DNA of 64,000 nucleotides from Sphingobacteriales bacterium (lineage in GTDB: Bacteria > Bacteroidota > Bacteroidia > UKL13-3). This document shows positions 1 through 64,000 of this stretch, one piece after another (within the stretch, counting starts at the first letter, position 1; each line of letters begins with the position of its first letter). The DNA lies in the NCBI GenBank assembly GCA_021299635.1, contig JAJTFA010000002.1, forward strand, positions 249,110 through 313,109, read 5' to 3'. A program made the position numbers and the translations under genes. A model generated the notes under the pieces. That model searched no databases. It was not told the origin of the DNA and saw nothing but the letters and a program-made list of their open reading frames with translations.

Positions 1-699
1 CATTAATCGAAAGGGCCCCATTTTAAAACCGGTACTTTCCATCAATTGATCTATGGCTCCAACTGAGGCCACCTTTTCTTCAGCAATTTTTAAGCCTTCA
101 ACATAATAATGTCTGGCTACTCTGTTTACAATAAATCCAGGCGCATCGGCTACCATTACGCACGTTTTACCCATTCCCTCGATAAGTTGTTTACAATAAT
201 TTGTTAAGTCCGGATTGGTTTCTGCACCTGAAATAATTTCAACTAGTTTCATTACGGGTGCAGGATTAAAAAAATGAATGCCAAGCACTCTAGAAGGATT
301 TGGAATTTTAGCCGCAATTTGAGTTACCGGAATTGAAGAAGTATTGGTAGCCAAGATGCAGTTGTTACCATTTAATTCGGCCATTTTCTGAAAGAAGGCC
401 TGCTTTACATCAAGCTTTTCAATTATTGCTTCTATAATTAAATCTGCTTTCAGCTCATCAGGGTTTGAAGTGTAAGCAATAAGCTTTAGTGTATCATCTT
501 TTCCGGAAGCAGTTATTTTTTGTTTATCAACCAGAGTCTGTAAACTTTTTTCAATAGAGGATTTTGCTTTTAGCAACATGCTTTCACTTATGTCATATAT
601 AATGGTAGTGTAGCCTGCCTGCGCAGTAACCTGTGCCATGCCTGCGCCCATTGTGCCTGCTCCTGCAATGCCAATTCTTTTAACAACGTTTTGCATTTA
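1..699 (-). CDS. 3-hydroxyacyl-CoA (3-hydroxybutyryl-CoA) dehydrogenase, NAD-binding; 3' end runs off the window
   Basis: Minus-strand translation from the ATG at 697-699 reads MQNVVKRIGIAGAGTMGAGMAQ (Rossmann GxGxxG) and continues ...FFNPAPVMKLVEII...GFIVNRV, typical of Hbd/FadB C-terminal-type dehydrogenases. The ORF is open to position 1. Confidence 0.85.
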
Positions 700-805
700 G
701 CAAATGTACATTTTTAAATGATTATGTGTTGCCACTTCCAATTGCACTGGCTATAGCTTTTTGATTAACCATTTCATATAACGTATTTCAATCCGCTTTC
801 ATCAT

Positions 806-2473
806 TTAATCCAATATTCTCTTTCTGAATAAAAGAGGAAGATTCAGGATAAAAATCAACACACCAATTACGCCTATATAATCGCCATAAGTTGCATAAA
901 AAGTTTGTGACTGCATAATATAAAGGTCTGCCTTCAGAGCATCAGGTACCCACCAGCTACTGCTGCTTATGGTTTGTCCTTTATCATCAATAAATCCGCT
1001 GATACCGGTATTGGCGGCTCTTGCTATATATTTTCTCATTTCTATGGCTCTGAGTTTAGCATAGTTAAAATGTTGCTGATAACCGGGTGTATTACCCCAC
1101 CACCCATCATTGGTTACCACACAAATTAATCCTGCTCCTTTTTTTACATAACTGCCTACATATTCACCATAAACAGATTCATAACAAATAACAGGAGCAA
1201 GCAAATTACCCCTACCCATATCAAATACTTTTGCCCCATTGTCGCGTCCTAAACTTCCGCTGGTGCCTCCAAGTTCAAGGGTTAGGTTTTCAAGAAATTT
1301 AAATAAAGCAGGATAGGGCATACGTTCAACACCGGGAACCAATTTTGATTTATGGTAAATGCTTATACGATCTGTTTGATTAAAAAATATGGCACTATTA
1401 TAAGCATCATAATAAAACATGTCATTATATCTTCTTGCTGTTTCAGAAAGTGTTTCACCTGATTTGTAAAAGGAATAGGTATCTGCGCCACTCAAGATTT
1501 GCACTTGTGGATGTTTTTCAAGAAAATCCCTAACTTGTCTGATAACTGTGTTAAAGGCGAGATGATCTTCATCAAGGCCTCCAAGTAATGCCGTTTCCGG
1601 AAAGCAAATTAACTGTACACTGCTATCCATATTTGCCTCTGCAAGTTGCAGCATTTTGCCTACCTGCTCTTCTGGGCTCATGCCCTCAAACTTATCTGTA
1701 TATGGATCTATATTGGGCTGCACCACCATTACCCGCATTGGCTTCCCCTTCTGCTTATAATCAGCTAGCACATGCCAAGAGAGTAAAGTGGGCACAAGCA
1801 AATAAAAGAAAGCCAGATTAAAACCTTTTGAAAAGCGCATAGGCTTACTTCTTTCAGGTAAACTTTTTAGGTAGCGAAACATTTTAATATTGACCAACAA
1901 AACCCAGAAGCTGCCGCCTAGTGCACCCGTATATTCATACCATTGTACAATATCAGGAGCAGTAGAAAAAACATTCCCAAGTGTTAGCCACGGCCATGAT
2001 ATTTCCCAGTTGAGATGAAGGTATTCAAATGCCAACCATGCCGCAATAAAAAAGGTGTAGGCCTTAGAAGGCCCTGCCTTATGCATCATACGGTGCATGA
2101 GCATAAAAGGCAAACACATAAGCAGTGTATTAATTAAAAAAGCCGCAACACCACCAACGGCTGATGCATTGCATACCCAGTAGGTTACACCTATATTCCA
2201 AAGCAACAATGAAAGAAATAGCAACAAAAAGAAAAAACCTGTACGATTTCTTAGCTTTTCTTCCAAATATAAGAGCGGAACAAAACCGCCAAATACCAGA
2301 ATAAAAAATCCGGAAGGCTGCCATGACAAGGTGAGCATGAGCGCACTGCATAAAACCCAAAATATTGGCTGCTTTAAAAACTTTTGATTCATAACCTTAG
2401 CTGCAACATGCGCTAAAAATAAATGTTTTCCAAACCATATGAATGTGAAGATTTTATAAACTATAGTTAGCAT
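806..2473 (-). CDS. lnt: apolipoprotein N-acyltransferase
   Basis: 555-aa ORF with multi-TM N-terminus and a C-terminal carbon-nitrogen hydrolase domain (VMVVQPNIDPYTDKF, ...LICFPETA...). ATG confirmed at 2471-2473. Confidence 0.85.
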   Translation of the reverse strand: MLTIVYKIFTFIWFGKHLFLAHVAAKVMNQKFLKQPIFWVLCSALMLTLSWQPSGFFILVFGGFVPLLYLEEKLRNRTGFFFLLLFLSLLLWNIGVTYWVCNASAVGGVAAFLINTLLMCLPFMLMHRMMHKAGPSKAYTFFIAAWLAFEYLHLNWEISWPWLTLGNVFSTAPDIVQWYEYTGALGGSFWVLLVNIKMFRYLKSLPERSKPMRFSKGFNLAFFYLLVPTLLSWHVLADYKQKGKPMRVMVVQPNIDPYTDKFEGMSPEEQVGKMLQLAEANMDSSVQLICFPETALLGGLDEDHLAFNTVIRQVRDFLEKHPQVQILSGADTYSFYKSGETLSETARRYNDMFYYDAYNSAIFFNQTDRISIYHKSKLVPGVERMPYPALFKFLENLTLELGGTSGSLGRDNGAKVFDMGRGNLLAPVICYESVYGEYVGSYVKKGAGLICVVTNDGWWGNTPGYQQHFNYAKLRAIEMRKYIARAANTGISGFIDDKGQTISSSSWWVPDALKADLYIMQSQTFYATYGDYIGVIGVLIFILNLPLLFRKRILD

Positions 2474-2488
2474 AGTTTTTCATAAAAA

Positions 2489-3514
2489 ATGGGTTTATTT
2501 TGCCCCCTCATGCGTTTGTATAGGTATCTGTATATTTTTTATTGTTTAGGCGTTTCCTCAGCTTATGCCCAAATACTTCCTTCCTTTGGTAATTCAAGAA
2601 CGGGAGGTACCGGCATGCAATTTCTCAAGATTTCCCCGGATGCAAGGTCTATGTCGCTTGCAGGTGCTGCCGTTGCAGTAGCCAATGACGCATCAGCAAT
2701 GTACTGGAATCCGGCAGGCATAACAGGCGTAGATACGGGCAAAGTAAATCTCATGATTTCACATAGCCGCTACTTTGGTGATATCAACGCTAATTATGCA
2801 GGGGCTGTGATTAGAGCAGGACGCCATTCATTTGTTGGTGTTCAGGTTTTTTCCATGGATTATGGAGATATGAAGGAAACAACTGAGTTTGATCCCAGCG
2901 GCACAGGCAGAACATTCGGCATCAACAATTATTTTATCGGCCTTACATACGCCAAGGTATTAACCAATAATTTTAGTTTTGGACTCAATGGCAAATATAC
3001 CAATGAAAGTTTTGCAGGCATTAATGTACATAATGTACTGTTTGATTTAGGCCTTAAATATGACGTGGGCGTAAAGCATACCCGCTTTGGTGTTAACTTC
3101 AGTAATTTTGGCTTAAATGTTAAACCTTCAGGCGGTGTGCAGGTGTTAAAATTTGATGGCATGCAAAACATCAGCAATTTCAGCGATATCTCAGTTCCTG
3201 CATTGTTTCGTTTGGGTATTGCATTTGATCCTGTGCATACCAATGAGCATGTGCTTACTTTAGCCGGACAACTCAATCATCCTACGGATAATAATGAAAC
3301 CTATGTGTTGGCTGCCGAATATAGCTATCTTAAAATTGGTTACCTGAGAACAGGATACGAGTTTGGCTCTGATGAAAATTACATCGGCCCATCAGCAGGA
3401 ATTGGAATGAAAATTCTTCGCAGATTTGGTGGTTTAACCCTTGATTATGGCTTTGTAGCAAAAAACCGTTTAGGATACAACCAACGTATAACCTTAGCAA
3501 TATTGGTCAGATAA
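2489..3514 (+). CDS. T9SS-associated outer-membrane beta-barrel protein, PorQ/PorV family
   Basis: 341 aa with signal peptide (..LGVSSAYAQ). N-terminal motif FLKISPDARSMSLAGAAVAVANDASAMYWNPAGI resembles the conserved PorV/PorQ N-terminus. Remainder is Gly/aromatic rich and beta-barrel-like. The length favours PorQ. Confidence 0.55.
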   Translation: MGLFCPLMRLYRYLYIFYCLGVSSAYAQILPSFGNSRTGGTGMQFLKISPDARSMSLAGAAVAVANDASAMYWNPAGITGVDTGKVNLMISHSRYFGDINANYAGAVIRAGRHSFVGVQVFSMDYGDMKETTEFDPSGTGRTFGINNYFIGLTYAKVLTNNFSFGLNGKYTNESFAGINVHNVLFDLGLKYDVGVKHTRFGVNFSNFGLNVKPSGGVQVLKFDGMQNISNFSDISVPALFRLGIAFDPVHTNEHVLTLAGQLNHPTDNNETYVLAAEYSYLKIGYLRTGYEFGSDENYIGPSAGIGMKILRRFGGLTLDYGFVAKNRLGYNQRITLAILVR

Positions 3515-4762
3515 ATGAACGTAAAAGCAATTCATATATTTTTTGGCATCGCGATTTCTCTCTTGTTCACGTCTTGTTCAGCGCTGTTTGGCAATAAGGA
3601 AGATGAACAGGTGAATGAAATTTTTGTTCAGGGCGCTATAGACCCCAATCTTATTCCTCAAACCGTAGGATACGTTCCTGTTTATCCTTTTTTTCAGGGC
3701 TTCTCAAATCCCATTGATGTTTTTGTAGGATATGATGAATTGGTTTATGTAGTAGATGATAACGGACTAAATATTTTGGACCAAAAAGGTACGAAGTATC
3801 AGAATATTCCAATCCCCGGGGCAACAGATGTTACTCAGGACAGAAGATTGCATACATATGTTTGTGGCAGGGTTGAACTTCCAAGAGGAGCAGGTGGCGC
3901 CCTGGTAAACTTACCTGCAGTTTACCACCTGATGAATACGGCAACGGGAAACTACGTTATTGTAGATACACTCATTCACCCCGATTGCGATGCATCCAGA
4001 GGCGCAACCGCTTTCCGTGGAACCGATGATGAAAAAGTGCAATTCACTGGGCTGGCTACCTTACATGATAATACATTGTATGTAAGTCGAACCGGTCCGC
4101 GTAATGATCCCAATGCATTTTTCAGACCTGATAATGGGATATTATTATTTGATGCCGATGGATTAAATGTGGGTTTTGCAAACGGCCTAACACCCAATTC
4201 CCCTAGTTTAAAATCTGCCATGGGTATATCTGCTATTGCAACGCTGGCAGCACCTCCGCAGCGTCAGCAAGGCATCAATACAGGAAAAAGTTTTATGCTT
4301 ACTCAGGCCGATGCAACACTAAATATTGAATACCGTACCTTACACATAACGGTTTCAGACGATCCGGATGCCGGTACATCATACAACGAAACATCTTCGC
4401 TGCTCAATTACGACTATAGTAAAGGAGATAGATTTTTGTATCAACCTTTTCGGTTTAAAAATCCCGAAGATTGTTTTATTGCACCTGATGCGTTGCAATA
4501 TAGTTTTATTGTTGACAGCGGCACCGACTCTCTTTATATTTTTACGAATCAGGGAATAGAAGGGGTGAATCCGCCTGCAAACTCCGGCCTTAAAAAACAA
4601 GTGGCTGTTTCCTTTGGAGGGCCCGGTATAGATGGTAATTCCGGAGGTCCTTTCAGTTTCAAAGATCCAAGCGGTGTATGTTATTTCCGCAGAATGATTT
4701 TTGTTGCAGACAAAGGCAACAACCGCATTTGTCGTTATATGCTAAGCACCGATCTACAATAA
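3515..4762 (+). CDS. hypothetical lipoprotein with NHL-like beta-propeller repeat at the C-terminus
   Basis: 415 aa. Lipobox LLFTSC. The C-terminal segment IFVADKGNNRICRY resembles an NHL repeat. Starts at the stop codon of the preceding PorQ-like gene. Confidence 0.5.
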   Translation: MNVKAIHIFFGIAISLLFTSCSALFGNKEDEQVNEIFVQGAIDPNLIPQTVGYVPVYPFFQGFSNPIDVFVGYDELVYVVDDNGLNILDQKGTKYQNIPIPGATDVTQDRRLHTYVCGRVELPRGAGGALVNLPAVYHLMNTATGNYVIVDTLIHPDCDASRGATAFRGTDDEKVQFTGLATLHDNTLYVSRTGPRNDPNAFFRPDNGILLFDADGLNVGFANGLTPNSPSLKSAMGISAIATLAAPPQRQQGINTGKSFMLTQADATLNIEYRTLHITVSDDPDAGTSYNETSSLLNYDYSKGDRFLYQPFRFKNPEDCFIAPDALQYSFIVDSGTDSLYIFTNQGIEGVNPPANSGLKKQVAVSFGGPGIDGNSGGPFSFKDPSGVCYFRRMIFVADKGNNRICRYMLSTDLQ

Positions 4763-4776
4763 TAAATTCATGCCAG

Positions 4777-5664
4777 GTGAAATTATTTCGTTCACGCATA
4801 GCTCCTACTCCTAGTGGTTATTTGCATCGCGGAAATTTATTTAACTTTTTACTTACAGCACTGATTACTCGCAGCAATAGCGGTGAATTGCGTTTGCGTA
4901 TTGATGACATGGATGCGCAACGATCCCGGCCGCAATACTTACATGATATTTTTGACACATTAAATTGGCTTGAAATTTCATGGCAACAAGGACCTAAAAA
5001 TGTTTCAGAGCATATCCAGTTTTTTACGCAGTCTAACCGCCTGCAATTGTATGAATCCTTCCTACGGCAATTAATAGAGCGAGCTGAAGTATATGCATGT
5101 ACCTGCTCAAGAAAAGAGCTTAGCGAGGAAGGTCATGCCTTGTATCCTGGCACTTGCAGATTAAAGCAAATACCGCTGAATACCCCACAGGCAGCGTGGC
5201 GTATACATTTGCCTGAAGGCACAATTGTTCGTTGGTTAGATAAAGCGCAAGGAAAAGTTGAGCTGAATCTTTCTCAACTCATGGGTGATTTCATCATCAG
5301 GCGAAAAGACGGTTTGCCCGCTTACCAGGTGGTTTCATTGGTTGACGATTTATTGTATGGAACTACGTTCATTGTTAGAGGTGTTGATTTGCTGCAAAGC
5401 ACAGCTGCACAATTATGGCTCTCGCAAGTTGTACAAAACCCTGACTTTGTGCACACAGGCTTCTATCATCACCCATTGCTGATGCATGCTGATGGAGAGA
5501 AATTATCAAAATCAGTTTCTGCTAATTATTCCAAACCATTGCATGCAACCGAGGCCTCAACTCAAGCAATCATCAGTAGCTTTTGTAGCTGGCTGGGCCA
5601 CACAACAAAAGCAAAAAGTATAGATGAGCTTTTGGGAAAGCAGTCCTCTTTGTTTAGGGTATAA
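4777..5664 (+). CDS. gluQ: glutamyl-Q tRNA(Asp) synthetase (GluRS-like catalytic domain paralog)
   Basis: Class I aaRS HIGH-region motif RIAPTPSGYLHRGNLFNF, ~295 aa with no anticodon-binding domain. The tracked ORF (4678) overlaps the upstream gene. The GTG at 4777 (VKLFRSRIAPTPSG) is the likely start, but this is uncertain. Confidence 0.65.
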   Translation: MKLFRSRIAPTPSGYLHRGNLFNFLLTALITRSNSGELRLRIDDMDAQRSRPQYLHDIFDTLNWLEISWQQGPKNVSEHIQFFTQSNRLQLYESFLRQLIERAEVYACTCSRKELSEEGHALYPGTCRLKQIPLNTPQAAWRIHLPEGTIVRWLDKAQGKVELNLSQLMGDFIIRRKDGLPAYQVVSLVDDLLYGTTFIVRGVDLLQSTAAQLWLSQVVQNPDFVHTGFYHHPLLMHADGEKLSKSVSANYSKPLHATEASTQAIISSFCSWLGHTTKAKSIDELLGKQSSLFRV

Positions 5665-5734
5665 TACTGATTCCTCATCTCATTGGCTTTTAACAGTTTC
5701 ATCCTTCATACTTTTTGCTACTTTTGCGCACTCT

Positions 5735-6565
5735 ATGCCGCTAGACCAATTACCTGAAGATAACACGGAAGATATTAAGGAAATGAGTTTCTTTGATCAT
5801 ATAGATGAGTTCAGGGGCCATATTGTGCGTTCTGTGCTTGCTGTTCTGGTGCTAAGTATTGTCGCTTTTTTTAATAAATACCTGCTATTTGATGTAATAA
5901 TTTTTGGTCCGCTGCATCTTGATTTCTGGACCTATCGGGCTTTGTGTGAACTATCATACACCTTTACCGGAACTGATTTGTATTGCATAAATGAAATGGG
6001 TTTCGTGCTTTCCAACATAACCATGTCTGGGCAGTTTACGGAGCATTTATTTGTTTCATTTGTTAGTGGTCTTATTTTAGCATTCCCTTTTATTTTATGG
6101 GAGCTGTGGCGCTTTATTAAGCCTGCACTTAGCCACAAGGAAATACGATATGCGCGTGGCCTGGTCTTCTTTAGCTCTATGTTATTTTTTGCGGGTATTT
6201 TATTTGGATATTTTTTCCTCTCACCACTCTCCATTAATTTTTTAGGTTCGTATAAAGTAAGCGAGTTGGTAAGTAATGAAATCAACCTTGATTCGTATGT
6301 TTCATTTATTGCCACACTTACTTTTGCTACAGGTCTTATTTTTGAAATGCCCATTTTGGTCTATTTTCTCAGTAAAATTGGTCTTTTAGGTAGTGGTTGG
6401 ATGTCAAAAAATCGGAGATATGCAATTGTGGTAATTTTAATTCTAGCAGGCTTACTCACACCATCACCTGATATTGCCAGCATGATTCTGATGTTTATAC
6501 CTTTATATGGCTTGTATGAGGCAAGCATACTTGTTGCCAAAGCCGTAGAGCGCAAGAAAGTTTAG
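5735..6565 (+). CDS. tatC: twin-arginine translocase subunit TatC
   Basis: MSFFDHIDEFRGHIVRSVLAVLV... with multiple TM helices. The start was moved to the ATG at 5735 (MPLDQLPED..) inside the longer tracked ORF. Confidence 0.85.
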   Translation: MPLDQLPEDNTEDIKEMSFFDHIDEFRGHIVRSVLAVLVLSIVAFFNKYLLFDVIIFGPLHLDFWTYRALCELSYTFTGTDLYCINEMGFVLSNITMSGQFTEHLFVSFVSGLILAFPFILWELWRFIKPALSHKEIRYARGLVFFSSMLFFAGILFGYFFLSPLSINFLGSYKVSELVSNEINLDSYVSFIATLTFATGLIFEMPILVYFLSKIGLLGSGWMSKNRRYAIVVILILAGLLTPSPDIASMILMFIPLYGLYEASILVAKAVERKKV

Positions 6566-6638
6566 CCGGATCAAAACGATTCTCCTGTGCTAGATAAAAT
6601 AGAATTGTTTTAGATTATATTCGACCAAAAATTAGTTT

Positions 6639-7070
6639 ATGAAAATTGCTTTAGGAGGTGATCATGCCGGATTTTTTTACAAGGAAGAAATAAAAACAAT
6701 GCTTATAACGCTTGGTCATCAGGTGCACGATTTTGGTCCCTTTTCTGACGCCTCTGCTGACTATCCTGATTTTGCTCATCCACTTGCATTATCGGTTGAA
6801 AAGGGCGAATCGGATTTTGGTATTCTTATTTGTGGTAGCGGCAATGGAGTTGCCATTACTGCCAATAAGCATCAAGGAGTAAGAGCAGCACTATGCTGGT
6901 TGGTGGAGCTGGGAGCCCTTGCCAGGCAACATAATAATGCCAATGTTCTGTGTTTGCCGGCACGTTTTATTACACTCGAACTTGCTAAACAAATTACCCA
7001 AGCGTTTATCGAAACTGCTTTTGAGGGCGGAAGGCATGACACCAGGGTAAATAAAATTGCCTGCACTTAA
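6639..7070 (+). CDS. rpiB: ribose-5-phosphate isomerase B
   Basis: MKIALGGDHAGFFYKEEI...ICGSGNGVAITANKHQGVRAAL; RpiB/LacAB family, 143 aa. Confidence 0.85.
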   Translation: MKIALGGDHAGFFYKEEIKTMLITLGHQVHDFGPFSDASADYPDFAHPLALSVEKGESDFGILICGSGNGVAITANKHQGVRAALCWLVELGALARQHNNANVLCLPARFITLELAKQITQAFIETAFEGGRHDTRVNKIACT

Positions 7071-7073
7071 CTC

Positions 7074-7985
7074 ATGAATAATACCGTTGATAATTTGATA
7101 CCATTGCTGCTGCAAGGAGATAAACGTACCCTAGCACGTTGCATTTCTATGGTTGAAAATGGCTATGAAGGTTATGAGGAGTTGCTCAGAAAACTTACGT
7201 TTAATAAATCAACGCCCGTTATAGGAATTACCGGTCCTCCGGGAGCAGGCAAAAGTTCACTTATTGCAGCTTTGGCAAGGCATATTGTGGCAAAACAGAA
7301 AACGCTAGGCATTATAGCCATTGATCCAAGCTCTCCCTTTAATCAAGGCTCTCTTATGGGCGATCGTTTGCGCATGACAGAGCATTTTCTGCATCCATCT
7401 GTTTTTATTAGAAGCATGGCGGGTAGAGGAAGTTTGGGCGGACTTGCTCCTAAAATCTTTGAAGTGGCAGATGTAATAAAAGCAGCAGGATTCGATTATA
7501 TCATCATTGAAACCATAGGTGTTGGCCAAAGCGAAGTTGAAATTGCGGCATTGGCTGATACAACAGTTTTGGTGCTGGTTCCGGAGGCAGGTGATGAAAT
7601 TCAAACCATTAAAAGCGGAGTGATGGAAATTGCAGATATATACGTGCTGAACAAAGCAGACCGAGATGGTGCAGACGGTTTTTTTAAAAATCTTTTTGTG
7701 CTTTCGCATGCTCACACAAGATTGGGTTGGGAAGCTCCGGTTATTAAAACTATTGCCACCAAAGATCAAGGCGTAGATTTATTGTTTGATGCTATACTTA
7801 AACATGCGGAGCATGGCACCGATCAGGATAAAAAGTTGCATCTCCTTGCTGAAAAGGTTTTGCTGATGATTAAAAATCAACGAACAAAAGATATTTCAAT
7901 CAAACAAATACAGTCAGATTTGAAGCAACATGTATCTGAAAAAAACTTTAACCTGTACAGGTATGTTACCAAATATAATAAGTAA
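7074..7985 (+). CDS. meaB: methylmalonyl-CoA mutase-associated G-protein (MeaB/ArgK family GTPase)
   Basis: P-loop GITGPPGAGKSS, ...GVGQSEV..., NKAD motif (VLNKADRDG). No mutase gene is adjacent. Confidence 0.85.
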   Translation: MNNTVDNLIPLLLQGDKRTLARCISMVENGYEGYEELLRKLTFNKSTPVIGITGPPGAGKSSLIAALARHIVAKQKTLGIIAIDPSSPFNQGSLMGDRLRMTEHFLHPSVFIRSMAGRGSLGGLAPKIFEVADVIKAAGFDYIIIETIGVGQSEVEIAALADTTVLVLVPEAGDEIQTIKSGVMEIADIYVLNKADRDGADGFFKNLFVLSHAHTRLGWEAPVIKTIATKDQGVDLLFDAILKHAEHGTDQDKKLHLLAEKVLLMIKNQRTKDISIKQIQSDLKQHVSEKNFNLYRYVTKYNK

Positions 7986-8036
7986 ACAAACCAGCCTCGC
8001 TACAACCTTCACAGAGGTGTTAAAAACAGAAGATTA

Positions 8037-8618
8037 ATGAATATTTGTATCCTTTCAGGCTCGGCAAGAGAAAACAACAATACCATCCGCGTAGCACTTG
8101 CCATAAAAAACCTACTGTTATCACGTCATCAGGTAACACTGGTAGATTTTAGACAGTATGATATACCTTTTATCAATCAGGCTCAGATTATTCCTCAGCA
8201 GCTTTCCTCATTTCAGCAACAATTGGCAAATGGCATGAGAGAGGCGCAATTGGTCATTATCATTTCTCCTGAATACAATTGGAGTACAACACCGGAAATA
8301 CTCAACTTTCTGCATCGTTTTGGCGAAAAGGAATTTGCGTACTTATTTCAAAATAAAGTTTTTTCAATGGTTGGAGTTTCCACAGGAAAGGGGGGTAAAA
8401 CACCTGCCTTGCATTTAACATCTATTCTCAATAAAATCATCAGTTTTTTAAATCTTGATTCAGTGGTTTGTTCGGGAATTTTTGAATCACACTTCACCAA
8501 AGAGGTACTGAATGAAAATGGAGAACAGCTGGGCAATGCCCCATATGAGAATGGCATGAAAAATTATTTGGAATACACCCTGCGTATTGCAGAGCGCTGG
8601 TGCCGCTTAGGCTCGTAA
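8037..8618 (+). CDS. NADPH-dependent FMN reductase-like flavodoxin-fold oxidoreductase
   Basis: MNICILSGSARENNNTIRVALAI... has typical SsuE/NADPH-FMN reductase N-terminal topology. 193 aa. Confidence 0.65.
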   Translation: MNICILSGSARENNNTIRVALAIKNLLLSRHQVTLVDFRQYDIPFINQAQIIPQQLSSFQQQLANGMREAQLVIIISPEYNWSTTPEILNFLHRFGEKEFAYLFQNKVFSMVGVSTGKGGKTPALHLTSILNKIISFLNLDSVVCSGIFESHFTKEVLNENGEQLGNAPYENGMKNYLEYTLRIAERWCRLGS

Positions 8619-9770
8619 GATAATTCTGAAGGTGGTTCCTTTGCCGGTCTCTGATTCTTTAACAAATATTTTCCCTTTGTGGTACTCTTCAATAATGCGT
8701 TTAGCAAGCGAAAGACCGAGTCCCCAGCCCCTTTTTTTAGTGGTGTATCCCGGCTTGAAAACCGTTTTAAATTTTGCTTTAACAATACCCTTACCGGTAT
8801 CTTTCAAATCAATGAGCACTTGCGTTTTTTCGTGCTTTACGGCTATGCAAATTTTCCCGCTTCCTTCCATGGCATCAATTGCGTTTTTACACAGGTTTTC
8901 AATAACCCACTCAAACAGGGGTTTGTTCAGCAACGCAATTTCCTCAGGTTGTGCATCAAGTTCAAAGGAAACAGTTCGGCCTGAACGCGATTGTAAATAA
9001 TCTATGCAGTGTTGTAAAACTTCAGAAACATTTACTGCTTCAAGCACAGGTGCAGAACCTATTTTAGAAAACCTTTCAGTAATTAATTCTAATCGCTGTA
9101 CATCTTTTCCTAGTTCGCTTAATATCTCTTCCTGTTGTTCTTTTGGTGTTTCTCTAATCAGGTTTATCCATCCCATGAGCGAGGAAACAGGGGTTCCCAA
9201 TTGATGCGCAGTTTCTTTACTCATCCCAACCCAAACCCGGTTCTGCTCAGCCCTGCGCGAACTGCTAAATGCTATGTATGATATGAGAATGAAAACAGCA
9301 ATAATGGTTAATTGATAATACGGATATTGCCTTAAACGGGTTAGCTGATAAGAATTTTTATAATATACGTAGTGGTAAAGTTGCTCCCGAGTATTTTCAT
9401 CAAGCAGATACTCAACCTTAATTGGGTCTCGCTGGGCTTTCATAAGTGCAAGTTCATTTTTCAGGTAAGCAGTATCGGTCTCTCTTCTGGTTGAATCCAG
9501 GTTACGGTCGTTAATGATGTTTCCGTTCTCATCAGTTACAATTACAGGAATACTTTCATTATCCATAATAATTGATAAGGCAAAAGCATTTTGCCCTTGC
9601 GAGCTACTTAGCTCCTTAAGTGCATTGGCCCATAGGAGCATTTTTTTCTCTTCCTGCTTTGCCAGGTCATCGGCAAGGGTGCGGGTATACCATAGACTAA
9701 ATACCCCAATACCCATAGCCATGAGCAATAGTAGTCTTTTCCACCAAATTTTCTGATCGTAAGTCCGCAT
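8607..9770 (-). CDS. sensor histidine kinase (orphan; no adjacent response regulator)
   Basis: N-terminal TM, H-box region ...HQLGTPVSSLMGWINLI..., HATPase_c motifs (NLCKNAIDAM..., GKGTTF). ATG at 9768-9770. Confidence 0.8.
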   Translation of the reverse strand: MRTYDQKIWWKRLLLLMAMGIGVFSLWYTRTLADDLAKQEEKKMLLWANALKELSSSQGQNAFALSIIMDNESIPVIVTDENGNIINDRNLDSTRRETDTAYLKNELALMKAQRDPIKVEYLLDENTREQLYHYVYYKNSYQLTRLRQYPYYQLTIIAVFILISYIAFSSSRRAEQNRVWVGMSKETAHQLGTPVSSLMGWINLIRETPKEQQEEILSELGKDVQRLELITERFSKIGSAPVLEAVNVSEVLQHCIDYLQSRSGRTVSFELDAQPEEIALLNKPLFEWVIENLCKNAIDAMEGSGKICIAVKHEKTQVLIDLKDTGKGIVKAKFKTVFKPGYTTKKRGWGLGLSLAKRIIEEYHKGKIFVKESETGKGTTFRIILRA

Positions 9771-9845
9771 GCAATAATATTACCTGATTACAAACATATT
9801 TAATTCAGAAATATAAAGATATTCGTGCAGTTGAATTAACGCAAT

Positions 9846-10607
9846 ATGAAATTATTTATTGAGTTGGCCCAAAAAAAGTATGCGATAGAGGTCTCACAGC
9901 CTCTGGATATATCTATCCCTATGCATTCCGGCACATCTAATCCTAATGCGTTTGGTATACAACCGCCATTATTCGAGCCATATAAGGCAGGAGGTTTTAT
10001 TGGCTCTGTTGCTATGGGCGGCTCGGTTAATTGCGAAAATTTATTTCTAAATGCACATGGCAATGGTACACATACCGAGTGTATAGGTCATATATCAAAA
10101 GAGCGAATTTCTATAAACAGTTGCCTCAAGCAATTTATATTCAGCTGTGAGGTGATTTCTGCAGCGCCCGAGCAAATATCCAATGGTGATTTTGTCATAA
10201 CACTAAAAAAAGTGCAGGAGAAGCTGGTGCATCATTTACCTGAGGCAATTGCTATCAGAAGTTTGCCTAATAACGAAAGTAAAAAACAGGCCATCTATTC
10301 AGGCTATAATCCGCCCTACTTAGAAGCAGAATTATGCTCGTGGCTCAGAGCAAATGGCGTAAAACATCTGTTAATCGATATGCCATCCGTAGACAAGGAA
10401 GAAGATGGAGGGGCCCTTGCATCGCATCATGCTTTTTGGGATTATCCGTTAGCTAAACGTTATGATGCTACCATTACCGAAATGATTTTTTTGCCCGATT
10501 CCATTTCTGATGGCTTATATCTGCTCAATCTTCAAATAGCCTCTCTTGAAACAGATGCCAGCCCTTCTAAACCTGTATTATATAAACTGCAACCATTAGA
10601 AGCATGA
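9846..10607 (+). CDS. cyclase-family protein (kynurenine formamidase-like)
   Basis: Motif NAHGNGTHTECIGH corresponds to the HxGTHxDxPxH cyclase-family signature. 253 aa. Confidence 0.6.
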   Translation: MKLFIELAQKKYAIEVSQPLDISIPMHSGTSNPNAFGIQPPLFEPYKAGGFIGSVAMGGSVNCENLFLNAHGNGTHTECIGHISKERISINSCLKQFIFSCEVISAAPEQISNGDFVITLKKVQEKLVHHLPEAIAIRSLPNNESKKQAIYSGYNPPYLEAELCSWLRANGVKHLLIDMPSVDKEEDGGALASHHAFWDYPLAKRYDATITEMIFLPDSISDGLYLLNLQIASLETDASPSKPVLYKLQPLEA

Positions 10608-11668
10608 TAAAAGAAGATTCGGAAGAATTTGATATTGGTGAGGAAGGTACCGAGCAGGAGTTATATGAGCACCACCGCATTGTAGTAGATAAGGGGCAAT
10701 CGCTGTTGCGCATTGATAAGTATCTAATGCACCGGCTACAAAATGCAAGCCGCACCAAAATACAGGCCGCTGCTGATGCTGGTTGTATTATTGTAAATGA
10801 GAAGGCGGTTAAATCAAGTTATAAGGTAAAACCTGCTGATGTTATTTCCATTGTTTTACCCCACCCTCCAAAGGATACGGAAATCATTCCAGAAAATATT
10901 CCTCTTCAGATTTTATATGAAGATGATGATTTGCTTATCGTAAATAAAATTGCGGGAATGGTTGTGCATCCGGGTTATAATAACGTAAGCGGTACTTTGG
11001 TAAATGCACTTTCTTGGCATTTTAAAGATTTGCCATTTGCCAAAGAAAATAATATCAGACCCGGCCTGGTGCACCGCATTGATAAAAACACTTCAGGTTT
11101 GCTGGTGGTTGCAAAGAATGAATTTGCCATGACTCATCTGGCAAAGCAGTTTTATTATCATACCATCAAGCGCTCATATATGGCATTGGCCTGGGGAGAT
11201 TTTGAAAACGATGAAGGAACGGTAACGGGTTATATTGGCAGAAGTACCAAGGATCGTAGGGTATTTACTTTATATGATACAGAAGAAAAAGGCAAATGGA
11301 GTATAACACATTTTAAAGTACTTGAGCGACTTAGTAATGTTACCCTCATTGAGTGTCGACTGGAAACGGGCCGAACACATCAAATCCGGGTGCACATGAA
11401 ATCCATTGGTCATCCATTATTTGCTGATGAAACATACGGAGGCGATTATGCAGTTAAAGGTACTACGTTTACCAAATACAAGCAGTTTGTAGAAAATTGT
11501 TTTACGCTTTGTCCGCGTCAGGCTTTGCATGCGCGCTCACTGGGATTTATTCATCCCAAAACAGGAAAGGAAGTTTATTTTGAAGCTCCCTTGCCGGATG
11601 ATATGGCAAATGTGATAGAAAAATGGAAAGCGTATCATCTGTCAGTTTTAAGTAAACAAATAGACTAG
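10604..11668 (+). CDS. rluD: RluA-family 23S rRNA pseudouridine synthase (RluD-like) with S4 domain
   Basis: S4-like N-terminus, catalytic motif HRIDKNTSGLLVVAKN, ...HQIRVHM... Confidence 0.85.
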   Translation: MIKEDSEEFDIGEEGTEQELYEHHRIVVDKGQSLLRIDKYLMHRLQNASRTKIQAAADAGCIIVNEKAVKSSYKVKPADVISIVLPHPPKDTEIIPENIPLQILYEDDDLLIVNKIAGMVVHPGYNNVSGTLVNALSWHFKDLPFAKENNIRPGLVHRIDKNTSGLLVVAKNEFAMTHLAKQFYYHTIKRSYMALAWGDFENDEGTVTGYIGRSTKDRRVFTLYDTEEKGKWSITHFKVLERLSNVTLIECRLETGRTHQIRVHMKSIGHPLFADETYGGDYAVKGTTFTKYKQFVENCFTLCPRQALHARSLGFIHPKTGKEVYFEAPLPDDMANVIEKWKAYHLSVLSKQID

Positions 11669-11754
11669 CAGAATAATTCAGTTGTCTCTTATAGAATATT
11701 TTTTACATTTGATTAACCCATAATTGTTACTTCTATAAATCAATCCTAAACGTT

Positions 11755-12567
11755 ATGAAAAAATTCTTGCTTTCATTTTTTATTGTTTCCGTTGGCAGTA
11801 TTTGCCTGTCAGTATTTACCGGAGATGCCTACCTGCATTCCAATACCGGTGGATCACCGTCAGCAAGCGGTTGCAGTTGTCATAGTGCAACCAATCATAA
11901 TGATGCGGCTACTTTTATAAGGATAGAGGATAGCCAGGGGAATGCAGTAACAAGCTATACGCCCGGTACTACTTACAAAATTATTTTCGGCACTGCTAAA
12001 GCAGGTAAGGTAAAGTTTGGATTTGCTTTTACTGCCGATCAGGGAACCTTAGCTGTAATACCAGGTAGTACCAAAATAAAAAAATCATCCACGTACCTAA
12101 CTCACACTTCTTCCGGAACGGCCGCACCAGTGCCTGACAGCGCAAAATGGGAAGCCAACTGGACTGCCCCTGCCTCTGCAACAGCAGTTACTTTTAATCT
12201 AGATGTTAATGCTACCAATAATAACAATGATGCTGATCCGGGGGATTTAATTTATAACAAATCAGTTACACTTACAAAATCATCAAACACAGGTATTGCT
12301 GAATCGGGAATATCTATGCTAAGTATTTTCCCTTCACCAGCACGCTCATTTGTTTACGTTAATTATGAATTAAAACAAAGCAATAATGTGATGATTAGCC
12401 TAAAGGATTTGCAAGGTAAAACAGTTAGCATCCTGTTTGATGAAAATGAATCAGCAGGTAAGCAAGTGCATAAATTCACTTTTGAAAACAATACTTCCAG
12501 CGGTTTTTATTTTGTTGAAATAAAGGCAGGTTCATTGGTTAAAACCCAGAAGATACTCATTCAGTAA
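11755..12567 (+). CDS. secreted hypothetical protein with T9SS C-terminal sorting domain
   Basis: Signal peptide. C-terminal ~80 aa (ISMLSIFPSPARSFVYVNYELKQ...FYFVEIKAGSLVKTQKILIQ) is a typical type-A Por_Secre_tail. N-terminal region contains GCSCH. Confidence 0.6.
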   Translation: MKKFLLSFFIVSVGSICLSVFTGDAYLHSNTGGSPSASGCSCHSATNHNDAATFIRIEDSQGNAVTSYTPGTTYKIIFGTAKAGKVKFGFAFTADQGTLAVIPGSTKIKKSSTYLTHTSSGTAAPVPDSAKWEANWTAPASATAVTFNLDVNATNNNNDADPGDLIYNKSVTLTKSSNTGIAESGISMLSIFPSPARSFVYVNYELKQSNNVMISLKDLQGKTVSILFDENESAGKQVHKFTFENNTSSGFYFVEIKAGSLVKTQKILIQ

Positions 12568-12590
12568 CCTATTATTCTATTCATACCGAA

Positions 12591-12627
12591 CCCTGTTGCA
12601 AACTGATGTTGCAACAGGGTTTTTTTA
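12591..12627 (+). terminator. rho-independent terminator after the T9SS cargo gene
   Basis: ccctgttgcaa-actgatg-ttgcaacaggg followed by a T7 run. It overlaps the tracked upstream extension of the following ORF, which supports the downstream ATG 12642 as the real start. Confidence 0.7.
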
Positions 12628-12641
12628 TTTATTCTTGTATC

Positions 12642-13436
12642 ATGGATTTAGAGAAAATAGTATTGGAAGCAGGCGATTTATGCAAACAGGTTGGAGCATT
12701 TATTCTGAGTGAGTCAAAGACATTCGACCGAAATCGCATAGAGGAAAAAAGTTTAAATCAATTGGTTTCTTATGTAGATAAATCGGCAGAAGAAATGTTG
12801 GTTAAAGGGATGAATGCATTATTGCCGGGCGCAGGTTTTATTACAGAAGAAGCAACCATTGCTACGCAGGAAAAGGAATGGATGTGGATTATAGATCCGT
12901 TGGATGGCACAACTAACTTCATGCATGGTTTGCCTGTATACAGCATCAGCATTGGGCTTATGCAAGGTAAGCAAATGATGGCAGGCCTTGTGTATGAAAT
13001 AAATCGCAGTGAATTGTTTTATGCCTGGCATAACAGTCCTGCATATCTCAATGGTGAAGTAATTAGGGTAAGTGTAAATAATAAACTTTCAGATGCATTG
13101 CTGGCAACAGGTTTTCCTTATTATGATTTTAATTTGATGCAGCAATATTTAGGGGCATTACAAGAATTTTTAAAGGGCTCACGCGGCATGCGCAGAATGG
13201 GGAGTGCAGCAGTTGATCTGGCTTATGTAGCATGCGGACGTTTTGATGGTTTTTTTGAATATGGTTTAAGTCCATGGGATGTGGCAGGTGGGGCATTTAT
13301 AGTGCAAAGGGCAGGCGGTGTGGTAAGTGATTTTGGCAAAGCAGATAATTTCCTGTTCGGAAAAGAAATCATTGCTTGCGCTCCGGGCGTTTATGAGGCA
13401 CTTACAAATATCATCAGTAAAAAGTTTGGCAGATAG
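12642..13436 (+). CDS. suhB: inositol monophosphatase family protein
   Basis: MDLEKIVLEAG...WIIDPLDGTTNF...; IMPase motifs. Start moved downstream of the terminator hairpin. Confidence 0.85.
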   Translation: MDLEKIVLEAGDLCKQVGAFILSESKTFDRNRIEEKSLNQLVSYVDKSAEEMLVKGMNALLPGAGFITEEATIATQEKEWMWIIDPLDGTTNFMHGLPVYSISIGLMQGKQMMAGLVYEINRSELFYAWHNSPAYLNGEVIRVSVNNKLSDALLATGFPYYDFNLMQQYLGALQEFLKGSRGMRRMGSAAVDLAYVACGRFDGFFEYGLSPWDVAGGAFIVQRAGGVVSDFGKADNFLFGKEIIACAPGVYEALTNIISKKFGR

Positions 13437-13816
13437 CCGCTTTTAATTTCATAATTTAAATGAGTAGCTGTATTTCTATTTTAATTACCGATAAAACCTT
13501 ACCAATGGCGGTATTGTTTGTTATTACAATCATACGGCTCGAATAAATCGTTTCCGCATATTTTTGATTCCTTATTGTGTAATATAATACACAAAATGAC
13601 GAAACTTATTTTTTTCTACAGCTGCACAAAGTTCACCAAATATGGATAAAGATTGAACTTTGTGTTTCAGATGGGAAAAGTTAGCCCCTAATTTATTTTC
13701 TTCATCAAACTTTTTAAATATTAGTTCTGTTAAACCATGTACTTGAAGACTGATATCAAGTAAAAAAACGTGGAGATCCGAAAATCCTTAAGAGTAGGCC
13801 AACTAAAAAAATAAAT

Positions 13817-14533
13817 ATGGAACATTTAAAAATTGCCAGCGACAATTATGTTGCTTTCACGTTCTTCATCGGAACAATGGCCATGATGGCTGCCTCGGTT
13901 TTCTTTTTCTTCGAATTAAACAACACTTCGAGCAAATGGAGAACTTCAGTATTGGTTTCAGGTCTTATCACTTTCATTGCAGCAGTTCACTACTACTACA
14001 TGAGAGGTTACAATCTTGAAACCGGTGATTCACCAACTTTCTTCAGGTATGTAGATTGGATTCTTACTGTACCTTTAATGTGTGTTGAATTTTATTTAAT
14101 TACCAAAAAGGCCGGTGCTAAAGTTGCCCTTCTTTGGAAACTCATTTTTGCCTCTCTGGTGATGCTGGTTACAGGTTACTTCGGTGAAACCATCGATCGT
14201 GATAACAGCGTAATGTGGGGCGTTATTTCAGGTCTTGCTTATTTCTACATTGCATACTTGGTATGGTTTGGCGAAGTTGCTCACCTTTCACAAAATGCTG
14301 GCCCTCAAGTTGCAAAGGCAACACGCGTTCTTGCTTGGTTCGTATTAGTGGGTTGGGCCATCTATCCATTAGGATATATTCTTGGAACTCCTGGAGGCTT
14401 GTTTGGTGTTCAGTTGGTTGCTGATCCTGCTGCCGCTTCACACTCTATGGACATAGTATACAATATTGCTGATGCGATTAATAAAATCGGTTTTGGTTTA
14501 GTTATCTATACTTTAAGTAGAAACGAAGACTAA
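13817..14533 (+). CDS. proteorhodopsin-type light-driven proton pump (microbial type-1 rhodopsin)
   Basis: 238 aa, 7 TM. Helix C RYVDWILTVPLMCVEFYL gives the D80/T84/E91 DTE motif, with Met88 at the PR-105 tuning site. His58 is present. Helix G YNIADAINKIGFGL carries D219 and the Schiff-base K223. Strong eye-alignment to green PR (ETGDSPTFFRY.DW.LTVPL..EFYLI). Confidence 0.9.
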   Translation: MEHLKIASDNYVAFTFFIGTMAMMAASVFFFFELNNTSSKWRTSVLVSGLITFIAAVHYYYMRGYNLETGDSPTFFRYVDWILTVPLMCVEFYLITKKAGAKVALLWKLIFASLVMLVTGYFGETIDRDNSVMWGVISGLAYFYIAYLVWFGEVAHLSQNAGPQVAKATRVLAWFVLVGWAIYPLGYILGTPGGLFGVQLVADPAAASHSMDIVYNIADAINKIGFGLVIYTLSRNED

Positions 14534-14560
14534 GATTTTAATATCTGAATCTATAACGAA

Positions 14561-14600
14561 AAGGGAGGATGTGCTTTTAAAGAACTACCTCCCTTTTTCA
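14561..14600 (+). terminator. putative terminator or attenuating hairpin between the rhodopsin and crtY-blh genes
   Basis: aagggagg-(19 nt loop)-cctccctt followed by ttttt. The loop is longer than ideal. Confidence 0.45.
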
Positions 14601-14674
14601 TTTTAACTCAATAATCGAAAAAAGTATAAAACCATCTCAGATGGTTACCGCCATAATTTCATCCAATAAAATTA

Positions 14675-16696
14675 GTGCAAGCTACACAAACCATATCAGA
14701 AAATAATGTATCTGCGTGCGAGTATGATTATGTTTTTTGCGGTACAGGTGCTTCCGCATCGCTTTTATTATTGGAACTTCATCAAAATAATTTATTACAA
14801 TACGCAAATGTTTTACTCATTGATCCGGATAAGAAGGATAAGCGCGATAAAACATTCTGTTTTTGGGCAGATGCGGATGATCCGATTTCGGTTGACTTAA
14901 AATCACTCATCTCACATGCATGGGATCATGTTGCTCTGGCTGGTGAAGAAATTGAACCCATCTGGCCAATGCGTTACAACCATATTTCAAGCATTGATTT
15001 ATACAATCAGGTTCACAGATTAACCCAACAATATCAATGGCACAAGATTAATACGTGCGCTGACGAAGTTGGCTCTGATGAACAAGGGCCTTTTGTGTGT
15101 TGCAATGGAGAAAAGATTAGGGCTAAATATATTTTCGATTCGAGGCCCCCTGTTTATCATCCTCCTCAAGAAGGTGAAACACATATATCACAAAGTTTCG
15201 TGGGATGGATGATTGAAACGGAACAAGAAATTAAAAAACCAAATGCATTTCGGTTTATGGATTTTCAGATTGAGCAGCAAGGTTCAACGCAGTTTGTCTA
15301 TGTACTTCCGTTCTCTGCGCGTAAGGCCTTGGTTGAAGTTACCCGTTTTGGTGCAGAAACCATAAACCATACACAGGCCGAAAATTTACTTGCCGATTAT
15401 ATTCAGCGGAATTTCGGTGCGTATACTGTTGCAGATGTTGAAACAGGCTGCATCCCTATGAGCAATACCGTAATAGAAAGCAATGCTGTATCAGGTATTG
15501 TTTTATTGGGTGCCCGTAATTATCATATAAAACCAAGTACAGGCTATGCATTTAAAAACATGTATTACCATGCACGTAACATTGCCTCTGCAATTAAACA
15601 TAATAAGCCCGTTGAGTTATTAAACAAAACACATGTTAATGCCCACCACCACGGACGCCACTCATTTTATGATGGCTTGCTGCTTGATATATTAAAGAAC
15701 AAGCCACAGGAAGGAAAGCGCATTTTTGAGGCTTTGCTTGCAAAGGTGGATACAAAAAAGATATTAAATTTTTTAGACGAAAAAACCGGCATCGCAACCG
15801 ATATTTCAATCTTTAGTCAGTTGCCTTGGCAGCCTTTTATCAGCACCCTATTGAGCAGAAGTTTTGTGTACCCTTGGTTTAGGCCATTGCTATTAACACT
15901 TATGACCTGTTTGCTTGTTCTGGCTGGAAATTATTCAGCCATTCAAAACTATCTGGCCTATGGGCTATTTTTTGCAGGTCTGGTTGCGGTTGGCATTCCG
16001 CATGGAGCAGTAGATCATTTGTTGGAAACCGGAAAATGGAATAGGAAAGGTGCACCTGTATTTATCATCAGATACCTGATGTTAGCTGCAGGTATGGGTT
16101 TATTATGGTATGCATTACCAGGAGTGGCGCTTGCTGTTTTTCTGGCCTATTCTTCCTGGCATTTCGGTCAGGCTGATGGTAAAAAATGGAATTTCACCGA
16201 ATCAGTATCCTTCTTATGGGGTCTATCAGTCTTATTTTATATATTAGGTACACACCTTCAGGAAACCAATGTTATTCTCATGTCAATGGGTAAAGTTAGT
16301 TTGCCCTTTGCATGTTCTGTTTGGGCATTGCTGCCCTGGTTTTTATGGGCTTTGTATCACAAGCAAACCTCATTTTTTCTCACCTTGTGTTGGCTCATGC
16401 TTTCTTCCCAACTCCCTTTGCTTATAGCTTTTGGAATATATTTTATTGGTCAGCATAGCCTAAACGGATGGCAGGATATCCGCAGACACCTGCAGCTAAG
16501 CCATAGCAGAATATGGCTTCACTCAGTACCTTTTCATGCCGGAGCCTGGTTGCTGCTTGCAGGCTTTTTATTTCTTTGGCCCTTGGCCTTTCCTCATAAC
16601 GATATTAACCAATGGGCTGTATTCTTTGTCTTTATTGCCTGCATAAGCTTTCCTCATACCATTTATATGAATGTGGTATATAGGAAGAAGGGGTAA
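14675..16696 (+). CDS. bifunctional fusion: lycopene beta-cyclase (CrtY-type, FAD) N-terminal domain plus Brp/Blh beta-carotene 15,15'-dioxygenase C-terminal domain
   Basis: Single uninterrupted 673-aa ORF with GTG start. The N-terminal ~380 aa has a Rossmann motif (YDYVFCGTGASASLLLLEL) and a lycopene-cyclase-like body. The C-terminal ~290 aa is polytopic membrane with Blh His motifs IPHGAVDH, SWHFGQADG and GQHSLNGWQD. Confidence 0.8.
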   Translation: MQATQTISENNVSACEYDYVFCGTGASASLLLLELHQNNLLQYANVLLIDPDKKDKRDKTFCFWADADDPISVDLKSLISHAWDHVALAGEEIEPIWPMRYNHISSIDLYNQVHRLTQQYQWHKINTCADEVGSDEQGPFVCCNGEKIRAKYIFDSRPPVYHPPQEGETHISQSFVGWMIETEQEIKKPNAFRFMDFQIEQQGSTQFVYVLPFSARKALVEVTRFGAETINHTQAENLLADYIQRNFGAYTVADVETGCIPMSNTVIESNAVSGIVLLGARNYHIKPSTGYAFKNMYYHARNIASAIKHNKPVELLNKTHVNAHHHGRHSFYDGLLLDILKNKPQEGKRIFEALLAKVDTKKILNFLDEKTGIATDISIFSQLPWQPFISTLLSRSFVYPWFRPLLLTLMTCLLVLAGNYSAIQNYLAYGLFFAGLVAVGIPHGAVDHLLETGKWNRKGAPVFIIRYLMLAAGMGLLWYALPGVALAVFLAYSSWHFGQADGKKWNFTESVSFLWGLSVLFYILGTHLQETNVILMSMGKVSLPFACSVWALLPWFLWALYHKQTSFFLTLCWLMLSSQLPLLIAFGIYFIGQHSLNGWQDIRRHLQLSHSRIWLHSVPFHAGAWLLLAGFLFLWPLAFPHNDINQWAVFFVFIACISFPHTIYMNVVYRKKG

Positions 16697-16800
16697 AATA
16701 TATTATTGTAATTACATAGATTGAAGATTTCCTTCGAAAAGCATTGACAATTCTAACACTTGCAATAATGAGCAGATATGCATTAAATTTGCACCCACTT

Positions 16801-17136
16801 ATGAATAGCATGATTACTGTAACCGAAAAAGCAAAATCTCGTATTGTTGAACTCAAAAAGGAGTCGAACCTTACAGAGGCGCATTTTTTACGTGTAGGCG
16901 TAGAAAGCGGAGGTTGCTCAGGATTAAGCTATAAGCTTGATTTTGACAATGCTGTAACAGACGGAGATGAAGTGATTGATTATAATGGGGTTAGGTTAGT
17001 AACCGATAAACGCAGCGTATTGTATTTGTTTGGAACCGAACTTGATTTTACTGATGGATTGAATGGCAAAGGCTTCACCTTCAATAATCCCAATGCCAGC
17101 CGCACATGCAGTTGCGGAGAGAGTTTCTCGGTATAA
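16801..17136 (+). CDS. iron-sulfur cluster insertion/assembly protein (HesB/IscA/ErpA family)
   Basis: MNSMITVTEKAKSRIVEL...GGCSGLSY...CSCGESFSV; conserved Cys triad. Start moved to the ATG at 16801. Confidence 0.8.
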   Translation: MNSMITVTEKAKSRIVELKKESNLTEAHFLRVGVESGGCSGLSYKLDFDNAVTDGDEVIDYNGVRLVTDKRSVLYLFGTELDFTDGLNGKGFTFNNPNASRTCSCGESFSV

Positions 17137-17178
17137 ACAAAAAAATGGACTTTGCCTTTGATTTTCTATTGTAAAGGC

Positions 17179-17186
17179 TATATTTG
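17179..17186 (+). promoter_or_regulatory. candidate Bacteroidetes sigma-A -7 box (TAnnTTTG) for rpsT
   Basis: TATATTTG lies 40 nt upstream of the rpsT ATG and matches the Bacteroidetes -7 consensus TAnnTTTG. Confidence 0.35.
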
Positions 17187-17226
17187 CACTCCTTTTTTAA
17201 ATTTAAACGCATAAAACGTATTTAGC

Positions 17227-17541
17227 ATGGCAAACCATAAATCGGCAGAAAAAAGAAACCGCAGCAATGCAACTAAACGCCTAAGAAACAGATATCAGGC
17301 AAAAACTACCCGCACGGCTATTAAATCCCTGCGCACTACGGATGACAAAAAAGAAGCAGAAGACATGCTGAAAAAAGTTTCTGCCATGTTGGATAAGTTG
17401 GCTAAGAAAAATGTAATTCACAAGAACAAAGCGGCTAACCAGAAGTCAAAATTGGCTAAAGTAGTTAATAAACTGGGTAAAGAAACTGCTGCTCCAAAAA
17501 AAGCAGGTAAAAAAACCGCTGCCAAGAAAAAGTCCAAGTAA
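17227..17541 (+). CDS. rpsT: 30S ribosomal protein bS20 with extended Lys/Ala-rich C-terminal tail
   Basis: [33 protein letters not shown]...; 104 aa, roughly 20 aa longer than typical bS20. Confidence 0.9.
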
Positions 17542-17563
17542 TTAAGTTTTTCCATATCAATCA

Positions 17564-17597
17564 AAGCCTTTGTCTGAAACAGACAGAGGCTTTTTTA
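17564..17597 (+). terminator. rho-independent terminator after rpsT
   Basis: aagcctttgtctg-aaac-agacagaggctt plus T6 gives an 11-12 bp stem with one G-U pair. Confidence 0.75.
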
Positions 17598-17747
17598 TTG
17601 CAGTTTCAGGTGTTTTATTATTAGAGAGTGCATGGGAAATGTATATTATTTCTTTTGTATATAAGTTGTAAACTATATTACCTCTTTAGTTTCGGTTAAT
17701 TCTATGGTTCAACTTATTTTCGCGTTTGGGATTTAAAATTGTAAGAA

Positions 17748-18752
17748 ATGAAAGTAGCTGTTGTTGGCGCCACAGGTTTGGTTGGCACAGTCATGTTAAA
17801 GGTTCTGGAAGAAAGAAAATTTCCGGTAACTGAGTTAATTCCGGTTGCCTCTGAAAAATCGGTAGGCAATAAAATAACCTGGAAAGGCAAAGCATACACC
17901 GTGCATAGTATGGAGCAGGCTATTGTTGCCAAACCTCAGCTGGCTTTGTTTTCTGCCGGGGGGGCAACCTCACTGGAGTGGGCTCCTAAGTTTGCGGCAG
18001 CAGGCATCTACGTAATTGATAATTCATCAGCATGGCGCATGGATCCGGAGAAGAAACTGGTCGTTCCTGAGGTAAATGCGAATGTATTAACAAAGGATGA
18101 TATGATTATTGCCAATCCCAATTGCTCAACGATTCAGATGGTATTGGTATTACAGCCTATTCATTTACAATACGGAATAAAGCGTGTTGTGGTTTCAACT
18201 TATCAGTCGGTAACCGGAACAGGAGTGAAGGCAGTTCATCAAATGGAGAATGAAAGAAAGGGAATAAGTGGAGAGATGGCATATAAATATCCGATTGATA
18301 AGAACGTAATACCACAAATAGATGTATTTCTGGAAAATGGATATACCAAGGAAGAAATGAAAATGGTGAATGAAACCAAAAAGATTTTAGGTGATGATGC
18401 GGTTAAAGTTACAGCAACTTGTGTGCGTATTCCTGTAATGGGCGGACACAGCGAGAGCGTAAACCTTGAACTGAACAAATCATTTACACTAGCTGATATC
18501 AGAAACTTGCTTGAACATACCCCAGGAGTGGTGGTAAAGGATGATCCTTCTGCTGCTGCTTATCCCATGCCGCTGCTTGATGCGCATAATAGAGATGAAG
18601 TGTTTGTTGGTCGGATCCGCAAGGATGATTCCGTTGAAAATGGCTTAAATTTATGGATTGTAGCAGATAATTTAAGAAAAGGCGCTGCCACAAATGCCAT
18701 TCAAATTGCAGAGTATTTGCTGGATAAACACATCATATCAACTGTTGGATAG
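17748..18752 (+). CDS. asd: aspartate-semialdehyde dehydrogenase
   Basis: MKVAVVGATGLVGTVMLKVLEER..., catalytic-region ...NPNCSTIQMV...; 334 aa. Confidence 0.9.
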   Translation: MKVAVVGATGLVGTVMLKVLEERKFPVTELIPVASEKSVGNKITWKGKAYTVHSMEQAIVAKPQLALFSAGGATSLEWAPKFAAAGIYVIDNSSAWRMDPEKKLVVPEVNANVLTKDDMIIANPNCSTIQMVLVLQPIHLQYGIKRVVVSTYQSVTGTGVKAVHQMENERKGISGEMAYKYPIDKNVIPQIDVFLENGYTKEEMKMVNETKKILGDDAVKVTATCVRIPVMGGHSESVNLELNKSFTLADIRNLLEHTPGVVVKDDPSAAAYPMPLLDAHNRDEVFVGRIRKDDSVENGLNLWIVADNLRKGAATNAIQIAEYLLDKHIISTVG

Positions 18753-18987
18753 TTTACCTGAATACACGTTGGCACAATTGGCGCTTAGAAACGGCCAGGA
18801 TAAGGCAGAGATTTGGATAGCCTACAAAGGCTTGATTTATGATGTGGCAAAAAGCAGGTTGTGGCGAAATGGCAAGCATTATGAGCATTGGGCCGGGCAA
18901 GATCTGACGGATGAATTAAAAGAGGCTCCTCACACCGAAAATGTTTTTGATAAATTTGAAGTGATTGGCAAATTGGTGGGTAATTGA
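18742..18987 (+). CDS. cytochrome b5-like heme/steroid-binding domain protein
   Basis: EYTLAQLALRNGQDKAEIWIAYKGLIYDVAKSRLWRNGKHYEHWAGQDLTDELKEAPHTENV matches small cyt-b5-domain proteins. The start is uncertain: TTG at 18742 is inside the asd 3' end, and the tracked ORF begins at 18694. Confidence 0.5.
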   Translation: MLDSLPEYTLAQLALRNGQDKAEIWIAYKGLIYDVAKSRLWRNGKHYEHWAGQDLTDELKEAPHTENVFDKFEVIGKLVGN

Positions 18988-19116
18988 TGGAAATACATTA
19001 TTGTCAATGCTGTAAAGCCTGGTAAAATGTAGCATCCTAATTATTTGACTTTGTATTAATATTATTCGTTTGTTTTCTAACCTGAGTTTATAAATTTGCG
19101 CCCTCCTATTCAAATC

Positions 19117-20151
19117 ATGAAATATTATAAATATCTCTTACTTCTCCTACTTCCGCAACTCATATATGCGCAGGAAAAACATCTGGCAAACATCAAACAG
19201 CTTACATTCGGAGGTGATAATGCTGAAGCTTATTTTAGTCCGGATAGCAAAAAGCTGAGTTTTCAGTCGAACAACCCATTGTGGGGGCTTAAATGTGATC
19301 AGATTTATTACCTCATTATTGAAGAAGCAGAAGAAAACAAAATATACCAGCCCATGCCGGTAAGCAATGGAGAAGGACGCACCACTTGTTCTTACTATAT
19401 GCCAGACGGAAAGAAGATTTTGTATGCTTCTACATTTAAAGGAGGTAAAGAGTGCCCGCCCGATCCGCCAAAAACAACGAAATATCTATGGTCTATTTAT
19501 CCGGAGTATGATATTTTTATTTCTGATGAAAAAGGAAAATTGCTTAAGCAATTAACTGATCTTCCGGGTTATGATGCAGAAGCCACCGTTTCGCCCAAGG
19601 GAGATAAGATAATTTTCACTTCTACCAGGAATGGTGATCTTGATTTATTCATAATGGATATAAATGGTAAAAATGTAAAACAGGTAACCAATACCTTGGG
19701 TTATGATGGAGGTGCATTTTTTTCTCCTGATGGAAGTAAAATTGTTTTCAGGGCATCTAGGCCGCAAGGAGAAGATACAATTGAGTACAAAGCGCTGCTG
19801 GCAAAAGGTTTGGTTCAGCCAACCAAAATGGAACTTTTTGTGATGAATGCAGATGGCACAGGCATACGCCAAATTACCAATTTAGGCAAAGCCAACTGGG
19901 CGCCCTTTTATCACCCTTCAGGAAAGAAAATCATTTTTTCCTCTAATCATCACTCCGACAAAGGGTATGATTTTCAGTTATTCATGATTAATGAAGATGG
20001 TACAGGTTTAGAGCAGATCAGTACTGAAAGTAAATTTAATGCTTTTCCAATGTTTTCACCGGATGGTAAAAAGTTGGTGTTCTCCTCAAACCGCAATAAT
20101 GGCGGAACAACTGATACCAATCTATTTGTTGCAGATTGGGTTGAAGAATAA
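19117..20151 (+). CDS. TolB-like periplasmic protein with WD40-like (PD40) beta-propeller repeats
   Basis: Signal peptide MKYYKYLLLLLLPQLIYAQ. Repeated FSPDGKK(L/I)VF..S.R..G motifs. Confidence 0.7.
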   Translation: MKYYKYLLLLLLPQLIYAQEKHLANIKQLTFGGDNAEAYFSPDSKKLSFQSNNPLWGLKCDQIYYLIIEEAEENKIYQPMPVSNGEGRTTCSYYMPDGKKILYASTFKGGKECPPDPPKTTKYLWSIYPEYDIFISDEKGKLLKQLTDLPGYDAEATVSPKGDKIIFTSTRNGDLDLFIMDINGKNVKQVTNTLGYDGGAFFSPDGSKIVFRASRPQGEDTIEYKALLAKGLVQPTKMELFVMNADGTGIRQITNLGKANWAPFYHPSGKKIIFSSNHHSDKGYDFQLFMINEDGTGLEQISTESKFNAFPMFSPDGKKLVFSSNRNNGGTTDTNLFVADWVEE

Positions 20152-20212
20152 TCACGTGATATAGGTTTTGATAACAGATGCGCCCGCGGCTTTGTTAAGC
20201 AAGAAAAACAAT

Positions 20213-21337
20213 CTATTCCCTGATTCTACCAACACCAAAAGTATGCCGATAAGTGAAGTATAATGAATAGGAATAATCCAGCTGTGCTGCAGCCGGATTA
20301 TATAACGGCTCAAAGCGCGCATCTATATAGAGATGCTCAGAAATCTTCTTCTGATAAACCACACGTAAAAAAAGCAATTCCCGATTTTTCAGCAGCAGTC
20401 CGGGCTTATCTATCGAAACCGATTGGTAAATTGATGTTCCGCGTGGCGCTATAAATTGTTGGGCTTTCCAGTAACTGAGTATTAAGGTTAAATCTGCAAT
20501 TCTTGCCGATAGGTTTGCGAATATGCCATTGCCGTTTCTGTATGCATAATTTCCGGATTGGGTCTGCTCAGCAAAACCAACCCAATAGAAATTGCCTTCT
20601 ATATATTTAATTGATCCGGCCAGCTTTCTCTTTGCAAGAAAACCAACTGCACCATTCAGCACCATTTCCATATTCCCTGTATCGGAGTCAATTTGTCCGC
20701 CTTTGTGATGGGCGGTGAATTGGGTGCTTACAAAAATTTCGGTATGGTTGGACGTTTGCAACAAACGAGGCATAAGATTAAAGCCTGTTGTGAATCTTTC
20801 TTTAAACGGGTCCTTTCTTTCAATAAATTGTTCCCAATTAATCCATACATCATAAAAGCCCTTCTCATTTTCTCTTTTAAATTGAAACCCATTTTCAATT
20901 CTGCGTTCAATTGCTGCATTGATATCAAATAGAGGTTCTATGAGCCGGTGATTTAATGCTCCTTCCAGTGTGCCGAAAAGAAAATGATTATGCTTTCCGC
21001 TGTTCAGTTGCAGCGTAAATGTGGGTAAAACTTGTGTAAAGGCCCTTTTACCGCCAAAATCATTTCTGGCAAATACACCAAATAATAGGCAATACTGATG
21101 GCCGGGTTTAATATACACTGATGGTTGTAGCTGATAACCAAAAAGCGTTCGGCCCAACTCAATATCATTAAAATATTCGGTATTACGCATATAAGGCATG
21201 GCCTCAATATGAAATCCAATGGTTTGGCTATCGGTTTTGTAAATATTACGGGAATCAGTAATGATATGGTTATCTATTTGCCCAAGTGCGGGCAGAAACC
21301 AAACCATTATGACTACGGAAAATAAAATTTGTCTCAA
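20213..21337 (-). CDS. hypothetical outer-membrane protein; TTG start gives a good signal peptide
   Basis: 374 aa. Signal peptide MRQILFSVVIMVWFLPALGQ only with the TTG start at 21337. Aromatic-rich beta-strand-like composition. No recognisable motif. Confidence 0.45.
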   Translation of the reverse strand: MRQILFSVVIMVWFLPALGQIDNHIITDSRNIYKTDSQTIGFHIEAMPYMRNTEYFNDIELGRTLFGYQLQPSVYIKPGHQYCLLFGVFARNDFGGKRAFTQVLPTFTLQLNSGKHNHFLFGTLEGALNHRLIEPLFDINAAIERRIENGFQFKRENEKGFYDVWINWEQFIERKDPFKERFTTGFNLMPRLLQTSNHTEIFVSTQFTAHHKGGQIDSDTGNMEMVLNGAVGFLAKRKLAGSIKYIEGNFYWVGFAEQTQSGNYAYRNGNGIFANLSARIADLTLILSYWKAQQFIAPRGTSIYQSVSIDKPGLLLKNRELLFLRVVYQKKISEHLYIDARFEPLYNPAAAQLDYSYSLYFTYRHTFGVGRIRE

Positions 21338-21366
21338 GTTGTTCGAAGGTAAATAAAATCAACAAA

Positions 21367-21397
21367 AAAGGCTGTTTCAGTTAGCGAAACAGCCTTT
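21367..21397 (-). terminator. rho-independent terminator after sucD
   Basis: aaaggctgtttc-agttagc-gaaacagccttt gives a perfect 12-bp stem flanked by A/T runs. Confidence 0.75.
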
Positions 21398-21417
21398 AAT
21401 AATAAAGTGATATAAAA

Positions 21418-22305
21418 TTATTTACCCGCTTTAACGCCAATCACCTCAGCCATTTTTGATCCAATCTCGGCTGGAGAAGCAACTACATGCAAGCCACATT
21501 CCGACATGATTCTCATTTTGGCTTCGGCAGTATCATCTTTACCTCCAATAATTGCACCGGCATGACCCATCCTTCTGCCCGGAGGTGCTGTTTGGCCCGC
21601 TATAAAACCTACAACAGGTTTTTTGTTTCCATTGGCTTTAATCCATCGGGCAGCATCTGCTTCGTAGCTTCCGCCAATTTCGCCAATCATTACAATGGCA
21701 TCGGTTTCAGAATCGTTCATCAGCATTTCAACGGCATCTTTAGTTGGGGTTCCAATAATCGGGTCTCCTCCAATACCAATTGCAGTCGATATTCCTAAGC
21801 CAGCTTTCACAATCTGATCGGCCGCTTCGTAGGTAAGTGTACCGGATTTGGAAACAATACCAATTTTTCCTGATTTGAAAACAAAGCCTGGCATAATCCC
21901 TACTTTGGCTTCGCCTGGTGTAATTACACCCGGGCAGTTGGGGCCAATTAAAACGCAGCCTTTGCTTTTAACATATTCTTTTACCGGTATCATATCCTTC
22001 ACAGGAATACCTTCAGTAATGCAAACAATTACTTTAATTCCGGCATCGGCAGCTTCCATAATTGCATCGGCAGCAAAAGCCGGAGGAACGAAGATGATGG
22101 AAACATCTGCCCCTGCTTTATCCACAGCTTCTTTTACGGTATTGAAAACAGGCTTATCCAAATGTGTTTGGCCACCCTTTCCCGGTGTTACTCCGCCAAC
22201 CACGTTGGTTCCGTATTCAATCATTTGCTGTGCGTGGAAAGACCCTTCACTTCCGGTAAATCCCTGTACTATTACTTTTGATTTTTTGTTAACTAATACT
22301 GCCAT
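21418..22305 (-). CDS. sucD: succinate--CoA ligase [ADP-forming] subunit alpha
   Basis: [45 protein letters not shown]... with the phosphohistidine region ...GHAGAII... ATG confirmed at 22303-22305. sucC is not adjacent. Confidence 0.9.
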
Positions 22306-22455
22306 TTTGTTTTTGTAGTTGTATATTTTAAGTGGGCAAATATGCGTTTTTTTAAGGAAAAATACCTTAGCCAATCATCGCCTTACATATTAGCCCTGAG
22401 CAATTGCAGCTGAAATATTTGATAGTGTGCAAAATCCATTGCCAATAGGCATATT

Positions 22456-24231
22456 TTATAGCGTAGAATTGGTTTCGGCAAACTGCATCTGATAAAGTTG
22501 ATGGTACATCCCATTCTGCTTCAGCAGTTTTTCGTGCGAGCCCTGTTCTGCTATCTCACCTTTGTCTAAGACCAAAATTTCATCGGCATGCTGTATGGTG
22601 CTTAGCCTATGTGCAATTACAATACTTGTTCTGCCTTTCATCATTTGTTTAATAGCATGCTGTATTGTTTCTTCTGTTTCATGATCTACCGAAGAAGTTG
22701 CTTCATCCAGTATGAGCACCGCAGGGTTGGTTACCATCGCTCTTACAAAAGAAATAAGTTGCCGCTGTCCTACGGATAGGGTGGCACCGCGTTCATACAC
22801 ATTCTGATGATAACCTTGAGGCAATTGCTTAATAAATTCATGAGCGCCCAGCATTTTTGCTGTCTCTATTACTCTCTCTTCGCTAATATCCGGATGATGC
22901 AGCCGAATATTATCTAAAACCGAACCACTGAATAAAAATACATCCTGCAGCACTACCGCTATGTGTTTTCGCAACTCATAGATATCCATTTCCTGAATAT
23001 TTATTCCATCTACCAAAATACTGCCTTTATTTATTTCATAGAAACGGCTGATGAGATTAATCACAGATGATTTGCCTGCTCCTGTTGCGCCAACCAGAGC
23101 AAGTGTTTTACCCGGAGCAACATGAAAACTCATATCTTTTAATACATCAAATCCTTCCTTATAAGCAAACCAAACATATTTAAATTCTATATCACCCTTT
23201 ATTTGAGGAACAGGCAGTTTACCTGTTGGTTGTATATTATTTTTTTCATCAAGCAAATCGAAAATACGGTTTGCTGCCACCATCCCCATTTGCAAGGTAT
23301 TGAATCGATCAGCCAGTTGCCTGATAGGTCTGAAAAACATATTAATGTACATGATGAAAGCAACCATTGCACCAACTGAAATATCATGGGCCATTATAGC
23401 TTTAGCCCCATACCAAACGATAAGTGCGGTTGATGTGGCTGCTATGAGTTCTACAACAGGAAAAAAAACGGAATAATACATTACCCCGCGGATATTGGCA
23501 TCTCTATGCTGTGCGTTAATCTCTTTAAAATTTCCATATTCTGTTGCCTCTCTATTAAACAGCTGAACAATTTGCATGCCCTGTATATGCTCCTGTACAA
23601 ATGTATTTAAACGTGCAACCTGATTTCTCACATCTTCAAAAGATATTCTTACCTTCTCCTTAAAAATATAACTTGCATATAGCAATAAAGGCAGTACGGA
23701 TAAACTCACCAGCGATAGTTTCCAATCCGTTCCGAACATCATGCTTAATATAAATACAATCTGCAGGATATCGCCAGATATATTTATGAGCCCTTCACTA
23801 AAAACATCTGCTATGGTTTCAATGTCAGAAACGGTGCGTGTAACCAATGTTCCTACAGGTGTCTTATCATAAAACAATAACTTAAGACCGGTTAAATAAT
23901 CAAACACCTTCAGTCGAAGATCTTTTATAACATTTTGCCCCAGATAATTGGTGAGAACTGTGCTCCATACCTGAATGCCACTTTGAAATACAAGTATTCC
24001 CAAAATCAGCAAACACATATTTATGAGGCCACTTGCATTGCTTGTGGCAATATATTCATCTATGGTGTGTTGAATGAGATAAGGCCTCAACGGCCCTAAA
24101 AAAGAGGTAAGTGTGGTTAGAATAATGGCTATATAAACCTTTTTTTGATAAGGTTTTGCAAGCCCATAAACACGTTTCAGCAGAGTCAAATCAAACGCTT
24201 TGCCTTGTTTAAATGTGCGTGTTACTGTCAT
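22456..24231 (-). CDS. ABC transporter ATP-binding/permease fusion (MsbA-like lipid/multidrug exporter)
   Basis: Six-TM N-terminal domain. Walker A GATGAGKSS, signature LSVGQRQ, Walker B ILILDEATS. Confidence 0.85.
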   Translation of the reverse strand: MTVTRTFKQGKAFDLTLLKRVYGLAKPYQKKVYIAIILTTLTSFLGPLRPYLIQHTIDEYIATSNASGLINMCLLILGILVFQSGIQVWSTVLTNYLGQNVIKDLRLKVFDYLTGLKLLFYDKTPVGTLVTRTVSDIETIADVFSEGLINISGDILQIVFILSMMFGTDWKLSLVSLSVLPLLLYASYIFKEKVRISFEDVRNQVARLNTFVQEHIQGMQIVQLFNREATEYGNFKEINAQHRDANIRGVMYYSVFFPVVELIAATSTALIVWYGAKAIMAHDISVGAMVAFIMYINMFFRPIRQLADRFNTLQMGMVAANRIFDLLDEKNNIQPTGKLPVPQIKGDIEFKYVWFAYKEGFDVLKDMSFHVAPGKTLALVGATGAGKSSVINLISRFYEINKGSILVDGINIQEMDIYELRKHIAVVLQDVFLFSGSVLDNIRLHHPDISEERVIETAKMLGAHEFIKQLPQGYHQNVYERGATLSVGQRQLISFVRAMVTNPAVLILDEATSSVDHETEETIQHAIKQMMKGRTSIVIAHRLSTIQHADEILVLDKGEIAEQGSHEKLLKQNGMYHQLYQMQFAETNSTL

Positions 24232-24977
24232 GACTGAATTAGCTGTTGCGGATAATAAACGGCTGTTAAAAAAAGGCCATGTGCTGGCACAGATTGTCCT
24301 GCTTCTGAGCGATTTCGGCTGTTTAAAATTTGACCAAATTGTTCAATGGTAATATTGTTTCTGCCAACTTCAACCAATGTTCCTACAATGGCTCGTACCA
24401 TATTTCGTAAAAACCTGTTGGCGCGAATGGAAAAGATAATTTTATTATCAATTGCGCTCCATTCAGCGAGCATCACTTCACAATTAAAATTGTTTACTTG
24501 GGTATGAACCTTGCTGAAACACTCAAAGTCTTTGTGTTGAAGAAGCAATGCAGCTGCCTCATTCATTTTATCTATTTGCAGGTTGCCGTATTGATACCAG
24601 GCAAGTTGTTTAGCAAATGGATCGGGTACTTTTGTGATGTGATACTCATATGCCCTCCATGCAGCATCAAAACGCGCATTAAATTCATCCTTTACTGCAA
24701 TACAATCAAAGACTGCAATGTCATCTGGCAACATTTGATTGAGTTTAAAAATCATTTTATCAAAATCAGCAATGGGTTTGCTGCAATCAAAATGAGCATA
24801 ATAAACCTTAGCATGCACACCGGTATCCGTGCGACCGCAACCTAATGTTTCAATATTTTCACCAAGTAAAAGAGAGAGTCTGTTATCCAGCTCCTGTTGC
24901 ACCGTATGGGCGTTGTGCTGTTTTTGCCAGCCATGATAATTTGTACCGTTATAAGCAAGTGAAAGCAAATATCGCAT
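24228..24977 (-). CDS. truA: tRNA pseudouridine(38-40) synthase
   Basis: MRYLLSLAYNGTNYHGWQKQ...GCGRTDTGVHA...; overlaps the ABC gene start by 4 nt. Confidence 0.85.
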   Translation of the reverse strand: MRYLLSLAYNGTNYHGWQKQHNAHTVQQELDNRLSLLLGENIETLGCGRTDTGVHAKVYYAHFDCSKPIADFDKMIFKLNQMLPDDIAVFDCIAVKDEFNARFDAAWRAYEYHITKVPDPFAKQLAWYQYGNLQIDKMNEAAALLLQHKDFECFSKVHTQVNNFNCEVMLAEWSAIDNKIIFSIRANRFLRNMVRAIVGTLVEVGRNNITIEQFGQILNSRNRSEAGQSVPAHGLFLTAVYYPQQLIQS

Positions 24978-24980
24978 ACC

Positions 24981-26177
24981 TTACATTTTCTCGTAAATCA
25001 CTGCCACCCCCTGACCTACGCCTATGCACATGGTTGCTACACCATAACGCACATTTCTTTTTTGCATTTCATGAATGAGTGTGGTGCTAATGCGTGCTCC
25101 GCTGCAACCCAGCGGATGACCCAATGCAATGGCACCACCATTAACATTAACCACATCCGGATTAACACCCAATTCTTTCATACATGCTATACTCTGAGAA
25201 GCGAACGCCTCATTTAATTCCATGAGCCCAATTTCGTTTATGGTTAAACCTGCGCGCTTCAACGCTTTTTGTGTGGCTGGTACTGGTCCAATTCCCATAA
25301 TGGCCGGCTCCACTCCGGCAACACCTCTGGCAACTATTCTGGCTAATGGTTTCAGGTTATAGGATTTAACAGCATCCTCTGAGGCGAGTAACAATATAGA
25401 TGCACCATCATTTACTCCGCTGGAATTACCTGCGGTAACAGTTCCATCTTTTTTAAAAGCAGGCTTAAGTTTAGCCAATTCTTCAAGTGTAGTTTGGCGC
25501 GGATGCTCATCTTTATCAAATGGTATGGATTCTCCTTTCTTCTGCGGTATTGTTACGGCAATCATTTCTTCTTTAAAACGGTTAGCCGCATGTGCAGCCG
25601 CATACTTTTGCTGAGATGCCAGCGCAAAAGCATCTTGCTCCTCTCTGGATATTTTCCATCGTTCAGCAACATTTTCCGCAGTTTCACCCATGCTGTATGG
25701 ATGATACAAGGCTGCAAGTTTTTTATTGGTAAATCGCCAGCCAATGGTTGTATCATATATTTCAGGAACACGGGCAAATGCCTGTTCAGCTTTTGCCATC
25801 ACAAATGGTGCGCGTGTCATACTTTCCACACCACCTGCCAGATATATTTGACCATCACCGCAGGCAATGGCTCTGCTGGCATCAGCTATGGCCTGCAGGC
25901 CCGATGCGCATAAACGGTTAACCGTATTGCCCCCAATTTCAATTGGCAAGCCGGCCAGCAATAATGCCATACGGGCTACATTACGGTTATCTTCTCCTGC
26001 CTGGTTTGCAGCACCCAAAATCACATCCTCAATTGCAGCTACATCAACTGTAGGGTTGCGTTCAATAATGGCCTTAATTACATATGCCGCCAGATCATCG
26101 GGCCTCACAGTGGCAAGTGCGCCCCCATAACGGCCAACTGGTGTGCGTAAAGCATCTACTACATATACTGTTTTCAT
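24981..26177 (-). CDS. acetyl-CoA C-acyltransferase (thiolase II / 3-ketoacyl-CoA thiolase)
   Basis: MKTVYVVDALRTPVGRYGG..., active-site regions NRLCASGLQAI and ...NGGAIALGHPLGCSGARI... Start moved to the ATG at 26175-26177. Confidence 0.9.
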   Translation of the reverse strand: MKTVYVVDALRTPVGRYGGALATVRPDDLAAYVIKAIIERNPTVDVAAIEDVILGAANQAGEDNRNVARMALLLAGLPIEIGGNTVNRLCASGLQAIADASRAIACGDGQIYLAGGVESMTRAPFVMAKAEQAFARVPEIYDTTIGWRFTNKKLAALYHPYSMGETAENVAERWKISREEQDAFALASQQKYAAAHAANRFKEEMIAVTIPQKKGESIPFDKDEHPRQTTLEELAKLKPAFKKDGTVTAGNSSGVNDGASILLLASEDAVKSYNLKPLARIVARGVAGVEPAIMGIGPVPATQKALKRAGLTINEIGLMELNEAFASQSIACMKELGVNPDVVNVNGGAIALGHPLGCSGARISTTLIHEMQKRNVRYGVATMCIGVGQGVAVIYEKM

Positions 26178-26260
26178 GGTCAGATTATTCAGGGAATACG
26201 GAGCAAATGTAATTGAATTGTTTAATGAATATAACGTAACTTGCACCAAATTTCATTCAC

Positions 26261-26743
26261 ATGATACAAAGACTCCAAACAGTTTATTTAATTGCCATCA
26301 TTATCATTGCTGCCGTTTCGTGCAGCGGTCAACTTATTAGCAGCCATCAGCTGCTTCCGGGGCAAGTTAAAGACTATACACTCAATGCCATCTATTTCAA
26401 TGTGTATGAAAATGGCATATTGGTTTCATCACAAATTCAGTTCATGCTTATTTTACTTACCTCTGTTCTTATCGGATGGACCATCAATATCATTTTAACC
26501 TATAAAAATCGTGTGAAACAGATGCGCTTTACCAAAATTAATTTTGCAGTAATTGCCATTTATATTCTGGCACTTTTTGTAAAGGCTTTTATGCTTATCC
26601 CTGACTTTAGCTTTAGCGGGCTAAGTTTAAAGTCTACATTTGGTGTAGCCTTGCTAATTTTTATGCTATATTTAAATATGCGTGCGCTTATGCTTATGAA
26701 AAAGGATGATGAGTTGGTGCGAAGCGTAGATAGATTGCGTTAA
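26261..26743 (+). CDS. hypothetical small membrane protein
   Basis: 160 aa with 3-4 predicted TM helices and no motif. Confidence 0.45.
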   Translation: MIQRLQTVYLIAIIIIAAVSCSGQLISSHQLLPGQVKDYTLNAIYFNVYENGILVSSQIQFMLILLTSVLIGWTINIILTYKNRVKQMRFTKINFAVIAIYILALFVKAFMLIPDFSFSGLSLKSTFGVALLIFMLYLNMRALMLMKKDDELVRSVDRLR

Positions 26744-26762
26744 TACTTTTCCAAAGATTTCT

Positions 26763-27797
26763 ATGCTCGAAAATAAAGGTAAAACAGAGTTAAGTTCGTT
26801 GGGTGAGTTTGGATTAATAGACTTGCTAACATCTCATATCAAGCACTATAACCCTTCAACCATCAAAGGTGTGGGCGATGATGCGGCAGTAATTAAAAAT
26901 GGTAATGTGTGTACGCTTGTATCTACCGATATGTTGCTGGAAGGTGTTCATTTTGATTTGTCTTATTTCCCACTTAGGCATCTGGGTTATAAAAGCATTG
27001 TGGTTAACCTTTCTGATATTTATGCAATGAATGCCCAACCCAAGCAGGTAACGGTGAGTTTTGGCATATCCAGCAAGTTCTCTCTGGAGGCCATAGAAGA
27101 AATTTATGCAGGTATGCTGCTTGCTTGTGAGAATTATAAGGTCGATTTAATTGGGGGCGATACATCTTCATCCAAACAAGGTTTGGTTATTAGCATAACG
27201 GCTATTGGTGAATGCCCTGAAGATAAAATAGTTTATCGTAAAGGTGCCAAACCTATGGATTTACTTTGTGTTACAGGCGATTTGGGTGCAGCCTATATGG
27301 GTTTTCAATTGCTGGAGCGAGAGAAGAGGGTGTATCTAGCCAACCCTGAAATACAGCCCGACCTGGAAGGGCATGATTATATTGTGGAGCGTCAACTGAA
27401 ACCTGAAGCACGAAAGGAAATTATTGATGCACTTGAACAATATCAGCTAAAACCAACGGCCATGATTGATATTTCTGATGGGCTTTCGTCAGAGATATTT
27501 CACTTGTGCAGAAACTCCAATATTGGTATTACACTGTTTGAAGAGAAAATACCTATAGATCCTACAACTTATGAGATGGCAAGAGAAATGGATCTCGACC
27601 CTACCTTGTGTGCACTTAGCGGAGGCGAAGATTATGAATTGCTTTTTACCATAGATCAGAAAGATTATGATAAAATCAAAAATCATCCTGAAATTAGTAT
27701 AATTGGTCATTGCACCGATGAGGCAGAGGGCATACACCTGATCACTAAATCCGGTAATAAGCATGCCTTGCAGGCGCAGGGTTGGAAAGCCTTTTAA
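26763..27797 (+). CDS. thiL: thiamine-monophosphate kinase
   Basis: AIR-synthase-related fold: GDDAAVIKNGNVCTLVSTDMLLEGVHFD... Confidence 0.8.
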   Translation: MLENKGKTELSSLGEFGLIDLLTSHIKHYNPSTIKGVGDDAAVIKNGNVCTLVSTDMLLEGVHFDLSYFPLRHLGYKSIVVNLSDIYAMNAQPKQVTVSFGISSKFSLEAIEEIYAGMLLACENYKVDLIGGDTSSSKQGLVISITAIGECPEDKIVYRKGAKPMDLLCVTGDLGAAYMGFQLLEREKRVYLANPEIQPDLEGHDYIVERQLKPEARKEIIDALEQYQLKPTAMIDISDGLSSEIFHLCRNSNIGITLFEEKIPIDPTTYEMAREMDLDPTLCALSGGEDYELLFTIDQKDYDKIKNHPEISIIGHCTDEAEGIHLITKSGNKHALQAQGWKAF

Positions 27798-27800
27798 TCA

Positions 27801-28220
27801 ATGGGGCGTATCGTAGCTATAGATTATGGAGCAAAGCGCTGTGGTGTGGCTGCAACCGATCCGCTGCAGATTATTGCGGGGGCTATTGCAACCATAGATA
27901 CCAAACAAATACTTACGTATTTAAAAGATTACCTAAGTAAAGAGCAGGTAGATGTGTTGGTGGTGGGAAAGCCCATGCGGTTGGATGGCAGTGATACCCA
28001 TTCCACAGCTGCTGCAGAAAAATTCGTAACTTCGCTGCGTCAGTTATTCCCAACTCAACAAGTGGAGCAAGTTGATGAAAGATTTACTTCAGCCATTGCT
28101 CAAAGAAGCTTGCTGGAAATGGGTTTGAAGAAAAAAGACAGACAAAAAAAAGAGAACATAGACCAGGTAAGTGCAGCATTGATATTGCAAACCTACCTTG
28201 AAATGAAAAACATAAAGTAA
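27801..28220 (+). CDS. ruvX: Holliday junction resolvase-like / pre-16S rRNA nuclease RuvX (YqgF)
   Basis: MGRIVAIDYGAKRCGVAATDP... Confidence 0.85.
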   Translation: MGRIVAIDYGAKRCGVAATDPLQIIAGAIATIDTKQILTYLKDYLSKEQVDVLVVGKPMRLDGSDTHSTAAAEKFVTSLRQLFPTQQVEQVDERFTSAIAQRSLLEMGLKKKDRQKKENIDQVSAALILQTYLEMKNIK

Positions 28221-28222
28221 CC

Positions 28223-28777
28223 ATGATTCTACCAATTGTTGCATTTGGCGACCCCGTGTTACGCAAAAAAGCAGTAAACATTAGCAAAGATTATGATGGC
28301 TTGGAAATGCTTCTGGACAGCATGTTTGAAACCATGTATGCTTCGCATGGTGTGGGTCTTGCAGCTCCGCAAGTTGGCAAGTCTATCAATCTGTTTATGC
28401 TGGACACTGCTCCTTTTGAAGACGAAAAGTATCCTGCACTTAAGAAGGTATTCATTAACCCTGAAATTATTGATGAATCCGGTGAAATATGGGAGTTTGA
28501 AGAAGGCTGCTTAAGCATTCCGCATATCCGAGAAAACGTTAAGCGATACACAAGTCTTACCATCCGCTATCAGAATGAGAATTTTGAGCAACTCGAAGAG
28601 TCCTATGATGGCATTGCAGCAAGGGTTATACAGCATGAATACGACCATTGTCAGGGTAAGCTTTTCGTAGACCACTTATCTGAACTGAAAAAGAGGTTGT
28701 TAAAAAATAAACTCATTAGCATATCTAAAGGTGCAGTAAAAGTAGATTACAGAATGCGTTTTCCTTCTGCCCGCTAA
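28223..28777 (+). CDS. def: peptide deformylase
   Basis: Motifs GVGLAAPQVG, EGCLSIP, HEYDHCQG. Confidence 0.9.
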   Translation: MILPIVAFGDPVLRKKAVNISKDYDGLEMLLDSMFETMYASHGVGLAAPQVGKSINLFMLDTAPFEDEKYPALKKVFINPEIIDESGEIWEFEEGCLSIPHIRENVKRYTSLTIRYQNENFEQLEESYDGIAARVIQHEYDHCQGKLFVDHLSELKKRLLKNKLISISKGAVKVDYRMRFPSAR

Positions 28778-28906
28778 GCCGTTTGCGGCTCTATTTTGCA
28801 AATGCTTACGTTCTGATTTGTATTTTCTGCAAAATTCACATAGAAAATTATCATTTGCCTGTTATGTTTAATTTTTGCATTTTGCTTCCTTGCAAACAAA
28901 AAAGCC

Positions 28907-30787
28907 ATGATACAAAATTTTAAATCACTGCACTATTACCTGAGAAATTCAGCTACTCAAATTAAAGGATTAGATCAGGTATATATGATGGAGAAATTGA
29001 AAGGTAGTTGGGTTGAACTAACCTATCGCGAGGTTCTCAGACAAATCAATGCACTATCAGCATACCTGCTTCAACACGGATTGGAAAAGCAGGATAAGGT
29101 TGCACTCATCATAGAAAACAGCCCGGAGTATATTTGTTTTGATCAGGCGCTGATGCAATTGGGCCTTGTAAATGTTTCCATTTATCCAACACTTTCCGAG
29201 TCTGAAGTAGAATACATCATCAATAACTCAGAGGCCAAAGCGATTTTAGTAGGCTCACCATTTTTATGGAAAAAAATCAACTCGGTTAAAGGCAATTGTC
29301 CCGAATTGAAATTATTTATTACAGCTTATGAAACCGATAAGCAGCCGGAAGGAACCATATCTTACACCGAAGCAGTTAAACAAGGTGAGGCTATTTACCC
29401 TTCAATAAAAGATGCAATAGAAAGACGTTTGGAGTCGGTAACCAGAGATGATCTGGCTTGTTTGCTTTATACCTCCGGAACCACCGGCAAACCAAAAGGT
29501 GCCATGCTTTCCCACAACAATTTTATTACCAATGTGGAGATGGCTATTGATTTAATGCCAATTGTAAATAATGAGTTTCGCTTTCTTTCATTTTTACCAA
29601 TGAGTCACGTCTATGAGCGCACAGCTACATACTATTGCAGCATTATTGTAGGAGCTCAGGTAGCGTTTGCCCAAAGTTTGGAAGCACTATCAGGTAATAT
29701 TATGGAGGTGCAGCCAACAGCATTGCTTACCGTGCCAAGGCTAATGGAGCGCATCGAAGAAAGGGTTAGAAAAACAATTACCCAGAAAGGTGGCTTTGGC
29801 TTAATGGTGTTCAATTGGGCATTTAAAGTTGGTGAACAAAGAAGGCACAATAAAGAACAAGGAAGGTCAAATGGCATTTGGCTGAAACTGCAGCTTGCCT
29901 TGGCAGAAAAACTGGTGTTTTCTAAAATAAAGGCAAAATTGGGTGGTAAAATGAAGCTGATGATTTCCGGTGGGGGAGCCATGCCTCAGCATGTGGGTGA
30001 GTTTTTTGCCAATATGGGTGTTACCGTTTGTGAAGGTTATGGATTAACAGAAACCTCTCCACTGGTTTGTGTTAATGAGTGGGAGCGTCAGGTTTTTGGT
30101 GCTGTTGGGCGCATTGGTAAAGGCTGCGAAGTGGCCATACAAAATCCTGAGACCAAGGAAGTTTATACCATTCAAACCAACCAATCATACAACCCGACTT
30201 TTGAAAGTCCGGAAGGAGAAATTTTGGTGCGTGGTGTAAATGTGATGAAAGGATACTGGAAAATGCCCGAAGCAACGGCAGAAACTATTGATAAGGATGG
30301 CTGGTTGCATACCGGTGACGTAGGTAAATTTTATAAAGGATACCTGAAGATTACCGATCGTATCAAAAATATTTTGGTAAACTCTTTCGGAAAAAATGTT
30401 TACCCTACACCTATTGAAAACACCTATTTGTTGTCACCAAAAATTGAACAGATCTTTTTAATTGGCGATAACCGTGAATACCTGACGGCAATCATTATCC
30501 CCTCGCGTGAGGAGATGAAGGAGCGCTTTAAAGTGAAGGAATCTTACTTTGCGGAACCAACAGAGTTTATTGATGACAAAGAAGTTTTTGACTGGTTGCT
30601 CGAAGACATGAAAAAACTAGAGAAAGATTTGGGCAAGTTTGAACGTATTAAGCATTTTATTGTTAAGCGCAAACCTTTCAGCATTGAAACAGGGGAGCTC
30701 ACTCCTAAGCAAAGCGTGAAGCGCAAAGTAGTAGAGCAGAAGTATGCCAAGGAGATTGATGATATGTATGCATTAACTGTTATCTGA
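28907..30787 (+). CDS. long-chain fatty acid--CoA ligase (AMP-binding)
   Basis: AMP-binding signature LLYTSGTTGKPKGAML, ...GYGLTETS..., ...WLHTGDVG... A start at M27 (MMEKLKG) is possible. Confidence 0.8.
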   Translation: MIQNFKSLHYYLRNSATQIKGLDQVYMMEKLKGSWVELTYREVLRQINALSAYLLQHGLEKQDKVALIIENSPEYICFDQALMQLGLVNVSIYPTLSESEVEYIINNSEAKAILVGSPFLWKKINSVKGNCPELKLFITAYETDKQPEGTISYTEAVKQGEAIYPSIKDAIERRLESVTRDDLACLLYTSGTTGKPKGAMLSHNNFITNVEMAIDLMPIVNNEFRFLSFLPMSHVYERTATYYCSIIVGAQVAFAQSLEALSGNIMEVQPTALLTVPRLMERIEERVRKTITQKGGFGLMVFNWAFKVGEQRRHNKEQGRSNGIWLKLQLALAEKLVFSKIKAKLGGKMKLMISGGGAMPQHVGEFFANMGVTVCEGYGLTETSPLVCVNEWERQVFGAVGRIGKGCEVAIQNPETKEVYTIQTNQSYNPTFESPEGEILVRGVNVMKGYWKMPEATAETIDKDGWLHTGDVGKFYKGYLKITDRIKNILVNSFGKNVYPTPIENTYLLSPKIEQIFLIGDNREYLTAIIIPSREEMKERFKVKESYFAEPTEFIDDKEVFDWLLEDMKKLEKDLGKFERIKHFIVKRKPFSIETGELTPKQSVKRKVVEQKYAKEIDDMYALTVI

Positions 30788-31545
30788 TGCACAAGCATAT
30801 TACCATATGCTTATTGGCAATGGTTTTATGCGTATGCACCAATGCCCAGTTTCGTTTACCCGATTCTTTATTTCTTAAAAACGGACACGTATTTGTAGAG
30901 ACAGGAGTTTCTATTCCTGTAATGGATTATGCCTCTACAGATTTTATTGTATTGTCTTCAGGCTTTGCACAAACAGGTTATAGTTGGCAAGCAGGTATGC
31001 AATATGATGTGCTTCCCTGGCTTGGATTAGGAATTCAATATTATGTAAATGAAAATAATTTTGATGATGCAGCACTTGCGCAATCATACATTGAATTATC
31101 AGCTAACAATCCGCGTTTACCCATTATTTATAACGGTTTCCAATCGGACCCATGGAAAATGCGGGGTATGATGTTTGGATTATACCTGCCTGTAAGAAAT
31201 TATTTGAGCACCTTTACCATTGGTATGTATGCAGGTTTTATGAATGCTACCTTACCTGCCTCTCAGTTATATATAACAGAGCGTGCAACCGGGCAGCCTG
31301 CAACCATCTTTCAGTATGAGGCTTCAGGCAATGATGCAGCGTATTACTTTTTTGTCGGTTTCAGAACCCGATTGTATAAAAATTTAGTCTTTACATCAAA
31401 GGCTTCATTCCTTTATTCAGAGCAAAGGTTTGAAGAAATATCTGGCTATTTCACCGGCTTGCAGCGGGCCATTTCATTTAGTCCGTATACGCAGTACCAT
31501 CATATCATTAACCTAAATGCAGGGCTTGGCTGGCAATTCAGGTAG
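30787..31545 (+). CDS. hypothetical outer-membrane beta-barrel protein
   Basis: Signal peptide (LLAMVLCVCTNAQ). Alternating aromatic pattern. C-terminal ...GLGWQFR ends in Phe-Arg. Confidence 0.45.
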   Translation: MHKHITICLLAMVLCVCTNAQFRLPDSLFLKNGHVFVETGVSIPVMDYASTDFIVLSSGFAQTGYSWQAGMQYDVLPWLGLGIQYYVNENNFDDAALAQSYIELSANNPRLPIIYNGFQSDPWKMRGMMFGLYLPVRNYLSTFTIGMYAGFMNATLPASQLYITERATGQPATIFQYEASGNDAAYYFFVGFRTRLYKNLVFTSKASFLYSEQRFEEISGYFTGLQRAISFSPYTQYHHIINLNAGLGWQFR

Positions 31546-31686
31546 TTGTTGTAATTTAGCTTTTCATGCAACATAAGGTAAGCCGGTTTGCAGAATGCGC
31601 AAAAAGCACATGATATATTTGGTAAAATTAATTAACGAGCTTGGTAATAATTCAGTTAATTTGTGACTGAGATTAAAATAATTCAT

Positions 31687-32694
31687 ATGAAAAAGAAGTT
31701 TAATTTAATGGTATTTAGCCTAATCGGATTAATATCCTGCATAGCTGCCCAGACACCACAAAAAAAAGTTTTTTTACCCTACTTTGAAGCCATCAACATC
31801 AAGAAGGATTATCAGATTTCTACAACCAAACTGATTAGAAACTATATCGAGACTGAAAACAGATATCAGGTAATGATGCTTGAAGGTAAGGATACCTTGT
31901 TTGATGCGGACCAACCCCTGGCAGTATTGAAGGGTAAAGCCATGGAGATGGGTGCCGATTATTATTTGAAAGGCTCACTTAACCGGATTGGTGAAAGTGT
32001 GATTGTAAATGTTACCCTCATTGAAACGGCTACCGGTAATAAAGTTTGGTTTGATCAGTTAAAGGCCATGGGTCCGGAAGACCTTGACCCTATTATGCAG
32101 CGCATAGCCAAAGCATTGGGTACAGATGAAAAAGCCGCAAATGATAATGATATTTATGCGGTCACCAATAATGAATCAGTACAATTGAAACAAAAGCAAA
32201 CAAATAATAGTTTTGGTTTATCCTTAGGGGGTATCCAAATGCTAATGCCAAACACATTACAGGCTACTATGATTGGAGTTGGTTGGTATTTTGATGCACG
32301 TAATGTAATAGTTGATATCAGACCTTCTATTTCTACTAATCCAAGTAAATTATTCATGTTTAATGTAGCTCTTGATTTGTTTAGGCCGCATACTACAAAG
32401 AGTAATACTTTTTTCTATGGTGGAGGCGCTAGTTTTTCTTATACTGATATCACCATGAGCGATAATATTTCTAGTTATGAAGTAGATGGAACAGGTTTAT
32501 CGTTTAGTTTAGGCGGAGGTTATTTACTTAATCGCAATGCAGGCGCATCGGTTAGAATTGGTGCTTATGCATTTTATGCATTATATGATTTGGAAGGATC
32601 TACATGGAGTTCGTTCGGGTTTGGTTCAAAACAATTAACAGAAAGCAGTCCTTTAGGTATTGAAATACGAGCAGAGATTATGTTTAACCAATAA
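31687..32694 (+). CDS. hypothetical exported protein (N-terminal alpha/beta domain plus C-terminal beta-barrel-like region)
   Basis: Signal peptide MKKKFNLMVFSLIGLISCIAAQ. The C-terminal third has Gly/Ser/aromatic-rich beta-strand repeats and a terminal F-N-Q. Start moved to the ATG at 31687. Confidence 0.45.
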   Translation: MKKKFNLMVFSLIGLISCIAAQTPQKKVFLPYFEAINIKKDYQISTTKLIRNYIETENRYQVMMLEGKDTLFDADQPLAVLKGKAMEMGADYYLKGSLNRIGESVIVNVTLIETATGNKVWFDQLKAMGPEDLDPIMQRIAKALGTDEKAANDNDIYAVTNNESVQLKQKQTNNSFGLSLGGIQMLMPNTLQATMIGVGWYFDARNVIVDIRPSISTNPSKLFMFNVALDLFRPHTTKSNTFFYGGGASFSYTDITMSDNISSYEVDGTGLSFSLGGGYLLNRNAGASVRIGAYAFYALYDLEGSTWSSFGFGSKQLTESSPLGIEIRAEIMFNQ

Positions 32695-32703
32695 TGCAAA
32701 AGA

Positions 32704-33087
32704 ATGAAACTAAGGCAAGCTACTTTATTCATTCTAGCACTTCTACTGCTTACATCTTGTTCCTCAACTCATATTGTGCTAGCCAATAACAAAAAGCCCT
32801 ACCAGATTTACATAAACAATCAGCTGAAAGGAACAGGTACCGCCAGTATCCCACGTTCAGGGTTGCCGCAAACCCGAACCATCCAGGTAAGAGATGCGTC
32901 TGGTAATGTGCTGGCTCAGGAAAGGATAAGAAGGGAAATGAATGTACTGAAATTTATTGGGGGCTTCTTTTACTTATATCCCTTATGGTTTTTTGCCTGG
33001 GATTATGATAAAGAGATCTCCATCTTTATTCCTAAACAAACAAGTGATGAGTTTGACGCGCAACCTTCAAAAAGCAAGTGGGATTAG
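32704..33087 (+). CDS. hypothetical lipoprotein
   Basis: Lipobox LLLTSCSS. 127 aa. Confidence 0.45.
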   Translation: MKLRQATLFILALLLLTSCSSTHIVLANNKKPYQIYINNQLKGTGTASIPRSGLPQTRTIQVRDASGNVLAQERIRREMNVLKFIGGFFYLYPLWFFAWDYDKEISIFIPKQTSDEFDAQPSKSKWD

Positions 33088-33111
33088 CAGTCCTGCAGCG
33101 TAAAGGTGCGT

Positions 33112-33483
33112 TTACCAATCCTTAAACATAATGAATACAGCCAGCATGCTGAGTGCAAATCCTGCAATATGATTCCATTGTAGTGTTCCGTCTTTAAATA
33201 AATAGATATTAACCAGTACAAAAACCATCATGCTCACGGCCTCTTGCATGGTTTTTAACTCAAACATGCTAAATGGTCCGCCATGCAGATGTGAGCCTAA
33301 TCTGTTGGCCGGTACCTGAAACAAATATTCAAAGAAGGCTATAAACCAACAGATGTGGCTAATGCCTATTAGCCCGGTTTATTTTAACCAGCTAATCTTC
33401 TGAAACTGCAGGTATCCATGCCACGCAAACGTCATAAACAGGTTGAAACATACCAGTAAAATCACCGTATAAAACCCTTTCAT
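33112..33483 (-). pseudogene. small DMT-superfamily (DUF486-like) membrane protein gene interrupted by an in-frame TAA
   Basis: ATG at 33483 reads MKGFYTVILLVCFNLFMTFAWHGYLQFQKISWLK-*. The same frame then continues TGLIGISHICWFIAFFEYLFQVPANRLGSHLHGG...AVFIMFKDW to the stop at 33112. The stop is TAA at plus 33379-33381. Both halves match the ~120-aa conserved Bacteroidetes DMT family protein. Confidence 0.55.
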
Positions 33484-33550
33484 AGCTAATAGTTTTTAGA
33501 ATATTCAAAATTGCCTACTTTCGCACCACAGAACAACAAAACATATACAC

Positions 33551-33907
33551 ATGAAACAACACATTGAAGCCATTAAAAAAACAATTGATAAGGAAGGCAT
33601 CAATACAAAAGTGGTAGAGCAACTAATGGAACTGAGAGAGTGGTTTAAAGCCAACTTAAATGAGCCCGGCTACGTGCGCATGCTGCGTTTGGCATATGAA
33701 AATATTCAGGAAAAAGGCGCATACACGTTTTTATACCTGGAAGATGAAAATGGTGCAGCAAATCTGAAATACTTTCTGGACCTAGTCTCTGACTACAACA
33801 ATAAATACAACAAGGATGAGCTGATAGATGTGCGCCATGTGATGGAAGGCACCAAGAGAGAAGATGAAGAAGAGGAAGAAGAGAAAGACCTTGAAGAAAC
33901 AGCTTAA
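33551..33907 (+). CDS. hypothetical protein with acidic C-terminal tail
   Basis: 118 aa, ends ...KREDEEEEEEKDLEETA. No motif. Confidence 0.45.
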   Translation: MKQHIEAIKKTIDKEGINTKVVEQLMELREWFKANLNEPGYVRMLRLAYENIQEKGAYTFLYLEDENGAANLKYFLDLVSDYNNKYNKDELIDVRHVMEGTKREDEEEEEEKDLEETA

Positions 33908-33923
33908 TTTGTAAAACGCATAA

Positions 33924-33960
33924 AAAAGGCTGCTCCGTATTTCGGGGCAGCCTTTTTCTT
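33924..33960. terminator. bidirectional rho-independent terminator between convergent genes (hypothetical (+) and dxs (-))
   Basis: aaaaaaggctgctccg-tatttc-ggggcagccttttt, flanked by A-run and T-run. Confidence 0.7.
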
Positions 33961-33976
33961 TGATATTACGCCCAAG

Positions 33977-35899
33977 CTATGCGCTCACTCTTTCTACAAT
34001 GAGTTGTTTCACGGTTTGCATAATTGCTGTAGCATCAAAGCCGCACTCTGCATATAGTTCTTTTTGTTCTCCATGCTCAATAACCGCATCCGGCATGCCC
34101 AGCATTTTTACCTGTGTATGGTATCCGTATTTTGCCATAAACTCTAGCACTGCACTACCTGTGCCACCTACAACGGTTCCATCTTCTACAGTAACTATCT
34201 TTTTGTAATTGGTAAATACTTCGTGTAGCATCTCTTCGTCCAATGGTTTAACAAAACGCAAATCATAATGACCAACGGAAATACCTTCTTCTGACAGTTG
34301 GTTGGCAGCTTGTGCGGCAATATTTCCAATATGGCCAATGGTTAATAAAGCCAACTCATCACCATCGCGCAATTTACGGCCCTTACCAATCTCCAACTCT
34401 TTAAATGGTGTTTTCCACTCAGGTATTACTCCGTTGCCACGCGGATAGCGTATGGAGAAAGGACCTGCATTTTTTTCAAGCGTTGCCGTATACATCAAGT
34501 TACGTAACTCTTCTTCGTTCATCGGAGCACTTACCACCATATTAGGTACGCATCTCATATATGGGATGTCTATCATGCCATGATGCGTAGGTCCGTCTGC
34601 ACCGGCTAGGCCTGCTCTGTCCATACAAAATATTACATGTAGTTTTTGCAAGGCCACATCATGCACTACCTGATCATATGCACGCTGCATAAATGATGAG
34701 TAGATATTGCAAAAAGGAATTAACCCTTGTGTTGCAAGTCCTGCACTAAAAGTTACTGCATGCTGCTCTGCAATGCCTACATCAAAGGCGCGTTTAGGCA
34801 TGGCCTTCATCATGATATTCATGGAAGAACCAGAAGGCATAGCAGGTGTAATGCCTACAATTTTTTCGTTTTTCTCAGCCAATTCAACCAAGGTATGTCC
34901 AAATACATCTTGGTATTTTGGTGGTTGCGGCTTATCTGAAACAGATTTATATATTTCACCGGTTACTTTATCAAACAAACCCGGTGCATGCCATTTGGTT
35001 TGGTCTTTTTCTGCCAGGGCATAACCTTTACCTTTTACGGTAACACAATGCAATAATTTAGGTCCGGGTATTTTCTTTAAATCATTCAACACTTTAACCA
35101 TATGGTTTACGTCATGCCCATCAATGGGGCCAAAATAACGGAAGCGCAATGATTCAAACATATTGCTGTGCTTAAGCACACCAGATTTTATAGTATCATG
35201 CACCTTTGAAAGAATATCTTGAGATATATGCCCGATTTTGTTCAGCCGATCAAGCGCCTTCCAAACATCATCTTTAAATTTATTATAAGTAGGTGAGGTA
35301 GTAATATCGGTTAAATATTCCTTGAGTGCGCCTACATTTGGGTCTATACTCATGCAATTGTCATTCAGCACCACAATGAGGTTAGAGTCTTCTACACCTG
35401 CATGGTTCAGGCCCTCAAAGGCAAGTCCTGCGGTCATGGCACCATCGCCTATAACAGCAATATGTTGGCGGTCTGTTTCACCTTTAAGCCTGGAAGCAAC
35501 AGCCATGCCTAGCGCAGCTGAAATAGAAGTGGATGAGTGACCCACACCAAAAGTATCATACTCACTTTCGCTGCGTTTTGGAAAACCCGAAATACCTTTA
35601 TAAACCCTGTTTGTATGGAAAACATCTCTACGGCCCGTAAGTATTTTATGGCCATATGCCTGATGGCCTACATCCCAAACCAATTGGTCGTAAGGTGTAT
35701 TAAAGGCATAATGCAGGGCCACGGTTAGTTCCACCACGCCCAAACTGGCACCAAAGTGGCCCCCGTAAACAGAGACCATATCAATGATATATTGCCTTAA
35801 CTCGGCACATACCTTTACCAAGTCCTCCTCCTTAACCTTGCGTAAATCAGCAGGATAATGAATGGGGCTTAGCAGTTCTCCCGGTTTTATTTCCATCAT
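33977..35899 (-). CDS. dxs: 1-deoxy-D-xylulose-5-phosphate synthase
   Basis: 640 aa. ThDP motif ...GDGAMTAGLAFEGLNHAG..., transketolase-like domains. Confidence 0.9.
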   Translation of the reverse strand: MMEIKPGELLSPIHYPADLRKVKEEDLVKVCAELRQYIIDMVSVYGGHFGASLGVVELTVALHYAFNTPYDQLVWDVGHQAYGHKILTGRRDVFHTNRVYKGISGFPKRSESEYDTFGVGHSSTSISAALGMAVASRLKGETDRQHIAVIGDGAMTAGLAFEGLNHAGVEDSNLIVVLNDNCMSIDPNVGALKEYLTDITTSPTYNKFKDDVWKALDRLNKIGHISQDILSKVHDTIKSGVLKHSNMFESLRFRYFGPIDGHDVNHMVKVLNDLKKIPGPKLLHCVTVKGKGYALAEKDQTKWHAPGLFDKVTGEIYKSVSDKPQPPKYQDVFGHTLVELAEKNEKIVGITPAMPSGSSMNIMMKAMPKRAFDVGIAEQHAVTFSAGLATQGLIPFCNIYSSFMQRAYDQVVHDVALQKLHVIFCMDRAGLAGADGPTHHGMIDIPYMRCVPNMVVSAPMNEEELRNLMYTATLEKNAGPFSIRYPRGNGVIPEWKTPFKELEIGKGRKLRDGDELALLTIGHIGNIAAQAANQLSEEGISVGHYDLRFVKPLDEEMLHEVFTNYKKIVTVEDGTVVGGTGSAVLEFMAKYGYHTQVKMLGMPDAVIEHGEQKELYAECGFDATAIMQTVKQLIVERVSA

Positions 35900-36023
35900 A
35901 CGTTTTAAAACAGACCTTTACGTTAAAAAGTTTAATTAAATGCAGATTTGTTTAAACCTGCAAATTGATTAGTAAACGGTAAAAATAAGGTTTTGGTTTA
36001 AAAACCCGAAATAAAGCCTATTT

Positions 36024-36833
36024 TTATAAGCGAGCCTCGGTAACCATTATATCCTCGCGTGGCGGAATGCTAAGTACCGGAATATTTGAGTGGTTAACCA
36101 TCTGCTGAGCGTATTTGCCTAAAAAGAAGGAGCCAATTTGAAGTTCCTGCTCTGTCATAATCACAATTAAATCAGCTTTTTTCTCCTGTGCAAAACGAAT
36201 GGTTTGGTTGGTTATGTTTCCTCCCAAGCGCTTTTCATGGCTAGAATTAATGTGACACCCATTCAATTTTTCAATGGTTTGCCGCAGGTAGGCATTTACT
36301 TTGTATTCTGATTCTTTGTTTTTATCTGTTGAAACACCAAGCAGGTGTATAGTTGCCCCAAATACCTCGGCCAGTTTTATAGCATAGGGTAACTTTTGTC
36401 TGGACTCAAATGAAGTATCTATGGGCAAAACAATGGATTTAAACTGGTTGATACCCGCATCTTCTCTCATGCTTAGGACAGGGCAGGTTGAGCTGTTTAC
36501 AATCTTGTAGGCATTGCTGCCCATCCAAAACTCCTCAAAGCCCGAAACCCCATGTGTGCCCATTACAATCAGTTCAGTGTTCGATTCTTTTGAGGCGGCT
36601 ATAATTTCTTTATCAACGGCACCATCCCTATGCAGATAATGAAAATCCACTCCTGCATTTTCTGCATTCAGTGTTTGGTGTAGCTCACCTGCAGTTTTGT
36701 TGTTTTCATGCATGTGCAGGGCAGTAAGTTGAGCGTTTAGTTTTTTAGCAAAATGAGTAGCTGCTCTGAAGGCAACAATAGATTGCGGTGAACCATCAAC
36801 CGGAACCATAATACGCGAAAATGAAATGCTCAT
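36024..36833 (-). CDS. universal stress protein (tandem UspA domains)
   Basis: Two Usp domains (MVPVDGSPQS... and ...IVLPIDTSFES...) with ATP-binding-like G-x2-G-x9-G(S/T) remnants. Confidence 0.75.
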   Translation of the reverse strand: MSISFSRIMVPVDGSPQSIVAFRAATHFAKKLNAQLTALHMHENNKTAGELHQTLNAENAGVDFHYLHRDGAVDKEIIAASKESNTELIVMGTHGVSGFEEFWMGSNAYKIVNSSTCPVLSMREDAGINQFKSIVLPIDTSFESRQKLPYAIKLAEVFGATIHLLGVSTDKNKESEYKVNAYLRQTIEKLNGCHINSSHEKRLGGNITNQTIRFAQEKKADLIVIMTEQELQIGSFFLGKYAQQMVNHSNIPVLSIPPREDIMVTEARL

Positions 36834-36905
36834 AGCGGTAAATTTTGGTACACACTAATTTACCGATACACGCCTATAAGAAAAATGAGAATAGTCAGGT
36901 TTGGG

Positions 36906-37691
36906 TTAGTTCCCTTTAAACTCAGGCTTTCTTTTTTCATTAAATGCTGCCACCCCTTCTTTGTAATCATCGCTACGTCCTGCTATTTCCTGGCAGTATG
37001 CTTCATATTCAAGCATGGCATCCAAATCGCTGTTAAAGGATTTGTTAAGCATTTTTTTCATAAGGGCAATGGCTTTGGTTGGTGCTTTCGCATAATACAA
37101 TGCAATATTCATGGTCTCTTCATCCAGTTTTTCGGGTGCCACCACACGGTTCACCATACCCCATTCCAAGGCTTGTTTGGCAGCAACTTTAGACCCCATG
37201 GTGCTTAGTTCAAAAGCGCGAGCAGAGCCCACCAAACGAGGCAAAAAATAAGAGGAGCCGGAATCAAGTACCAACCCTACATTAATAAAAACTTCAATAA
37301 GGCTCGCCTGCTCAGACGCTACAATAAAATCAGAAGCCAGTGCCATAGAGCAGCCTGCACCGGCAGCCACACCGTTTAATTTACAAATTATTGGTATGGG
37401 TAAATTACGCATGGCCCTGATCATCGGATTATAGCGTTTGTATAAAGAATCACTCAGCGAACGGTTCTTAGCACCGGCAATAGATTTTAAATCCTGGCCT
37501 GAACAAAAAGCCTTACCTGCACCAGTTAAAATAAGTACACGAATGCTTTTATTTTTTTCTATTTTTTTCAACGCATCTATCACATCAAAACTTTGCTGCT
37601 CATTAAACGCATTAAACACATCGGGGCGGTTAAGCGTTAGGGTGGCAATACCAACTTGTATGTCTAGTAATATGGTTTCGTATGTGCTCAT
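36906..37691 (-). CDS. enoyl-CoA hydratase/isomerase (crotonase family)
   Basis: ILTGAGKAFCSGQDLK..., ...ICKLNGVAAGAGCSMALASD... Confidence 0.85.
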   Translation of the reverse strand: MSTYETILLDIQVGIATLTLNRPDVFNAFNEQQSFDVIDALKKIEKNKSIRVLILTGAGKAFCSGQDLKSIAGAKNRSLSDSLYKRYNPMIRAMRNLPIPIICKLNGVAAGAGCSMALASDFIVASEQASLIEVFINVGLVLDSGSSYFLPRLVGSARAFELSTMGSKVAAKQALEWGMVNRVVAPEKLDEETMNIALYYAKAPTKAIALMKKMLNKSFNSDLDAMLEYEAYCQEIAGRSDDYKEGVAAFNEKRKPEFKGN

Positions 37692-37856
37692 ATTTTGATT
37701 AATTAGATGGGCGAAAATAACTTTTTTGAGTAAATGTTAACCATGCAAACCACAAGTAACCCGCTGCCATGAACTGTAGTATTTGATATACGATAAACCA
37801 CACCAACATTGTGCACTTGTGTATGCCAATACAATTCTCTGCACTAATTTCACTGC

Positions 37857-38387
37857 GTGAAAAAACTATTCATCTTTGCAATTGCCTTTTTCATGGCGCT
37901 GGCATCATGCCGCAGCAAAAAAAAAGCAACGCATGGTTTAAGCAATAGAGATAAGGCAGAAAGAAAGACCTATTTTGAAAATAAATATGGTGTTGCATTT
38001 GACAGAGAAACCAACCACAAACTTTACATGGCCATTGATGTATGGTATGGTACCCCCCATAAGTTAGGCGCATGTGAAAAAAGTGGCATTGATTGCTCTT
38101 GTTTTGTAAACAGGGTTTTTAAAGAAGTGTATGATTGCGATACTCCTCGCGATACGAAGGGGTTGATGGAAGCAATCAAGCAAATTGACAAAGAAAAATT
38201 AAGGGAGGGCGATTTGGTTTTCTTTGCGATGAATAAAGGCAGTAAGGTTGATCATGTAGGCATCTACTTGAGTAGCGGGAAATTTGTGCATACCTCCAGT
38301 AAGAGAGGGGTAATGGTAAGTAGTTTGGACGAACCACATTTTGAGAAAGCGTTTAAAATAAGTGGAAGGCTAAAATGTTCGGGCTAG
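37857..38387 (+). CDS. NlpC/P60 (C40) family lipoprotein peptidase
   Basis: GTG start. Lipobox MALASC. Catalytic Cys context GIDCSCFVNRVF and His in DHVGIYL. Confidence 0.7.
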   Translation: MKKLFIFAIAFFMALASCRSKKKATHGLSNRDKAERKTYFENKYGVAFDRETNHKLYMAIDVWYGTPHKLGACEKSGIDCSCFVNRVFKEVYDCDTPRDTKGLMEAIKQIDKEKLREGDLVFFAMNKGSKVDHVGIYLSSGKFVHTSSKRGVMVSSLDEPHFEKAFKISGRLKCSG

Positions 38388-38512
38388 GTTGCAAAGGAAT
38401 GGAAGTTTGTTTTATGGAGCTTAGTTGTTGTATAACCGGTTAAAAAAATCATGATGTTTAGGGTTGTACTTACTCAGCTTTCAATACATACCCTTCCAAT
38501 GAGACTTAGACT

Positions 38513-39676
38513 TTAGTCTTCCAGATATACTTCTTCTGCAAAAACAGGCGCATTATACTTCTCGAGCACTGCATCTTTTTGCTCTTCAAGATTTACAGCA
38601 TACCTGAGTCCAGCGCCTTTGCCTATAACCTTAACCAGGTTTTGATCAACCAGGGCGGTAAAATCTCTTTGTATGGTTTTTCTGTTGCAGTCAAACTCAC
38701 TCACCAGATCTTTTGTAGAAATAAAGCCTTTATGTTGTATAATATACATGATGAGTTTTTGGCGCTTGTTTAGGATGCTTTCATCTATTTCTCTTAGCCG
38801 ATATCCGCGCTCAAAAACATAGTTCATGATATTTTTCTGACGTGGATTTAATTGTTCAAAATCTATTTGTTTTCTGAAATAGGAACGAAGCAATAATTTA
38901 AGACGGTTTAGTTGTGCTGCATACAAATCAGTGCCAAAGTCAAGCTCTTTTTGTATGCTGTTTACATTTTCCTGCGGAGTTTCTGTGCGATTTTCAATAA
39001 AGAAGTTTTGGTATTCATTCTTATTCAGATACAACTCATGCTCAATACTAATCAATCCCAGCAAATCCATTCCCTTCTTTCTAAGCCAGAAATTTTGAAG
39101 CAGTGATGCTATTTTACTTTTTGCCTCAGAAAAAATACGTGTATTAAGCAATTTGAAATGTAAAATCCAGGATTGAATAATGGGGTGCTGCTCTTCATCC
39201 TGATTCAGGTACTCAAATAGACCTTCCAGTTCAAGCTCAGCTGTAGGACTTAGTTTCTCAGGACTACGCAGGCTGTTTACGGAGAATAGGTTTATATCTT
39301 CACGGTTATTATATAAATCAAGTATCAGCAGTTTTTGAAGCTGATAAAGCATAGATACATGCAAAGGCTGGTCTAATTGTGAATTAAGCCAAGCCTCTGC
39401 TTTCATATATTGTTCCACGCCTCTTTCAGCCAAACCCTTCGGCCTCATTTTACCCTGAACAATATATTTTACTGTTTTTATATCAATGATATTGTGATCT
39501 AGCGCATTGGCGTAATAAGTGCGCAGAATTAGAGAGTTTTGCTGCTCTATCTGCCTGATATGATCAGGCAAATCAATGAAGTCATGTATTTTGATGAGCT
39601 CTTCATGCTGATGAAAACAGTCATAGTGTTTTGCATCAATAGCTATAGCAGGCTCAAACTTATTGATTAATATCAC
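38513..39676 (-). CDS. hypothetical protein with C-terminal winged-HTH DNA-binding domain
   Basis: 387 aa, GTG start. C-terminal ~60 aa (GFISTKDLVSEFDCNRKTIQRDFTALVDQNLVKVIGKGAGLRYAV) is DeoR/Fic-associated wHTH-like. No canonical HPFx(D/E)GNGR Fic motif. Confidence 0.5.
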   Translation of the reverse strand: MILINKFEPAIAIDAKHYDCFHQHEELIKIHDFIDLPDHIRQIEQQNSLILRTYYANALDHNIIDIKTVKYIVQGKMRPKGLAERGVEQYMKAEAWLNSQLDQPLHVSMLYQLQKLLILDLYNNREDINLFSVNSLRSPEKLSPTAELELEGLFEYLNQDEEQHPIIQSWILHFKLLNTRIFSEAKSKIASLLQNFWLRKKGMDLLGLISIEHELYLNKNEYQNFFIENRTETPQENVNSIQKELDFGTDLYAAQLNRLKLLLRSYFRKQIDFEQLNPRQKNIMNYVFERGYRLREIDESILNKRQKLIMYIIQHKGFISTKDLVSEFDCNRKTIQRDFTALVDQNLVKVIGKGAGLRYAVNLEEQKDAVLEKYNAPVFAEEVYLED

Positions 39677-39856
39677 TCATCCAAAAGTACATGCATTATA
39701 TATGCGGTGTAGACTGAGTACCTCTCAAACAGTTGTGGATATTGGTATTTTAGAGATAGGCAAGGTTTAACAATTTCTTAAGATGCCCGAAAACATTAAG
39801 AAACACGGGATTTAAAAAAATAGACACGCCTCTAAAACGGCTGTTAATAATTGTTG

Positions 39857-41392
39857 TTATAAGGTTTCTAGCGTTTGCAGATAATCTTCTGCTTGCTTAA
39901 GTATCTCCTGCTTTTCTGCACTGGCCATTTTGTTCAAGACCTGATACATCATGGATATACGTTGATTGTTGCTTAATAGGTTTCTGTTGCGCTCGTAAAA
40001 GTGCCAGTACAAACTATTAAACGGGCAGGCTTTATCGCCATGTTTTTTCTTTTTATCATAATAACATCCCTTGCAGTAATCGCCCATTTTATCAATGTAA
40101 TTGGCAGATGAAATATAAGGCTTGCTGCCTACTATTCCCCCATCGGCAAACTGACTCATGCCTCGTGTATTGGTAACTTCAACCCATTGCAGCGCATCTA
40201 TATAAATACCCAGATACCATTTGTCCACTTCATCCGGATGGATTCCGGCAAGCAGCGCAAAGTTGCCTGTAACCATTAATCGTTGTATATGATGTGCGTA
40301 GGCATTTTCTAAACTGTTATGTACTGCCTGTTTCACGCAATTCATTTTGGTTTCTCCGTTCCAGAAATAGCCGGGCAATTGGGTTGAGTGGTTAAAGAAA
40401 TTTAGTGTTTCATAGGCCGGCATTTTCCACCAGTAAATACCCCTCATATATTCACGCCAACCAATGATTTGCCTTGCAAATCCTTCTATCTGAGGTAAGC
40501 TGATGTTTTCAGGATTTTTCCTCCACGCCTCAATAGCTGTATGAACTACTTCTGCAGGAGAGAGCATTTTTGTATTAAGTGCAAAAGATAAACGTGAGTG
40601 AAACAAAAATGGCTCCTGAACAGACATGGCATCCTGGTAGGTTCCAAAATAGGGCAAATGATGTGCAACAAAATATTGTAGCAACTGCAGCGATTGTTTG
40701 CGCGAAACCGGCCACAGGAATGCTTCAGGTTGTATACTGCCTATATATTTAATGCCACTGTTTTTTATTTCCGCTGTAACCTCTGATACATCATTTTTTA
40801 CTATATCATATGCAGGTGCAGCGGGTGTGCCAGTCCATTTTTTTCGGTTTTCGGAATCATAGTTCCATTTACCACCAATGGGCTCTGTGCCATCCATCAG
40901 TATACCATATTGTTTTCTGATTTGCCTGTAAAATGTTTCCATCAGAATTTGCTTCTTGCCTTCAAACAAATCTTTTACCTGCATGCGGGTACTCATAAAA
41001 TGTTCGGTATCAAAAGAGCGGTATGGAATGGATAGACTTTCGCAAAATAGCCGGAGTTGTTCATCAATACGCCATTCATCAGGTAACTGGTATTGAAATT
41101 CCTGAATGCGATATTGTTTAATAAGCTGAGATAAATTTTCGGCTAGTATATGTTTATTGGAAGAATCATTGATGGTATAATAAATTACCTGATGACCTGC
41201 TTGTTCCAGCGTTTGGGCAAAGTTGCGCATTGCTGTAAAAAAACCAGCAAGCTTTTGTATGTGATGCGTTACATAATCTGTTTCCTGCCGCATCTCAAAC
41301 AAGCAGTAAATATGTGATTCATTTACCTCTTGAAACCAACTGTGCTGTTCGTTTAACTGATCACCTAAAATTAGCCTAAGCGTTTTAGCCAT
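39857..41392 (-). CDS. FeS-containing bacterial cryptochrome/photolyase (FeS-BCP; PhrB/CryB-like (6-4) photolyase family)
   Basis: 511 aa, MAKTLRLILGDQLN... C-terminal DYCKGCYYDKKKKHGDKACPF gives C-x2-C-x12-C plus an upstream Cys (MNCVKQA), matching the 4-Cys [4Fe-4S] ligand spacing of PhrB. Confidence 0.8.
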   Translation of the reverse strand: MAKTLRLILGDQLNEQHSWFQEVNESHIYCLFEMRQETDYVTHHIQKLAGFFTAMRNFAQTLEQAGHQVIYYTINDSSNKHILAENLSQLIKQYRIQEFQYQLPDEWRIDEQLRLFCESLSIPYRSFDTEHFMSTRMQVKDLFEGKKQILMETFYRQIRKQYGILMDGTEPIGGKWNYDSENRKKWTGTPAAPAYDIVKNDVSEVTAEIKNSGIKYIGSIQPEAFLWPVSRKQSLQLLQYFVAHHLPYFGTYQDAMSVQEPFLFHSRLSFALNTKMLSPAEVVHTAIEAWRKNPENISLPQIEGFARQIIGWREYMRGIYWWKMPAYETLNFFNHSTQLPGYFWNGETKMNCVKQAVHNSLENAYAHHIQRLMVTGNFALLAGIHPDEVDKWYLGIYIDALQWVEVTNTRGMSQFADGGIVGSKPYISSANYIDKMGDYCKGCYYDKKKKHGDKACPFNSLYWHFYERNRNLLSNNQRISMMYQVLNKMASAEKQEILKQAEDYLQTLETL

Positions 41393-41406
41393 ATTTGCTG
41401 CAGGTT

Positions 41407-42018
41407 TTAGGGTTTGGCATAAGGCAGCTCTTCAATTTTAGATAGGCGGTAATATGTTTCCAATCCACCTGCACCAATGCTGCCGCTATTTCCCAGTTGC
41501 AGGATATTGGATTCATTTACTAAATCCTGCTCCAGTATAATTTCTTGCACTTTACCAATCATTAAAATGGTTCCGTTTGCTTTAACAGGAATTTCCTCCT
41601 CTAATGTGAGCCCTATTTTTACGAGGGATTCTTTTACATAGGGAGCTTTGATAGCTGGTGTATATTCCGGTGTAAGCCCTGTTGCTTCAAACTCACTGAT
41701 GGCATAACGGGCAGAGGTTTGATGAGCCTGCCTGTAAATGCCTTCGTGCACATGGTTAATGGTAAAGCAACCCGTTTGTTTAAGATATTCGTAGGTATGA
41801 CGTTCCACACTTACAGGACGCATAATAAATCCCATGAGTGGTGGATTGGCACCGATATGAACAACTGAATTGAAAATAGCCAGATTGGTGATGCCGGCCT
41901 CATTGATGGTACCTATGAGATTGGCTGCGCGGATGCCGGGCAATGAATTGATTAAATTGGTTCTGGGTTGTTTATCCATTCCCAATATATCTGATAAAGT
42001 AATTATGGTTCTACTCAT
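41407..42018 (-). CDS. flavin reductase-like (FMN-binding split-barrel) protein
   Basis: 203 aa with Flavin_Reduct-like domain (..LIGTINEAGITNLAIFNSVVHIGANPPLMGFIMRP..). ATG confirmed at 42016-42018. Confidence 0.65.
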   Translation of the reverse strand: MSRTIITLSDILGMDKQPRTNLINSLPGIRAANLIGTINEAGITNLAIFNSVVHIGANPPLMGFIMRPVSVERHTYEYLKQTGCFTINHVHEGIYRQAHQTSARYAISEFEATGLTPEYTPAIKAPYVKESLVKIGLTLEEEIPVKANGTILMIGKVQEIILEQDLVNESNILQLGNSGSIGAGGLETYYRLSKIEELPYAKP

Positions 42019-42025
42019 GTATGGC

Positions 42026-42712
42026 TTATCTTATGGCTTGCATGCCACCGTCAACTGGTATAATCTGACCGGTAATCCAATTGGCATTTATGAGAAATAG
42101 TGCTGCATCAGCTATATCATCCGGTGTTCCAATTTTTTTCAGCGGGTGTCTTTCTTCTGCAGCCTTAATTTTTGCTTCTGCATTTAATAACTTTTCTGCC
42201 AGCGGTGTTTGTGTAAGCGATGGAGCAATGGCATTCACCCTTATTTTGGGTGCAAACTCTGCAGCAAGGCTTCTGGTTAGGCCTTCAATGGCTCCTTTTG
42301 CTGCACTGATGCTTGCATGGAACGGCATGCCTGTTTGCACGGCAACGGTACTAAATAAAGTAATACTTGGTGCAGTTGCCTGTTGCAGTTGAGGTAAATA
42401 ATGCCGTATGGTTTTTATGGCACCCAATACATTGATGTTCCAGTCGTTTAAAAAATCCTCGTTTTTTATTGAGCGAAAAGGTTTGAGTGAAATGGTACCG
42501 GGGCAGTAAATCAGCGCATCAATGGGTTTATCTATTGATGGGAAATCCGGATTATCTTGTGCTATATCAACCATAAAATGATTTATACCATTTCCTGCGT
42601 TTAGGTTTCCAGAGGTTCTGGAAAGTGCTGTAATTTCATGTGTTACGCTCAGCTTTTTGGCAAGTGCGCCACCAATGCCACTGCTTGCCCCTATCATTAA
42701 TGCATGCTTCAT
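42026..42712 (-). CDS. SDR-family short-chain dehydrogenase/reductase
   Basis: MKHALMIGASSGIGGALAKKL (TGxxxGxG), catalytic Y-x3-K in ...ASISAAKGAIEGL... Start moved to the ATG at 42712. Confidence 0.8.
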   Translation of the reverse strand: MKHALMIGASSGIGGALAKKLSVTHEITALSRTSGNLNAGNGINHFMVDIAQDNPDFPSIDKPIDALIYCPGTISLKPFRSIKNEDFLNDWNINVLGAIKTIRHYLPQLQQATAPSITLFSTVAVQTGMPFHASISAAKGAIEGLTRSLAAEFAPKIRVNAIAPSLTQTPLAEKLLNAEAKIKAAEERHPLKKIGTPDDIADAALFLINANWITGQIIPVDGGMQAIR

Positions 42713-42732
42713 ATACAAGTAACATCCTTTAA

Positions 42733-43872
42733 TTAAAAAGGTTTGCCATGTGTTTTGCCAATGAGCCACTGCGTTACGAAGGGCATGGGCTTAAGTGCAG
42801 AAACAGTTAGGTTGGTTAGCAGTGGGTTGCCAAATAATCCTTGAATAAAACGGCCTGCTTTAAGCCTACCTGCAAATTCTCTGTTCCAAGCTTCAAGGTA
42901 TGCTGCTATCAGTTCTTTTTTACGTTTATTCGGTTGTTTGTATTGCTTTATTAAGCCCGCCAAAATAAAGGACGCATGCATGGCCATGCTCATACCGTTG
43001 CCGCATAGGGGTGTAATAAGTCCTGCTGCATCGCCTGCAAACATTAGGTTGCCTGCATGGCTACTTTTTTTTTCAAAACTTATTTGTGAAATAACCAGCG
43101 GCTTATCATATATAAAACGCGCACGCTTAAAAATCAATTTCAAAAAAGGGTTTTTATGCAGCACCTCTGCTTCCATTTGACTGATGTCTCCATTTCTGTT
43201 TTTAAGTTGGGTTGCAGTGGTGAGGTAGCATAAGCAATAGGTATTGTTTTCAACTTTAGAAATACCGCAATAGCCATTTTCAAAATTATGCAAGGCAATG
43301 CGGTTTTCCGGTTCATCAATTTCAATATGGTATTTTACGCCAATAAAGTCGTTTAGTCTGCGTTGTGTTGGCTGTATAAAAGGGCGATTGAGTTTCACAT
43401 CCAAGTTGGCGCGTTTGCCCCAGGCGCCAAAAACAAGTTTTGTGTTGAAAGCTTCATGCAGTGTTTGCACTTCTGATACATCTGCAGCCTCTCGTATATC
43501 AGTAACTTTGGCATTGCATAAAACAGTTACACCCACCTCAAGAGCTTTTTTATAGAGCAGATGGTCGAGCATATAACGACTGATGCCAAATCCCCCCTGA
43601 TGCAGTGGTTGGGTTAAATAATTGCCTGAAGGTGCCGATACCAGCAATTGGTTAATACGTGGTAACTGCAGCTCACGCAGTGGAACACCAAGGCGCTCCA
43701 GAAATGGCCAGCTCTCCATGCTGATGTACTCACCGCAAACTTTATGAAACGGATAGTTTTCCTTCTCAAACAAAATGGTTTGCAATCCCTGTTGTTGCAG
43801 TTGTATGGCAAGCGTTAACCCGGCAAGTCCACCACCAATAATAGCCGCATCATATGTTGTTTGTGTACTCAT
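42733..43872 (-). CDS. FAD-dependent oxidoreductase/monooxygenase (geranylgeranyl-reductase/halogenase-like fold; SrsC-like position)
   Basis: YDAAIIGGGLAGLTLAIQL (GxGxxG) and GDAAGLITPLCGNGMSMA (GD motif). The ATGA overlap with the upstream methyltransferase stop is at 43869-43872. Confidence 0.75.
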   Translation of the reverse strand: MSTQTTYDAAIIGGGLAGLTLAIQLQQQGLQTILFEKENYPFHKVCGEYISMESWPFLERLGVPLRELQLPRINQLLVSAPSGNYLTQPLHQGGFGISRYMLDHLLYKKALEVGVTVLCNAKVTDIREAADVSEVQTLHEAFNTKLVFGAWGKRANLDVKLNRPFIQPTQRRLNDFIGVKYHIEIDEPENRIALHNFENGYCGISKVENNTYCLCYLTTATQLKNRNGDISQMEAEVLHKNPFLKLIFKRARFIYDKPLVISQISFEKKSSHAGNLMFAGDAAGLITPLCGNGMSMAMHASFILAGLIKQYKQPNKRKKELIAAYLEAWNREFAGRLKAGRFIQGLFGNPLLTNLTVSALKPMPFVTQWLIGKTHGKPF

Positions 43873-44573
43873 TTATTTGCACCGGGTATTAGCACTATCC
43901 ATCTGAAAGCCCATTGCCATGTAAGTGTATATACCGGTATGCGCGCTGCCTTGAGGATTTGCAGCCACTCTTGTTTTTTAAAACCCCGTAATACTGATAA
44001 TGGTGCATCATTTTTAACAAGGTATGAGCGGGAAAATAGGCGTGTTAGCCATGCAATACTATAATAAGCAAAAGGGTGGCGGTGCAGATCATTAATGATA
44101 ACGGCCTGTTTGGCCATTTTAACAGACCATTGGATTAATTCGGAGATTTCTTCGTCAGCCAGGTGGTGACAAAACAAGGCATTTACTACCACATCGGCTT
44201 CAATATTTTCCTGAAGCAGTTTTCTATAATCATTTTTAATCAGGCTTATTTCAGGATATGCAGCGCATGCCTTTATTGCATAATTAATGCAATCTTGCTT
44301 CAGATCTACTCCGGTAAGTTTTACCGATAGTTTTTTTGCACGAGCCCATTTAGCAATTGCTTTTAGTGTATCTCCGCCTCCGCAACCGATATCCAGAATA
44401 TGAACAGTTTTATAGGTTGGCAGAGATAACTGATTGAGTGCAGCAATGGTAGCTGCATGGCCTCCCAAAAGTGTATTGATGATGTCCAGCTCAAGCAGAT
44501 TTCTGTTGAGTGCATCAGCCGGAATATCGGATGCATCCAGCAGTTCTTTTTGTTTGGAGCGTGCGTTAAACAT
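43869..44573 (-). CDS. class I SAM-dependent methyltransferase (SrsB-like position)
   Basis: SAM motif I ILDIGCGGGDTL. First ATG at 44573; the tracked TTG is at 44582. Confidence 0.8.
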   Translation of the reverse strand: MFNARSKQKELLDASDIPADALNRNLLELDIINTLLGGHAATIAALNQLSLPTYKTVHILDIGCGGGDTLKAIAKWARAKKLSVKLTGVDLKQDCINYAIKACAAYPEISLIKNDYRKLLQENIEADVVVNALFCHHLADEEISELIQWSVKMAKQAVIINDLHRHPFAYYSIAWLTRLFSRSYLVKNDAPLSVLRGFKKQEWLQILKAARIPVYTLTWQWAFRWIVLIPGANK

Positions 44574-45654
44574 GTTTTTCAAATAAAAAACTTTCCATGG
44601 TTAAGCCGGGGCCAAAGGCCACACCAAACGTTTTACCTGTTTGATTGGACTGAAGCAGTTTTTTAAGTACAAATAAAATAGTGGCACTGCTCATGTTACC
44701 ATAATTACGCAGCACTTCATAAGAAGCATCCAACGCTTGTTTAGGTAATTTTAGTTGTGATTGAATGACATCCAGGATTTTTCTTCCTCCCGGATGAATA
44801 GCCCACAATTCAATATCATCAAGTGTTAATTTCCCTCTCAGGCATTGATTAAAAAGTGTTTCAATATGCTGCTCAATTAATGAAGGTATATAAGCACTGA
44901 GTGTCATCAGAAATCCTTCAGAAGAAATATGCCATGTCATGTCTTTTTCACCGTTAGGTATGATTTCGCTGTAAAAATCAATCAATTCAAAATAGGGCTC
45001 TTTACAAGCATCTCGGTAAGCATCTCCGGCAATCACACATGCTGCTGCTCCATCGGCAAATATAGCATTGGCTGTAAGGTTATCAGCGCTTGGATTTTTC
45101 TGAAAGTGTAACGTGCACAGTTCAACAGAAACAATCATAACCAATGCATTTTTATTAGCAGTGCAAATGGCATGTGCCTGTTTAAACGCATGTATCATGG
45201 CATAGCAGCCCATGAAATTTACGGAGGTACGATTGATATTGCTGGGCAGGTGCAGACGTTTAACCAACTCAATATCCAAACCGGGAGCTGACATACCCGT
45301 GCAAGACACTGTAATGAGGTGGGTAAATGATTGTTCATTCTCACCTGGTATTGACTTAAGGCAATTGTTAATCGCTGCTTCTGCCAGCGTTGTGGCATGT
45401 TCATGATAACAGGATAATCGGCTTGTTACATCCGGTTGTAATCCATCTTTAAATAGTTCCTTTTTGGGTTGGTTAACATCAAAGTCGGGTATTACGCTGT
45501 ATCGATAGTCAATTCCACTTCGCTCATACATGAGTTTTAAACGCTGCAGATCCGTTACTTCCGGATTGTACTGCGATTTCATGTAAGAAAAAATAACTGA
45601 TTGGCTATGCTTATATTTTGGCATTGCCGTATCTATTGACCAAATGAAACTCAT
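44566..45654 (-). CDS. type III polyketide synthase (chalcone/stilbene-synthase superfamily; alkylresorcinol/alkylpyrone synthase-like)
   Basis: Catalytic triad contexts NFMGCYAM (Cys), AIHPGGRKILD (His), GNMSSATI (Asn), plus C-terminal FGPGLT. ATG at 45654 overlaps the upstream ubiA-like stop (ATGA). Confidence 0.85.
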   Translation of the reverse strand: MSFIWSIDTAMPKYKHSQSVIFSYMKSQYNPEVTDLQRLKLMYERSGIDYRYSVIPDFDVNQPKKELFKDGLQPDVTSRLSCYHEHATTLAEAAINNCLKSIPGENEQSFTHLITVSCTGMSAPGLDIELVKRLHLPSNINRTSVNFMGCYAMIHAFKQAHAICTANKNALVMIVSVELCTLHFQKNPSADNLTANAIFADGAAACVIAGDAYRDACKEPYFELIDFYSEIIPNGEKDMTWHISSEGFLMTLSAYIPSLIEQHIETLFNQCLRGKLTLDDIELWAIHPGGRKILDVIQSQLKLPKQALDASYEVLRNYGNMSSATILFVLKKLLQSNQTGKTFGVAFGPGLTMESFLFEKHV

Positions 45655-46499
45655 TGAATTATATTTGATATGATGAGAGAAAGGAAAAATAAATTTAATA
45701 AAACTGATGCAAGCGCATTCATTCGCATGGTGTGTGTAAAATCTGCATATATTACGTTTTCCCAAACCTTACGTAACCAGTAAAAAAAATAAATCAGAAC
45801 CGGACTCAGTAAACCCTGAAGCAACCAAAACTTCCATAATGATTCCTGAAATCTTATATAAAACAAAATCATGGCACATACAAAGCAAATGGCAGTAAGT
45901 AAAAATGTGCCGCGGTAGCCAAGCATCATACTCATGGTATGCACACCATCTTTTCTATCGGCATCATGCTGATAAATTTGTGTAAGCGGGTATACTCCGG
46001 CTATGAGCAACGAAGAAATGCAAAGTCCGTTTAAGTCGGGAAGGGTATTACCTGCAGAATGACAGGTAAGCATATAAATCCAGGCTCCCTGAAAAATCAC
46101 AACAGTAAGGTAGCCTGCCAGAGCAAATTTCTTTAGCCTAATTCTTTTGTAGCTATATGCACGAGATATAAGGATATACATCAATACAAAAAGGGCACTT
46201 CGTAAACCAAGCAGTAAACTAAGTAAAACAGCCACTGTATCCATTATTGCACTCAGGTAAAATACTTTTTTATCTGCTTTTGGCGGATGCTTTAAGCCAC
46301 CAATGGGTCCTTCATCCTGATCCATAAAACTATTATATGCGTTGCTAGCCGGATACACCAGTAAGTGAAGAATAGTAAAGAGAAGAAGTGCATGGTAACA
46401 TGAAATGGTTTGCAAACCGCTTAATGCGAATAGAAAAACGGGAAGCAAAAAAAATGAAAAAGGTAAACGAAGCAGTTGTAAATTCTTGGCTGATATCAT
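45651..46499 (-). CDS. UbiA-family aromatic prenyltransferase (polytopic membrane)
   Basis: Two Asp-rich motifs, NAYNSFMDQDEGPIGG and YQHDADRKDG. ~8 TM helices. First ATG at 46499; TTG at 46502. Confidence 0.75.
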   Translation of the reverse strand: MISAKNLQLLRLPFSFFLLPVFLFALSGLQTISCYHALLLFTILHLLVYPASNAYNSFMDQDEGPIGGLKHPPKADKKVFYLSAIMDTVAVLLSLLLGLRSALFVLMYILISRAYSYKRIRLKKFALAGYLTVVIFQGAWIYMLTCHSAGNTLPDLNGLCISSLLIAGVYPLTQIYQHDADRKDGVHTMSMMLGYRGTFLLTAICFVCAMILFYIRFQESLWKFWLLQGLLSPVLIYFFYWLRKVWENVIYADFTHTMRMNALASVLLNLFFLSLIISNIIQ

Positions 46500-46689
46500 C
46501 AAGGGAAAATACGGTTTATTCTTAATGTTTGCTTAAAAAAATAATATTAAGAGAAATTAAAGAAGTCTGTAATGCCTGATTTTAAACGCTTTTTAAGATT
46601 TTTATAATCTGATTACATATCATCAAGAGTCTATGGCAAAGAAAGCATGTAGGATTTCATAACTTTGAAAAAGCTAATTATTAAAGCTT

Positions 46690-47409
46690 ATGCAAAAGGA
46701 ACAATCACCTCATTTGCTTTTGGTTGAAGATGAAGTTACGTTGGGTTATTTTTTAAAAGAACGACTTAAACTAAGTGGTTATAGCATTAATCTTTGCCGT
46801 GATGGCGAAGAGGGTTGGAATACATTTAGAACAGGAAAATTTGATTTGTGTATTCTGGATGTAAACATGCCTAAAAAGAGTGGCTATGAATTGGCAAAAG
46901 ATATCAGAGGTATTAATCCGTTTGTTCCGATTATTTTTTTAACAGCCAATTCTGCTGAGGAAGATCGTTTAAAAGGATTTGAACTCGGGGCAGACGAGTA
47001 TATTGTTAAACCTTTCAGCACAGATGAACTTGTGGCGCGTATCAAAGCAATACTCAGAAGATCTCAGTATGCACCCCCAGTAATAAACCCTAAGGAGGAA
47101 ATAAAAAAAATAGGAAATCTGGAAGTAGATTTTATTAATCATTGCATTAAAATTAATGGTGGTGAGAAAAGAATGAGCACAACAGAGGCCGAGTTGTTTA
47201 AACTTTTCGTTGATCATAAAAATAATTTACTAACACGCAATTCTATTTTAATCAATGTTTGGGGGCGTGATGATTACTATACCGCACGCAATCTGGATGT
47301 ATACATTAATAAGTTGCGAAAAATATTAAAGGAAGATCCTTTGCTTGAAATAGTGAATATTCACGGTGCAGGGTTTAAACTTGTAGAAAATATTGCCAAC
47401 CAGACGTGA
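46690..47409 (+). CDS. two-component response regulator, OmpR/PhoB-type winged helix
   Basis: Receiver domain (LLVEDEVTLG..., ...CILDVNMPKKSG...) plus a trans_reg_C-like C-terminus. Confidence 0.85.
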   Translation: MQKEQSPHLLLVEDEVTLGYFLKERLKLSGYSINLCRDGEEGWNTFRTGKFDLCILDVNMPKKSGYELAKDIRGINPFVPIIFLTANSAEEDRLKGFELGADEYIVKPFSTDELVARIKAILRRSQYAPPVINPKEEIKKIGNLEVDFINHCIKINGGEKRMSTTEAELFKLFVDHKNNLLTRNSILINVWGRDDYYTARNLDVYINKLRKILKEDPLLEIVNIHGAGFKLVENIANQT

Positions 47410-49448
47410 AACACATACTGCTGTTTTTAAGCCTCACTGTATTTTATTTTACCTGCACTTTTGCGCAAGGCTTTAATAAGGATAGTATCTTGCAGATAGC
47501 ACAACAGGCTCCTGATAAAGAGAAGCAGCAAGCATTACAACTCCTCATTCAATATTATAAGAACAACGATCCGCAAACTGCGCTTCAATATGTGATGCAA
47601 CAGATTGAGGTTAGCCAGCGCATAAATGATGAGGCCACATTAGCAAAAGCATATCAGAATGCAGGCATACTTAGTTTCAGGGTAGGTAATTTTCAGCGGG
47701 CAAAAGAATTTTACCTGCAGGCGCTCGAAAAATTTACACAACAGCGAAATACCGATGCGCAAAATGAAGTAAACAGCTATCTGGGTGCCGTTTATTATGC
47801 AAACGGTAATTTGCCACTTGCTGCAGAAACCTACCTGAAGGCCCTGCGCTATTATGAGGAAAAGAATGATAAGGCTGCACTGCTTAATATTTTAAGCTCA
47901 CTTGGAAGTATTTATTCCAGACAAAATAATTTTTCAAAGGCTTTGGAGTATAACCTCAGGGCTTTGCGCATTTACGAAGAATCTTCTGATCGTTTCCGCA
48001 CCCTTGTCGGATATGATAATATTGGCAACATATATCTGCGGCAAGGTAATTTGCAGAAGGCAGAAGAGTTTTTTAATAAATCATTACTGGTATACCGTGA
48101 GCTGAATAACAAGGCAGGTGAAGCATCTACACTTTATCAACTGGGTACCATAGCCGATAAGCAGAACGATATAGAGCAATCCATCGTATACTACGGGCAA
48201 TCTATTGAAATGGCAAAAGCCATTAAAGCGCAACCCATGCAGGCTACAGCTGAGCTTGCGCTGGCTAATAACCTGAGTAAAATTAAACTTTATCAGCAGG
48301 CTATTACTTCCTATCAAAATGCAATACGCTTGGCGAAACAACTGGAGATGAAAATTGAACTGGAGGAAGCATACAGGGGTATTTCACAGTCATATGCTGC
48401 TATTAAGCAACAGCAAAAGGCCACAACATTTGGTGAATTGAGCAGGGAGTTAAAGGATTCGTTATATAACGACAGTAATATTAAAAAGCTTGCTGATTTA
48501 CAGTTGGTGTATGAAACGGAAAAAAAGCAACAGCAAATAGAATTGCTATCTAAAGAGCAGCAACTGCAGGAATTGGAATTAAAGCGTGAGCGGGAGTCAA
48601 AGAATTTCTGGGCTTATGCTTCAATTGTGCTTACCATTGTTTTTGTGGTACTCATTTATTTTTCTGTTCAAAATAAACGCATAGCCAACAACCTTCGCAG
48701 GCAAAAGGAAGAGCTAGAACAAAAGAATGCAGAGGTGCTGGCACAAAAAGAACAGCTCAATCAGTTGAATAATGTTAAGGACCGTTTCTTTTCTATCATC
48801 TCTCATGATTTAAGAAATAACCTTGCTACTATGAAGTTGTATTTTGATTTAATTAGTCATCCCAATTATAAACCTGCTGATCATTCAGAAGCAACCAAGC
48901 AAATTTCAGCTTCAGTTGAGAATACCATCGATTTGCTGGAGAATTTGCTTGTGTGGGCTTCTGCGCAAATAAAGGGAGTGCCCATTCATATACAGAAGCT
49001 GCAACTACACTCACTAATACAGGGGAATGTCAATTTACTTCAAGGTAATGCCCATCAGAAAAAAATTAGCATAGTAAACAATGCAGATGAGCTGGCATGC
49101 GCAATGGGCGATATGGACATGATTCATTTGGTTTTACGTAATCTTATTTCTAATGCAATTAAGTTTACAAATGATGGTGGTACTATTCAAATTAGCAGTG
49201 AAGAAAAAAATGGCAAACAAATTATCTGTATTCAAGATAATGGGGTAGGCATAAGCAAAGAAAATTTATCAAAACTCTTTAATCAGCATTTACATCCTAG
49301 CACCAAAGGAACAGGCAACGAAAAAGGCACCGGGTTAGGGCTCATGCTTTGTCAAGATTTTATGGTGCGCAACCAAGGCGCTATCAGAGTAGAGAGTGAA
49401 AAAGGCAAGGGTACGTCATTTTATATTGAGTTACCGATGGCTGGTTAA
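47406..49448 (+). CDS. sensor histidine kinase with N-terminal extracytoplasmic TPR-repeat sensor domain
   Basis: GTG start overlapping the RR stop (GTGA). Signal peptide, ~7 TPR-like repeats (AKAYQNAGIL..., ...GAVYYANGNL...), coiled coil, one TM (FWAYASIVLTIVFVVLIYF), H-box FFSIISHDLRN, HATPase_c (GTGLGL). Confidence 0.85.
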   Translation: MKHILLFLSLTVFYFTCTFAQGFNKDSILQIAQQAPDKEKQQALQLLIQYYKNNDPQTALQYVMQQIEVSQRINDEATLAKAYQNAGILSFRVGNFQRAKEFYLQALEKFTQQRNTDAQNEVNSYLGAVYYANGNLPLAAETYLKALRYYEEKNDKAALLNILSSLGSIYSRQNNFSKALEYNLRALRIYEESSDRFRTLVGYDNIGNIYLRQGNLQKAEEFFNKSLLVYRELNNKAGEASTLYQLGTIADKQNDIEQSIVYYGQSIEMAKAIKAQPMQATAELALANNLSKIKLYQQAITSYQNAIRLAKQLEMKIELEEAYRGISQSYAAIKQQQKATTFGELSRELKDSLYNDSNIKKLADLQLVYETEKKQQQIELLSKEQQLQELELKRERESKNFWAYASIVLTIVFVVLIYFSVQNKRIANNLRRQKEELEQKNAEVLAQKEQLNQLNNVKDRFFSIISHDLRNNLATMKLYFDLISHPNYKPADHSEATKQISASVENTIDLLENLLVWASAQIKGVPIHIQKLQLHSLIQGNVNLLQGNAHQKKISIVNNADELACAMGDMDMIHLVLRNLISNAIKFTNDGGTIQISSEEKNGKQIICIQDNGVGISKENLSKLFNQHLHPSTKGTGNEKGTGLGLMLCQDFMVRNQGAIRVESEKGKGTSFYIELPMAG

Positions 49449-49458
49449 TAGTAACATT

Positions 49459-50001
49459 TTATTTTTTCTTCATAACCGGAACATTGCTGCATGCCTCACC
49501 ATACATGATGCTTTTTACATAAGGAGCAAGTTTGTGTGTTATTTCAACATAGGCACTTACCGGCACAGGTATTTCTCCGCAGCCTTTAACGATAACCCTA
49601 GCGTCTCGTAATGCTTCTAAGTTAATTTTATTTACCGCATCGGTAAACAAGGCCCATTCTAAAGTTTGTAAATTTCCAAATACATAGCGGTTTGCAAACG
49701 GCTCGGCAGCTACCGCAAGTAACATATATGCCCATGTTGGGATAATGGCATCTGCACTGCATGTAAAGGCAATATTTTTTCCTGCATATTGGCTCCAGAT
49801 GTGTTGTTTCACGTTTTCTCTGAAATCTTTTTCTTTCAAAATCGCTTCTCTGAAGAGCCAGGGTTTGATATCAAACAACACACGTTCTCCCGGATGATAA
49901 TAGGTTTCCAGATCAATGGTAATTAATCCGCTGTTTGCTACACGGTTTTCTATGGGTTTGTGTTCCGGTTCCATAGCGGCAAAGATACCAAAAAGGCTCA
50001 A
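49459..50001 (-). CDS. hypothetical protein (Bacteroidetes DUF2480-like)
   Basis: 180 aa; ...SGLITIDLETYYHPGERVLFDIKPWL... resembles a conserved Bacteroidetes family of unknown function. Confidence 0.45.
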   Translation of the reverse strand: MSLFGIFAAMEPEHKPIENRVANSGLITIDLETYYHPGERVLFDIKPWLFREAILKEKDFRENVKQHIWSQYAGKNIAFTCSADAIIPTWAYMLLAVAAEPFANRYVFGNLQTLEWALFTDAVNKINLEALRDARVIVKGCGEIPVPVSAYVEITHKLAPYVKSIMYGEACSNVPVMKKK

Positions 50002-50007
50002 GGAAAT

Positions 50008-52131
50008 TTACCTCACCTCAGCCTGCAGGTTCCAGAGTACAAAGCCCCAGAAATCAGCTGCATCTTCAACCAATTTGGCAGTAGGCTTGCCTGCACCATG
50101 GCCTGCTTTGCTATCAATTCTGATAAGCACCGGATTGCCATCTTTAGCTTGTTTGGCCTGCAGTTCTGCCGCAAATTTAAAACTATGGGCTGGCACCACA
50201 CGGTCATCATGATCGGCTGTCATAATCATGGTGGCCGGATAATTTACACCCGCTTTAACATTGTGCAGAGGTGAGTATTTAATAAGGTAATCAAACTGTT
50301 CTTTCTTTTCACTGCTTCCATACTCGACCGCCCAGCCCCAGCCAATGGTAAATTTATGGTAACGCAGCATGTCCAACACGCCTACTGCAGGAATGGCTAC
50401 TTTAAACAACTCCGGTCTTTGGGTTATACAGGCACCTACTAGCAAGCCACCATTGCTACCGCCATTGATAGCCAGTTTTGCGGACGAGGTATATTTTTCA
50501 TGAATCAAATATTCTGCTGCAGCAATAAAATCATCAAATACATTTTGTTTTTTATCAAGCATCCCTGCTTTGTGCCAATCTTCCCCATACTCACCTCCGC
50601 CTCTTAAATTGGCAATGGCATATACACCACCTTGTTCTAAAAACATGATGCGTGAAATGCTGAAGGAAGGAGTTAGGCTTATGTTAAAACCTCCGTATCC
50701 ATATAACAAAGTTGGGTTTTTGCCATTAAGTGTAATACCTTTTTTATGTATAATAAACATAGGAATTTTAGTTCCATCTTTTGATGGATAGAATACCTGT
50801 TTTGTTTCGAATTGAGTGGCATCAAACGCCAATTCTGTTTTCCTAAATAATTCTGATTTCCCTGTAGCCAATTCATAATGATAAATTTCACCAGGATTGG
50901 TAAACGAGGTAAACGTATAAAAGGCTTCTGTATCTTCAACTTTACCCGAAATGCCACTGGCTGTGCCAATTCCGGGTAATGTAATCTCGGTTTTGTTTTC
51001 TCCGTTCAAATCAAATCGATACAAGCGTGTGCTTGCATCTTGAAGGTAGGTGGCAAATAATCTACCTCCGCAGGTGGAGGCACCTTCCAGCAAATTGTCA
51101 GTTTGCGGAATAATATCTTTCCAGTTTTGCGGTTCCGGTTTTAATGGATCTACTTCAACCAATCGGTAACGTGGTGCATCCTTATCAGTAATGGCCAATA
51201 TTTTGTCGCCTACATTATCTATTACTGAGTAATTATTTTCAAAACCTTTAAACAACGTTCTGAATGATTTTTCATTTTTAGTTAAATCCTGAATGAGTAT
51301 TTCAGATCCGGAGGTTCCCTCGCTAATACTTATAATCATAAAGCGCTCATCTTCTGTTATACCTGCGTTGAAGTAGCGCAATGGGTGAGACTTATCTTCA
51401 TAAACAAGCTTGTCTGCCGATTGTGGTTTACCTATCTCATGGTAATAAATTTTCATGTACTCATTGGCATTGCTAAATTCTTTGCCATCACCTGGTTCAT
51501 CATATCTGCTGTAATAAAATCCGTTTTTATACCAAGTTGCACCACTGAATTTAACCCACTGAATCAGGTCGGTTGTTTTTTCTTTCGTGGCCACATTCAT
51601 CACAAATATTTCATTCCAATCGCTCCCGCTTTTGGCTATGCCTATTGCACAATATCGGTGGTCTTTACTAAAAGTAAAACTCGCCAAAGAAACGGTGCCG
51701 TCTTCGCTTAGTTTGTTGGGATCTAAGAATACTTCCGGTTCTCCATTTAAACCCTGCTGACGATAAAGCACACTTTGGTTTTGCAGACCATTATTTTTAA
51801 AGAAGTAGTAAAAGTTACCTTCTTTGAATGGAGCTGAATATTTTGGATAGTCCCATATTTGGGTAAGCCTTTTTTTAAGTTGATCGCGGTAAGGTATTTG
51901 TGAAAGATAGTTTTTTGTAACGTCATTTTGAGCTTTAACCCATGCCTCCACATTGGTAGCTGTATCATTCTCCAGCCAACGGTAGGGGTCGGCAACAGTG
52001 GTACCGAAATAATTATCACTTACATTCTCTTTTTTGCTTTCAGGGTAAGGTTTCATGGCGATTTTTGGTTGTTCTTTTTTGCCGCATGCAATGACTAACG
52101 TCATCAGGGTAATAATGGTTATATTTTTCAT
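50008..52131 (-). CDS. prolyl oligopeptidase (S9A family serine peptidase)
   Basis: Lipoprotein-like signal MKNITIITLMTLVIACG. Beta-propeller N-domain, and a C-terminal alpha/beta-hydrolase with GGSNGGLLVGA (GxSxGG) and ...DHDDRVVP... Confidence 0.85.
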   Translation of the reverse strand: MKNITIITLMTLVIACGKKEQPKIAMKPYPESKKENVSDNYFGTTVADPYRWLENDTATNVEAWVKAQNDVTKNYLSQIPYRDQLKKRLTQIWDYPKYSAPFKEGNFYYFFKNNGLQNQSVLYRQQGLNGEPEVFLDPNKLSEDGTVSLASFTFSKDHRYCAIGIAKSGSDWNEIFVMNVATKEKTTDLIQWVKFSGATWYKNGFYYSRYDEPGDGKEFSNANEYMKIYYHEIGKPQSADKLVYEDKSHPLRYFNAGITEDERFMIISISEGTSGSEILIQDLTKNEKSFRTLFKGFENNYSVIDNVGDKILAITDKDAPRYRLVEVDPLKPEPQNWKDIIPQTDNLLEGASTCGGRLFATYLQDASTRLYRFDLNGENKTEITLPGIGTASGISGKVEDTEAFYTFTSFTNPGEIYHYELATGKSELFRKTELAFDATQFETKQVFYPSKDGTKIPMFIIHKKGITLNGKNPTLLYGYGGFNISLTPSFSISRIMFLEQGGVYAIANLRGGGEYGEDWHKAGMLDKKQNVFDDFIAAAEYLIHEKYTSSAKLAINGGSNGGLLVGACITQRPELFKVAIPAVGVLDMLRYHKFTIGWGWAVEYGSSEKKEQFDYLIKYSPLHNVKAGVNYPATMIMTADHDDRVVPAHSFKFAAELQAKQAKDGNPVLIRIDSKAGHGAGKPTAKLVEDAADFWGFVLWNLQAEVR

Positions 52132-52197
52132 TGTCTTAATAATTTCTAATTTCAAAACTGTCTGCTGCACATAAAATAGCACCACCACTCATCCAAA

Positions 52198-52812
52198 TTA
52201 CATTAAATGCAACAGATGGGTGACATCATTTGCCCTCTTCAGATGGCATTCTTCAGTATCTATGTGCACTTCATATAAACAAAGGTTACGGTGTTGAAAT
52301 TGCTCCATTTGTGTTAATGGTTGATTGAGCAGTAAGCACAAGAAACTCTTCATAGCACGTCCGTGCATGCAAATCAGGATTTCAGATTCAGGTTGATTTA
52401 ATATCATTTTCAAGGCACGCTTTTGCCTCTGCTGCATTTCAAAAGGACTTTCCCCATTCGGAATTTTTGCATGTAAATCTCCTTCATTCCACTTATAAAT
52501 CATTTCCCAATACATGGCTTTTTGTTCAGGTGTTTGCTGCTTGCCTTCAAAGTCTCCCCAACTTATCTCATTAAGTTCTGCTAATCTGGTGTGAGGAATG
52601 CCGTTTTCTATAAACGCTGCAACGCTTTGATTACTTCTTTTAAGTGTAGAGGTAAACACGTGCTCAAAAGGATGATGCCGATAGTACTTATAAAATGCCT
52701 CAGCTTGTTGCATGCCTAAATCATTTAAATCTGTATCAACCCCGCTCCCCTGAACAATATTCAATCGGTTGAACTCTGTTTCTCCATGTCTGATGATAAA
52801 AAGTTTTTTCAT
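52198..52812 (-). CDS. histidine phosphatase family protein (phosphoglycerate mutase-like)
   Basis: MKKLFIIRHGETEFN... (RHGE motif). Confidence 0.8.
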   Translation of the reverse strand: MKKLFIIRHGETEFNRLNIVQGSGVDTDLNDLGMQQAEAFYKYYRHHPFEHVFTSTLKRSNQSVAAFIENGIPHTRLAELNEISWGDFEGKQQTPEQKAMYWEMIYKWNEGDLHAKIPNGESPFEMQQRQKRALKMILNQPESEILICMHGRAMKSFLCLLLNQPLTQMEQFQHRNLCLYEVHIDTEECHLKRANDVTHLLHLM

Positions 52813-52999
52813 GCTTTGTGACCGTACGATCTGTGTTTACTTAAACTACTATGGTTGTGCAGCGAATATAGCAAAGGTTTATTATGCTCCATCATTGGTT
52901 TGTGAAAGGTTTTCTCGGTATTATTCCCTTACAATAAATTAAATGTGGTAATCCGGTTTGGTAGTGTTATTTTATTATTTTGCACACAAATTATTTTGT

Positions 53000-53461
53000 A
53001 TGTCAGTTTTTAAAGCAGAAGGTGTTACGCTGGAAGCCATAAATAAGAGAAATGAGAATACAATGGCTCAATGGATAGGTATTGAGTTTACCGAATTAGG
53101 GGTGGACTATCTAAAGGCACGGATGCCAGTAGACCATCGAACAGTTCAACCATTACATGTGGTGAATGGAGGTGCATATTGTGCACTGGCCGAAACAGCT
53201 GGTAGCATGGCAGGTAATCTTTGTTTAGACAGAGAACGATATGTTGCCCTAGGATTAGATATCAATGCCAATCATGTACGCTCAGCATCTAAAGGATTTG
53301 TGCATGGTACGGCAAAACCAATTCATCTGGGACGCACCACTCAAGTGTGGGAAATTCGTATAACTGATGATGAAGATAGGTTATGTTGCATTAGTAGACT
53401 AACCATGTCGGTGATAGAAATTAAACATGATAACAGAGGATTCAATCCGCCAAAGGTTTAA
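53000..53461 (+). CDS. hotdog-fold thioesterase (PaaI/DHNA-CoA thioesterase-like), likely menaquinone-pathway-associated
   Basis: ...QWIGIEFTELGVDYLKARMPVDHRTVQPLHVVNGGAYCALAETAGS...; adjacent to menF. Confidence 0.7.
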   Translation: MSVFKAEGVTLEAINKRNENTMAQWIGIEFTELGVDYLKARMPVDHRTVQPLHVVNGGAYCALAETAGSMAGNLCLDRERYVALGLDINANHVRSASKGFVHGTAKPIHLGRTTQVWEIRITDDEDRLCCISRLTMSVIEIKHDNRGFNPPKV

Positions 53462-54509
53462 GCAGGGTGAGCAATTTAATTTTGCTGCATGCAGGTTGCC
53501 CTTCTCGGATACGATATACTTTTTCTATTCTGACAGGCCTTGCAAACTGACTCGTTTGCAATATCAAGCCAACTCATTAACAGATTTTGTTTTCTCGCCT
53601 TATGCTGCCGGTAACCAGGCTTATCATATGCAGGCCAATCTCATATATAAAAATGATGCGCCTATTTACGGATGGGATGCCAAACTCATGCCGGTAGAAA
53701 AACCATTATTCACTACGAATAATTTTGAAGCGGATGAGAATTTTTATAAAAGATATGTTTCTGATATCATCACAGATATCGAACAGGAGGATACAGACAA
53801 AGTTGTAGCAGCTCGTGCATTGCGAAGAGCATTGCCTGATTCATTCAGCCATTCAAATTTCTTCTTTCAATTATTGCAGCAATATCCGCATGCAATGGTT
53901 TATTATGTAAATCATGCTGAGTGGGGATGTTGGTGTGGAGCTACACCTGAAATGTTGCTAACAGCGACAGAAAATAAACTGCAAACCATGTCGCTTGCCG
54001 GAACCATGCCTGCACATTCTAAAGAAGCGTGGGGCGAAAAGGAGCTGCAGGAGCAAGCTATGGTCACTGATTTTATTGAACAGATTTTTGAAAAGTATCA
54101 GCTTACTATTCAGATAAATCAAACAAGCGAGTTGGTTTCAGGAAAAATTAAACACCTGTGCACAAAACTAGAATCGAAAACAGATGAGGAATGGCTCACC
54201 CAAAAATTTCATAAGTTACTGGCTGACTTAAATCCAACGCCTGCCGTTTGCGGCATACCCCAATTCAATGCATCTGTTTTTATAGGCAAGCACGAAAAAC
54301 TTGAACGCAGATTTTATAGTGGTTTTTTAGGAATTAGTGCGCCTAAGCACATTCAGTTATATGTTAATTTGCGTTGCATGGAAATAGGCTTGCAGGATGC
54401 TTTATTATATGCCGGGGCAGGAATAACAGCATATTCCTCCCCGACAAAAGAGTGGCAGGAAACTATTAATAAATTAATGGTTTTGGGTAGTATAATTAAT
54501 GACGTATAA
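53427..54509 (+). CDS. menF: isochorismate synthase (menaquinone-specific)
   Basis: Chorismate-binding C-terminus (...GFLGISAPKHIQLYVNLRCMEI...AGAGITAYSSPTKEWQET...). The start overlaps the thioesterase 3' end by ~35 nt and is uncertain. Confidence 0.75.
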   Translation: MITEDSIRQRFKQGEQFNFAACRLPFSDTIYFFYSDRPCKLTRLQYQANSLTDFVFSPYAAGNQAYHMQANLIYKNDAPIYGWDAKLMPVEKPLFTTNNFEADENFYKRYVSDIITDIEQEDTDKVVAARALRRALPDSFSHSNFFFQLLQQYPHAMVYYVNHAEWGCWCGATPEMLLTATENKLQTMSLAGTMPAHSKEAWGEKELQEQAMVTDFIEQIFEKYQLTIQINQTSELVSGKIKHLCTKLESKTDEEWLTQKFHKLLADLNPTPAVCGIPQFNASVFIGKHEKLERRFYSGFLGISAPKHIQLYVNLRCMEIGLQDALLYAGAGITAYSSPTKEWQETINKLMVLGSIINDV

Positions 54510-55713
54510 GGATTCGTTTATTGTATACGCTTTGCTCTGTGTAAAGATTAAGCAGATACAGTCCTTCAGCTATACTTGATACATCCAATTTGTTATTTGA
54601 ATCCGGGTATATACCGCTTTCAATTACTTTCCCATTAAGGTCTGTTAAAGTATAGCGCTGCGGTGCTACTGATTTTGGAAGGATCACTTGTAAAAAGGTA
54701 CTTGCGGGATTTGGATAAACAGAGACACCTATGTCCTTACTGGGAAATCGACCTACAGATGAAACGATGGCTCCTGTGTAAACACCATAAAAGAAATCTG
54801 CCACATACTTCACAGTGGTATCCATATAAGATGCGTTGAAAGAAAACGGTACGTGGTCTTGACCCTTAAATGTTAGCAGGCGAGAATTAATGCCATTTAA
54901 TTTTGCAGCCGAGTCAATGCTGAAACTTCCCTGAAGAAAACTTACCCTATTGCCCATATAATAAAAGTCGGCACTGCCATAGGGTACGGTTTGATCCTGA
55001 TCACCATGAACGTGGCACAACGGAACTGTTTTTTTATCAAGCATCCAGCTAACATTTTTAAGAGCTCCTGAAAGGTTTGCAATAGCAGAAACGCCAGATG
55101 AATAACCGGTATTTCCTGTATTACCTTCAAAACCTCCTAGTAAGGTGGTATCTACACCTAAACCTTCCAGTTCTGATGGCTTGTCTAAAAATGTCATTTG
55201 TAGGCCTAGCACACCTCCAGCTGATACTCCAGCGAAATAGATAATCTCTGGATTGATTTTGTAACTATTCCCCGTAGCGGCATGCTTACGCAGGAAACGC
55301 ACAGCGGCTCTGCCATCTTGTTGTCCTCTCCACACAGCTTGAGTAAACTCTATTTCGTATCCCAAGCCTGAAAATGGATTAATTCCTTGGCGATATTGAA
55401 TGGATGCAGTTACATAACCTCTTTTGGCAAATTGTTTGCACAGATGCACTACATCCGGTAATCTGCGATCACCGTTAATAAATGAGCCGCCATGTGCAAT
55501 AACAATTACAGGGCGAGAATTGGCAGTATCGCCTTCGGGCTGATAAATATCCATTACTAGATTTTGAGGTACACCCAAAAAAGTGTTATTGGTTCCATAA
55601 GCCACATTACTGTCAACCTTTATGCTGGCAAAAACACTGTCGCGAAATCTGGTTTGCGCAGATGTAAGGGTGTAAACCAATAATGTTGCACAGATGAGTA
55701 GTCCTTTTTTCAT
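54496..55713 (-). CDS. secreted alpha/beta-hydrolase (esterase) with T9SS C-terminal sorting domain
   Basis: Signal peptide. Nucleophile elbow GVSAGG, HGDQD. C-terminal ~80 aa is a Por_Secre_tail (VSVYPNPASTFLQV...LYLLNLYTEQSVYNKRILI). Confidence 0.75.
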   Translation of the reverse strand: MKKGLLICATLLVYTLTSAQTRFRDSVFASIKVDSNVAYGTNNTFLGVPQNLVMDIYQPEGDTANSRPVIVIAHGGSFINGDRRLPDVVHLCKQFAKRGYVTASIQYRQGINPFSGLGYEIEFTQAVWRGQQDGRAAVRFLRKHAATGNSYKINPEIIYFAGVSAGGVLGLQMTFLDKPSELEGLGVDTTLLGGFEGNTGNTGYSSGVSAIANLSGALKNVSWMLDKKTVPLCHVHGDQDQTVPYGSADFYYMGNRVSFLQGSFSIDSAAKLNGINSRLLTFKGQDHVPFSFNASYMDTTVKYVADFFYGVYTGAIVSSVGRFPSKDIGVSVYPNPASTFLQVILPKSVAPQRYTLTDLNGKVIESGIYPDSNNKLDVSSIAEGLYLLNLYTEQSVYNKRILIRH

Positions 55714-55820
55714 AAATTTTATTAATTAAGTTTAAACGAATATATAAATATGTTTGAATATCAAACAGTGCGTTTCAACTCATCAAATAATATCGAGATG
55801 TGTTTTGGAAGGAGAATAAA

Positions 55821-58800
55821 TTACTGAATGGTATATCGCAAGGATACCCCTCCGCTTTGAATGATGGTTGGGAAGGAGTTTGATGTTGCAGGATCAGTTC
55901 TTCTGTAACTGTAAAAAATACGCATCATCAGCTTCTCATTAAAATTATAATCAATTTGTGGTTTCAAATCATAGATCACTTGACCTTGCACCGGGTCGTT
56001 GGATTCCCTATCGAGGTAGCGAATTTTTGTTAGGTTATTTCTAATAGAAAAATCAAGTCTGAAATTCACCTCATTTTCAAGAACAAGTCTTCGGCCACCA
56101 CCACCTAGCATAGGTATTGCAAGATTGCTTGCCCTATAGCCGGCACCTATTACCCACTCGCTTGCTGTTTGTTCATTTAACTGACCATTGGTAAGGGTAA
56201 AGTTCATTGTGCGGTCTCTTTTATACTCAAGCTTAGCCTGAATATTATTTACAAATGTGATATCAATACCTATAAAAGGGCCCCACCTTTCAGTAATGGA
56301 TATTTGCCTAATTTGATACTTGGATGCATAATCTCCGGTGAAACTGGGTGAGGCATTGGTATCGCCTGGTAGGATGGTTTGGAATGCACCAACATTATAA
56401 GTTGATGTATACTGATTAGAGATGGTAACATTGCTTGCGTATTCCTTAATCAATTCAATTTTTGTTAATCCGTTATAGGTGATACGCCAATTTAAATCCG
56501 GTATTTTAGGAAATGGAGTAAGGCCAATTTTAGAAGCATCTTCACCTCCATATGCAGATAGAAAAGCAGGAATCAATACTTCCTGAGAAAGTCGGCTATA
56601 TCCGCGCGGGAAACCATTACTGTCTGCTGTACCTCCCGGAAGTTCAGGATTCTGACCTAAGCGATTGGCAATGGCTAAACGATTTTCCTGAAAGCGTTTA
56701 AAAACTTCGGCAGGGTCATTAAATGCTGTTGCCAGTGTGTTGTAGGTGATGGAAAAATTACCTGTTTGTGTAGGTATATTTACATCAACAAATTCTTTTC
56801 TTATACTATCATATCGGAACAAAACACTGGTTTGAAGAGAGCGTTGGCTCTGCATATTTAATTCTATTCTAAAGTCGGTAATAGGTTCAAGGGTTGCTCT
56901 TCCTGTTATATTTTCTCTGAAGTCTTCGGTATAAAAATTGGTAATTCTTGGATCATTGCTTAGCCAGCCATTTTCAGCTGCCCTGAATCTGTAATTGTCA
57001 TCTTGCATAGCTAAGATAAAATCAAATCCGGGCCCATCATTATCAAAATTTTGCCCAAGGTATTGTGGCCTGGTTTTAAAACCCGGAAGTGCTACTCCTT
57101 TATTGGTTGTATGTGCAAAAGTTATATTCTTTAAGCTGGTAATTAGTTTAAATGGGATGCGCACAAATGGGCCATAATTTTTAGGGCTGTTATCCTCTTT
57201 TTTCTTTTTTGTTTTTGTATCTTTTTTGTTTGGCTCTTTTTTCTCTTCTTCCTCATCAGCAGGCTTACGTGGAGTTTTCTTAACAGGATTATTAATATCA
57301 CGCAGAAATTTCCACTTATTATAAAGCAAGCTCATGTTCAGGTTAAAGTTCCATGCCTCAGTTTTAGAATTGGATATGGTATTGCCTAAACTGTCTGCAG
57401 CCGGTGGCGCTTGTTTCCACTGGTAGTTTACCGTGTAACTATATGCAGATTGCGAAATAAAATTGAGTTGTTGAATTTTATTTATTGGAATATTGTAGTT
57501 AAATCTGATTGCCTGATCATATTGCATCAGGCGGCCACCATTCCAAAAATTATTCCACATAGAGTCGCGCTTGGCTGGAGTTTTTTCATCTATTTGGCCT
57601 AATGGTTCATCAACACGGGCCAATACAGTTGCATTGTAATCAAGCCTCAAACTCTTTGATAAGCTGTAGCTGAATTCATAGTAGCGGGTCATGGTAAACA
57701 TCTTGTCGTACAACGGTTGTATCAATGTTAATGGATTATCATTATTCCTGTTTATCGTAACCCCATATCGTCTGTCTGTTTCAAGCCTTGCGCCCCATAC
57801 TTGTGGTAGGAACATTAAGTTAAAGTCCTTAAGTAAAGTAAGTTGTTTTGATTTGATGATTTTGTTGAAGGGCTCCCATGCCTTGGGATTAAAGCTATAT
57901 TGGTAGGCAGTGATGGTTTTATAGTTTTGAAGGATATAATATTCCATCGTCTGATTTCTTCTGAAGGTTTCGCTGTATGAGTAGGTAAATGTCCAGTTTT
58001 CAATATCCCAAACATGCGCTTTGGCTGCACCCACTCTATTTTTTCTAATATTGGTAAAATTCAAGCTTCGTCTTGCGGTAAAATCATCAGCAGCACGCGA
58101 AATTCTGTCTCTGCGCTCTTCATTGGTTGTTTCATCAATTTCTTTTTGCAGTCGTGTATCCGGATTCAGCGGATTATAAAATGGCCTCACCAAGGTATTA
58201 CCATAAGATAAAAATATCGGAATAGAGATACCTAGTTTTGTTGGCAAAAATTTTCCTAATTCAAAACTACCCTGTATATCATACTGGTAGGTGTCATCAA
58301 ATGTGCGTTCGTTTATCTTTTTATCAATTCCACCAAAACCAACTGTTGTCAGATTGCCCGCCACCTGCATAGTGCCAAAGTCGGCAAGTTTCACTTGCGC
58401 TCGTGCAGTAGCCGCCCATCCGCCATTATTATTAAACTCTGTAGCACGCATTTCATTAAACCACACTTCTGCGCACTTGGGTAAACCATCATCATTGCTG
58501 CCTGGAAATGCTCTTGGATTGCGCACACCAAGCATCATAACTCTTACATTGCTCAAATCCGGTAAGCCAACCACCCTTATTTTTTTATTGCCGCCAAGAT
58601 CTCTGGTATAAACTGCAGTAAAGGGATGACTGGCATTGGTTCTTTGAATCTTTGTATTGATAAGCTCCTCCAGTTCAAGTATCATTTCATTTTCTGATGG
58701 CCAAATATTATTGGCACCTGCATCTCCCAGCATAGACGCTTTCAGCGGTATTTCATATTCATAGTAATTGTTGGTGAGGTCGGTACCCAAGCGCACAAAT

Positions 58801-61800
58801 GCAGTAAGTTCGCCATCATTTAATGTAGTGCCTTCTGCATGCACAAACATGCGTAGCTTACCATATCTTCTTAAATCTACATTGGTTACATTTTTAAATA
58901 CACCTCTTGCATCTGCATCTTTGAGGTTACAAATCTGAACCGATAATGATTGTTCATTTTGTTGAATGGCTTGGGGCGCACTAAAATCAAGTTCACGTTG
59001 TATGCCCGGAGGTGTAACATAAGGTAAAGGCACACGGAATCGATTTTCTTCTATGTTTACTGTAGATACTACAAACTTCGTATCATCATCCGGATCGCTG
59101 GGTTTATTTTCTTTGCCCTGCTCTAAGCTTCCTAAATATTTTCTCCAATCGGCACGTACCAATTGAAATGCACCTAAACGCAATACCATCTGGTCTTCAA
59201 AGCCGCGCATAAACACGCGCATAAAACGAATGGATTTGAAATCTAAAATCTGCCCAACTCGTTTCTCATATTCTCTGATGGGTACCTTTAGCTGATACCA
59301 GGTTACTTGCTCATTGGTTCCATTTTCAAGCTTTACAGTTGTAACCACACTATCGGTTACATAGTTTTGTCCAACAACTAATCTTTCTTTACTGATATCA
59401 ATTCTATACTGATAATATTCTTCAATATCGTTTAATGTATAATCTCTGTTGATGTCTTCCATATCAGGCAGGTTGGTTGCTACAGGTGGCGGAGATGCTG
59501 CAGATACAGGTGAGTTTCCCTGTGTGTTTGAAAAATAACGGAAGCGGTCTAATATAGATGGAGAGTTTATATTGAGGTAGAATTGGAAATTATCTTTTGA
59601 TGGATCTTCGTTTGCAAGCTGATAGGCAATAGATGTAGTTCCATAGAGATTGGCTACTTGTTGCAGATAATTATTGCTAAAGTGTAAGCGCTCGCCTTCG
59701 TCATTTAGCCCATCTAATCCCACATCTTGCAGTTCTCTGGAGGCAGGGTCGGCATCAAAGGCATAGTTTATTACCGGTTGTCTGGTAACCCGCCCCCAAA
59801 CTGTTGTATCAATTGCCAGGCTGAGGTCATTGGCTCTTGGTAACCCATTTTCTGCAGCTTTCCGATTATCGCGCAGCACATCCTCAGAAATATTACCCAG
59901 GTTTATATAAAGTTGTCCGCGGTTATTTTGATTGGGGTTAGACAGGTAAGGATCGAGCATCCATATTTCAATATAATCAATATTAGCGGCTTCAAAATCA
60001 TTCTGATCTATTTTGCGCATAAGTCCGCCCCAATTGTTCTTAGGGTCCTTAAGTGTTCCGTCTGCATTAAGGCCTGAAAGGGTGTAGTTAAAAGGGCCTC
60101 TCTCCTTTGGATAAAATGCAAAATCAAGCGTGGCAATATTTTGAGGCATCCCTTGCTGTATTTGCCTGCTTGGGTAAATCTCGTTTACAAATATTTGCCG
60201 TACCCGGTGATTGGACAACTCCTCGTCAGTTATATTGGTTGGCCTAAATGGATTTCCCTCTTGGTAAAAATTTGTAGGGATAGAATACCAAGATAATTGC
60301 GCGCGTCTGAAACCATAAGTTAAGTCGTTCAATAAATTTCCTTCAGGAAATAAATCGGTTTGACCTTGAGGAGTGCTGGCTAGAACCCAATTGTTGGTTC
60401 CGCGCAAATCAATCTGGGTTTCGCTTCCTTCAAAATCATCCAGATAGGCAGTACCTCCTTGCGCAAGTGCACCTTGCACACCGGGAAATAAGCGGGCATA
60501 TTCTGCAGATAAAGTTAAATCTGATTTTTCTTTTGTTTCAATAAAGGGTAATGCATCTACAATCTTGGTAATTAAGCGCGATTCAGTTTTATAGGAGCCA
60601 TCAAACCCTATCATTACATTTGAGATAGGTTCTTCATTCAAGTTTACTTTTGGTGTTAGTGGCCGCTCATTGAGCCACAAGACCGTTCCGCCAAGAAGGA
60701 AATCACGGTTTACCTTGAAATCAAACCTTGAGCCCATCAGTGTTTTTTGCTGGATACTAAAGAGTGAATTACTTTCTGATGATACTTTGATAATGGCACC
60801 GGAGTTTAGTAATCCGGTATTGATGATGCGCACGCGTCCGATATTGTAATCAACAGTAAAATCAACATTTTCGGTAAGAGGAGCACCGTTGGCAGTAACC
60901 CTTACTGAGCCTCGCGGCACATTTGTTGAATTGAGTGATATTTCATTGGTTGATTGCCCCTGATAGCTTCCGCGGAGAAAAAATTTATTGTACTGTGGCA
61001 GTTGTATGGCCGCAAAGCGGGTAGAGTCATACAGTTCATAAAAGCAATAGTAACGTGCGCGTGAAGGATCATTTATAAACTTTTTTTGCAAATAAGTACC
61101 GAATGGCTCAACCATTGGAAAAATAATACGGCCCTGTTGCGTATTGATGGTAACTCCTTCAATAAAATCAAACAAACCATCAGGAGCCCTTTCCTGCTGG
61201 GTATTTAAATTATCCAGATTAAATACACTTACCAAGGGCACACCAATTAAAGCTGGTTCATTTTGTGCAGGTATATAGTTTAAATCTGCTCCAGATGGGT
61301 CATCTGCATAAATAATATTGAGACGAAAATCTTTTTGCTGTACGCCAAATGTTCCTAATGAGTAAATATTTTTCATCATTAGATCCCAGATAGGTAGGTC
61401 AGGTCTGAGTGATGGACCCTTTAGCATTTTGGTAAAAAGCACATTGGGTTGTTGCGCATTTACCGGCACATCGGTAGTAAATTCACCCACCTTATAAACC
61501 TTGCCGTTTAATGTATATTCATAAGCTACGCAAAGTACATCGTCATTGTTCAGTGTTTGATTTAATGAGATATAGCCTAGCCTTGGATTTATAGTGTATT
61601 CATTGGCACTTAATAATCTTGAATAATTAATCATCTGATATTGAGAGATGGCCTGAAGTTTTGTTTGATTTTGATCACGCAGCAACTGATTTTGCACGTC
61701 AAAGGAAGAACGAAGTGCATCTTTATTGCTGTTTAATGAACGGCCCAGCAGGTAATCATATAAGCCATTTGTAAGGTTATTTGGAAACGTATCAAACGGA

Positions 61801-62981
61801 ATTGGATTTACATTCCAGTTTTTATTATCTCTTCTCGATGCTTCACCCATATCTGCAAATCCAACTACATCTCTGGAATTATCAAAAGCACCTGTGCGGT
61901 TTGTTACCCAAACCTCCACACGGTTAATGATAACAGGCGAGCCTATAATTGGCAGGTTTGACAACCACTGATCGTAATTATCCCTAAAATAATGAGATAA
62001 GAAAAAGTGGCGATTCATGTCATAATTATCTCCTTGTATATCAAATCGAGTGGATTGTGCGCCTCCTTGTATCTCTGTTTCGGTCGTTCTGCCTCTTTGC
62101 TGTGTAAATATGGAAGTCATGGTTAATCTTCCAAACTGCATAACTGATTTTACGCCAAATAAGCTTTGGCTGCCCTGAATAAGAGAGGAATTGAGCGGAA
62201 GGCTAACATTACCCAATTCAATCTTTTTTATGATATCATCATCTTTTCCTGCATAATCAAGTTTTACCTGGTTTTCAAAATCAAAAGTAGCTTCGGTATC
62301 ATAATTCAGATTTACTTTTAATCTGTCGCCAATACTTCCTTGAACGCTTAGCTGTATCTTTTGTCTGAAGTCGAATTGCCCGATGGTTTGCTGTTGAGGA
62401 GCAAACGCAGGATTCTTCACTGTATTGAAGTTACCTGAAAAAATAAGTTCTGCCGTACCTCTTGGTCTAATATCAATAACCCCACTTCCAAAAATGCGTT
62501 CAAAAATTTTAGGACCAATTTTGAGTGGTGGTATGATACCGCTGCCACTTGCCATATTATTGGCCTGAGCCCTTTGTCTGAAATAAGCAATGTTTTGTCG
62601 GTTATTTTCTGCTTTCAGTTGCTCAGCAATCGTTACAGAGGCAGGCATACGATACTCTGAATTGCCAATTTGAGAAGAGTAATTGTATCGGTTTTCAGAA
62701 GAATCGAGTGCGTATTTTTCGGAGATATTAGAGGGTTCTGATAAGTCAAGCGGGTGACGATTTGATGCCCGTTCATAAGGAATACGATCTTTTATTGGAA
62801 ATTTTAGTGGCTTGCGGCTGGTGTCTTGAGCACTTGAATCAGGCGGGAGCACAATTTTGAAATCATGACTTTTGGAGTCTTTTTCAGGCAAAACAGCGGG
62901 CGTAGCTCCCCACACCAACGTGATGAAGAAGGCAAAAGCAGATGAAATTGATATGTACTTAAATCCCGATTTACTTGACAA
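55821..62981 (-). CDS. sprA: T9SS translocon / gliding motility cell-surface protein SprA
   Basis: 2386-aa ORF with signal peptide, downstream of ruvA (conserved Bacteroidetes synteny). Giant beta-barrel-like composition. TTG start at 62981; there is no in-frame ATG before ~aa 113. Confidence 0.9.
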   Translation of the reverse strand: MSSKSGFKYISISSAFAFFITLVWGATPAVLPEKDSKSHDFKIVLPPDSSAQDTSRKPLKFPIKDRIPYERASNRHPLDLSEPSNISEKYALDSSENRYNYSSQIGNSEYRMPASVTIAEQLKAENNRQNIAYFRQRAQANNMASGSGIIPPLKIGPKIFERIFGSGVIDIRPRGTAELIFSGNFNTVKNPAFAPQQQTIGQFDFRQKIQLSVQGSIGDRLKVNLNYDTEATFDFENQVKLDYAGKDDDIIKKIELGNVSLPLNSSLIQGSQSLFGVKSVMQFGRLTMTSIFTQQRGRTTETEIQGGAQSTRFDIQGDNYDMNRHFFLSHYFRDNYDQWLSNLPIIGSPVIINRVEVWVTNRTGAFDNSRDVVGFADMGEASRRDNKNWNVNPIPFDTFPNNLTNGLYDYLLGRSLNSNKDALRSSFDVQNQLLRDQNQTKLQAISQYQMINYSRLLSANEYTINPRLGYISLNQTLNNDDVLCVAYEYTLNGKVYKVGEFTTDVPVNAQQPNVLFTKMLKGPSLRPDLPIWDLMMKNIYSLGTFGVQQKDFRLNIIYADDPSGADLNYIPAQNEPALIGVPLVSVFNLDNLNTQQERAPDGLFDFIEGVTINTQQGRIIFPMVEPFGTYLQKKFINDPSRARYYCFYELYDSTRFAAIQLPQYNKFFLRGSYQGQSTNEISLNSTNVPRGSVRVTANGAPLTENVDFTVDYNIGRVRIINTGLLNSGAIIKVSSESNSLFSIQQKTLMGSRFDFKVNRDFLLGGTVLWLNERPLTPKVNLNEEPISNVMIGFDGSYKTESRLITKIVDALPFIETKEKSDLTLSAEYARLFPGVQGALAQGGTAYLDDFEGSETQIDLRGTNNWVLASTPQGQTDLFPEGNLLNDLTYGFRRAQLSWYSIPTNFYQEGNPFRPTNITDEELSNHRVRQIFVNEIYPSRQIQQGMPQNIATLDFAFYPKERGPFNYTLSGLNADGTLKDPKNNWGGLMRKIDQNDFEAANIDYIEIWMLDPYLSNPNQNNRGQLYINLGNISEDVLRDNRKAAENGLPRANDLSLAIDTTVWGRVTRQPVINYAFDADPASRELQDVGLDGLNDEGERLHFSNNYLQQVANLYGTTSIAYQLANEDPSKDNFQFYLNINSPSILDRFRYFSNTQGNSPVSAASPPPVATNLPDMEDINRDYTLNDIEEYYQYRIDISKERLVVGQNYVTDSVVTTVKLENGTNEQVTWYQLKVPIREYEKRVGQILDFKSIRFMRVFMRGFEDQMVLRLGAFQLVRADWRKYLGSLEQGKENKPSDPDDDTKFVVSTVNIEENRFRVPLPYVTPPGIQRELDFSAPQAIQQNEQSLSVQICNLKDADARGVFKNVTNVDLRRYGKLRMFVHAEGTTLNDGELTAFVRLGTDLTNNYYEYEIPLKASMLGDAGANNIWPSENEMILELEELINTKIQRTNASHPFTAVYTRDLGGNKKIRVVGLPDLSNVRVMMLGVRNPRAFPGSNDDGLPKCAEVWFNEMRATEFNNNGGWAATARAQVKLADFGTMQVAGNLTTVGFGGIDKKINERTFDDTYQYDIQGSFELGKFLPTKLGISIPIFLSYGNTLVRPFYNPLNPDTRLQKEIDETTNEERRDRISRAADDFTARRSLNFTNIRKNRVGAAKAHVWDIENWTFTYSYSETFRRNQTMEYYILQNYKTITAYQYSFNPKAWEPFNKIIKSKQLTLLKDFNLMFLPQVWGARLETDRRYGVTINRNNDNPLTLIQPLYDKMFTMTRYYEFSYSLSKSLRLDYNATVLARVDEPLGQIDEKTPAKRDSMWNNFWNGGRLMQYDQAIRFNYNIPINKIQQLNFISQSAYSYTVNYQWKQAPPAADSLGNTISNSKTEAWNFNLNMSLLYNKWKFLRDINNPVKKTPRKPADEEEEKKEPNKKDTKTKKKKEDNSPKNYGPFVRIPFKLITSLKNITFAHTTNKGVALPGFKTRPQYLGQNFDNDGPGFDFILAMQDDNYRFRAAENGWLSNDPRITNFYTEDFRENITGRATLEPITDFRIELNMQSQRSLQTSVLFRYDSIRKEFVDVNIPTQTGNFSITYNTLATAFNDPAEVFKRFQENRLAIANRLGQNPELPGGTADSNGFPRGYSRLSQEVLIPAFLSAYGGEDASKIGLTPFPKIPDLNWRITYNGLTKIELIKEYASNVTISNQYTSTYNVGAFQTILPGDTNASPSFTGDYASKYQIRQISITERWGPFIGIDITFVNNIQAKLEYKRDRTMNFTLTNGQLNEQTASEWVIGAGYRASNLAIPMLGGGGRRLVLENEVNFRLDFSIRNNLTKIRYLDRESNDPVQGQVIYDLKPQIDYNFNEKLMMRIFYSYRRTDPATSNSFPTIIQSGGVSLRYTIQ

Positions 62982-62996
62982 AGTAAAGATGCGCCA

Positions 62997-63581
62997 TCAA
63001 AGAATTTTTAGGGTGTTTTTAACTAATTGTTCAACTGTATATTCGGGGTTCTGCTGTTTAATTTTGATAAGCCCTTTTTCCGCTTCAGCCTTACTAAATC
63101 CAAGCATAACAAGCGCTGAAAGGGCCTCTTCCATTTTGGTATTTTTTTCAGTAGCAAAACTGAAACCTTCCGCAGATTCAACCTTCTTTATTTTATTTTT
63201 TAAATCAATCACCACTTTCTGAGCAGTTTTTTCACCGATACCTTTTACCGTTTTAATCAACGCCCAGTTTCCTGCGCTTATTGCTTGCTTAATATCTGCT
63301 GGCTTAAGTGCGGAGAGCATTAGGCGTGCAGTATTGGTACCAACCCCACTAACGGAAATAAGCTGTTTAAATATGGTTCTCTCTTCTTCATCGGCAAATC
63401 CATAGAGGATATGCGCATCTTCTTTGATAATCAGGCAGGTAAGTACTTTAATGCGTTCACTCTCTGCTATTTTTTCAAACGTATTTAATGATATATTTAC
63501 CTCATAGCCAACACCTGAACACTCTACAACTATATAGGTGGGGGTTTTTTCTATCAGTTTTCCTTCCAGATGCGATATCAA
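62997..63581 (-). CDS. ruvA: Holliday junction branch migration complex subunit RuvA
   Basis: (M)ISHLEGKLIEKTPTYIVVECSGVGYEVNISLNTF..., HhH motifs ...ISVSGVGTNTARLML... and ...VKGIGEKTAQKVV... TTG start at 63581 fits homolog N-termini; the tracked ORF begins at another TTG at 63662. Confidence 0.85.
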   Translation of the reverse strand: MISHLEGKLIEKTPTYIVVECSGVGYEVNISLNTFEKIAESERIKVLTCLIIKEDAHILYGFADEEERTIFKQLISVSGVGTNTARLMLSALKPADIKQAISAGNWALIKTVKGIGEKTAQKVVIDLKNKIKKVESAEGFSFATEKNTKMEEALSALVMLGFSKAEAEKGLIKIKQQNPEYTVEQLVKNTLKIL

Positions 63582-63621
63582 AGCGTTTAATTGATTAAAG
63601 ATAAGTCTGCTAAAATAAGAA

Positions 63622-63990
63622 ATGTTTGTAATTTTGAATGCATTTCGGGCATTTATGATCAAATATTTAAAAATTATATTAACCGCATTTTTACTGCTTC
63701 AGTGCTTTTATGCATTTGAATTACAGTCACTTAAAGCCGAATTGCCTCCACCCATCGGTACACATCGTGTGATACATGCCAATGGCAGAATTGCTGAAAC
63801 AGGCCACTATAAAAACGGTCTGAAACACCGCATATGGCATTATTACAATGCAAATGGGGTGAGAGTAAAAAGAGAAAAATGGCTAGATGGCACATTGATT
63901 TGGCAGGTATTTTATAATGAGAGGGGGCGCACAATAAGAACCATTGACAAGTATGGTAATGTTAAAGAATTCTCTGGTTGTGGATGCTGA
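63622..63990 (+). CDS. MORN-repeat (YwqK-like) hypothetical exported protein
   Basis: Signal peptide. Repeats GHYKNGLKHRIWHYYNANG... and G(T/K)...W..YYE.G are MORN-variant-like. Confidence 0.45.
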   Translation: MFVILNAFRAFMIKYLKIILTAFLLLQCFYAFELQSLKAELPPPIGTHRVIHANGRIAETGHYKNGLKHRIWHYYNANGVRVKREKWLDGTLIWQVFYNERGRTIRTIDKYGNVKEFSGCGC

Positions 63991-64000
63991 GGCTAATCAA

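Follow-up and report, generated by a model that had tools for sequence, protein, structure and literature searches.

Described Systems Closest to the Locus

Among the rhodopsins described so far, the closest solved structure to the protein studied here is that of NM-R1 from the marine flavobacterium Nonlabens marinus S1-08, available with bound zeaxanthin (PDB 9JOU) and with bound myxol (PDB 9JOV), the two carotenoids that NM-R1 binds according to the literature. KR1 of Dokdonia eikasta and EinA29G6 of an uncultured freshwater flavobacterium were found by experiment to bind lutein/zeaxanthin, with a xanthophyll energy transfer of 35–40%; EinA29G6 pumps protons and has served as a proton-pump positive control. 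As defined in the literature, the “fenestration” criterion is a Gly at xanthorhodopsin (XR) position 156 (BR W138), which opens the retinal pocket. This Gly is conserved in Bacteroidota proteorhodopsins (PRs), as is Met at PR position 105, the green-type residue; GPR (EBAC31A08; PDB 2L6X, 7B03) has Phe at XR position 156 and, hence, neither fenestration nor carotenoid binding.

The PR gene considered here lies at 13817..14533 on the + strand of the window, by which we mean the whole 64-kb stretch of DNA that was analysed. It starts with ATG and encodes a protein of 238 aa with a DTE motif, Met88, Lys223 and Gly135. Three features came to light beyond those of the preliminary description of this DNA, namely, the fenestration Gly135, a CrtY-Blh fusion and a structured leader RNA.

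Identity, Register and Predicted Fold of the Rhodopsin

The microbial rhodopsin ORF was found exactly as the preliminary description had it, and a script check returned the same numbering for H58, D80, T84, M88, E91, D219 and K223, the helix C motif RYVDWILTVPLMCVEFYL starting at residue 77 and the helix G motif YNIADAINKIGFGL, which holds D219 and K223, at residue 215. The protein matches Pfam Bac_rhodopsin PF01036 (E 2.4e-41, 142 bits, cut-off 24.6), while an NCBIfam search returned no matching model for it. Its AF2 model has seven TM helices (pLDDT 90.6); the top Foldseek matches of this model are PR structures, with TM scores of 0.84–0.92, the best being 9jou, the zeaxanthin-bound NM-R1 (TM 0.89/0.92).

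The register claimed for the functional residues is right, since the HMMER alignment to GPR (7b03/8cnk) shows no gap along helices B-C and G. The window residues fall on GPR RYIDWLLTVPLLICEFYL, WHYMYMRG and YNLADFVNKILFGL, which equates H58, D80/T84/E91, D219 and K223 with GPR H75, D97/T101/E108, D227 and K231; H58 within AAVHYYYMRG aligns to GPR FWHYMYMRG, and YNIADAINKIGFGL aligns to YNLADFVNKILFGL, the Asp sitting four residues ahead of the Schiff-base Lys. M88 occupies, as proposed, the PR-105 tuning position. Apart from M88, all these residues are shared in register with GPR at about 43% overall identity, GPR being a gammaproteobacterial protein that, unlike the window PR, has Leu at 105 and a signal peptide.

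Similarity to PRs is far above chance. An alignment against PR, XR, NaR and ClR references, the check proposed at the outset, places the window protein nearest the proton-pumping PRs NM-R1 (E 1e-88) and GPR (1e-50). With NM-R1, 142 of the 233 aligned columns are identical (~61%; TM 0.89), and the two proteins have in common the helix C motif RYVDW.LTVPLMCVEFYL, the Met tuning residue, the WG fenestration pair and the TM6 motif Y..GTP. They differ in their source, NM-R1 being marine and the window protein of a freshwater type, and in the F-G loop, which is 7 residues longer in the window protein (GGLFGVQLVADPAAASHS) and is modelled there at low confidence (pLDDT ~56). The match to BR is at E 1e-10.

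Could the protein pump Na+ or Cl- instead, or move protons inward? Flavobacteria often carry NaR/ClR paralogues, but these match the window protein weakly (NaR ~1e-11, Cl- pumps ~1e-15, and NaR/ClR structures overall ~1e-11 to 1e-16). The motif is DTE rather than NDQ (Na+) or NTQ (Cl-), as had been stated: where Na+ and Cl- pumps have N at BR-85 and Q at BR-96, the window protein has D80 and E91, so that both proton acceptor and donor are present, and both are invariant among its homologues. We therefore regard a Na+, Cl- or inward proton pump as very improbable and, judging from these residues, the window rhodopsin as almost certainly an outward H+ pump. More fully, the ORF very probably encodes a green-absorbing PR of the Bacteroidota clade that would carry its Schiff base on Lys223, pump H+ outward and receive its retinal from the adjacent CrtY-Blh.

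Relatives and Selection

By its sequence, the window rhodopsin is a routine Bacteroidota PR of a very widespread freshwater type. An identical protein has already been deposited at NCBI under the generic name “bacteriorhodopsin”, and the same protein occurs on contigs of many samples (54 index blocks). Relatives were found in at least 590 species-level genomes, the best 80 of which share 86–95% identity; H58, D80, T84, M88, E91, W134, G135, D219 and K223 do not vary among 74 species-level homologues. There is thus little new in the rhodopsin itself, which represents once more a Bacteroidota PR type that is very abundant in fresh water.

Such high identity might suggest recent horizontal transfer. 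We rejected this explanation on account of the synonymous sites, which are saturated (pS ~0.73), with a dN/dS of about 0.02–0.05 and an identity of about 50% at third codon positions; the 86–95% identity reflects purifying selection, not recent transfer. Such a dN/dS, with synonymous sites saturated, shows that strong selection acts on the protein, which is therefore functional. The PR clade is about 90% identical at the amino acid level in genomes whose adjoining enzyme shares just 35–60%.

Genomic Context

The preliminary description had assigned the DNA to a gliding/T9SS Bacteroidetes. The T9SS part holds: the window encodes SprA (55821-62981, − strand; TIGR04189, 2539 bits), a PorV/PorQ-family protein (2489-3514) and two Por_Secre_tail (CTD) proteins. 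The “gliding” label, on the other hand, is unsupported, as no gld genes were found among the window ORFs of at least 150 aa.

The neighbours of the PR gene are an inositol monophosphatase gene and the CrtY-Blh gene, and this neighbourhood bears on whether the protein could be a photosensor or regulatory rhodopsin (sensory or flotillin-associated) rather than an energy-conserving pump. Many copies are labelled “sensory rhodopsin” by JGI pipelines, and there is moderate similarity to flotillin-associated rhodopsins (9r21/9r23, E ~1e-35, 33% identity). These labels, however, are automatic COG-style names; no transducer, flotillin or signalling gene adjoins the PR gene, and the full donor/acceptor set is conserved, so that we give a sensory or regulatory role very little chance.

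A Possible Carotenoid Antenna

G135, Y187 and T191 make up the fenestration signature of carotenoid-antenna PRs. G135, within VMWGVISG, falls on the WG pair in NM-R1 and on WW in Med12 PR; KR1 and EinA29G6 likewise have Gly at XR-156. In the TM6 motif GYILGTP, Y187 corresponds to Kin4B8 Y204 and T191 to the polar residue at Kin4B8 208, a mapping that is a positional transfer via NM-R1 GYMAGTP and a published table rather than a direct alignment. According to that table, EinA29G6 has Y, I and T at Kin4B8 positions 204/205/208, where the window protein has Y187, I188 and T191; at position 209, the window protein has Pro192, as does NM-R1, versus Glu in EinA29G6 and Asp in KR1. T191, at the bottom of the site, is polar as in the hydroxy-xanthophyll binders, whereas XR and GR are hydrophobic there.

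One might then ask whether the protein is an XR-family pump (XR/GR/Kin4B8 clade, with a keto-carotenoid antenna) instead of a PR. Xanthorhodopsin and Kin4B8 (PDB 3DDL, 8I2Z) do have DTE, the fenestration Gly and the TM6 Tyr in common with it. They are only 26–28% identical to it, however, at E 1e-22 to 1e-23, and form a separate clade; its similarity to PRs (1e-88 to 1e-50) goes far beyond that to XR 3ddl (2e-23), GR 6nwd (1e-26) or Kin4B8 (6e-22). With His58, the equivalent of PR His75, conserved and T191 polar, unlike in XR/GR, membership of the XR family appears very unlikely, and we keep to the assignment as a PR.

The carotenoid-ring contacts of NM-R1 are not matched in the window protein: its ring-clamp residues W139, L143, M195, W201 and Y202 are replaced by V132, V136, I188, G194 and L195, respectively. 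These residues are specific to NM-R1 and do not define the family; their mismatch nevertheless lowers the antenna inference. No crtZ, crtB, crtI or crtE was found within the 64-kb window. Weighing these analogies, we lean slightly towards the view that the Gly135 opening may also allow the window PR to bind a 3-hydroxylated xanthophyll, which would serve it as a light-harvesting antenna, as in NM-R1, KR1 and EinA29G6.

A CrtY-Blh Fusion Next to the Rhodopsin

In Dokdonia and other marine flavobacteria, blh adjoins the PR gene, and SAR86 PR clusters carry crtEIBY-blh. Compared with the separate crtY and blh of such clusters, the same two steps are found here beside the rhodopsin in one polypeptide of 673 aa (14675..16696, + strand), with a predicted N-terminal lycopene beta-cyclase and a predicted C-terminal beta-carotene 15,15'-dioxygenase. 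Pfam finds Lycopene_cycl at residues 18-391 (8e-44) and BCD at residues 435-667 (3e-32), and the fusion matches TIGR03753 blh_monoox with 112.8 bits for a cut-off of 95.25. The cyclase half scores 150.6 bits against Pfam PF05834 (cut-off 23.4) and stays below the cut-offs of the NCBIfam equivalog/subfamily models (44.3 versus 215 and 89.5 versus 209.5); the family match places the N-terminal half in the cyclase family, as either a mono- or a bicyclase. His443, His448, His496, His527, His594 and His661 are invariant in 26 homologues of 47–68% identity, and the four iron ligands of the dioxygenase are presumably among them. The CrtY-Blh fusion is the predicted source of the retinal.

Both domains are present in all 120 homologue clusters listed. 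Both halves adjoin the PR gene in 50 of the 80 best species loci, and at least the CrtY half does so in 53. When we searched the literature for a bacterial CrtY-Blh fusion, we found solely a eukaryotic fusion, CrtI-CrtB-CrtYc/d-Blh of Thecamonas, whose cyclase is of another type; the CrtY-Blh fusion is widespread yet apparently undescribed.

Between the PR and CrtY-Blh genes lies a terminator-like hairpin (14558..14598, + strand), made of an A-tract, GGGAGG...CCUCCC and a U-tract. Its RNA fold is at −19.6 kcal/mol (z = −4.0), and none of 200 shuffles was equally stable. A simple terminator scan did not list this hairpin because its loop is long.

A Structured Leader RNA Upstream of the Rhodopsin Gene

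The sole Rfam match in the window is a 5' leader RNA at 13738..13804 (+ strand), found by covariance match to RF03081, “DUF805 RNA”, with 44 bits (E 8e-7 locally, 1e-4 over the whole window). RF03081 is a candidate cis-regulatory motif of Bacteroidota. The window copy itself falls below the gathering score (51.1 bits), yet the equivalent PR leaders lie above it in 13 of 14 related loci (57.8–76 bits), and for this reason it is best called a divergent member. The match spans the full model (positions 1-68): both hairpins are there, as are the GAGUAGG tail and the CCGAAAA loop, which is invariant. In hairpin 1, 13740-13746 is paired to 13756-13762, and stem 2 is formed by 13772-13774 and 13785-13787; the invariant tail AGAGUAGG (13791-13798) lies 18 nt ahead of the ATG. 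We further propose a pseudoknot between AC(U)G at 13749-13752 and CGU at 13769-13771, a loop-linker pairing that is absent from the nested structure printed for RF03081; the complementarity is found in 32 of 47 leaders versus 7.1±2.3 with shuffled partners.

Those 47 leaders are the matches of a purpose-built covariance model in 823 kb, and every one lies directly 5' of a PR gene; among the 80 best species loci, the leader precedes the PR gene in 45. In the alignment, which is biased towards the structure because it had been fitted to the model, 96% of cells are paired and compensatory changes occur in 6 of 8 pairs, well above shuffled and slid controls, with a covariation score of 0.455 versus 0.14 in shuffles. 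Taken by itself, the window leader has a folding energy that cannot be told apart from that of shuffles (z = −0.44); the structural support comes from covariation only.

The motif is reportedly found 5' of DUF805-domain genes in the Rfam/Weinberg 2017 description, hence its name; here, it precedes a rhodopsin gene and not a DUF805 gene. The main text of Weinberg 2017 does not mention the DUF805 motif. Genes found downstream of the motif in a metagenome scan include DUF805 and PR genes and members of at least 60 further families, with many envelope genes among them; as the pattern was derived from PR-linked copies, proportions are biased and counts hold among the matches listed. A rhodopsin-specific riboswitch was considered and rejected, as the full two-hairpin motif precedes dozens of unrelated genes among these matches.

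A Promoter-Like Motif Ahead of the Leader

About 9 nt ahead of the leader RNA ends a bipartite promoter-like motif (13706..13731, + strand), composed of CAAAC (13706-13710), 17 nt and TGTT (13728-13731). Before the PR-linked leaders, AAAC occurs at −60..−30 in 33 of 47 cases (shuffles 9.1±2.6) and TGTT at −25..−8 in 34 of 47 (shuffles 5.5±2.0), with the TAAAC-N16-TGTT spacing in 13 of 47; the two elements are also present in 7/7 and 6/7, respectively, of independent metagenome PR loci. Where the RNA precedes genes other than PR, the two elements occur at chance level (13/43 and 6/43). AAAC-N17-TGTT is a PR-specific motif and a putative promoter. A sigma-70-like promoter scan gave matches below the shuffled expectation; the Bacteroidetes −7 motif TAnnTTTG is not enriched in the window, where its nearest copy lies about 250 nt upstream, and TAnnTT(T)G is found ahead of just 11 of 47 leaders.

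The leader, the promoter-like motif and the terminator are conserved, which argues against the gene being a relic, unexpressed or non-functional in its host. The absence of carotenoid backbone genes from the 64-kb window would fit such a relic; the ORF, however, is intact, its product recurs unchanged across the many samples mentioned above, and the dN/dS of the PR is very low. A relic is, in our opinion, extremely improbable, and we consider the PR below as a functional gene.

Proposed Working of the System

Pumping, colour and retinal supply are inferred here from the sequence, register, fold, conservation and neighbourhood described above. All-trans-retinal would be bound to Lys223 as a Schiff base; upon photoisomerisation, the proton would be taken up by Asp80, whose counter-ion complex would also include His58 and Asp219, and Glu91, on the cytoplasmic side, would reprotonate the Schiff base, the net outward H+ transport adding to the proton-motive force. 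Met88 would set green absorption. CrtY-Blh is predicted to convert lycopene to beta-carotene and then to two retinal molecules, with the lycopene pathway presumably encoded outside the window. Expression would start from the PR-specific promoter-like motif and run through the pseudoknotted leader of DUF805 class, and transcription of the PR gene probably stops at a terminator of its own.

More speculatively, expression of the PR might be gated post-transcriptionally by the leader, through a riboswitch or protein-binding translational control, in response to a signal common to an envelope regulon (DUF805, aquaporin, OMP beta-barrels, peroxiredoxin, small lipoproteins), with the PR-specific promoter adding a second, gene-specific layer; separately, CrtY-Blh may channel lycopene to retinal, apart from a possible antenna xanthophyll pool. 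We put this forward as a tentative scheme that is rather unlikely to hold as a whole.

Significance

The CrtY-Blh fusion would be a compact two-step retinal module, with a possible use in heterologous rhodopsin expression. This extremely constrained clade carries the fenestration signature, which makes it well suited to tests of carotenoid-antenna phototrophy in lakes. For the orphan DUF805 RNA motif, the PR is a downstream gene whose function is known and whose output can be measured; if the regulatory scheme is true, the PR would be the first member of the orphan DUF805 RNA regulon with an easily scored phenotype.

The Rhodopsin Gene and Its Family

The proteorhodopsin (PR) gene is an ATG-initiated ORF of 238 codons at 13817-14533 (+), and a script matched each residue number that the preliminary description had assigned (H58, D80, T84, M88, E91, D219, and K223) as well as the two peptide motifs quoted there. 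The protein falls in the Pfam family Bac_rhodopsin (E 2.4e-41). We placed it within the family by a search against all PDB sequences, where two entries labelled “Proteorhodopsin”, 9JOV and 9JOU, came first (E 1e-88), followed by Med12 PR and green proteorhodopsin (GPR; E ~1e-50), then blue PR (1e-46) and, more distantly, xanthorhodopsin (XR; 2e-23) and Cl- pumps (~1e-15); Na+ pumps (~1e-11) and bacteriorhodopsin (BR; ~1e-10) were the weakest of these matches. According to the depositors’ preprint, 9JOV is the Nonlabens marinus proton pump NM-R1 with myxol and 9JOU the same pump with zeaxanthin. Our protein is ~61% identical to NM-R1 (9JOV) and ~43% to GPR. The AlphaFold2 model, built from a 44-sequence alignment, has seven long helices (pLDDT 90.6), with zeaxanthin-bound NM-R1 as top structural match (TM 0.89/0.92) and GPR structures next.

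Helix C aligns without gaps to that of GPR (7b03/8cnk; RYVDWILTVPLMCVEFYL against RYIDWLLTVPLLICEFYL), as do HYYYMRG against HYMYMRG and YNIADAINKIGFGL against YNLADFVNKILFGL; the residues of our protein therefore fall on D97, T101, L105, E108, H75, D227, and K231 in the established GPR numbering. The claim of a PR-type proton pump is supported wherever sequence can probe it, and the NDQ and NTQ pump types are ruled out by the protein’s own residues. The protein adds a new, so far uncharacterised sequence to the Bacteroidota proteorhodopsin clade, itself well known. Public databases already include it; in NCBI it is MCE2787207.1 and others, under the labels “bacteriorhodopsin [Sphingobacteriales bacterium]” or “bacteriorhodopsin-like [Bacteroidota bacterium]”.

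Abundance and Conservation

The identical protein was found on contigs in 54 index blocks, covering NCBI MAGs (e.g., GCA_046304215.1), JGI, and Logan assemblies, with the gene order of the window around it. The protein database holds at least 8000 relatives, the best 120 being 87-95% identical; a 50%-identity representative library holds 1445 (E <= 1e-3) and the species-representative genome collection at least 590, of which the best 80 are nearly all freshwater Bacteroidota MAGs. The organism names attached to these MAGs disagree among themselves and were set aside for fine taxonomy. Across the 80 species loci, identity to our sequence is 86-95% for the rhodopsin and mostly just 30-50% for the adjacent CrtY-Blh gene (up to ~60% in a few), and the remaining flanking genes show no synteny.

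The gene was compared with 74 homologues that align over their full length without gaps. At the nucleotide level the median identity is 78%, falling to 50% at third positions, with pS at 0.73 (saturated) and pN at 0.07; where dS is computable, dN/dS is ~0.02-0.07, mostly 0.02-0.05. Saturated synonymous sites at such a dN/dS (~0.02-0.05) rule out recent transfer as the source of the 86-95% identity, and the protein is an unusually constrained membrane protein, not a recently transferred one. Together with 143 invariant positions out of 238, all functional residues included, these values place the gene under strong purifying selection, and its product is presumably functional.

The CrtY-Blh Fusion and a Predicted Retinal Supply

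Downstream of the rhodopsin lies a gene for a 673-aa protein (14675-16696, +) joining a Lycopene_cycl domain (residues 18-391) to a beta-carotene 15,15'-dioxygenase domain (435-667). The Blh half scores above the NCBIfam TIGR03753 cut-off, and six of its histidines do not vary among 26 homologues (47-68% identity); the cyclase half scores above the Pfam cut-off and below those of the NCBIfam CrtY models. Among the matches listed, all 120 fusion homologue clusters carry both domains in one protein, named “lycopene beta-cyclase” or “hypothetical”, where named at all. Both halves adjoin the rhodopsin in 50 of the 80 species loci (best 80 of at least 590), usually just downstream and sometimes upstream. 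In one locus (L046, a MAG record titled Cryomorphaceae), two tandem PR paralogues (577-1296 and 3958-4677) stand on either side of the fusion, each with a separate leader RNA of the DUF805 type. We found no description of a bacterial CrtY-Blh fusion in the searchable literature, the sole fusion found described being the eukaryotic CrtI-CrtB-CrtYc/d-Blh. No crtE, crtB, crtI, or crtZ lies within the 64-kb window; DXS of the MEP pathway is encoded at 33977-35899.

A Possible Carotenoid Antenna

By the definition in the literature, a carotenoid antenna requires Gly at XR position 156 (BR Trp138), opening a “fenestration” onto the retinal ring; this Gly, with Met at position 105, has been reported for almost all Bacteroidota PRs. 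Lutein and zeaxanthin are bound, with 35-40% energy transfer, by two PRs that have the fenestration, KR1 and EinA29G6; EinA29G6 comes from a freshwater flavobacterium and has served in published work as a proton-pumping positive control. GPR has Phe at this position and binds neither. In our protein the position is Gly135 (MWGVISG), aligned opposite WG of NM-R1 and WW of Med12 PR and invariant among the 74 homologues of its clade. The TM6 segment GYILGTP supplies Tyr187, Ile188, and Thr191, the same Y/I/T as tabulated for EinA29G6 at Kin4B8 positions 204/205/208, and Pro192 is matched in NM-R1. Against antenna binding counts the replacement of the NM-R1 residues credited with holding the carotenoid ring in place: W139, L143, M195, W201, and Y202 correspond to V132, V136, I188, G194, and L195. 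On balance, we lean slightly towards a protein that would bind a carotenoid antenna.

The F-G loop (GGLFGVQLVADPAAASHS; residues 193-212, nt ~14393-14452, +) is seven residues longer than that of NM-R1, and the AlphaFold2 model gives the insertion low confidence. Among the 74 homologues of the freshwater clade, this longer loop keeps much of its sequence (GTPGGLFG.QLV.DPAAA); it stands in place of the W201/Y202 carotenoid contacts of NM-R1.

A Structured Leader RNA

Related loci share a conserved block of ~65 nt 5' of the rhodopsin, ending ~20 nt before the start codon and kept despite the saturated synonymous sites of the gene itself. At 13738-13804 (+), it matches Rfam RF03081 “DUF805 RNA”, a cis-regulatory candidate, over its full length at 44 bits, short of the gathering score of 51.1 (E 8e-7 locally); at E <= 0.05, Rfam matches nothing else in the window. 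Equivalent leaders exceed the gathering score in 13 of 14 related loci (58-76 bits), and ours is a divergent copy of this motif. Our own covariance model, built from 18 copies and searched against 823 kb (the window plus PR loci), gave 47 matches, every one directly 5' of a PR gene, both L046 paralogues included; a leader precedes the rhodopsin in 45 of the 80 species loci and in the window.

Covariation supports two helices, in an alignment that was itself fitted to the covariance model: pairing is present in 96% of cells, compensatory changes occur at 6 of 8 pairs, and the score of 0.455 compares with 0.14 in shuffles (0/500 reached it) and at most 0.075 in a slid-partner control. In 32 of 47 copies, the 3 nt immediately before stem 2 can form Watson-Crick pairs with the hairpin 1 loop, a one-base bulge allowed; random re-pairing of loops and linkers gives 7.1+-2.3 (maximum 15, 2000 trials). 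This suggests an H-type pseudoknot, which in our leader would join AC(U)G at 13749-13752 to CGU at 13769-13771 (+). Almost no variation is seen in the loop CCGAAAA or the tail AGAGUAGG.

The leader is not a rhodopsin-specific RNA. Scanning metagenome contigs for its 3' core CCGAAAAKCCNNNAGAGTAGG returned at least 120 loci, with an ORF starting mostly 15-30 nt downstream; among the matches listed, this ORF is a PR in just 15 of 115 cases, the others forming 64 unrelated clusters, among them DUF805, OMP beta-barrels, aquaporin, AhpC peroxiredoxin, AHSA1, DUF5684, TM2, Yip1, SnoaL, and many small lipoproteins. The full covariance model found 106 sites in 100 of the listed loci, up to three per locus. 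The motif is thus a 5' leader that occurs in several copies, ahead of a heterogeneous set of genes rich in envelope and membrane functions. From the fixed start-codon distance, the invariant unpaired nucleotides, and the pseudoknot, we infer that it could be a ligand- or protein-responsive translational element.

Promoter-Like Motif and Probable Terminator

Upstream of PR-linked leaders lies a bipartite motif, (T)AAAC-N16/17-TGTT, ~4-6-fold over shuffles and present in the window at 13706-13731 (+; CAAAC 13706-13710, TGTT 13728-13731). It recurs in independent metagenome PR loci (7/7 and 6/7), and ahead of DUF805-type RNAs linked to genes other than PR it is no more frequent than chance; it resembles a promoter, perhaps one served by a dedicated sigma factor or regulator. 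Between the rhodopsin and the fusion, a strong hairpin (14558-14598, +; -19.6 kcal/mol, z = -4.0) with A-/U-tract flanks argues that the rhodopsin transcript probably ends at its own terminator.

Genomic Context

The host had been described as gliding and T9SS-bearing. The T9SS part stands, with SprA of the SprA/Sov translocon (55821-62981, -; 2539 bits), a PorV/PorQ-family gene (2489-3514, +), and two proteins with a Por_Secre_tail C-terminal sorting domain (11755-12567, +; 54496-55713, -); among window ORFs of 150 aa or more there is no gld gene, and “gliding” therefore finds no support in the window. A 415-aa ORF (3515-4762) beside the PorV-like gene could not be assigned clearly to a family, and two adjacent ORFs (30787-31545, +, 252 aa; 31663-32694, +, 343 aa) match nothing in Pfam at E <= 0.01. 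A run of minus-strand genes (38513-46502) with a type III polyketide synthase (44566-45765, -) and a UbiA prenyltransferase (45651-46502, -) could represent a pigment or lipid cluster of the alkylresorcinol/quinone type, possibly linked to light. The run also includes a methyltransferase, an FAD monooxygenase, an SDR, and a flavin reductase; next to these genes, a photolyase-related protein, DPRP (39857-41392), and an HTH protein are encoded.

The original finding is real and correctly interpreted, but ordinary; what is modestly interesting about the locus is that a hyper-conserved freshwater PR clade carries the fenestration signature, the CrtY-Blh fusion, and a PR gene associated with an orphan structured RNA and tied to a specific promoter-like motif.

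Follow-up and report, generated by a model that had tools for sequence, protein, structure and literature searches.

Immediately downstream of a rhodopsin gene in the 64 000-nucleotide stretch of Sphingobacteriales DNA analysed here (the window), one long reading frame raises the question of whether two enzymes of retinal synthesis, a CrtY-type lycopene cyclase and a Brp/Blh beta-carotene 15,15'-dioxygenase, have truly become a single protein and, if so, what such a protein does. The reading that we prefer, with a probability of about 0.78, is that the gene encodes a bifunctional membrane enzyme that catalyses the final two steps in the synthesis of retinal for the rhodopsin of the gene directly upstream. 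What was observed in its favour comprises the domains, their catalytic-type residues, the overall architecture with its linker, the adjacency of the rhodopsin gene and, in some genomes, the co-location of crtB and crtI. The features of the locus are collected in Table 1.

Table 1. Features of the rhodopsin–fusion locus (nucleotide positions in the window; aa, residues of the encoded protein)
Feature	Position	Strand	Basis
Rhodopsin gene, 238 aa, DTE-motif proton-pump type, Schiff-base Lys K223	13817..14533	+	Pfam Bac_rhodopsin, 142.1 bits
Terminator-like hairpin just after the rhodopsin stop, 11-bp stem GAAAAGGGAGG/CCTCCCTTTTT(C), T-rich tail to ~14606	14558..14598	+	fold
Perfect 7-bp palindrome AACCATCTCAGATGGTT, 29 nt upstream of the fusion start	14630..14646	+	sequence
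Fusion ORF, 673 aa + stop: lycopene cyclase / linker TM helix / Brp/Blh dioxygenase	14675..16696	+	ORF, Pfam, alignments
Dinucleotide-binding motif YDYVFCGTGASASLLL, aa 17–32	14723–14770	+	sequence
CrtY-type lycopene cyclase domain, aa 18–391	14726..15847	+	Pfam PF05834
FLEET-equivalent Glu E221	15335–15337	+	alignment to Pantoea CrtY
Extra transmembrane helix TM0, aa 402–416, FRPLLLTLMTCLLVL, proposed topology adaptor	15878..15922	+	AF2 helix, conservation
Brp/Blh beta-carotene 15,15'-dioxygenase core, aa 422–673, nine predicted TM helices	15938..16693	+	Pfam, TIGR03753, AF2
Invariant His H443, H496, H594, H661	16001–16003, 16160–16162, 16454–16456, 16655–16657	+	22-protein alignment
Fe-S_biosyn (IscA-like) gene, downstream of the fusion	16744–17136		Fe-S_biosyn family

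The frame begins with GTG, ends with TAA and has zero internal stop codons, in agreement with the first-pass annotation, which had described it as uninterrupted. The GTG start is supported by its alignment to an ATG at a locus of 89% identity (L005). The same annotation had called the product a CrtY-like + Brp/Blh fusion placed directly behind the rhodopsin gene, and both points stand: Pfam finds PF05834 and PF15461 on the respective halves and no other domains, and the rhodopsin stop codon lies 141 nt from the fusion start. All the motifs that it had quoted were recovered, the dinucleotide-binding motif as well as IPHGAVDH (aa 441–448), SWHFGQAD (aa 494–501) and GQHSLNGWQD (aa 592–601). The AF2 model of the two-domain chain has a pLDDT of 85.2 and a pTM of 0.78; among solved structures there was no close match to either half.

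The N-terminal half matches Lycopene_cycl (PF05834) with 150.6 bits (cutoff 23.4) over profile positions 1–378 of 380. Its standing as a lycopene cyclase, proposed earlier as something for HMM searches to decide, was thus upheld end to end by Pfam, whereas the NCBIfam models stayed below their trusted cutoffs, both the subfamily model TIGR01790 (89.5 versus 209.5 bits) and the CrtY equivalog TIGR01789 (44.3 versus 215.2 bits). Ten stand-alone relatives of the domain likewise fall under the NCBIfam cutoff (67–111 bits), so the low score is best seen as a property of a branch that these models do not cover. For this reason we assign the domain to the Pfam family without calling it an equivalog of proteobacterial CrtY. 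Every invariant residue of a six-sequence alignment is common to this domain and the annotated CrtY of the Pantoea crtE-X-Y-I-B-Z cluster, which, together with the full-profile Pfam match, rules out a generic FAD oxidoreductase. In the alignment to Pantoea CrtY, LVE(221)VT falls opposite LIEDT. All 22 aligned fusions and all members of the six-sequence alignment have E221 and T223, which also form the majority across the 90 fusion clusters. The first Glu of the FLEET motif has been reported to be critical for beta-cyclase activity (PMC10381880, PMC12016392). The domain also has an N-terminal motif for dinucleotide (FAD) binding and the fold of PHBH-type flavoproteins. It is a lycopene-cyclase-family protein of the CrtY/CrtL type, which would convert lycopene to beta-carotene by forming two beta rings.

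Assignment of the C-terminal half as Brp/Blh, the other HMM comparison that had been suggested, gave matches above cutoff with both models, PF15461 (BCD; aa 435–667, 112.9 bits, cutoff 28) and TIGR03753 (112.8 bits for the whole protein and 116.3 bits for the C-terminal half alone, cutoff 95.25). In the stand-alone Blh Q4PNI0, H21, H78, H188 and H256 are the proposed iron ligands and nine transmembrane helices are predicted (preprint 10.64898/2026.08.06.743266). The four histidines listed in Table 1 are present in 22 of 22 proteins at spacings of 53/98/67, compared with 57/110/68 in Q4PNI0, a mapping by spacing and invariance and not by residue-level alignment; H448 and H527 are also invariant. 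Nine long AF2 helices span aa 422 to 671, following the extra helix at 402–416, and their charges fit alternating membrane sides. This half would be expected, by family, to cleave beta-carotene to retinal. Blh does not cleave lycopene but cleaves gamma- and beta-carotene, the former both in vitro and in E. coli, and this fixes the order of the two reactions as cyclase, then dioxygenase.

Between the Pfam domain ends at aa 391 and aa 435, and hence outside both domain models, lies the helix TM0, predicted with a block pLDDT of 90–91. The first-pass annotation had not noticed a transmembrane helix in the linker. In the 22-protein alignment TM0 is gap-free and has a conservation of 0.58, compared with 0.62 and 0.64 for the two domains, and the distance from FLDE to PHGA is 76 aa in 20 of the 22 proteins. 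The predicted cytoplasmic loops carry on average 12.7 K+R and the outer loops 1.7 (22 proteins), a positive-inside distribution compatible with an in-to-out crossing by TM0. We propose that TM0 may serve as a topology adaptor leading from a cytoplasmic cyclase to the outward-facing start of the nine-helix Blh core. The constant linker length, the domain-like conservation and the pTM of the whole chain favour a fixed geometry over a loose tether.

A single contig of the MAG type leaves room, a priori, for the single frame to be an artefact: adjacent crtY and blh genes could have been joined by a frameshift in sequencing or assembly or by the loss of a stop codon. The comparative data refute this and make it wildly improbable. 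More than 80 genomes assembled independently, from many lakes, have the same open frame, as do at least 120 protein clusters down to 47% identity, and the junction is gap-free, constant in length and equipped with a conserved extra helix. The gene looks split only in L019, L025, L060 and L044; these genomes use code 25, in which TGA means Gly, so the in-frame TGA codons there do not interrupt it. The suggested survey of related genomes thus turned up the same fusion, as one ORF in every standard-code locus.

Every protein cluster among the matches listed (at least 120, 47–99% identity) has the fusion architecture, as do 90 fusion-length proteins among the 150 top-ranking representatives of clusters at 50% identity. 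Of 470 matching species-representative genomes, the best 80 have it in full or nearly full length. The carriers are almost all uncultured freshwater Bacteroidota; viral contigs yielded no relative, and a tblastn search of plasmids with the Blh half gave a single weak, unannotated match in Methylobacterium. About 60 of the 80 loci have a rhodopsin gene beside the fusion, and in most loci it directly precedes the fusion in the same orientation. No rhodopsin gene lies in the DNA covered for about 20, a point against the bifunctional reading; six of these have ∼ 10 kb of flank on each side. In a crude NJ tree all 90 fusion N-domains lie opposite a clade of 32 stand-alone cyclases. We do not claim monophyly, or a single origin of the fusion, because 19 short proteins, many with natural-looking C-termini, are scattered among the fusions. 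Far from being rare, the fused gene is the usual arrangement in a large number of MAGs of freshwater Bacteroidota, and its architecture is conserved and under selection.

The remaining genes of the pathway are distributed differently. The first-pass annotation had reported no crtE, crtB or crtI in the window, and this holds for the families sought: SQS_PSY and Amino_oxidase are absent from 30 scanned ORFs of at least 150 aa outside ∼ 4.6–26 kb (a set that leaves out the 2386-aa ORF at 55821–62981) and also from the annotated syntenic locus L001, which covers ∼ 4.6–26 kb. In the DNA around the fusion, crtB and crtI were found in none of the standard-code loci examined. The window and most related loci thus have no crtB or crtI nearby, an observation that speaks against the bifunctional reading. 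The four code-25 loci (L019, L025, L044 and L060) combine the fusion with crtB and crtI, three of them also with rhodopsin and one, L019, with a crtE-like polyprenyl synthase gene, and hold no other cyclase or cleavage gene within the 12–22 kb that each covers.

In the rhodopsin encoded upstream, RYVDWILTVPLMCVEF contains what we take, by analogy with proteorhodopsins, to be D80, T84 and E91 of the DTE motif, with M88 at the spectral-tuning position. The spacer that follows contains a terminator-like hairpin that a consensus scan missed because its loop exceeds 8 nt. The fold of 14531–14680 has an energy of −30.5 kcal/mol (z = −3.67 against shuffles), and the stem is kept in L005 and L001 while the loop varies. 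Such a hairpin would probably hold expression of the enzyme well below that of rhodopsin. The palindrome closer to the fusion start is partly kept in L005 and not kept in L001. Sigma-70-like promoter sites were not above shuffle expectation, and the Bacteroidetes-type motif TAnnTTTG was not enriched (71 found, 87 expected), with none in the rhodopsin–fusion spacer; we propose no promoter here. On the other side of the fusion, the Fe-S_biosyn gene was considered as a possible iron-delivery partner; since it is kept only in the closest syntenic loci, we treat it as a neighbour and not as part of the module.

The enzymatic activities, the topology and a direct hand-over of beta-carotene are the parts of the bifunctional reading that we infer. 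The FAD-binding CrtY-type domain would sit in the cytoplasm and cyclise lycopene via gamma-carotene to beta-carotene at the inner membrane face. A rigid linker of fixed length would join it to the dioxygenase; with its extra helix the polypeptide would cross the membrane outwards, so that the Blh core starts on the outer side. The nine-helix domain, using a four-His non-haem iron site, would cut the 15,15' double bond to yield two all-trans-retinal molecules. Direct hand-over would shield beta-carotene from competing enzymes such as hydroxylases.

The bifunctional reading has to be weighed against others that accept the fusion and differ on the role of the N-terminal domain. It might be a lycopene beta-monocyclase, so that gamma-carotene would be cut to one retinal and one acyclic analogue, or the fusion would top up a monocyclic-carotenoid pathway. 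CrtYm, of a flavobacterium that makes myxol, is a monocyclase of the CrtY type, and monocyclic carotenoids are produced by many Bacteroidota; moreover, gamma-carotene is a Blh substrate, and monocyclases and bicyclases are not separable by sequence. Such an enzyme would, however, waste half of its substrate and produce a non-native chromophore, the Rossmann and FLEET-type motifs are those of the bicyclase Pantoea CrtY, although they do not discriminate, and the code-25 islands hold no second cyclase near the fusion; we consider a monocyclase unlikely. The domain might also be a former cyclase turned flavin-dependent helper of Blh, keeping the iron ferrous or docking the carotenoid, with beta-carotene supplied by a separate CrtY encoded elsewhere. 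Its fold is that of FAD-dependent reductases and monooxygenases, its NCBIfam cyclase scores are low, and where crtB and crtI are missing, as in the window, the remaining pathway must be encoded elsewhere anyway. Those scores are equally low in the stand-alone relatives, however, the cyclase-specific motifs and the FLEET-equivalent Glu show no variation among the 22 aligned proteins and form the majority across the 90 fusion clusters, and the fusion is the only cyclase candidate beside crtB and crtI in the code-25 islands, all of which makes a helper role improbable.

Granted both activities, the fusion may still work without kinetic channelling and provide only 1:1 co-expression and membrane co-localisation in streamlined genomes. 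Consecutive pathway enzymes are often fused, and many such fusions are merely co-regulation devices. In the tree, genuine stand-alone cyclases branch among the fusion N-domains, a pattern suggesting that these genes fuse and split readily. Against this, the linker has a constant length and a degree of conservation like that of the catalytic domains, and the whole chain has a pTM of 0.78. A fusion without channelling seems to us quite possible, if somewhat short of an even chance. Substrate channelling may nevertheless be suggested by the rigidity of the linker and the pTM, the two observations from which it derives. A wider proposal, which we advance as tentative and rather doubtful, is that the fusion is a channelling machine of fixed geometry that takes lycopene in and lets only retinal out, that freshwater Bacteroidota make their retinal mainly by this route, and that it moved with crtB, crtI and an opsin gene into code-25 bacteria of the candidate phyla radiation. 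If so, rhodopsin would receive its chromophore without exposure of beta-carotene to other carotenoid enzymes, and the code-25 bacteria would be self-sufficient for retinal.

The first-pass annotation had been unaware of any characterised CrtY–Blh fusion, and a search of the literature outside subscription-only papers likewise found no description of a bacterial one; a text match to 'blh-crtY' referred to gene order and not to a fusion. As it is common in freshwater Bacteroidota MAGs, the fusion has been left uncharacterised rather than unseen, and we regard it as a real and widespread domain-fusion variant of known enzymes. Databases name the protein 'lycopene beta-cyclase' (JGI/IMG) or 'hypothetical protein' (NCBI), and Brp/Blh appears only on fragments. 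In surveys that give each gene a single function, abundant freshwater Bacteroidota may be scored as lacking blh, and their capacity to make retinal could be misjudged. The rigid linker would fix a peripheral flavoprotein cyclase relative to an integral-membrane iron dioxygenase, which makes the protein a target for structural work and for a direct test of carotenoid channelling in membranes. Microbial production of retinal and vitamin A relies on co-expressed crtY and blh, with flux partitioning as a difficulty, and a natural single-chain cyclase–dioxygenase is a candidate part for such biotechnology. In the TGA=Gly genomes the fusion forms part of a linked set of retinal-synthesis genes, which would make them a clear example of a pathway transferred into a lineage with reduced genomes.

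Among known systems, the stand-alone Blh of uncultured marine bacterium 66A03 (Q4PNI0) shares with the fusion the PF15461/TIGR03753 family, nine predicted TM helices, similar spacings of the putative iron-ligand His and a rhodopsin-adjacent gene, whereas here the Blh core forms the C-terminal half of a 673-aa protein, behind a cyclase domain and TM0. We take TM0 to be absent from stand-alone Blh because it lies upstream of the start of the family-model matches (aa 432–435). CrtY, as represented by the Pantoea enzyme and by stand-alone relatives of ∼ 380–400 aa (presumably CrtY of Bacteroidota), resembles the N-terminal domain in its full-length Pfam Lycopene_cycl match, Rossmann motif and PHBH/geranylgeranyl-reductase-like fold, and in the motifs TWxF(W/H), Q(S/A)FVG, MD(F/A), FVYxLPFS...L(V/I)E.T, E.G.(I/L)P and P(S/T)TGY. 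Unlike CrtY, to which it has 22% identity in Pantoea and 30–41% in the nearest stand-alone relatives, the domain is not a peripheral protein on its own but part of the same covalent chain as a membrane enzyme, and in the window it lies outside any crt operon.

The classical PR-crtE-crtI-crtB-crtY-blh operon likewise links an opsin gene to genes that make its chromophore, and the code-25 loci, L019 above all, carry a comparable linked set. The window and most Bacteroidota loci differ in pairing only rhodopsin and the fusion, with crtE, crtB and crtI not nearby and crtY and blh as one gene; the complete opsin-crtE-crtB-crtI-cyclase-blh linkage that defines a photosystem cluster is thus absent from the window. 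In eukaryotes, the four-domain CrtI-CrtB-CrtYc/d-Blh protein of Thecamonas trahens, which has been read as a retinal-making fusion (Rius et al., 2023, PMC10016063), also places a lycopene cyclase upstream of Blh in one polypeptide. It and the CrtIBY proteins of thraustochytrids differ in using an unrelated, membrane-integral CrtYc/d cyclase and in carrying CrtI and CrtB domains as well. The present fusion is bacterial and uses a soluble flavoprotein cyclase of the CrtY type (PF05834), for which an adaptor helix would be needed; bacterial CrtY–Blh is an independent fusion, convergent with the eukaryotic CrtIBY-Blh.

The reading frame that the first-pass annotation had described as a single-gene fusion of a CrtY-type lycopene cyclase and a Brp/Blh dioxygenase beside a rhodopsin gene is open over all 673 codons, and every motif quoted for it was found at the position given. 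Its GTG start is supported by alignment with the ATG of L005, a related genome locus (89% identical). In Pfam searches, Lycopene_cycl (PF05834) matched aa 18–391 (150.6 bits, cutoff 23.4; profile positions 1–378 of 380) and BCD (PF15461, the Brp/Blh family) matched aa 435–667 (112.9 bits, cutoff 28). In NCBIfam the C-half also exceeded the cutoff of TIGR03753 (112.8 vs 95.25), whereas the N-half stayed under those of TIGR01790 (89.5 vs 209.5) and TIGR01789 (44.3 vs 215.2). The full-length protein is named 'lycopene beta-cyclase' in JGI/IMG and 'hypothetical protein' at NCBI (e.g. KOY84469.1, MBU3662039.1); in public databases the Brp/Blh name is given to fragments only.

Coordinates of the fusion gene, its neighbours and the related loci that use genetic code 25 (TGA read as Gly)
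Sequence	Feature	Position (nt)	Strand	Remarks
Window	Rhodopsin	13817-14533		PF01036, 142.1 bits; directly upstream of fusion
Window	Terminator-like hairpin, then T-rich tail	14558-14598		Directly after rhodopsin stop; from fold and conservation
Window	Perfect 7-bp palindrome AACCATCTCAGATGGTT	14630-14646		29 nt upstream of fusion start
Window	Fusion ORF	14675-16696	+	673 aa, GTG start, TAA stop, frame uninterrupted
Window	IscA/ErpA-type Fe-S biogenesis gene	16744-17136	+	PF01521, 72 bits; starts 47 nt past fusion stop
Window	dxs	33977-35899	-	17 kb from fusion
Window	Photolyase-related gene (DPRP)	39857-41392	-	Downstream of operon-like group; whole region 39857-46502
L019	Fusion	151/379-2370		
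L019	crtE-like	2379-3272		
L019	crtB	3283-4122		
L019	crtI	4133-5596		
L025, L060	Fusion	9974-11992		
L025, L060	crtB	12081-12920		
L025, L060	crtI	12931-14394		
L060	Rhodopsin	8982-9731		
L025	Rhodopsin	14689-15498		
L044	Rhodopsin	4737-5579		
L044	Fusion	5743-7794		
L044	crtB	7781-8620		
L044	crtI	8630-10093		

A search of 5.8 billion proteins returned 1162 matches to the fusion; among the matches listed, all 120 clusters carried both Pfam domains (47–99% identity, 599–714 aa). When the N-domain alone was used against 1.84 billion cluster representatives, 90 of the best 150 proteins were of fusion length, each representing a separate 50%-identity cluster. Relatives were found in 470 genomes in a scan of one genome per species, and the best 80 of these match full-length or nearly so, apart from genes cut by contig ends; in our own ORF calls, every standard-code locus had both halves within one ORF. 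The survey of related genomes suggested earlier thus recovered the same fusion in the best 80 of 470 species genomes and in the 120 listed clusters, and we regard it, on these sequences, as a real architecture that is neither an artefact nor rare. Nearly all of the best 80 are metagenome-assembled genomes (MAGs) from lakes, ponds, rivers and estuaries, according to record titles, and they are labelled as Flavobacteriales (Schleiferiaceae, Crocinitomicaceae, Cryomorphaceae), Chitinophagales/Saprospiraceae, Cytophagales or unclassified Bacteroidota, the closest relative being a Bacteroidia MAG isolate labelled ME2016-09-23 (89% identity). No relatives were found among viral contigs. Several MAG titles are implausible for the content of the locus, and their taxon labels are unsafe at face value: L061 (CAZKRL010000007.1), titled uncultured Comamonadaceae, has a fusion with 46% and a Bacteroidota-type rhodopsin with 92% identity to those of the window, and other loci from lake MAGs bear the names of cultured soil or clinical species, such as Chitinophaga pinensis and Chryseobacterium gleum.

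Ten stand-alone relatives (376–417 aa) likewise score just 67–111 bits with TIGR01790, so the missed NCBIfam cutoffs do not speak against a cyclase. In tblastn searches against plasmids, the N-half matched annotated lycopene cyclases, including Pantoea crtY, over the entire domain. We aligned it with Pantoea agglomerans CrtY (from a crtE-X-Y-I-B-Z cluster), three stand-alone relatives and a Persicobacter homologue; D18, G23 and G25 of the Rossmann motif were invariant in all six sequences, as were F63, W83, Y101, Q173/F175/G177, D196, F207/Y209/L211/P212, E221/T223, E256/G258/P261 and T289/G290/Y291. E221, in LVEVT of the fusion, is paired in this alignment with the Glu of the Pantoea LIEDT; this is the FLEET-type motif, the first Glu of which is reported to be critical for beta-ring formation (PMC10381880, PMC12016392). 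All main motifs are common to the fusion consensus and the stand-alone relatives. A crude neighbour-joining tree placed the fusions opposite a clade of 32 stand-alone cyclases, with other genuine-looking stand-alone cyclases interleaved with the fusions. The N-half is best described as a lycopene-cyclase-type domain, in which mono- and bicyclase functions are inseparable by sequence.

Four loci, L019, L025 and L060 (titled Candidatus Gracilibacteria) and L044 (an unclassified MAG with 29% GC), seemed at first to have split fusions with in-frame TGA codons; a split was ruled out, since these codons coincide with Gly sites. Of the 14 TGA codons in the L044 fusion, 7 fall at columns where Gly is commonest and none at Trp columns; four are at columns that are all Gly among the homologues with a residue there, including the Rossmann GxG. 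Similarly, for crtI, 10 of 19 TGA codons in L060 and L019, and 13 of 25 in L044, match a Gly in the Pantoea protein, whereas no TGA matches a Trp. The four are therefore genuine code-25 genomes, and we translated them with table 25. Their fusion lies beside genes for phytoene synthase (SQS_PSY, 153.8 bits) and phytoene desaturase (Amino_oxidase, 102.8 bits), recognised by Pfam in L060 and by near-identical sequence in the other loci; rhodopsin is present in three of the four (130.9–150.7 bits) and a polyprenyl synthase in L019 (149.6 bits). This compact island is the classical set of retinal genes, with crtY and blh joined into a single gene. The heavy recoding of crtI (19–25 TGA codons), with 16 TGA positions common to L060 and L044, marks the island as a long resident and not contamination. 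Within the 12–22 kb examined of each locus, the fusion is the sole candidate for both the cyclase and the cleavage steps; no other finding of this analysis argues as strongly, if indirectly, that both halves work. These reduced-genome bacteria of the candidate phyla radiation appear to be self-sufficient for retinal, in contrast to Saccharibacteria, whose rhodopsins reportedly rely on retinal from the host (Jaffe et al. 2022, cited in PMC9948471).

Among the 80 genome loci and the window, rhodopsin is the only strongly recurrent neighbour of the fusion (∼60 loci), almost always directly upstream in the same orientation, 18–260 nt away, and downstream in four cases; rhodopsin and fusion therefore form a two-gene module in varied genomic surroundings. 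Photolyase/cryptochrome comes next, with 14 loci. The crtB, crtI, second cyclase and second blh genes were absent from every standard-code locus within the DNA examined for each. None of them turned up in the window either, as judged from 30 of its ORFs of 150 aa or more outside about 4.6–26 kb and, for that interval, from the annotated syntenic locus L001; this bears out the earlier remark that the window lacks crtB and crtI. The window rhodopsin has its Schiff-base Lys at K223 and, in the stretch RYVDWILTVPLMCVEF, a D80/T84/E91 motif with M88 at the tuning position; we take it to be a green-tuned proton pump. Rhodopsin is missing from the available DNA in about 20 loci, of which six have ∼10 kb of flanking sequence at both ends. 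No rhodopsin occurs within ∼10 kb to either side of the fusion in L003/L004 (fusion P0119, 643 aa; 942-kb contig), L007, L018, L040, L042 and L066. Either the opsin gene is elsewhere in these genomes, or retinal or another apocarotenoid is put to a different use.

Over 53 loci, rhodopsin had a median identity to the window of 90.3%, as against 48.3% and 51.5% for the N-half and C-half of the fusion, and in 45 of the 48 loci with rhodopsin at least 85% identical the fusion N-domain was below 60%. By this measure rhodopsin evolves much more slowly than the fusion, a disparity that may stem either from a very strongly constrained opsin or from replacement of its gene through recombination. The spacer between the two genes folds at -30.5 kcal/mol (z = -3.67). 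The stem of its terminator-like hairpin is conserved in L005 and L001, unlike the palindrome, which is conserved just partly; this hairpin after the rhodopsin stop suggests partial read-through into the enzyme gene, which would then be expressed far below the level of the opsin gene. The IscA/ErpA-type gene on the other side of the fusion might be an iron-delivery partner for the iron-dependent Blh, but it is conserved in the closest syntenic genomes only.

Alignment of 22 fusions shows a nearly gap-free junction: from FLDE, the last cyclase motif, to PHGA, the first Blh motif, 20 of them have 76 residues and the remaining two have 71 and 75, despite overall identities of 47–68%. The AlphaFold2 model is confident for a two-domain chain (mean pLDDT 85.2, pTM 0.78). 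Between the Pfam match ends at aa 391 and 435 it has a hydrophobic helix (aa 402–416; block pLDDT 90–91), followed by nine long helices, from 422–439 to 643–671; mean majority fractions in the alignment are 0.58 for helix 402–416, 0.62 for the cyclase domain and 0.64 for the Blh core, so that the helix is conserved to the same degree as the two domains. Stand-alone Blh is likewise predicted to have nine transmembrane helices (preprint 10.64898/2026.08.06.743266). All 22 proteins have H443, H496, H594 and H661. Mapped by this invariance and by the His spacing (53/98/67 vs 57/110/68 for the proposed iron ligands H21, H78, H188 and H256 of Q4PNI0, the stand-alone Blh of uncultured marine bacterium 66A03), His-21 of Q4PNI0 would correspond to H443, so that a stand-alone Blh would start at about aa 422 and helix 402–416 would be extra. 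On a ten-helix topology that puts both the N-terminal domain and the C-terminus in the cytoplasm, Lys+Arg averaged 12.7 in predicted cytoplasmic loops vs 1.7 in outer loops over the 22 proteins. We infer that the Blh core begins at the membrane's outer face, in which case helix 402–416 would be an adaptor allowing a cytoplasmic flavin-dependent cyclase to be joined to it.

In published accounts, Blh does not cleave lycopene and cleaves gamma- and beta-carotene, in vitro and in E. coli, and its expression level sets whether beta-carotene is cleaved or passes to downstream carotenoids. With this substrate range, cyclisation must precede cleavage. Lycopene dissolved in the membrane would be cyclised by the cytoplasmic FAD domain, the product would be taken up by the adjoining nine-helix iron dioxygenase, and two retinal molecules would be released to the membrane for use by the opsin. 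The linker is constant in length, the adaptor helix is conserved and pTM is high; together these suggest that the halves keep a fixed geometry, which could favour direct hand-over (channelling) between them.

The only isoprenoid-precursor gene seen in the window is dxs, whose product, 1-deoxy-D-xylulose-5-phosphate synthase, catalyses the first step of the MEP pathway to isoprenoids. The DPRP gene recalls the photolyase/cryptochrome neighbours of the fusion elsewhere. Its region also encodes a flavin reductase, a short-chain dehydrogenase, an FAD-binding geranylgeranyl-reductase-like protein (whose weak Lycopene_cycl match does not extend beyond the Rossmann region and the N-terminal portion of the profile), a methyltransferase, a type III polyketide synthase and a UbiA prenyltransferase, and looks like a cluster for a prenylated or alkylated phenolic lipid or quinone.

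The first-pass annotation knew of no characterised CrtY-Blh fusion, and we likewise found no description of a bacterial one in openly searchable full-text literature. The fusion is real and widespread, and apparently undescribed and uncharacterised, with the proposed adaptor helix as a neat structural solution. Both enzyme families are well known, as is the textbook pathway; the novelty lies in the architecture and not in a new kind of system. In the described proteorhodopsin systems that we compared, crtY and blh are separate genes, whereas here they are one. A cyclase-Blh fusion is also found in the eukaryote Thecamonas trahens, but its cyclase is of the CrtYc/d type, unrelated to that of the window, and the protein includes CrtI and CrtB as well (PMC10016063). 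The bacterial fusion is independent of, and convergent with, the T. trahens protein.

Follow-up and report, generated by a model that had tools for sequence, protein, structure and literature searches.

Organization of the locus

Six consecutive minus-strand genes occupy positions 41407-46499 of the window, the 64,000-nucleotide stretch of Sphingobacteriales DNA analyzed here (Table 1). Open reading frames together with Pfam and NCBIfam matches bear out the gene order and coordinates given in the first-pass annotation, and the same six genes are called independently on public contigs that carry an identical PKS. Judged from the coordinates, the first four genes overlap one another, by 4 nt for UbiA and PKS (the PKS start codon overlaps the UbiA stop in the sequence ATGA), 8 nt for PKS and methyltransferase (MT), and 4 nt for MT and FAD oxidoreductase. 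Gaps of 20 nt and 7 nt separate the FAD oxidoreductase from the SDR and the SDR from the flavin reductase, respectively, and no terminator-like site was found in either gap. Because a (6-4) photolyase gene continues in the same direction 14 nt downstream of the flavin reductase, spacing defines a putative operon of seven genes. The six-gene operon proposed earlier therefore names genes that are all present, but spacing alone does not justify leaving out the photolyase.

Table 1. Genes in and around the PKS cassette, with positions in the window.
Feature	Position	Strand	Remarks
UbiA-superfamily membrane prenyltransferase	45651-46499	minus	first gene of conserved cassette; PF01040
Type III PKS, predicted long-chain alkylresorcinol synthase	44566-45654	minus	Chal_sti_synt_N and _C
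Class I SAM-dependent methyltransferase (MT)	43869-44573	minus	Methyltransf_25; NCBIfam PRK06202
FAD-dependent oxidoreductase, GGR-like PHBH fold; predicted phenol-ring hydroxylase	42733-43872	minus	FAD_binding_3
SDR, adjoins cassette; SDR-flavin reductase pair	42026-42712	minus	adh_short_C2
Flavin reductase, second gene of autonomous pair	41407-42018	minus	PF01613
FeS-BCP/CryPro (6-4) photolyase; unrelated to polyketide chemistry	39857-41392	minus	PF04244
OmpR/RprY-type response regulator, divergent	46690-47409	plus	
TPR-HisKA sensor kinase, divergent	47406-49448	plus	

Conservation of the gene neighborhood

We counted gene conservation in 85 diverged loci whose PKS is 45-56% identical; L numbers denote individual loci. 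The gene immediately upstream of the PKS is UbiA in 61 of 63 diverged loci, the MT follows the PKS in 45 of 52, the FAD oxidoreductase is present in 49 of 52, and both MT and FAD oxidoreductase follow the PKS in 45 of 52. Gene order is rearranged in L030, with UbiA still in the cluster, and a natural UbiA::T3PKS fusion of 652 aa is encoded by Dyadobacter sp. 32 as well as by five other assemblies. The cassette is widespread in Bacteroidota, across Chitinophagaceae, Cytophagales, and uncultured freshwater and soil Bacteroidia, with named genomes including Flavihumibacter, Sediminibacterium, and Algivirga. Because this unit recurs in dozens of diverged loci, the arrangement of the first four genes is far beyond chance, and the functional unit is UbiA-PKS-MT-FAD oxidoreductase (42733-46499, minus strand). 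Its adjacency to the PKS in diverged loci and the Dyadobacter fusion make UbiA a core part of the pathway, in support of the first-pass annotation, which had included it.

That annotation had also added the SDR and flavin reductase to the pathway, and conservation of the flanking genes as a unit, which holds for the four cassette genes, fails for these two. The pair follows the cassette in only 1 of 37 diverged loci, and the SDR is absent from 36 of the 37. L013 and L015 share the flanking genes and carry the cassette but lack the pair. Conversely, orthologous pairs with 56-70% identity occur in three loci without PKS, MT, or FAD oxidoreductase (L098, L104, and L105), the first of which has lost the cassette, retaining a decayed UbiA relic and the intact pair, and L099 holds the flavin reductase alone. 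The photolyase travels with the pair in L014, L097, L098, and L105. Compared with L007, the pair is 91-93% identical, whereas the core genes are 77-84% identical. The SDR and flavin reductase are thus a separate conserved pair, often accompanied by the photolyase and merely next to the cassette; the pair may share a transcript with the cassette, but the pathway does not need it. Within this lineage, it stands between cassette and FeS (6-4) photolyase.

The absence of the pair beside most cassettes and its independent persistence make a single six-gene biosynthetic operon, as originally envisaged, improbable. In such an operon, the FAD enzyme would obtain its reduced flavin from the flavin reductase and the SDR would reduce the polyketide or prenyl moiety, giving a product more reduced than those of the srs or agq type. 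The co-directional genes and their short, terminator-free gaps are consistent with this arrangement, as is the same layout, with the pair adjoining the cassette, in the moderately diverged L014, L097, and L103 (PKS 52-54% identical, core proteins only 50-57% identical). The FAD enzyme also lacks a DG motif (class A, NAD(P)H-binding), which would allow the neighboring flavin reductase to supply it, and FADH2-dependent two-component halogenases are among its closest relatives of solved structure. The spacing argument, however, would equally enroll the (6-4) photolyase, and the greater conservation of the pair relative to the core weighs against the six-gene reading.

Among the neighboring proteins, matches to solved structures were obtained for the flavin reductase (PDB 3fge, E 8e-55) and the photolyase (PDB 7ykn, E 3e-164; PhrB and CryB, E about 1e-124). 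The canonical YxxxK tyrosine is absent from the SDR. On the other side of the cassette, the divergent response regulator and sensor kinase are kept upstream in L008, L013, L014, L015, and L097; of the two, the response regulator is still present in L027 and L103. Both are also retained in L098, which has no PKS, and hence they are not cassette-specific; the two-component pair (46690-49448) represents lineage-conserved neighbors and a possible regulator.

Sequence features of the cassette enzymes

The UbiA protein scores 60.8 bits against PF01040 (cutoff 34.2) and contains at least five strongly hydrophobic segments. Among 33 UbiA orthologues, Asn53, Asn56, Ser57, Asp60, and Asp181 are invariant and Asp62 is nearly so; these conserved residues sit in the motifs N-S-x-x-D-x-D-E and Y-Q-H-x-x-D. 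Among proteins of solved structure, ApUbiA (4od4) comes closest, with an E-value of 2e-3.

The PKS contains both expected domains (Chal_sti_synt_N, E 4.5e-24; Chal_sti_synt_C, E 2.3e-27), and the Cys/His/Asn triad noted earlier is present as Cys150, His287, and Asn320, all invariant in 33 homologues. Its best PDB sequence matches, Ectocarpus PKS1 (4b0n), 7cb3, Steely1, and PKS18, are all long-chain-acyl T3PKSs. The invariant Trp241 aligns with Gly256 of CHS, a Leu in PKS18, and a Trp in Steely1, and a Trp also occupies this position in the other MT/FAD-linked PKSs examined. Through the alignment to CHS Gly256, we take Trp241 to be equivalent to ArsB Trp281 and presumably to match the marker of resorcinol formation reported by Satou et al. 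2013. One of the closest relatives of solved structure, PKS18, makes pyrones, which would suit a PKS that makes alkylpyrones or another non-resorcinol product, with UbiA acting on an unrelated substrate and the clustering reflecting only shared membrane-lipid physiology. We regard this as very improbable, given that PKS18 has Leu where Trp241 agrees with the other MT/FAD-linked enzymes, that UbiA and PKS show translational overlap here and form one fused protein in Dyadobacter, and that an MT and a flavoenzyme typically accompany the PKS in alkylresorcinol pathways.

The MT matches NCBIfam PRK06202 with an E-value of 2e-47, yet falls below the family cutoff, and Methyltransf_25 was also matched. 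Over its full length, it is 27-32% identical to T3PKS-adjacent methyltransferases of Paludisphaera, Deinococcus, Psychrobacter, and Novosphingobium.

The role of the FAD oxidoreductase is ambiguous. The protein carries GxGxxG at residue 13 and GDAA at residue 280, and its sequence lacks a WxWxIP motif as well as the DG motif. Its predicted structure (AF2, pLDDT 87) places TaGGR (3oz2, TM 0.78) among the top fold matches, and a Foldseek search with this model does not separate flavin halogenases, GGR, and UbiI. Hydroxylase, halogenase, and reductase are thus not separable by fold search. The oxidoreductase of planctomycete clusters is likewise without a demonstrated role (PMC10896814).

The enzyme could conceivably be a C=C reductase of the MenJ/geranylgeranyl reductase (GGR) type, with which it shares a PHBH-type fold and a K-x-C-G motif containing an invariant Cys. 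It would then saturate part of the prenyl chain that UbiA attaches, without adding a third oxygen to the ring, and the cassette would make a (dihydro)prenylated alkylresorcinol methyl ether rather than a hydroquinone or quinone. Geranylgeranyl-reductase TIGR02032 is indeed the best NCBIfam match, aligned over nearly the whole protein; Cys46, invariant and GGR-type, lies in a K-V-C-G-E stretch resembling the GGR PxCGG motif; several homologues are named menaquinone-9 beta-reductase by JGI; and the agq products bear a dihydrogeranyl group. The TIGR02032 score of 101 bits nevertheless falls below the curated cutoff of 158.8, and the YxWxFP-like motif of GGRs is not conserved. Homologues also occur in clusters without an isoprenoid substrate, adjoining T3PKSs that lack a UbiA in Novosphingobium, Paludisphaera, and Psychrobacter, and, in another case, following an isonitrile synthase and a TauD dioxygenase in an isonitrile cluster. 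In these contexts, a phenol ring is the only plausible substrate, which renders the reductase assignment unlikely and favors a ring hydroxylase.

Predicted product and related operons

Taking the FAD enzyme as a ring hydroxylase, the cassette would act as follows. The PKS would extend a long-chain fatty acyl thioester primer with three malonyl units and close the ring by aldol condensation, yielding a 5-alkylresorcinol. The flavoenzyme would add a third ring oxygen, the MT would methylate the ring, and the membrane-embedded UbiA would attach an isoprenoid chain. The expected product is a membrane-resident phenolic lipid of the alkyl, methoxy, prenyl hydroquinone or quinone type. We assign a probability of roughly 60% to the proposal that the four-gene cassette makes a prenylated, methylated alkyl-phenol membrane lipid, every chemical step of which we infer from the genes. 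The product probably resembles lipids known from actinomycetes.

The locus is best read as an uncharacterized representative, in Bacteroidota, of the T3PKS phenolic-lipid/alkylquinone operons already known, with its chemistry predicted by analogy. The PKS, MT, and FAD oxidoreductase are full-length homologues (37.5%, 28%, and 23% identity) of an MT-oxidoreductase-T3PKS trio on a Paludisphaera plasmid, which upholds the earlier assignment of this core to the srs/pkq/hid type. In planctomycetal operons of this gene order, the PKSs make C15/C17 alkylresorcinols (PMC10896814), and T3PKS-MT-hydroxylase operons produce alkylbenzoquinones (PMC9927152).

In enzyme content, the cassette is what agqABCD, or srs/pkq/hid with UbiA added, would look like in Bacteroidota. 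Two reports describe the characterized agqA-D cluster of Actinoplanes missouriensis (Awakawa 2011) as comprising a T3PKS, a monooxygenase, a methyltransferase, and a UbiA (PMC7692728, PMC4044012), as yielding alkyl-O-dihydrogeranyl-methoxyhydroquinones (PMC7692728), and as using its UbiA-type enzyme to O-prenylate a small polyketide (PMC4044012). The likeness is one of enzyme class (type III PKS, flavoprotein oxygenase, methyltransferase, and UbiA-type prenyltransferase in one cluster) and would extend to the predicted logic, from alkylresorcinol through hydroxylation and methylation to prenylation. Because agqABCD holds the same four enzyme classes, the earlier description of the product as not obviously described was overstated. 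The window differs from agqABCD in belonging to Bacteroidota rather than Actinomycetota and in placing UbiA first, translationally coupled to the PKS.

The alkylresorcinol, alkylquinone, and polyketide-quinone operons srsABC (Streptomyces griseus) and pkqABC (Mycobacterium smegmatis, Streptomyces sp. MNU77) resemble the window in gene order, with PKS, MT, and oxidoreductase in the same succession on one strand, and the window PKS has Trp at the resorcinol-marker position; unlike the window, they have no UbiA. The hidABC genes of picocyanobacteria (hierridins) share the arrangement of the planctomycete trio homologous to the window PKS, MT, and flavoenzyme. The order in hid and planctomycetal operons is MT-oxidoreductase-PKS, as opposed to PKS-MT-oxidoreductase in the window, identity is low, and UbiA is lacking save for one cyanobacterial UbiA-T3PKS cluster, noted as unique (PMC8086630). 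UbiA genes adjoining T3PKS clusters have also been noted in Micromonospora and Jiangella.

Gene content and conservation of the cassette

The first-pass annotation had proposed a six-gene operon at 41407-46499. Analysis of the open reading frames with Pfam and NCBIfam confirmed six closely packed minus-strand genes of the families it named, and the same six genes are called independently on public contigs that carry an identical type III polyketide synthase (PKS). Neighboring genes overlap by 4-8 nt at the UbiA/PKS, PKS/methyltransferase (MT), and MT/FAD oxidoreductase junctions, while the downstream gaps measure 20 nt (FAD oxidoreductase-SDR), 7 nt (SDR-flavin reductase), and 14 nt (flavin reductase-photolyase). 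A seventh co-directional gene, encoding a (6-4) photolyase, had been left out at first pass; spacing as the sole criterion would give a seven-gene string with a DNA-repair enzyme last. A promoter and terminator scan of positions 38300-47000, using a tool whose model does not include Bacteroidota promoters, returned counts no higher than the shuffle expectation and none in the intergenic gaps. Neither Rfam families nor tRNA genes were found anywhere in the window. The sequence belongs to an uncultured Bacteroidia lineage of fresh water; its G+C content is ~40%, and its closest genomes are lake MAGs.

Positions, strands, and supporting matches of the features discussed, in the window or in the locus named
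Feature	Sequence	Position	Strand	Support or context
UbiA-family prenyltransferase	window	45651-46499	-	PF01040, 60.8 bits (cutoff 34.2)
Type III PKS	window	44566-45654	-	both chalcone/stilbene synthase domains (Pfam)
Class I SAM methyltransferase	window	43869-44573	-	Pfam/NCBIfam
FAD-dependent oxidoreductase	window	42733-43872	-	top curated match TIGR02032 (geranylgeranyl-reductase family)
SDR	window	42026-42712	-	Pfam/NCBIfam
Flavin reductase	window	41407-42018	-	PF01613
FeS-BCP (6-4) photolyase	window	39857-41392	-	PDB 7ykn, E 3e-164
SDR-flavin reductase-photolyase string	window	39857-42712	-	
387-aa protein with DeoR-type HTH	window	38513-39676	-	
DXS (MEP pathway)	window	33977-35899	-	within 7 kb of the cassette
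DHNA-CoA hydrolase-like thioesterase and isochorismate synthase (menaquinone pathway)	window	53000-54509	+	within 7 kb of the cassette
SprA	window	55821-62981		type IX secretion (T9SS)
UbiA relic	L098	5376-6236		
Isonitrile synthase cluster with flavoenzyme homologue	L094	2030-7044		
ACP-ketosynthase-type III PKS-FAD monooxygenase string	L095	2389-6032		

To measure conservation, we assembled 85 diverged loci whose PKS is 45-56% identical to that of the window, and searched all window proteins against them. The loci came from metagenome contigs (at least 573 relatives), from species genomes (including Algivirga), and from contigs that encode individual homologues (Flavihumibacter rivuli and Sediminibacterium among them); each count takes in solely the loci with sufficient flanking sequence for that feature. 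The UbiA gene ends at the PKS start in 61 of 63 loci, and the PKS is followed by the MT in 45 of 52, by the FAD oxidoreductase in 49 of 52, and by both in 45 of 52. By contrast, the SDR, flavin reductase, and photolyase genes follow the cassette in one locus out of 37. Conservation as a unit in related genomes, to which the first-pass annotation had tied its proposal, thus holds for UbiA-PKS-MT-FAD and fails for the two remaining genes. The variants encountered preserve the pathway logic: the MT is absent from four cassette loci, UbiA is relocated behind the oxidoreductase in one (L030), and a single 1.86-Mb metagenome contig carries two cassettes (L062 and L077), whose PKSs are 75% identical and one of which has no MT. 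A scan of species-genome contigs with the window PKS as single query yielded 5 loci; one of these, from Nocardia (L010), was rejected because its cluster, which is PKS18-like and contains a cytochrome b5-desaturase, is unrelated. The cassette is a genuine, well-conserved biosynthetic unit, an uncharacterised Bacteroidota representative of a known kind of pathway, and the correct cluster boundary for genome-mining tools and readers is four genes rather than six.

The SDR-flavin reductase pair

Six loci were reached from flavin reductase homologues. L097 carries the cassette, the pair, and the photolyase in a window-like arrangement, and L103 has the cassette and the pair with the photolyase absent. 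L098 retains the pair, the photolyase, and the window's flanking two-component system and DeoR-type regulator, with PKS, MT, and oxidoreductase missing; L105 has the pair and photolyase without a cassette, L104 has the pair only, in another neighborhood, and L099 has the flavin reductase only. L098 also contains a decayed UbiA gene (33% identical, first Asp-rich motif lost, without a Pfam match), which is the footprint of a lost cassette. Conversely, L013 and L015 have window-like flanks and the cassette, with the pair absent. When the window is compared with locus L007, the pair is 91-93% identical and the cassette 77-84%. Because the pair and the cassette each occur alone, and because the pair is the more conserved of the two relative to L007, we conclude that the pair is an autonomous unit outside the conserved pathway, which in the window lineage happens to sit between the cassette and the photolyase. 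The suggestion that the SDR and flavin reductase are dedicated tailoring enzymes is not sustained, given the 1/37 association, the loci with the pair but no PKS (L098, L104, L105), and those with the cassette but no pair (L013, L015), and the six-gene boundary is two genes too many. Co-transcription and a local functional link between the pair and the cassette may nevertheless occur, the latter being conceivable because the cassette flavoenzyme lacks the class-A DG motif.

The SDR-flavin reductase-photolyase genes form a recurrent co-directional string (L014, L097, L098, L105), found in related Bacteroidia both with and without the PKS cassette. That a flavin reductase neighbors a flavin-dependent photolyase may point to a functional connection between the two, for instance in reducing the cofactor or in responding to light. 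The window SDR and all eight orthologues examined share the motif F/Y-H-[AS]-[SG]-I-[SA]-[AV]-A-K. The Tyr of the canonical YxxxK is missing, and the Lys is preceded by a His at a distance of 7 residues, a FabI-like spacing; for an SDR, this active site is atypical.

Enzymes of the cassette

The Chal_sti_synt N and C domains of the PKS score 85.6 and 96.3 bits, against a Pfam cutoff of 27. Its Cys/His/Asn triad, recognized at first pass, is confirmed as C150, H287, and N320, which do not vary among 33 PKS sequences and fall in the same alignment columns as the PKS18 and CHS triads. The nearest solved structures, Ectocarpus PKS1, Steely1, and PKS18, are all of enzymes that use long acyl chains. 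Trp241 is likewise invariant; the aligned residue is Gly256 in CHS, Leu in PKS18 (a pyrone synthase), and Trp in Steely1, and this column may correspond to position 281 of ArsB. Trp also occupies the column in the MT/FAD-neighboring PKSs of Paludisphaera, Deinococcus, Psychrobacter, and Novosphingobium (4/4). The marker of resorcinol formation is Trp281 of ArsB, in place of which the pyrone-forming ArsC has Gly (PMC9927152).

The window UbiA protein and 33/33 orthologues match PF01040, and the window protein has hydrophobic segments as expected of a multi-pass membrane protein. Asp60 and Asp181 are invariant and Asp62 nearly so among the 33 orthologues, while the motifs of the window protein are spaced NxxxDxD and DxxD, as opposed to the canonical NxxxDxxxD and DxxxD. 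Sequence searches against the PDB and against plasmids found no match for UbiA, and the sole PDB match of a profile search was ApUbiA (E 2e-3). A search of 1.84 billion proteins gave 726 representatives of the subfamily at E ≤ 1e-3 and 199 at the stricter E ≤ 1e-30; the subfamily is small, narrow, and distinct. A natural UbiA::T3PKS fusion of 652 aa is encoded by Dyadobacter sp. 32 (P0366, WP_149244224.1), and it is full-length in this RefSeq genome and in five more assemblies, with identical length in all six. The 61/63 linkage, the narrow subfamily, and this fusion together indicate that UbiA is an integral partner of the PKS, to which it is probably coupled physically. Five remoter subfamily members (P0423, P0449, P0455, P0497, P0501; 35-39% identity) are extended at the C-terminus by ~210-270 aa; the extensions have no Pfam match and are weakly alike among them.

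Three motifs are invariant in the FAD-dependent oxidoreductase: V-C-G-E-Y, GGFGxSR, and GDxxGxIxPLCGNGMS. Its AF2 model (pLDDT 87) retrieved flavin halogenases, TaGGR, and UbiI/UbiH in Foldseek with roughly equal scores, and because these match alike the fold leaves the chemistry undecided. Although halogenases are its top fold and sequence matches, identity as a flavin-dependent halogenase was rejected, as WxWxIP is absent and Lys44 is missing from both the invariant and the 90% lists of 40 sequences. A serious rival is a MenJ-like prenyl reductase: the best curated family match is the geranylgeranyl-reductase family, whose Cys motif is conserved here, but the score falls under the family cutoff (101 versus 158.8 bits), and homologues adjoin type III PKSs in clusters that contain no prenyltransferase. 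A further homologue, 44% identical, lies downstream of an isonitrile synthase and a TauD/TfdA dioxygenase on Hymenobacter swuensis plasmid pHsw1 (L094). Since homologues sit in prenyltransferase-free PKS and isonitrile clusters, and in view of the motifs, the most economical reading is that the enzyme is a phenol-ring hydroxylase, a prediction that constitutes the least certain step of the pathway.

The slot of the flavoenzyme on pHsw1 is that of the phenol hydroxylase in pvc-like pathways. A PKS-MT-oxidoreductase cluster in Deinococcus was set aside as evidence on this enzyme, as its flavoenzyme is of a different, class-A UbiH-like type. On Novosphingobium pentaromativorans pLA3 (L095), a type III PKS lies between a dedicated ACP and ketosynthase, which appear to deliver the starter unit, and an FAD monooxygenase of the same family as the window flavoenzyme (25% identity).

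Known pathways, predicted product, and neighboring genes

The first-pass comparison of the PKS-MT-FAD core to srsA-srsB-srsC is borne out in gene order, and pkqABC has the same order. The window PKS, MT, and flavoenzyme also have full-length homologues in a Paludisphaera plasmid trio (37.5%, 28%, and 23% identity; MT E 1e-17, oxidoreductase E 6e-15 over 314 aa), which is arranged MT-oxidoreductase-T3PKS, the hid gene order. Planctomycetal PKSs of such operons, which are related to cyanobacterial hidABC, make C15/C17 alkylresorcinols (PMC10896814). The agqABCD cluster of Actinoplanes missouriensis yields alkyl-O-dihydrogeranyl-methoxyhydroquinones and encodes together the same four enzyme classes as the cassette, namely a type III PKS, an oxygenase, an MT, and a UbiA (PMC7692728, PMC4044012). 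The UbiA extension, whose product was put forward at first pass as not obviously described, already has a described counterpart. Membership in the agq type rests on gene content, while membership in the hid type rests on measured homology. UbiA genes beside type III PKS clusters had earlier been noted in Micromonospora, Jiangella, and one cyanobacterium; within the library searched, we found no characterised Bacteroidota T3PKS-UbiA cluster.

In the proposed pathway, the PKS would form an alkylresorcinol that would undergo ring hydroxylation, methylation, and prenylation, giving a membrane phenolic lipid or hydroquinone. Bacteroidota are regarded as users of menaquinones only. It is conceivable, though we consider it unlikely, that the product is an alkylated, prenylated methoxy-benzoquinol serving aerobic Bacteroidota as a second electron carrier in the membrane, with a higher potential. 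Such a quinol would be the Bacteroidota analogue of mycobacterial and Streptomyces polyketide quinones, with the PKS probably coupled physically to the membrane prenyltransferase and, in Dyadobacter, fused with it. If the pathway prediction is true, a prenylated phenolic lipid that has yet to be isolated would be present in many soil and freshwater Bacteroidota, with at least 573 related metagenome loci. Phenolic lipids of this sort in other phyla function in membrane stiffening, antibiotic tolerance (Srs), and electron transport (PkQ), and for this reason the cassette offers a well-delimited system in which the membrane physiology of Bacteroidota can be put to the test.

Genes for DXS, isochorismate synthase, and a DHNA-CoA thioesterase were considered as a precursor or quinone link and rejected, since other genes occupy those positions in loci with the same flanks; their nearness to the cassette is probably a coincidence. 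The window also encodes SprA of type IX secretion. The 387-aa protein downstream of the photolyase has its DeoR-type HTH at the C-terminus and an N-terminal region of 300 residues without a family match, and it is conserved downstream in all loci with window-like flanks, regardless of the presence of the cassette or the pair.
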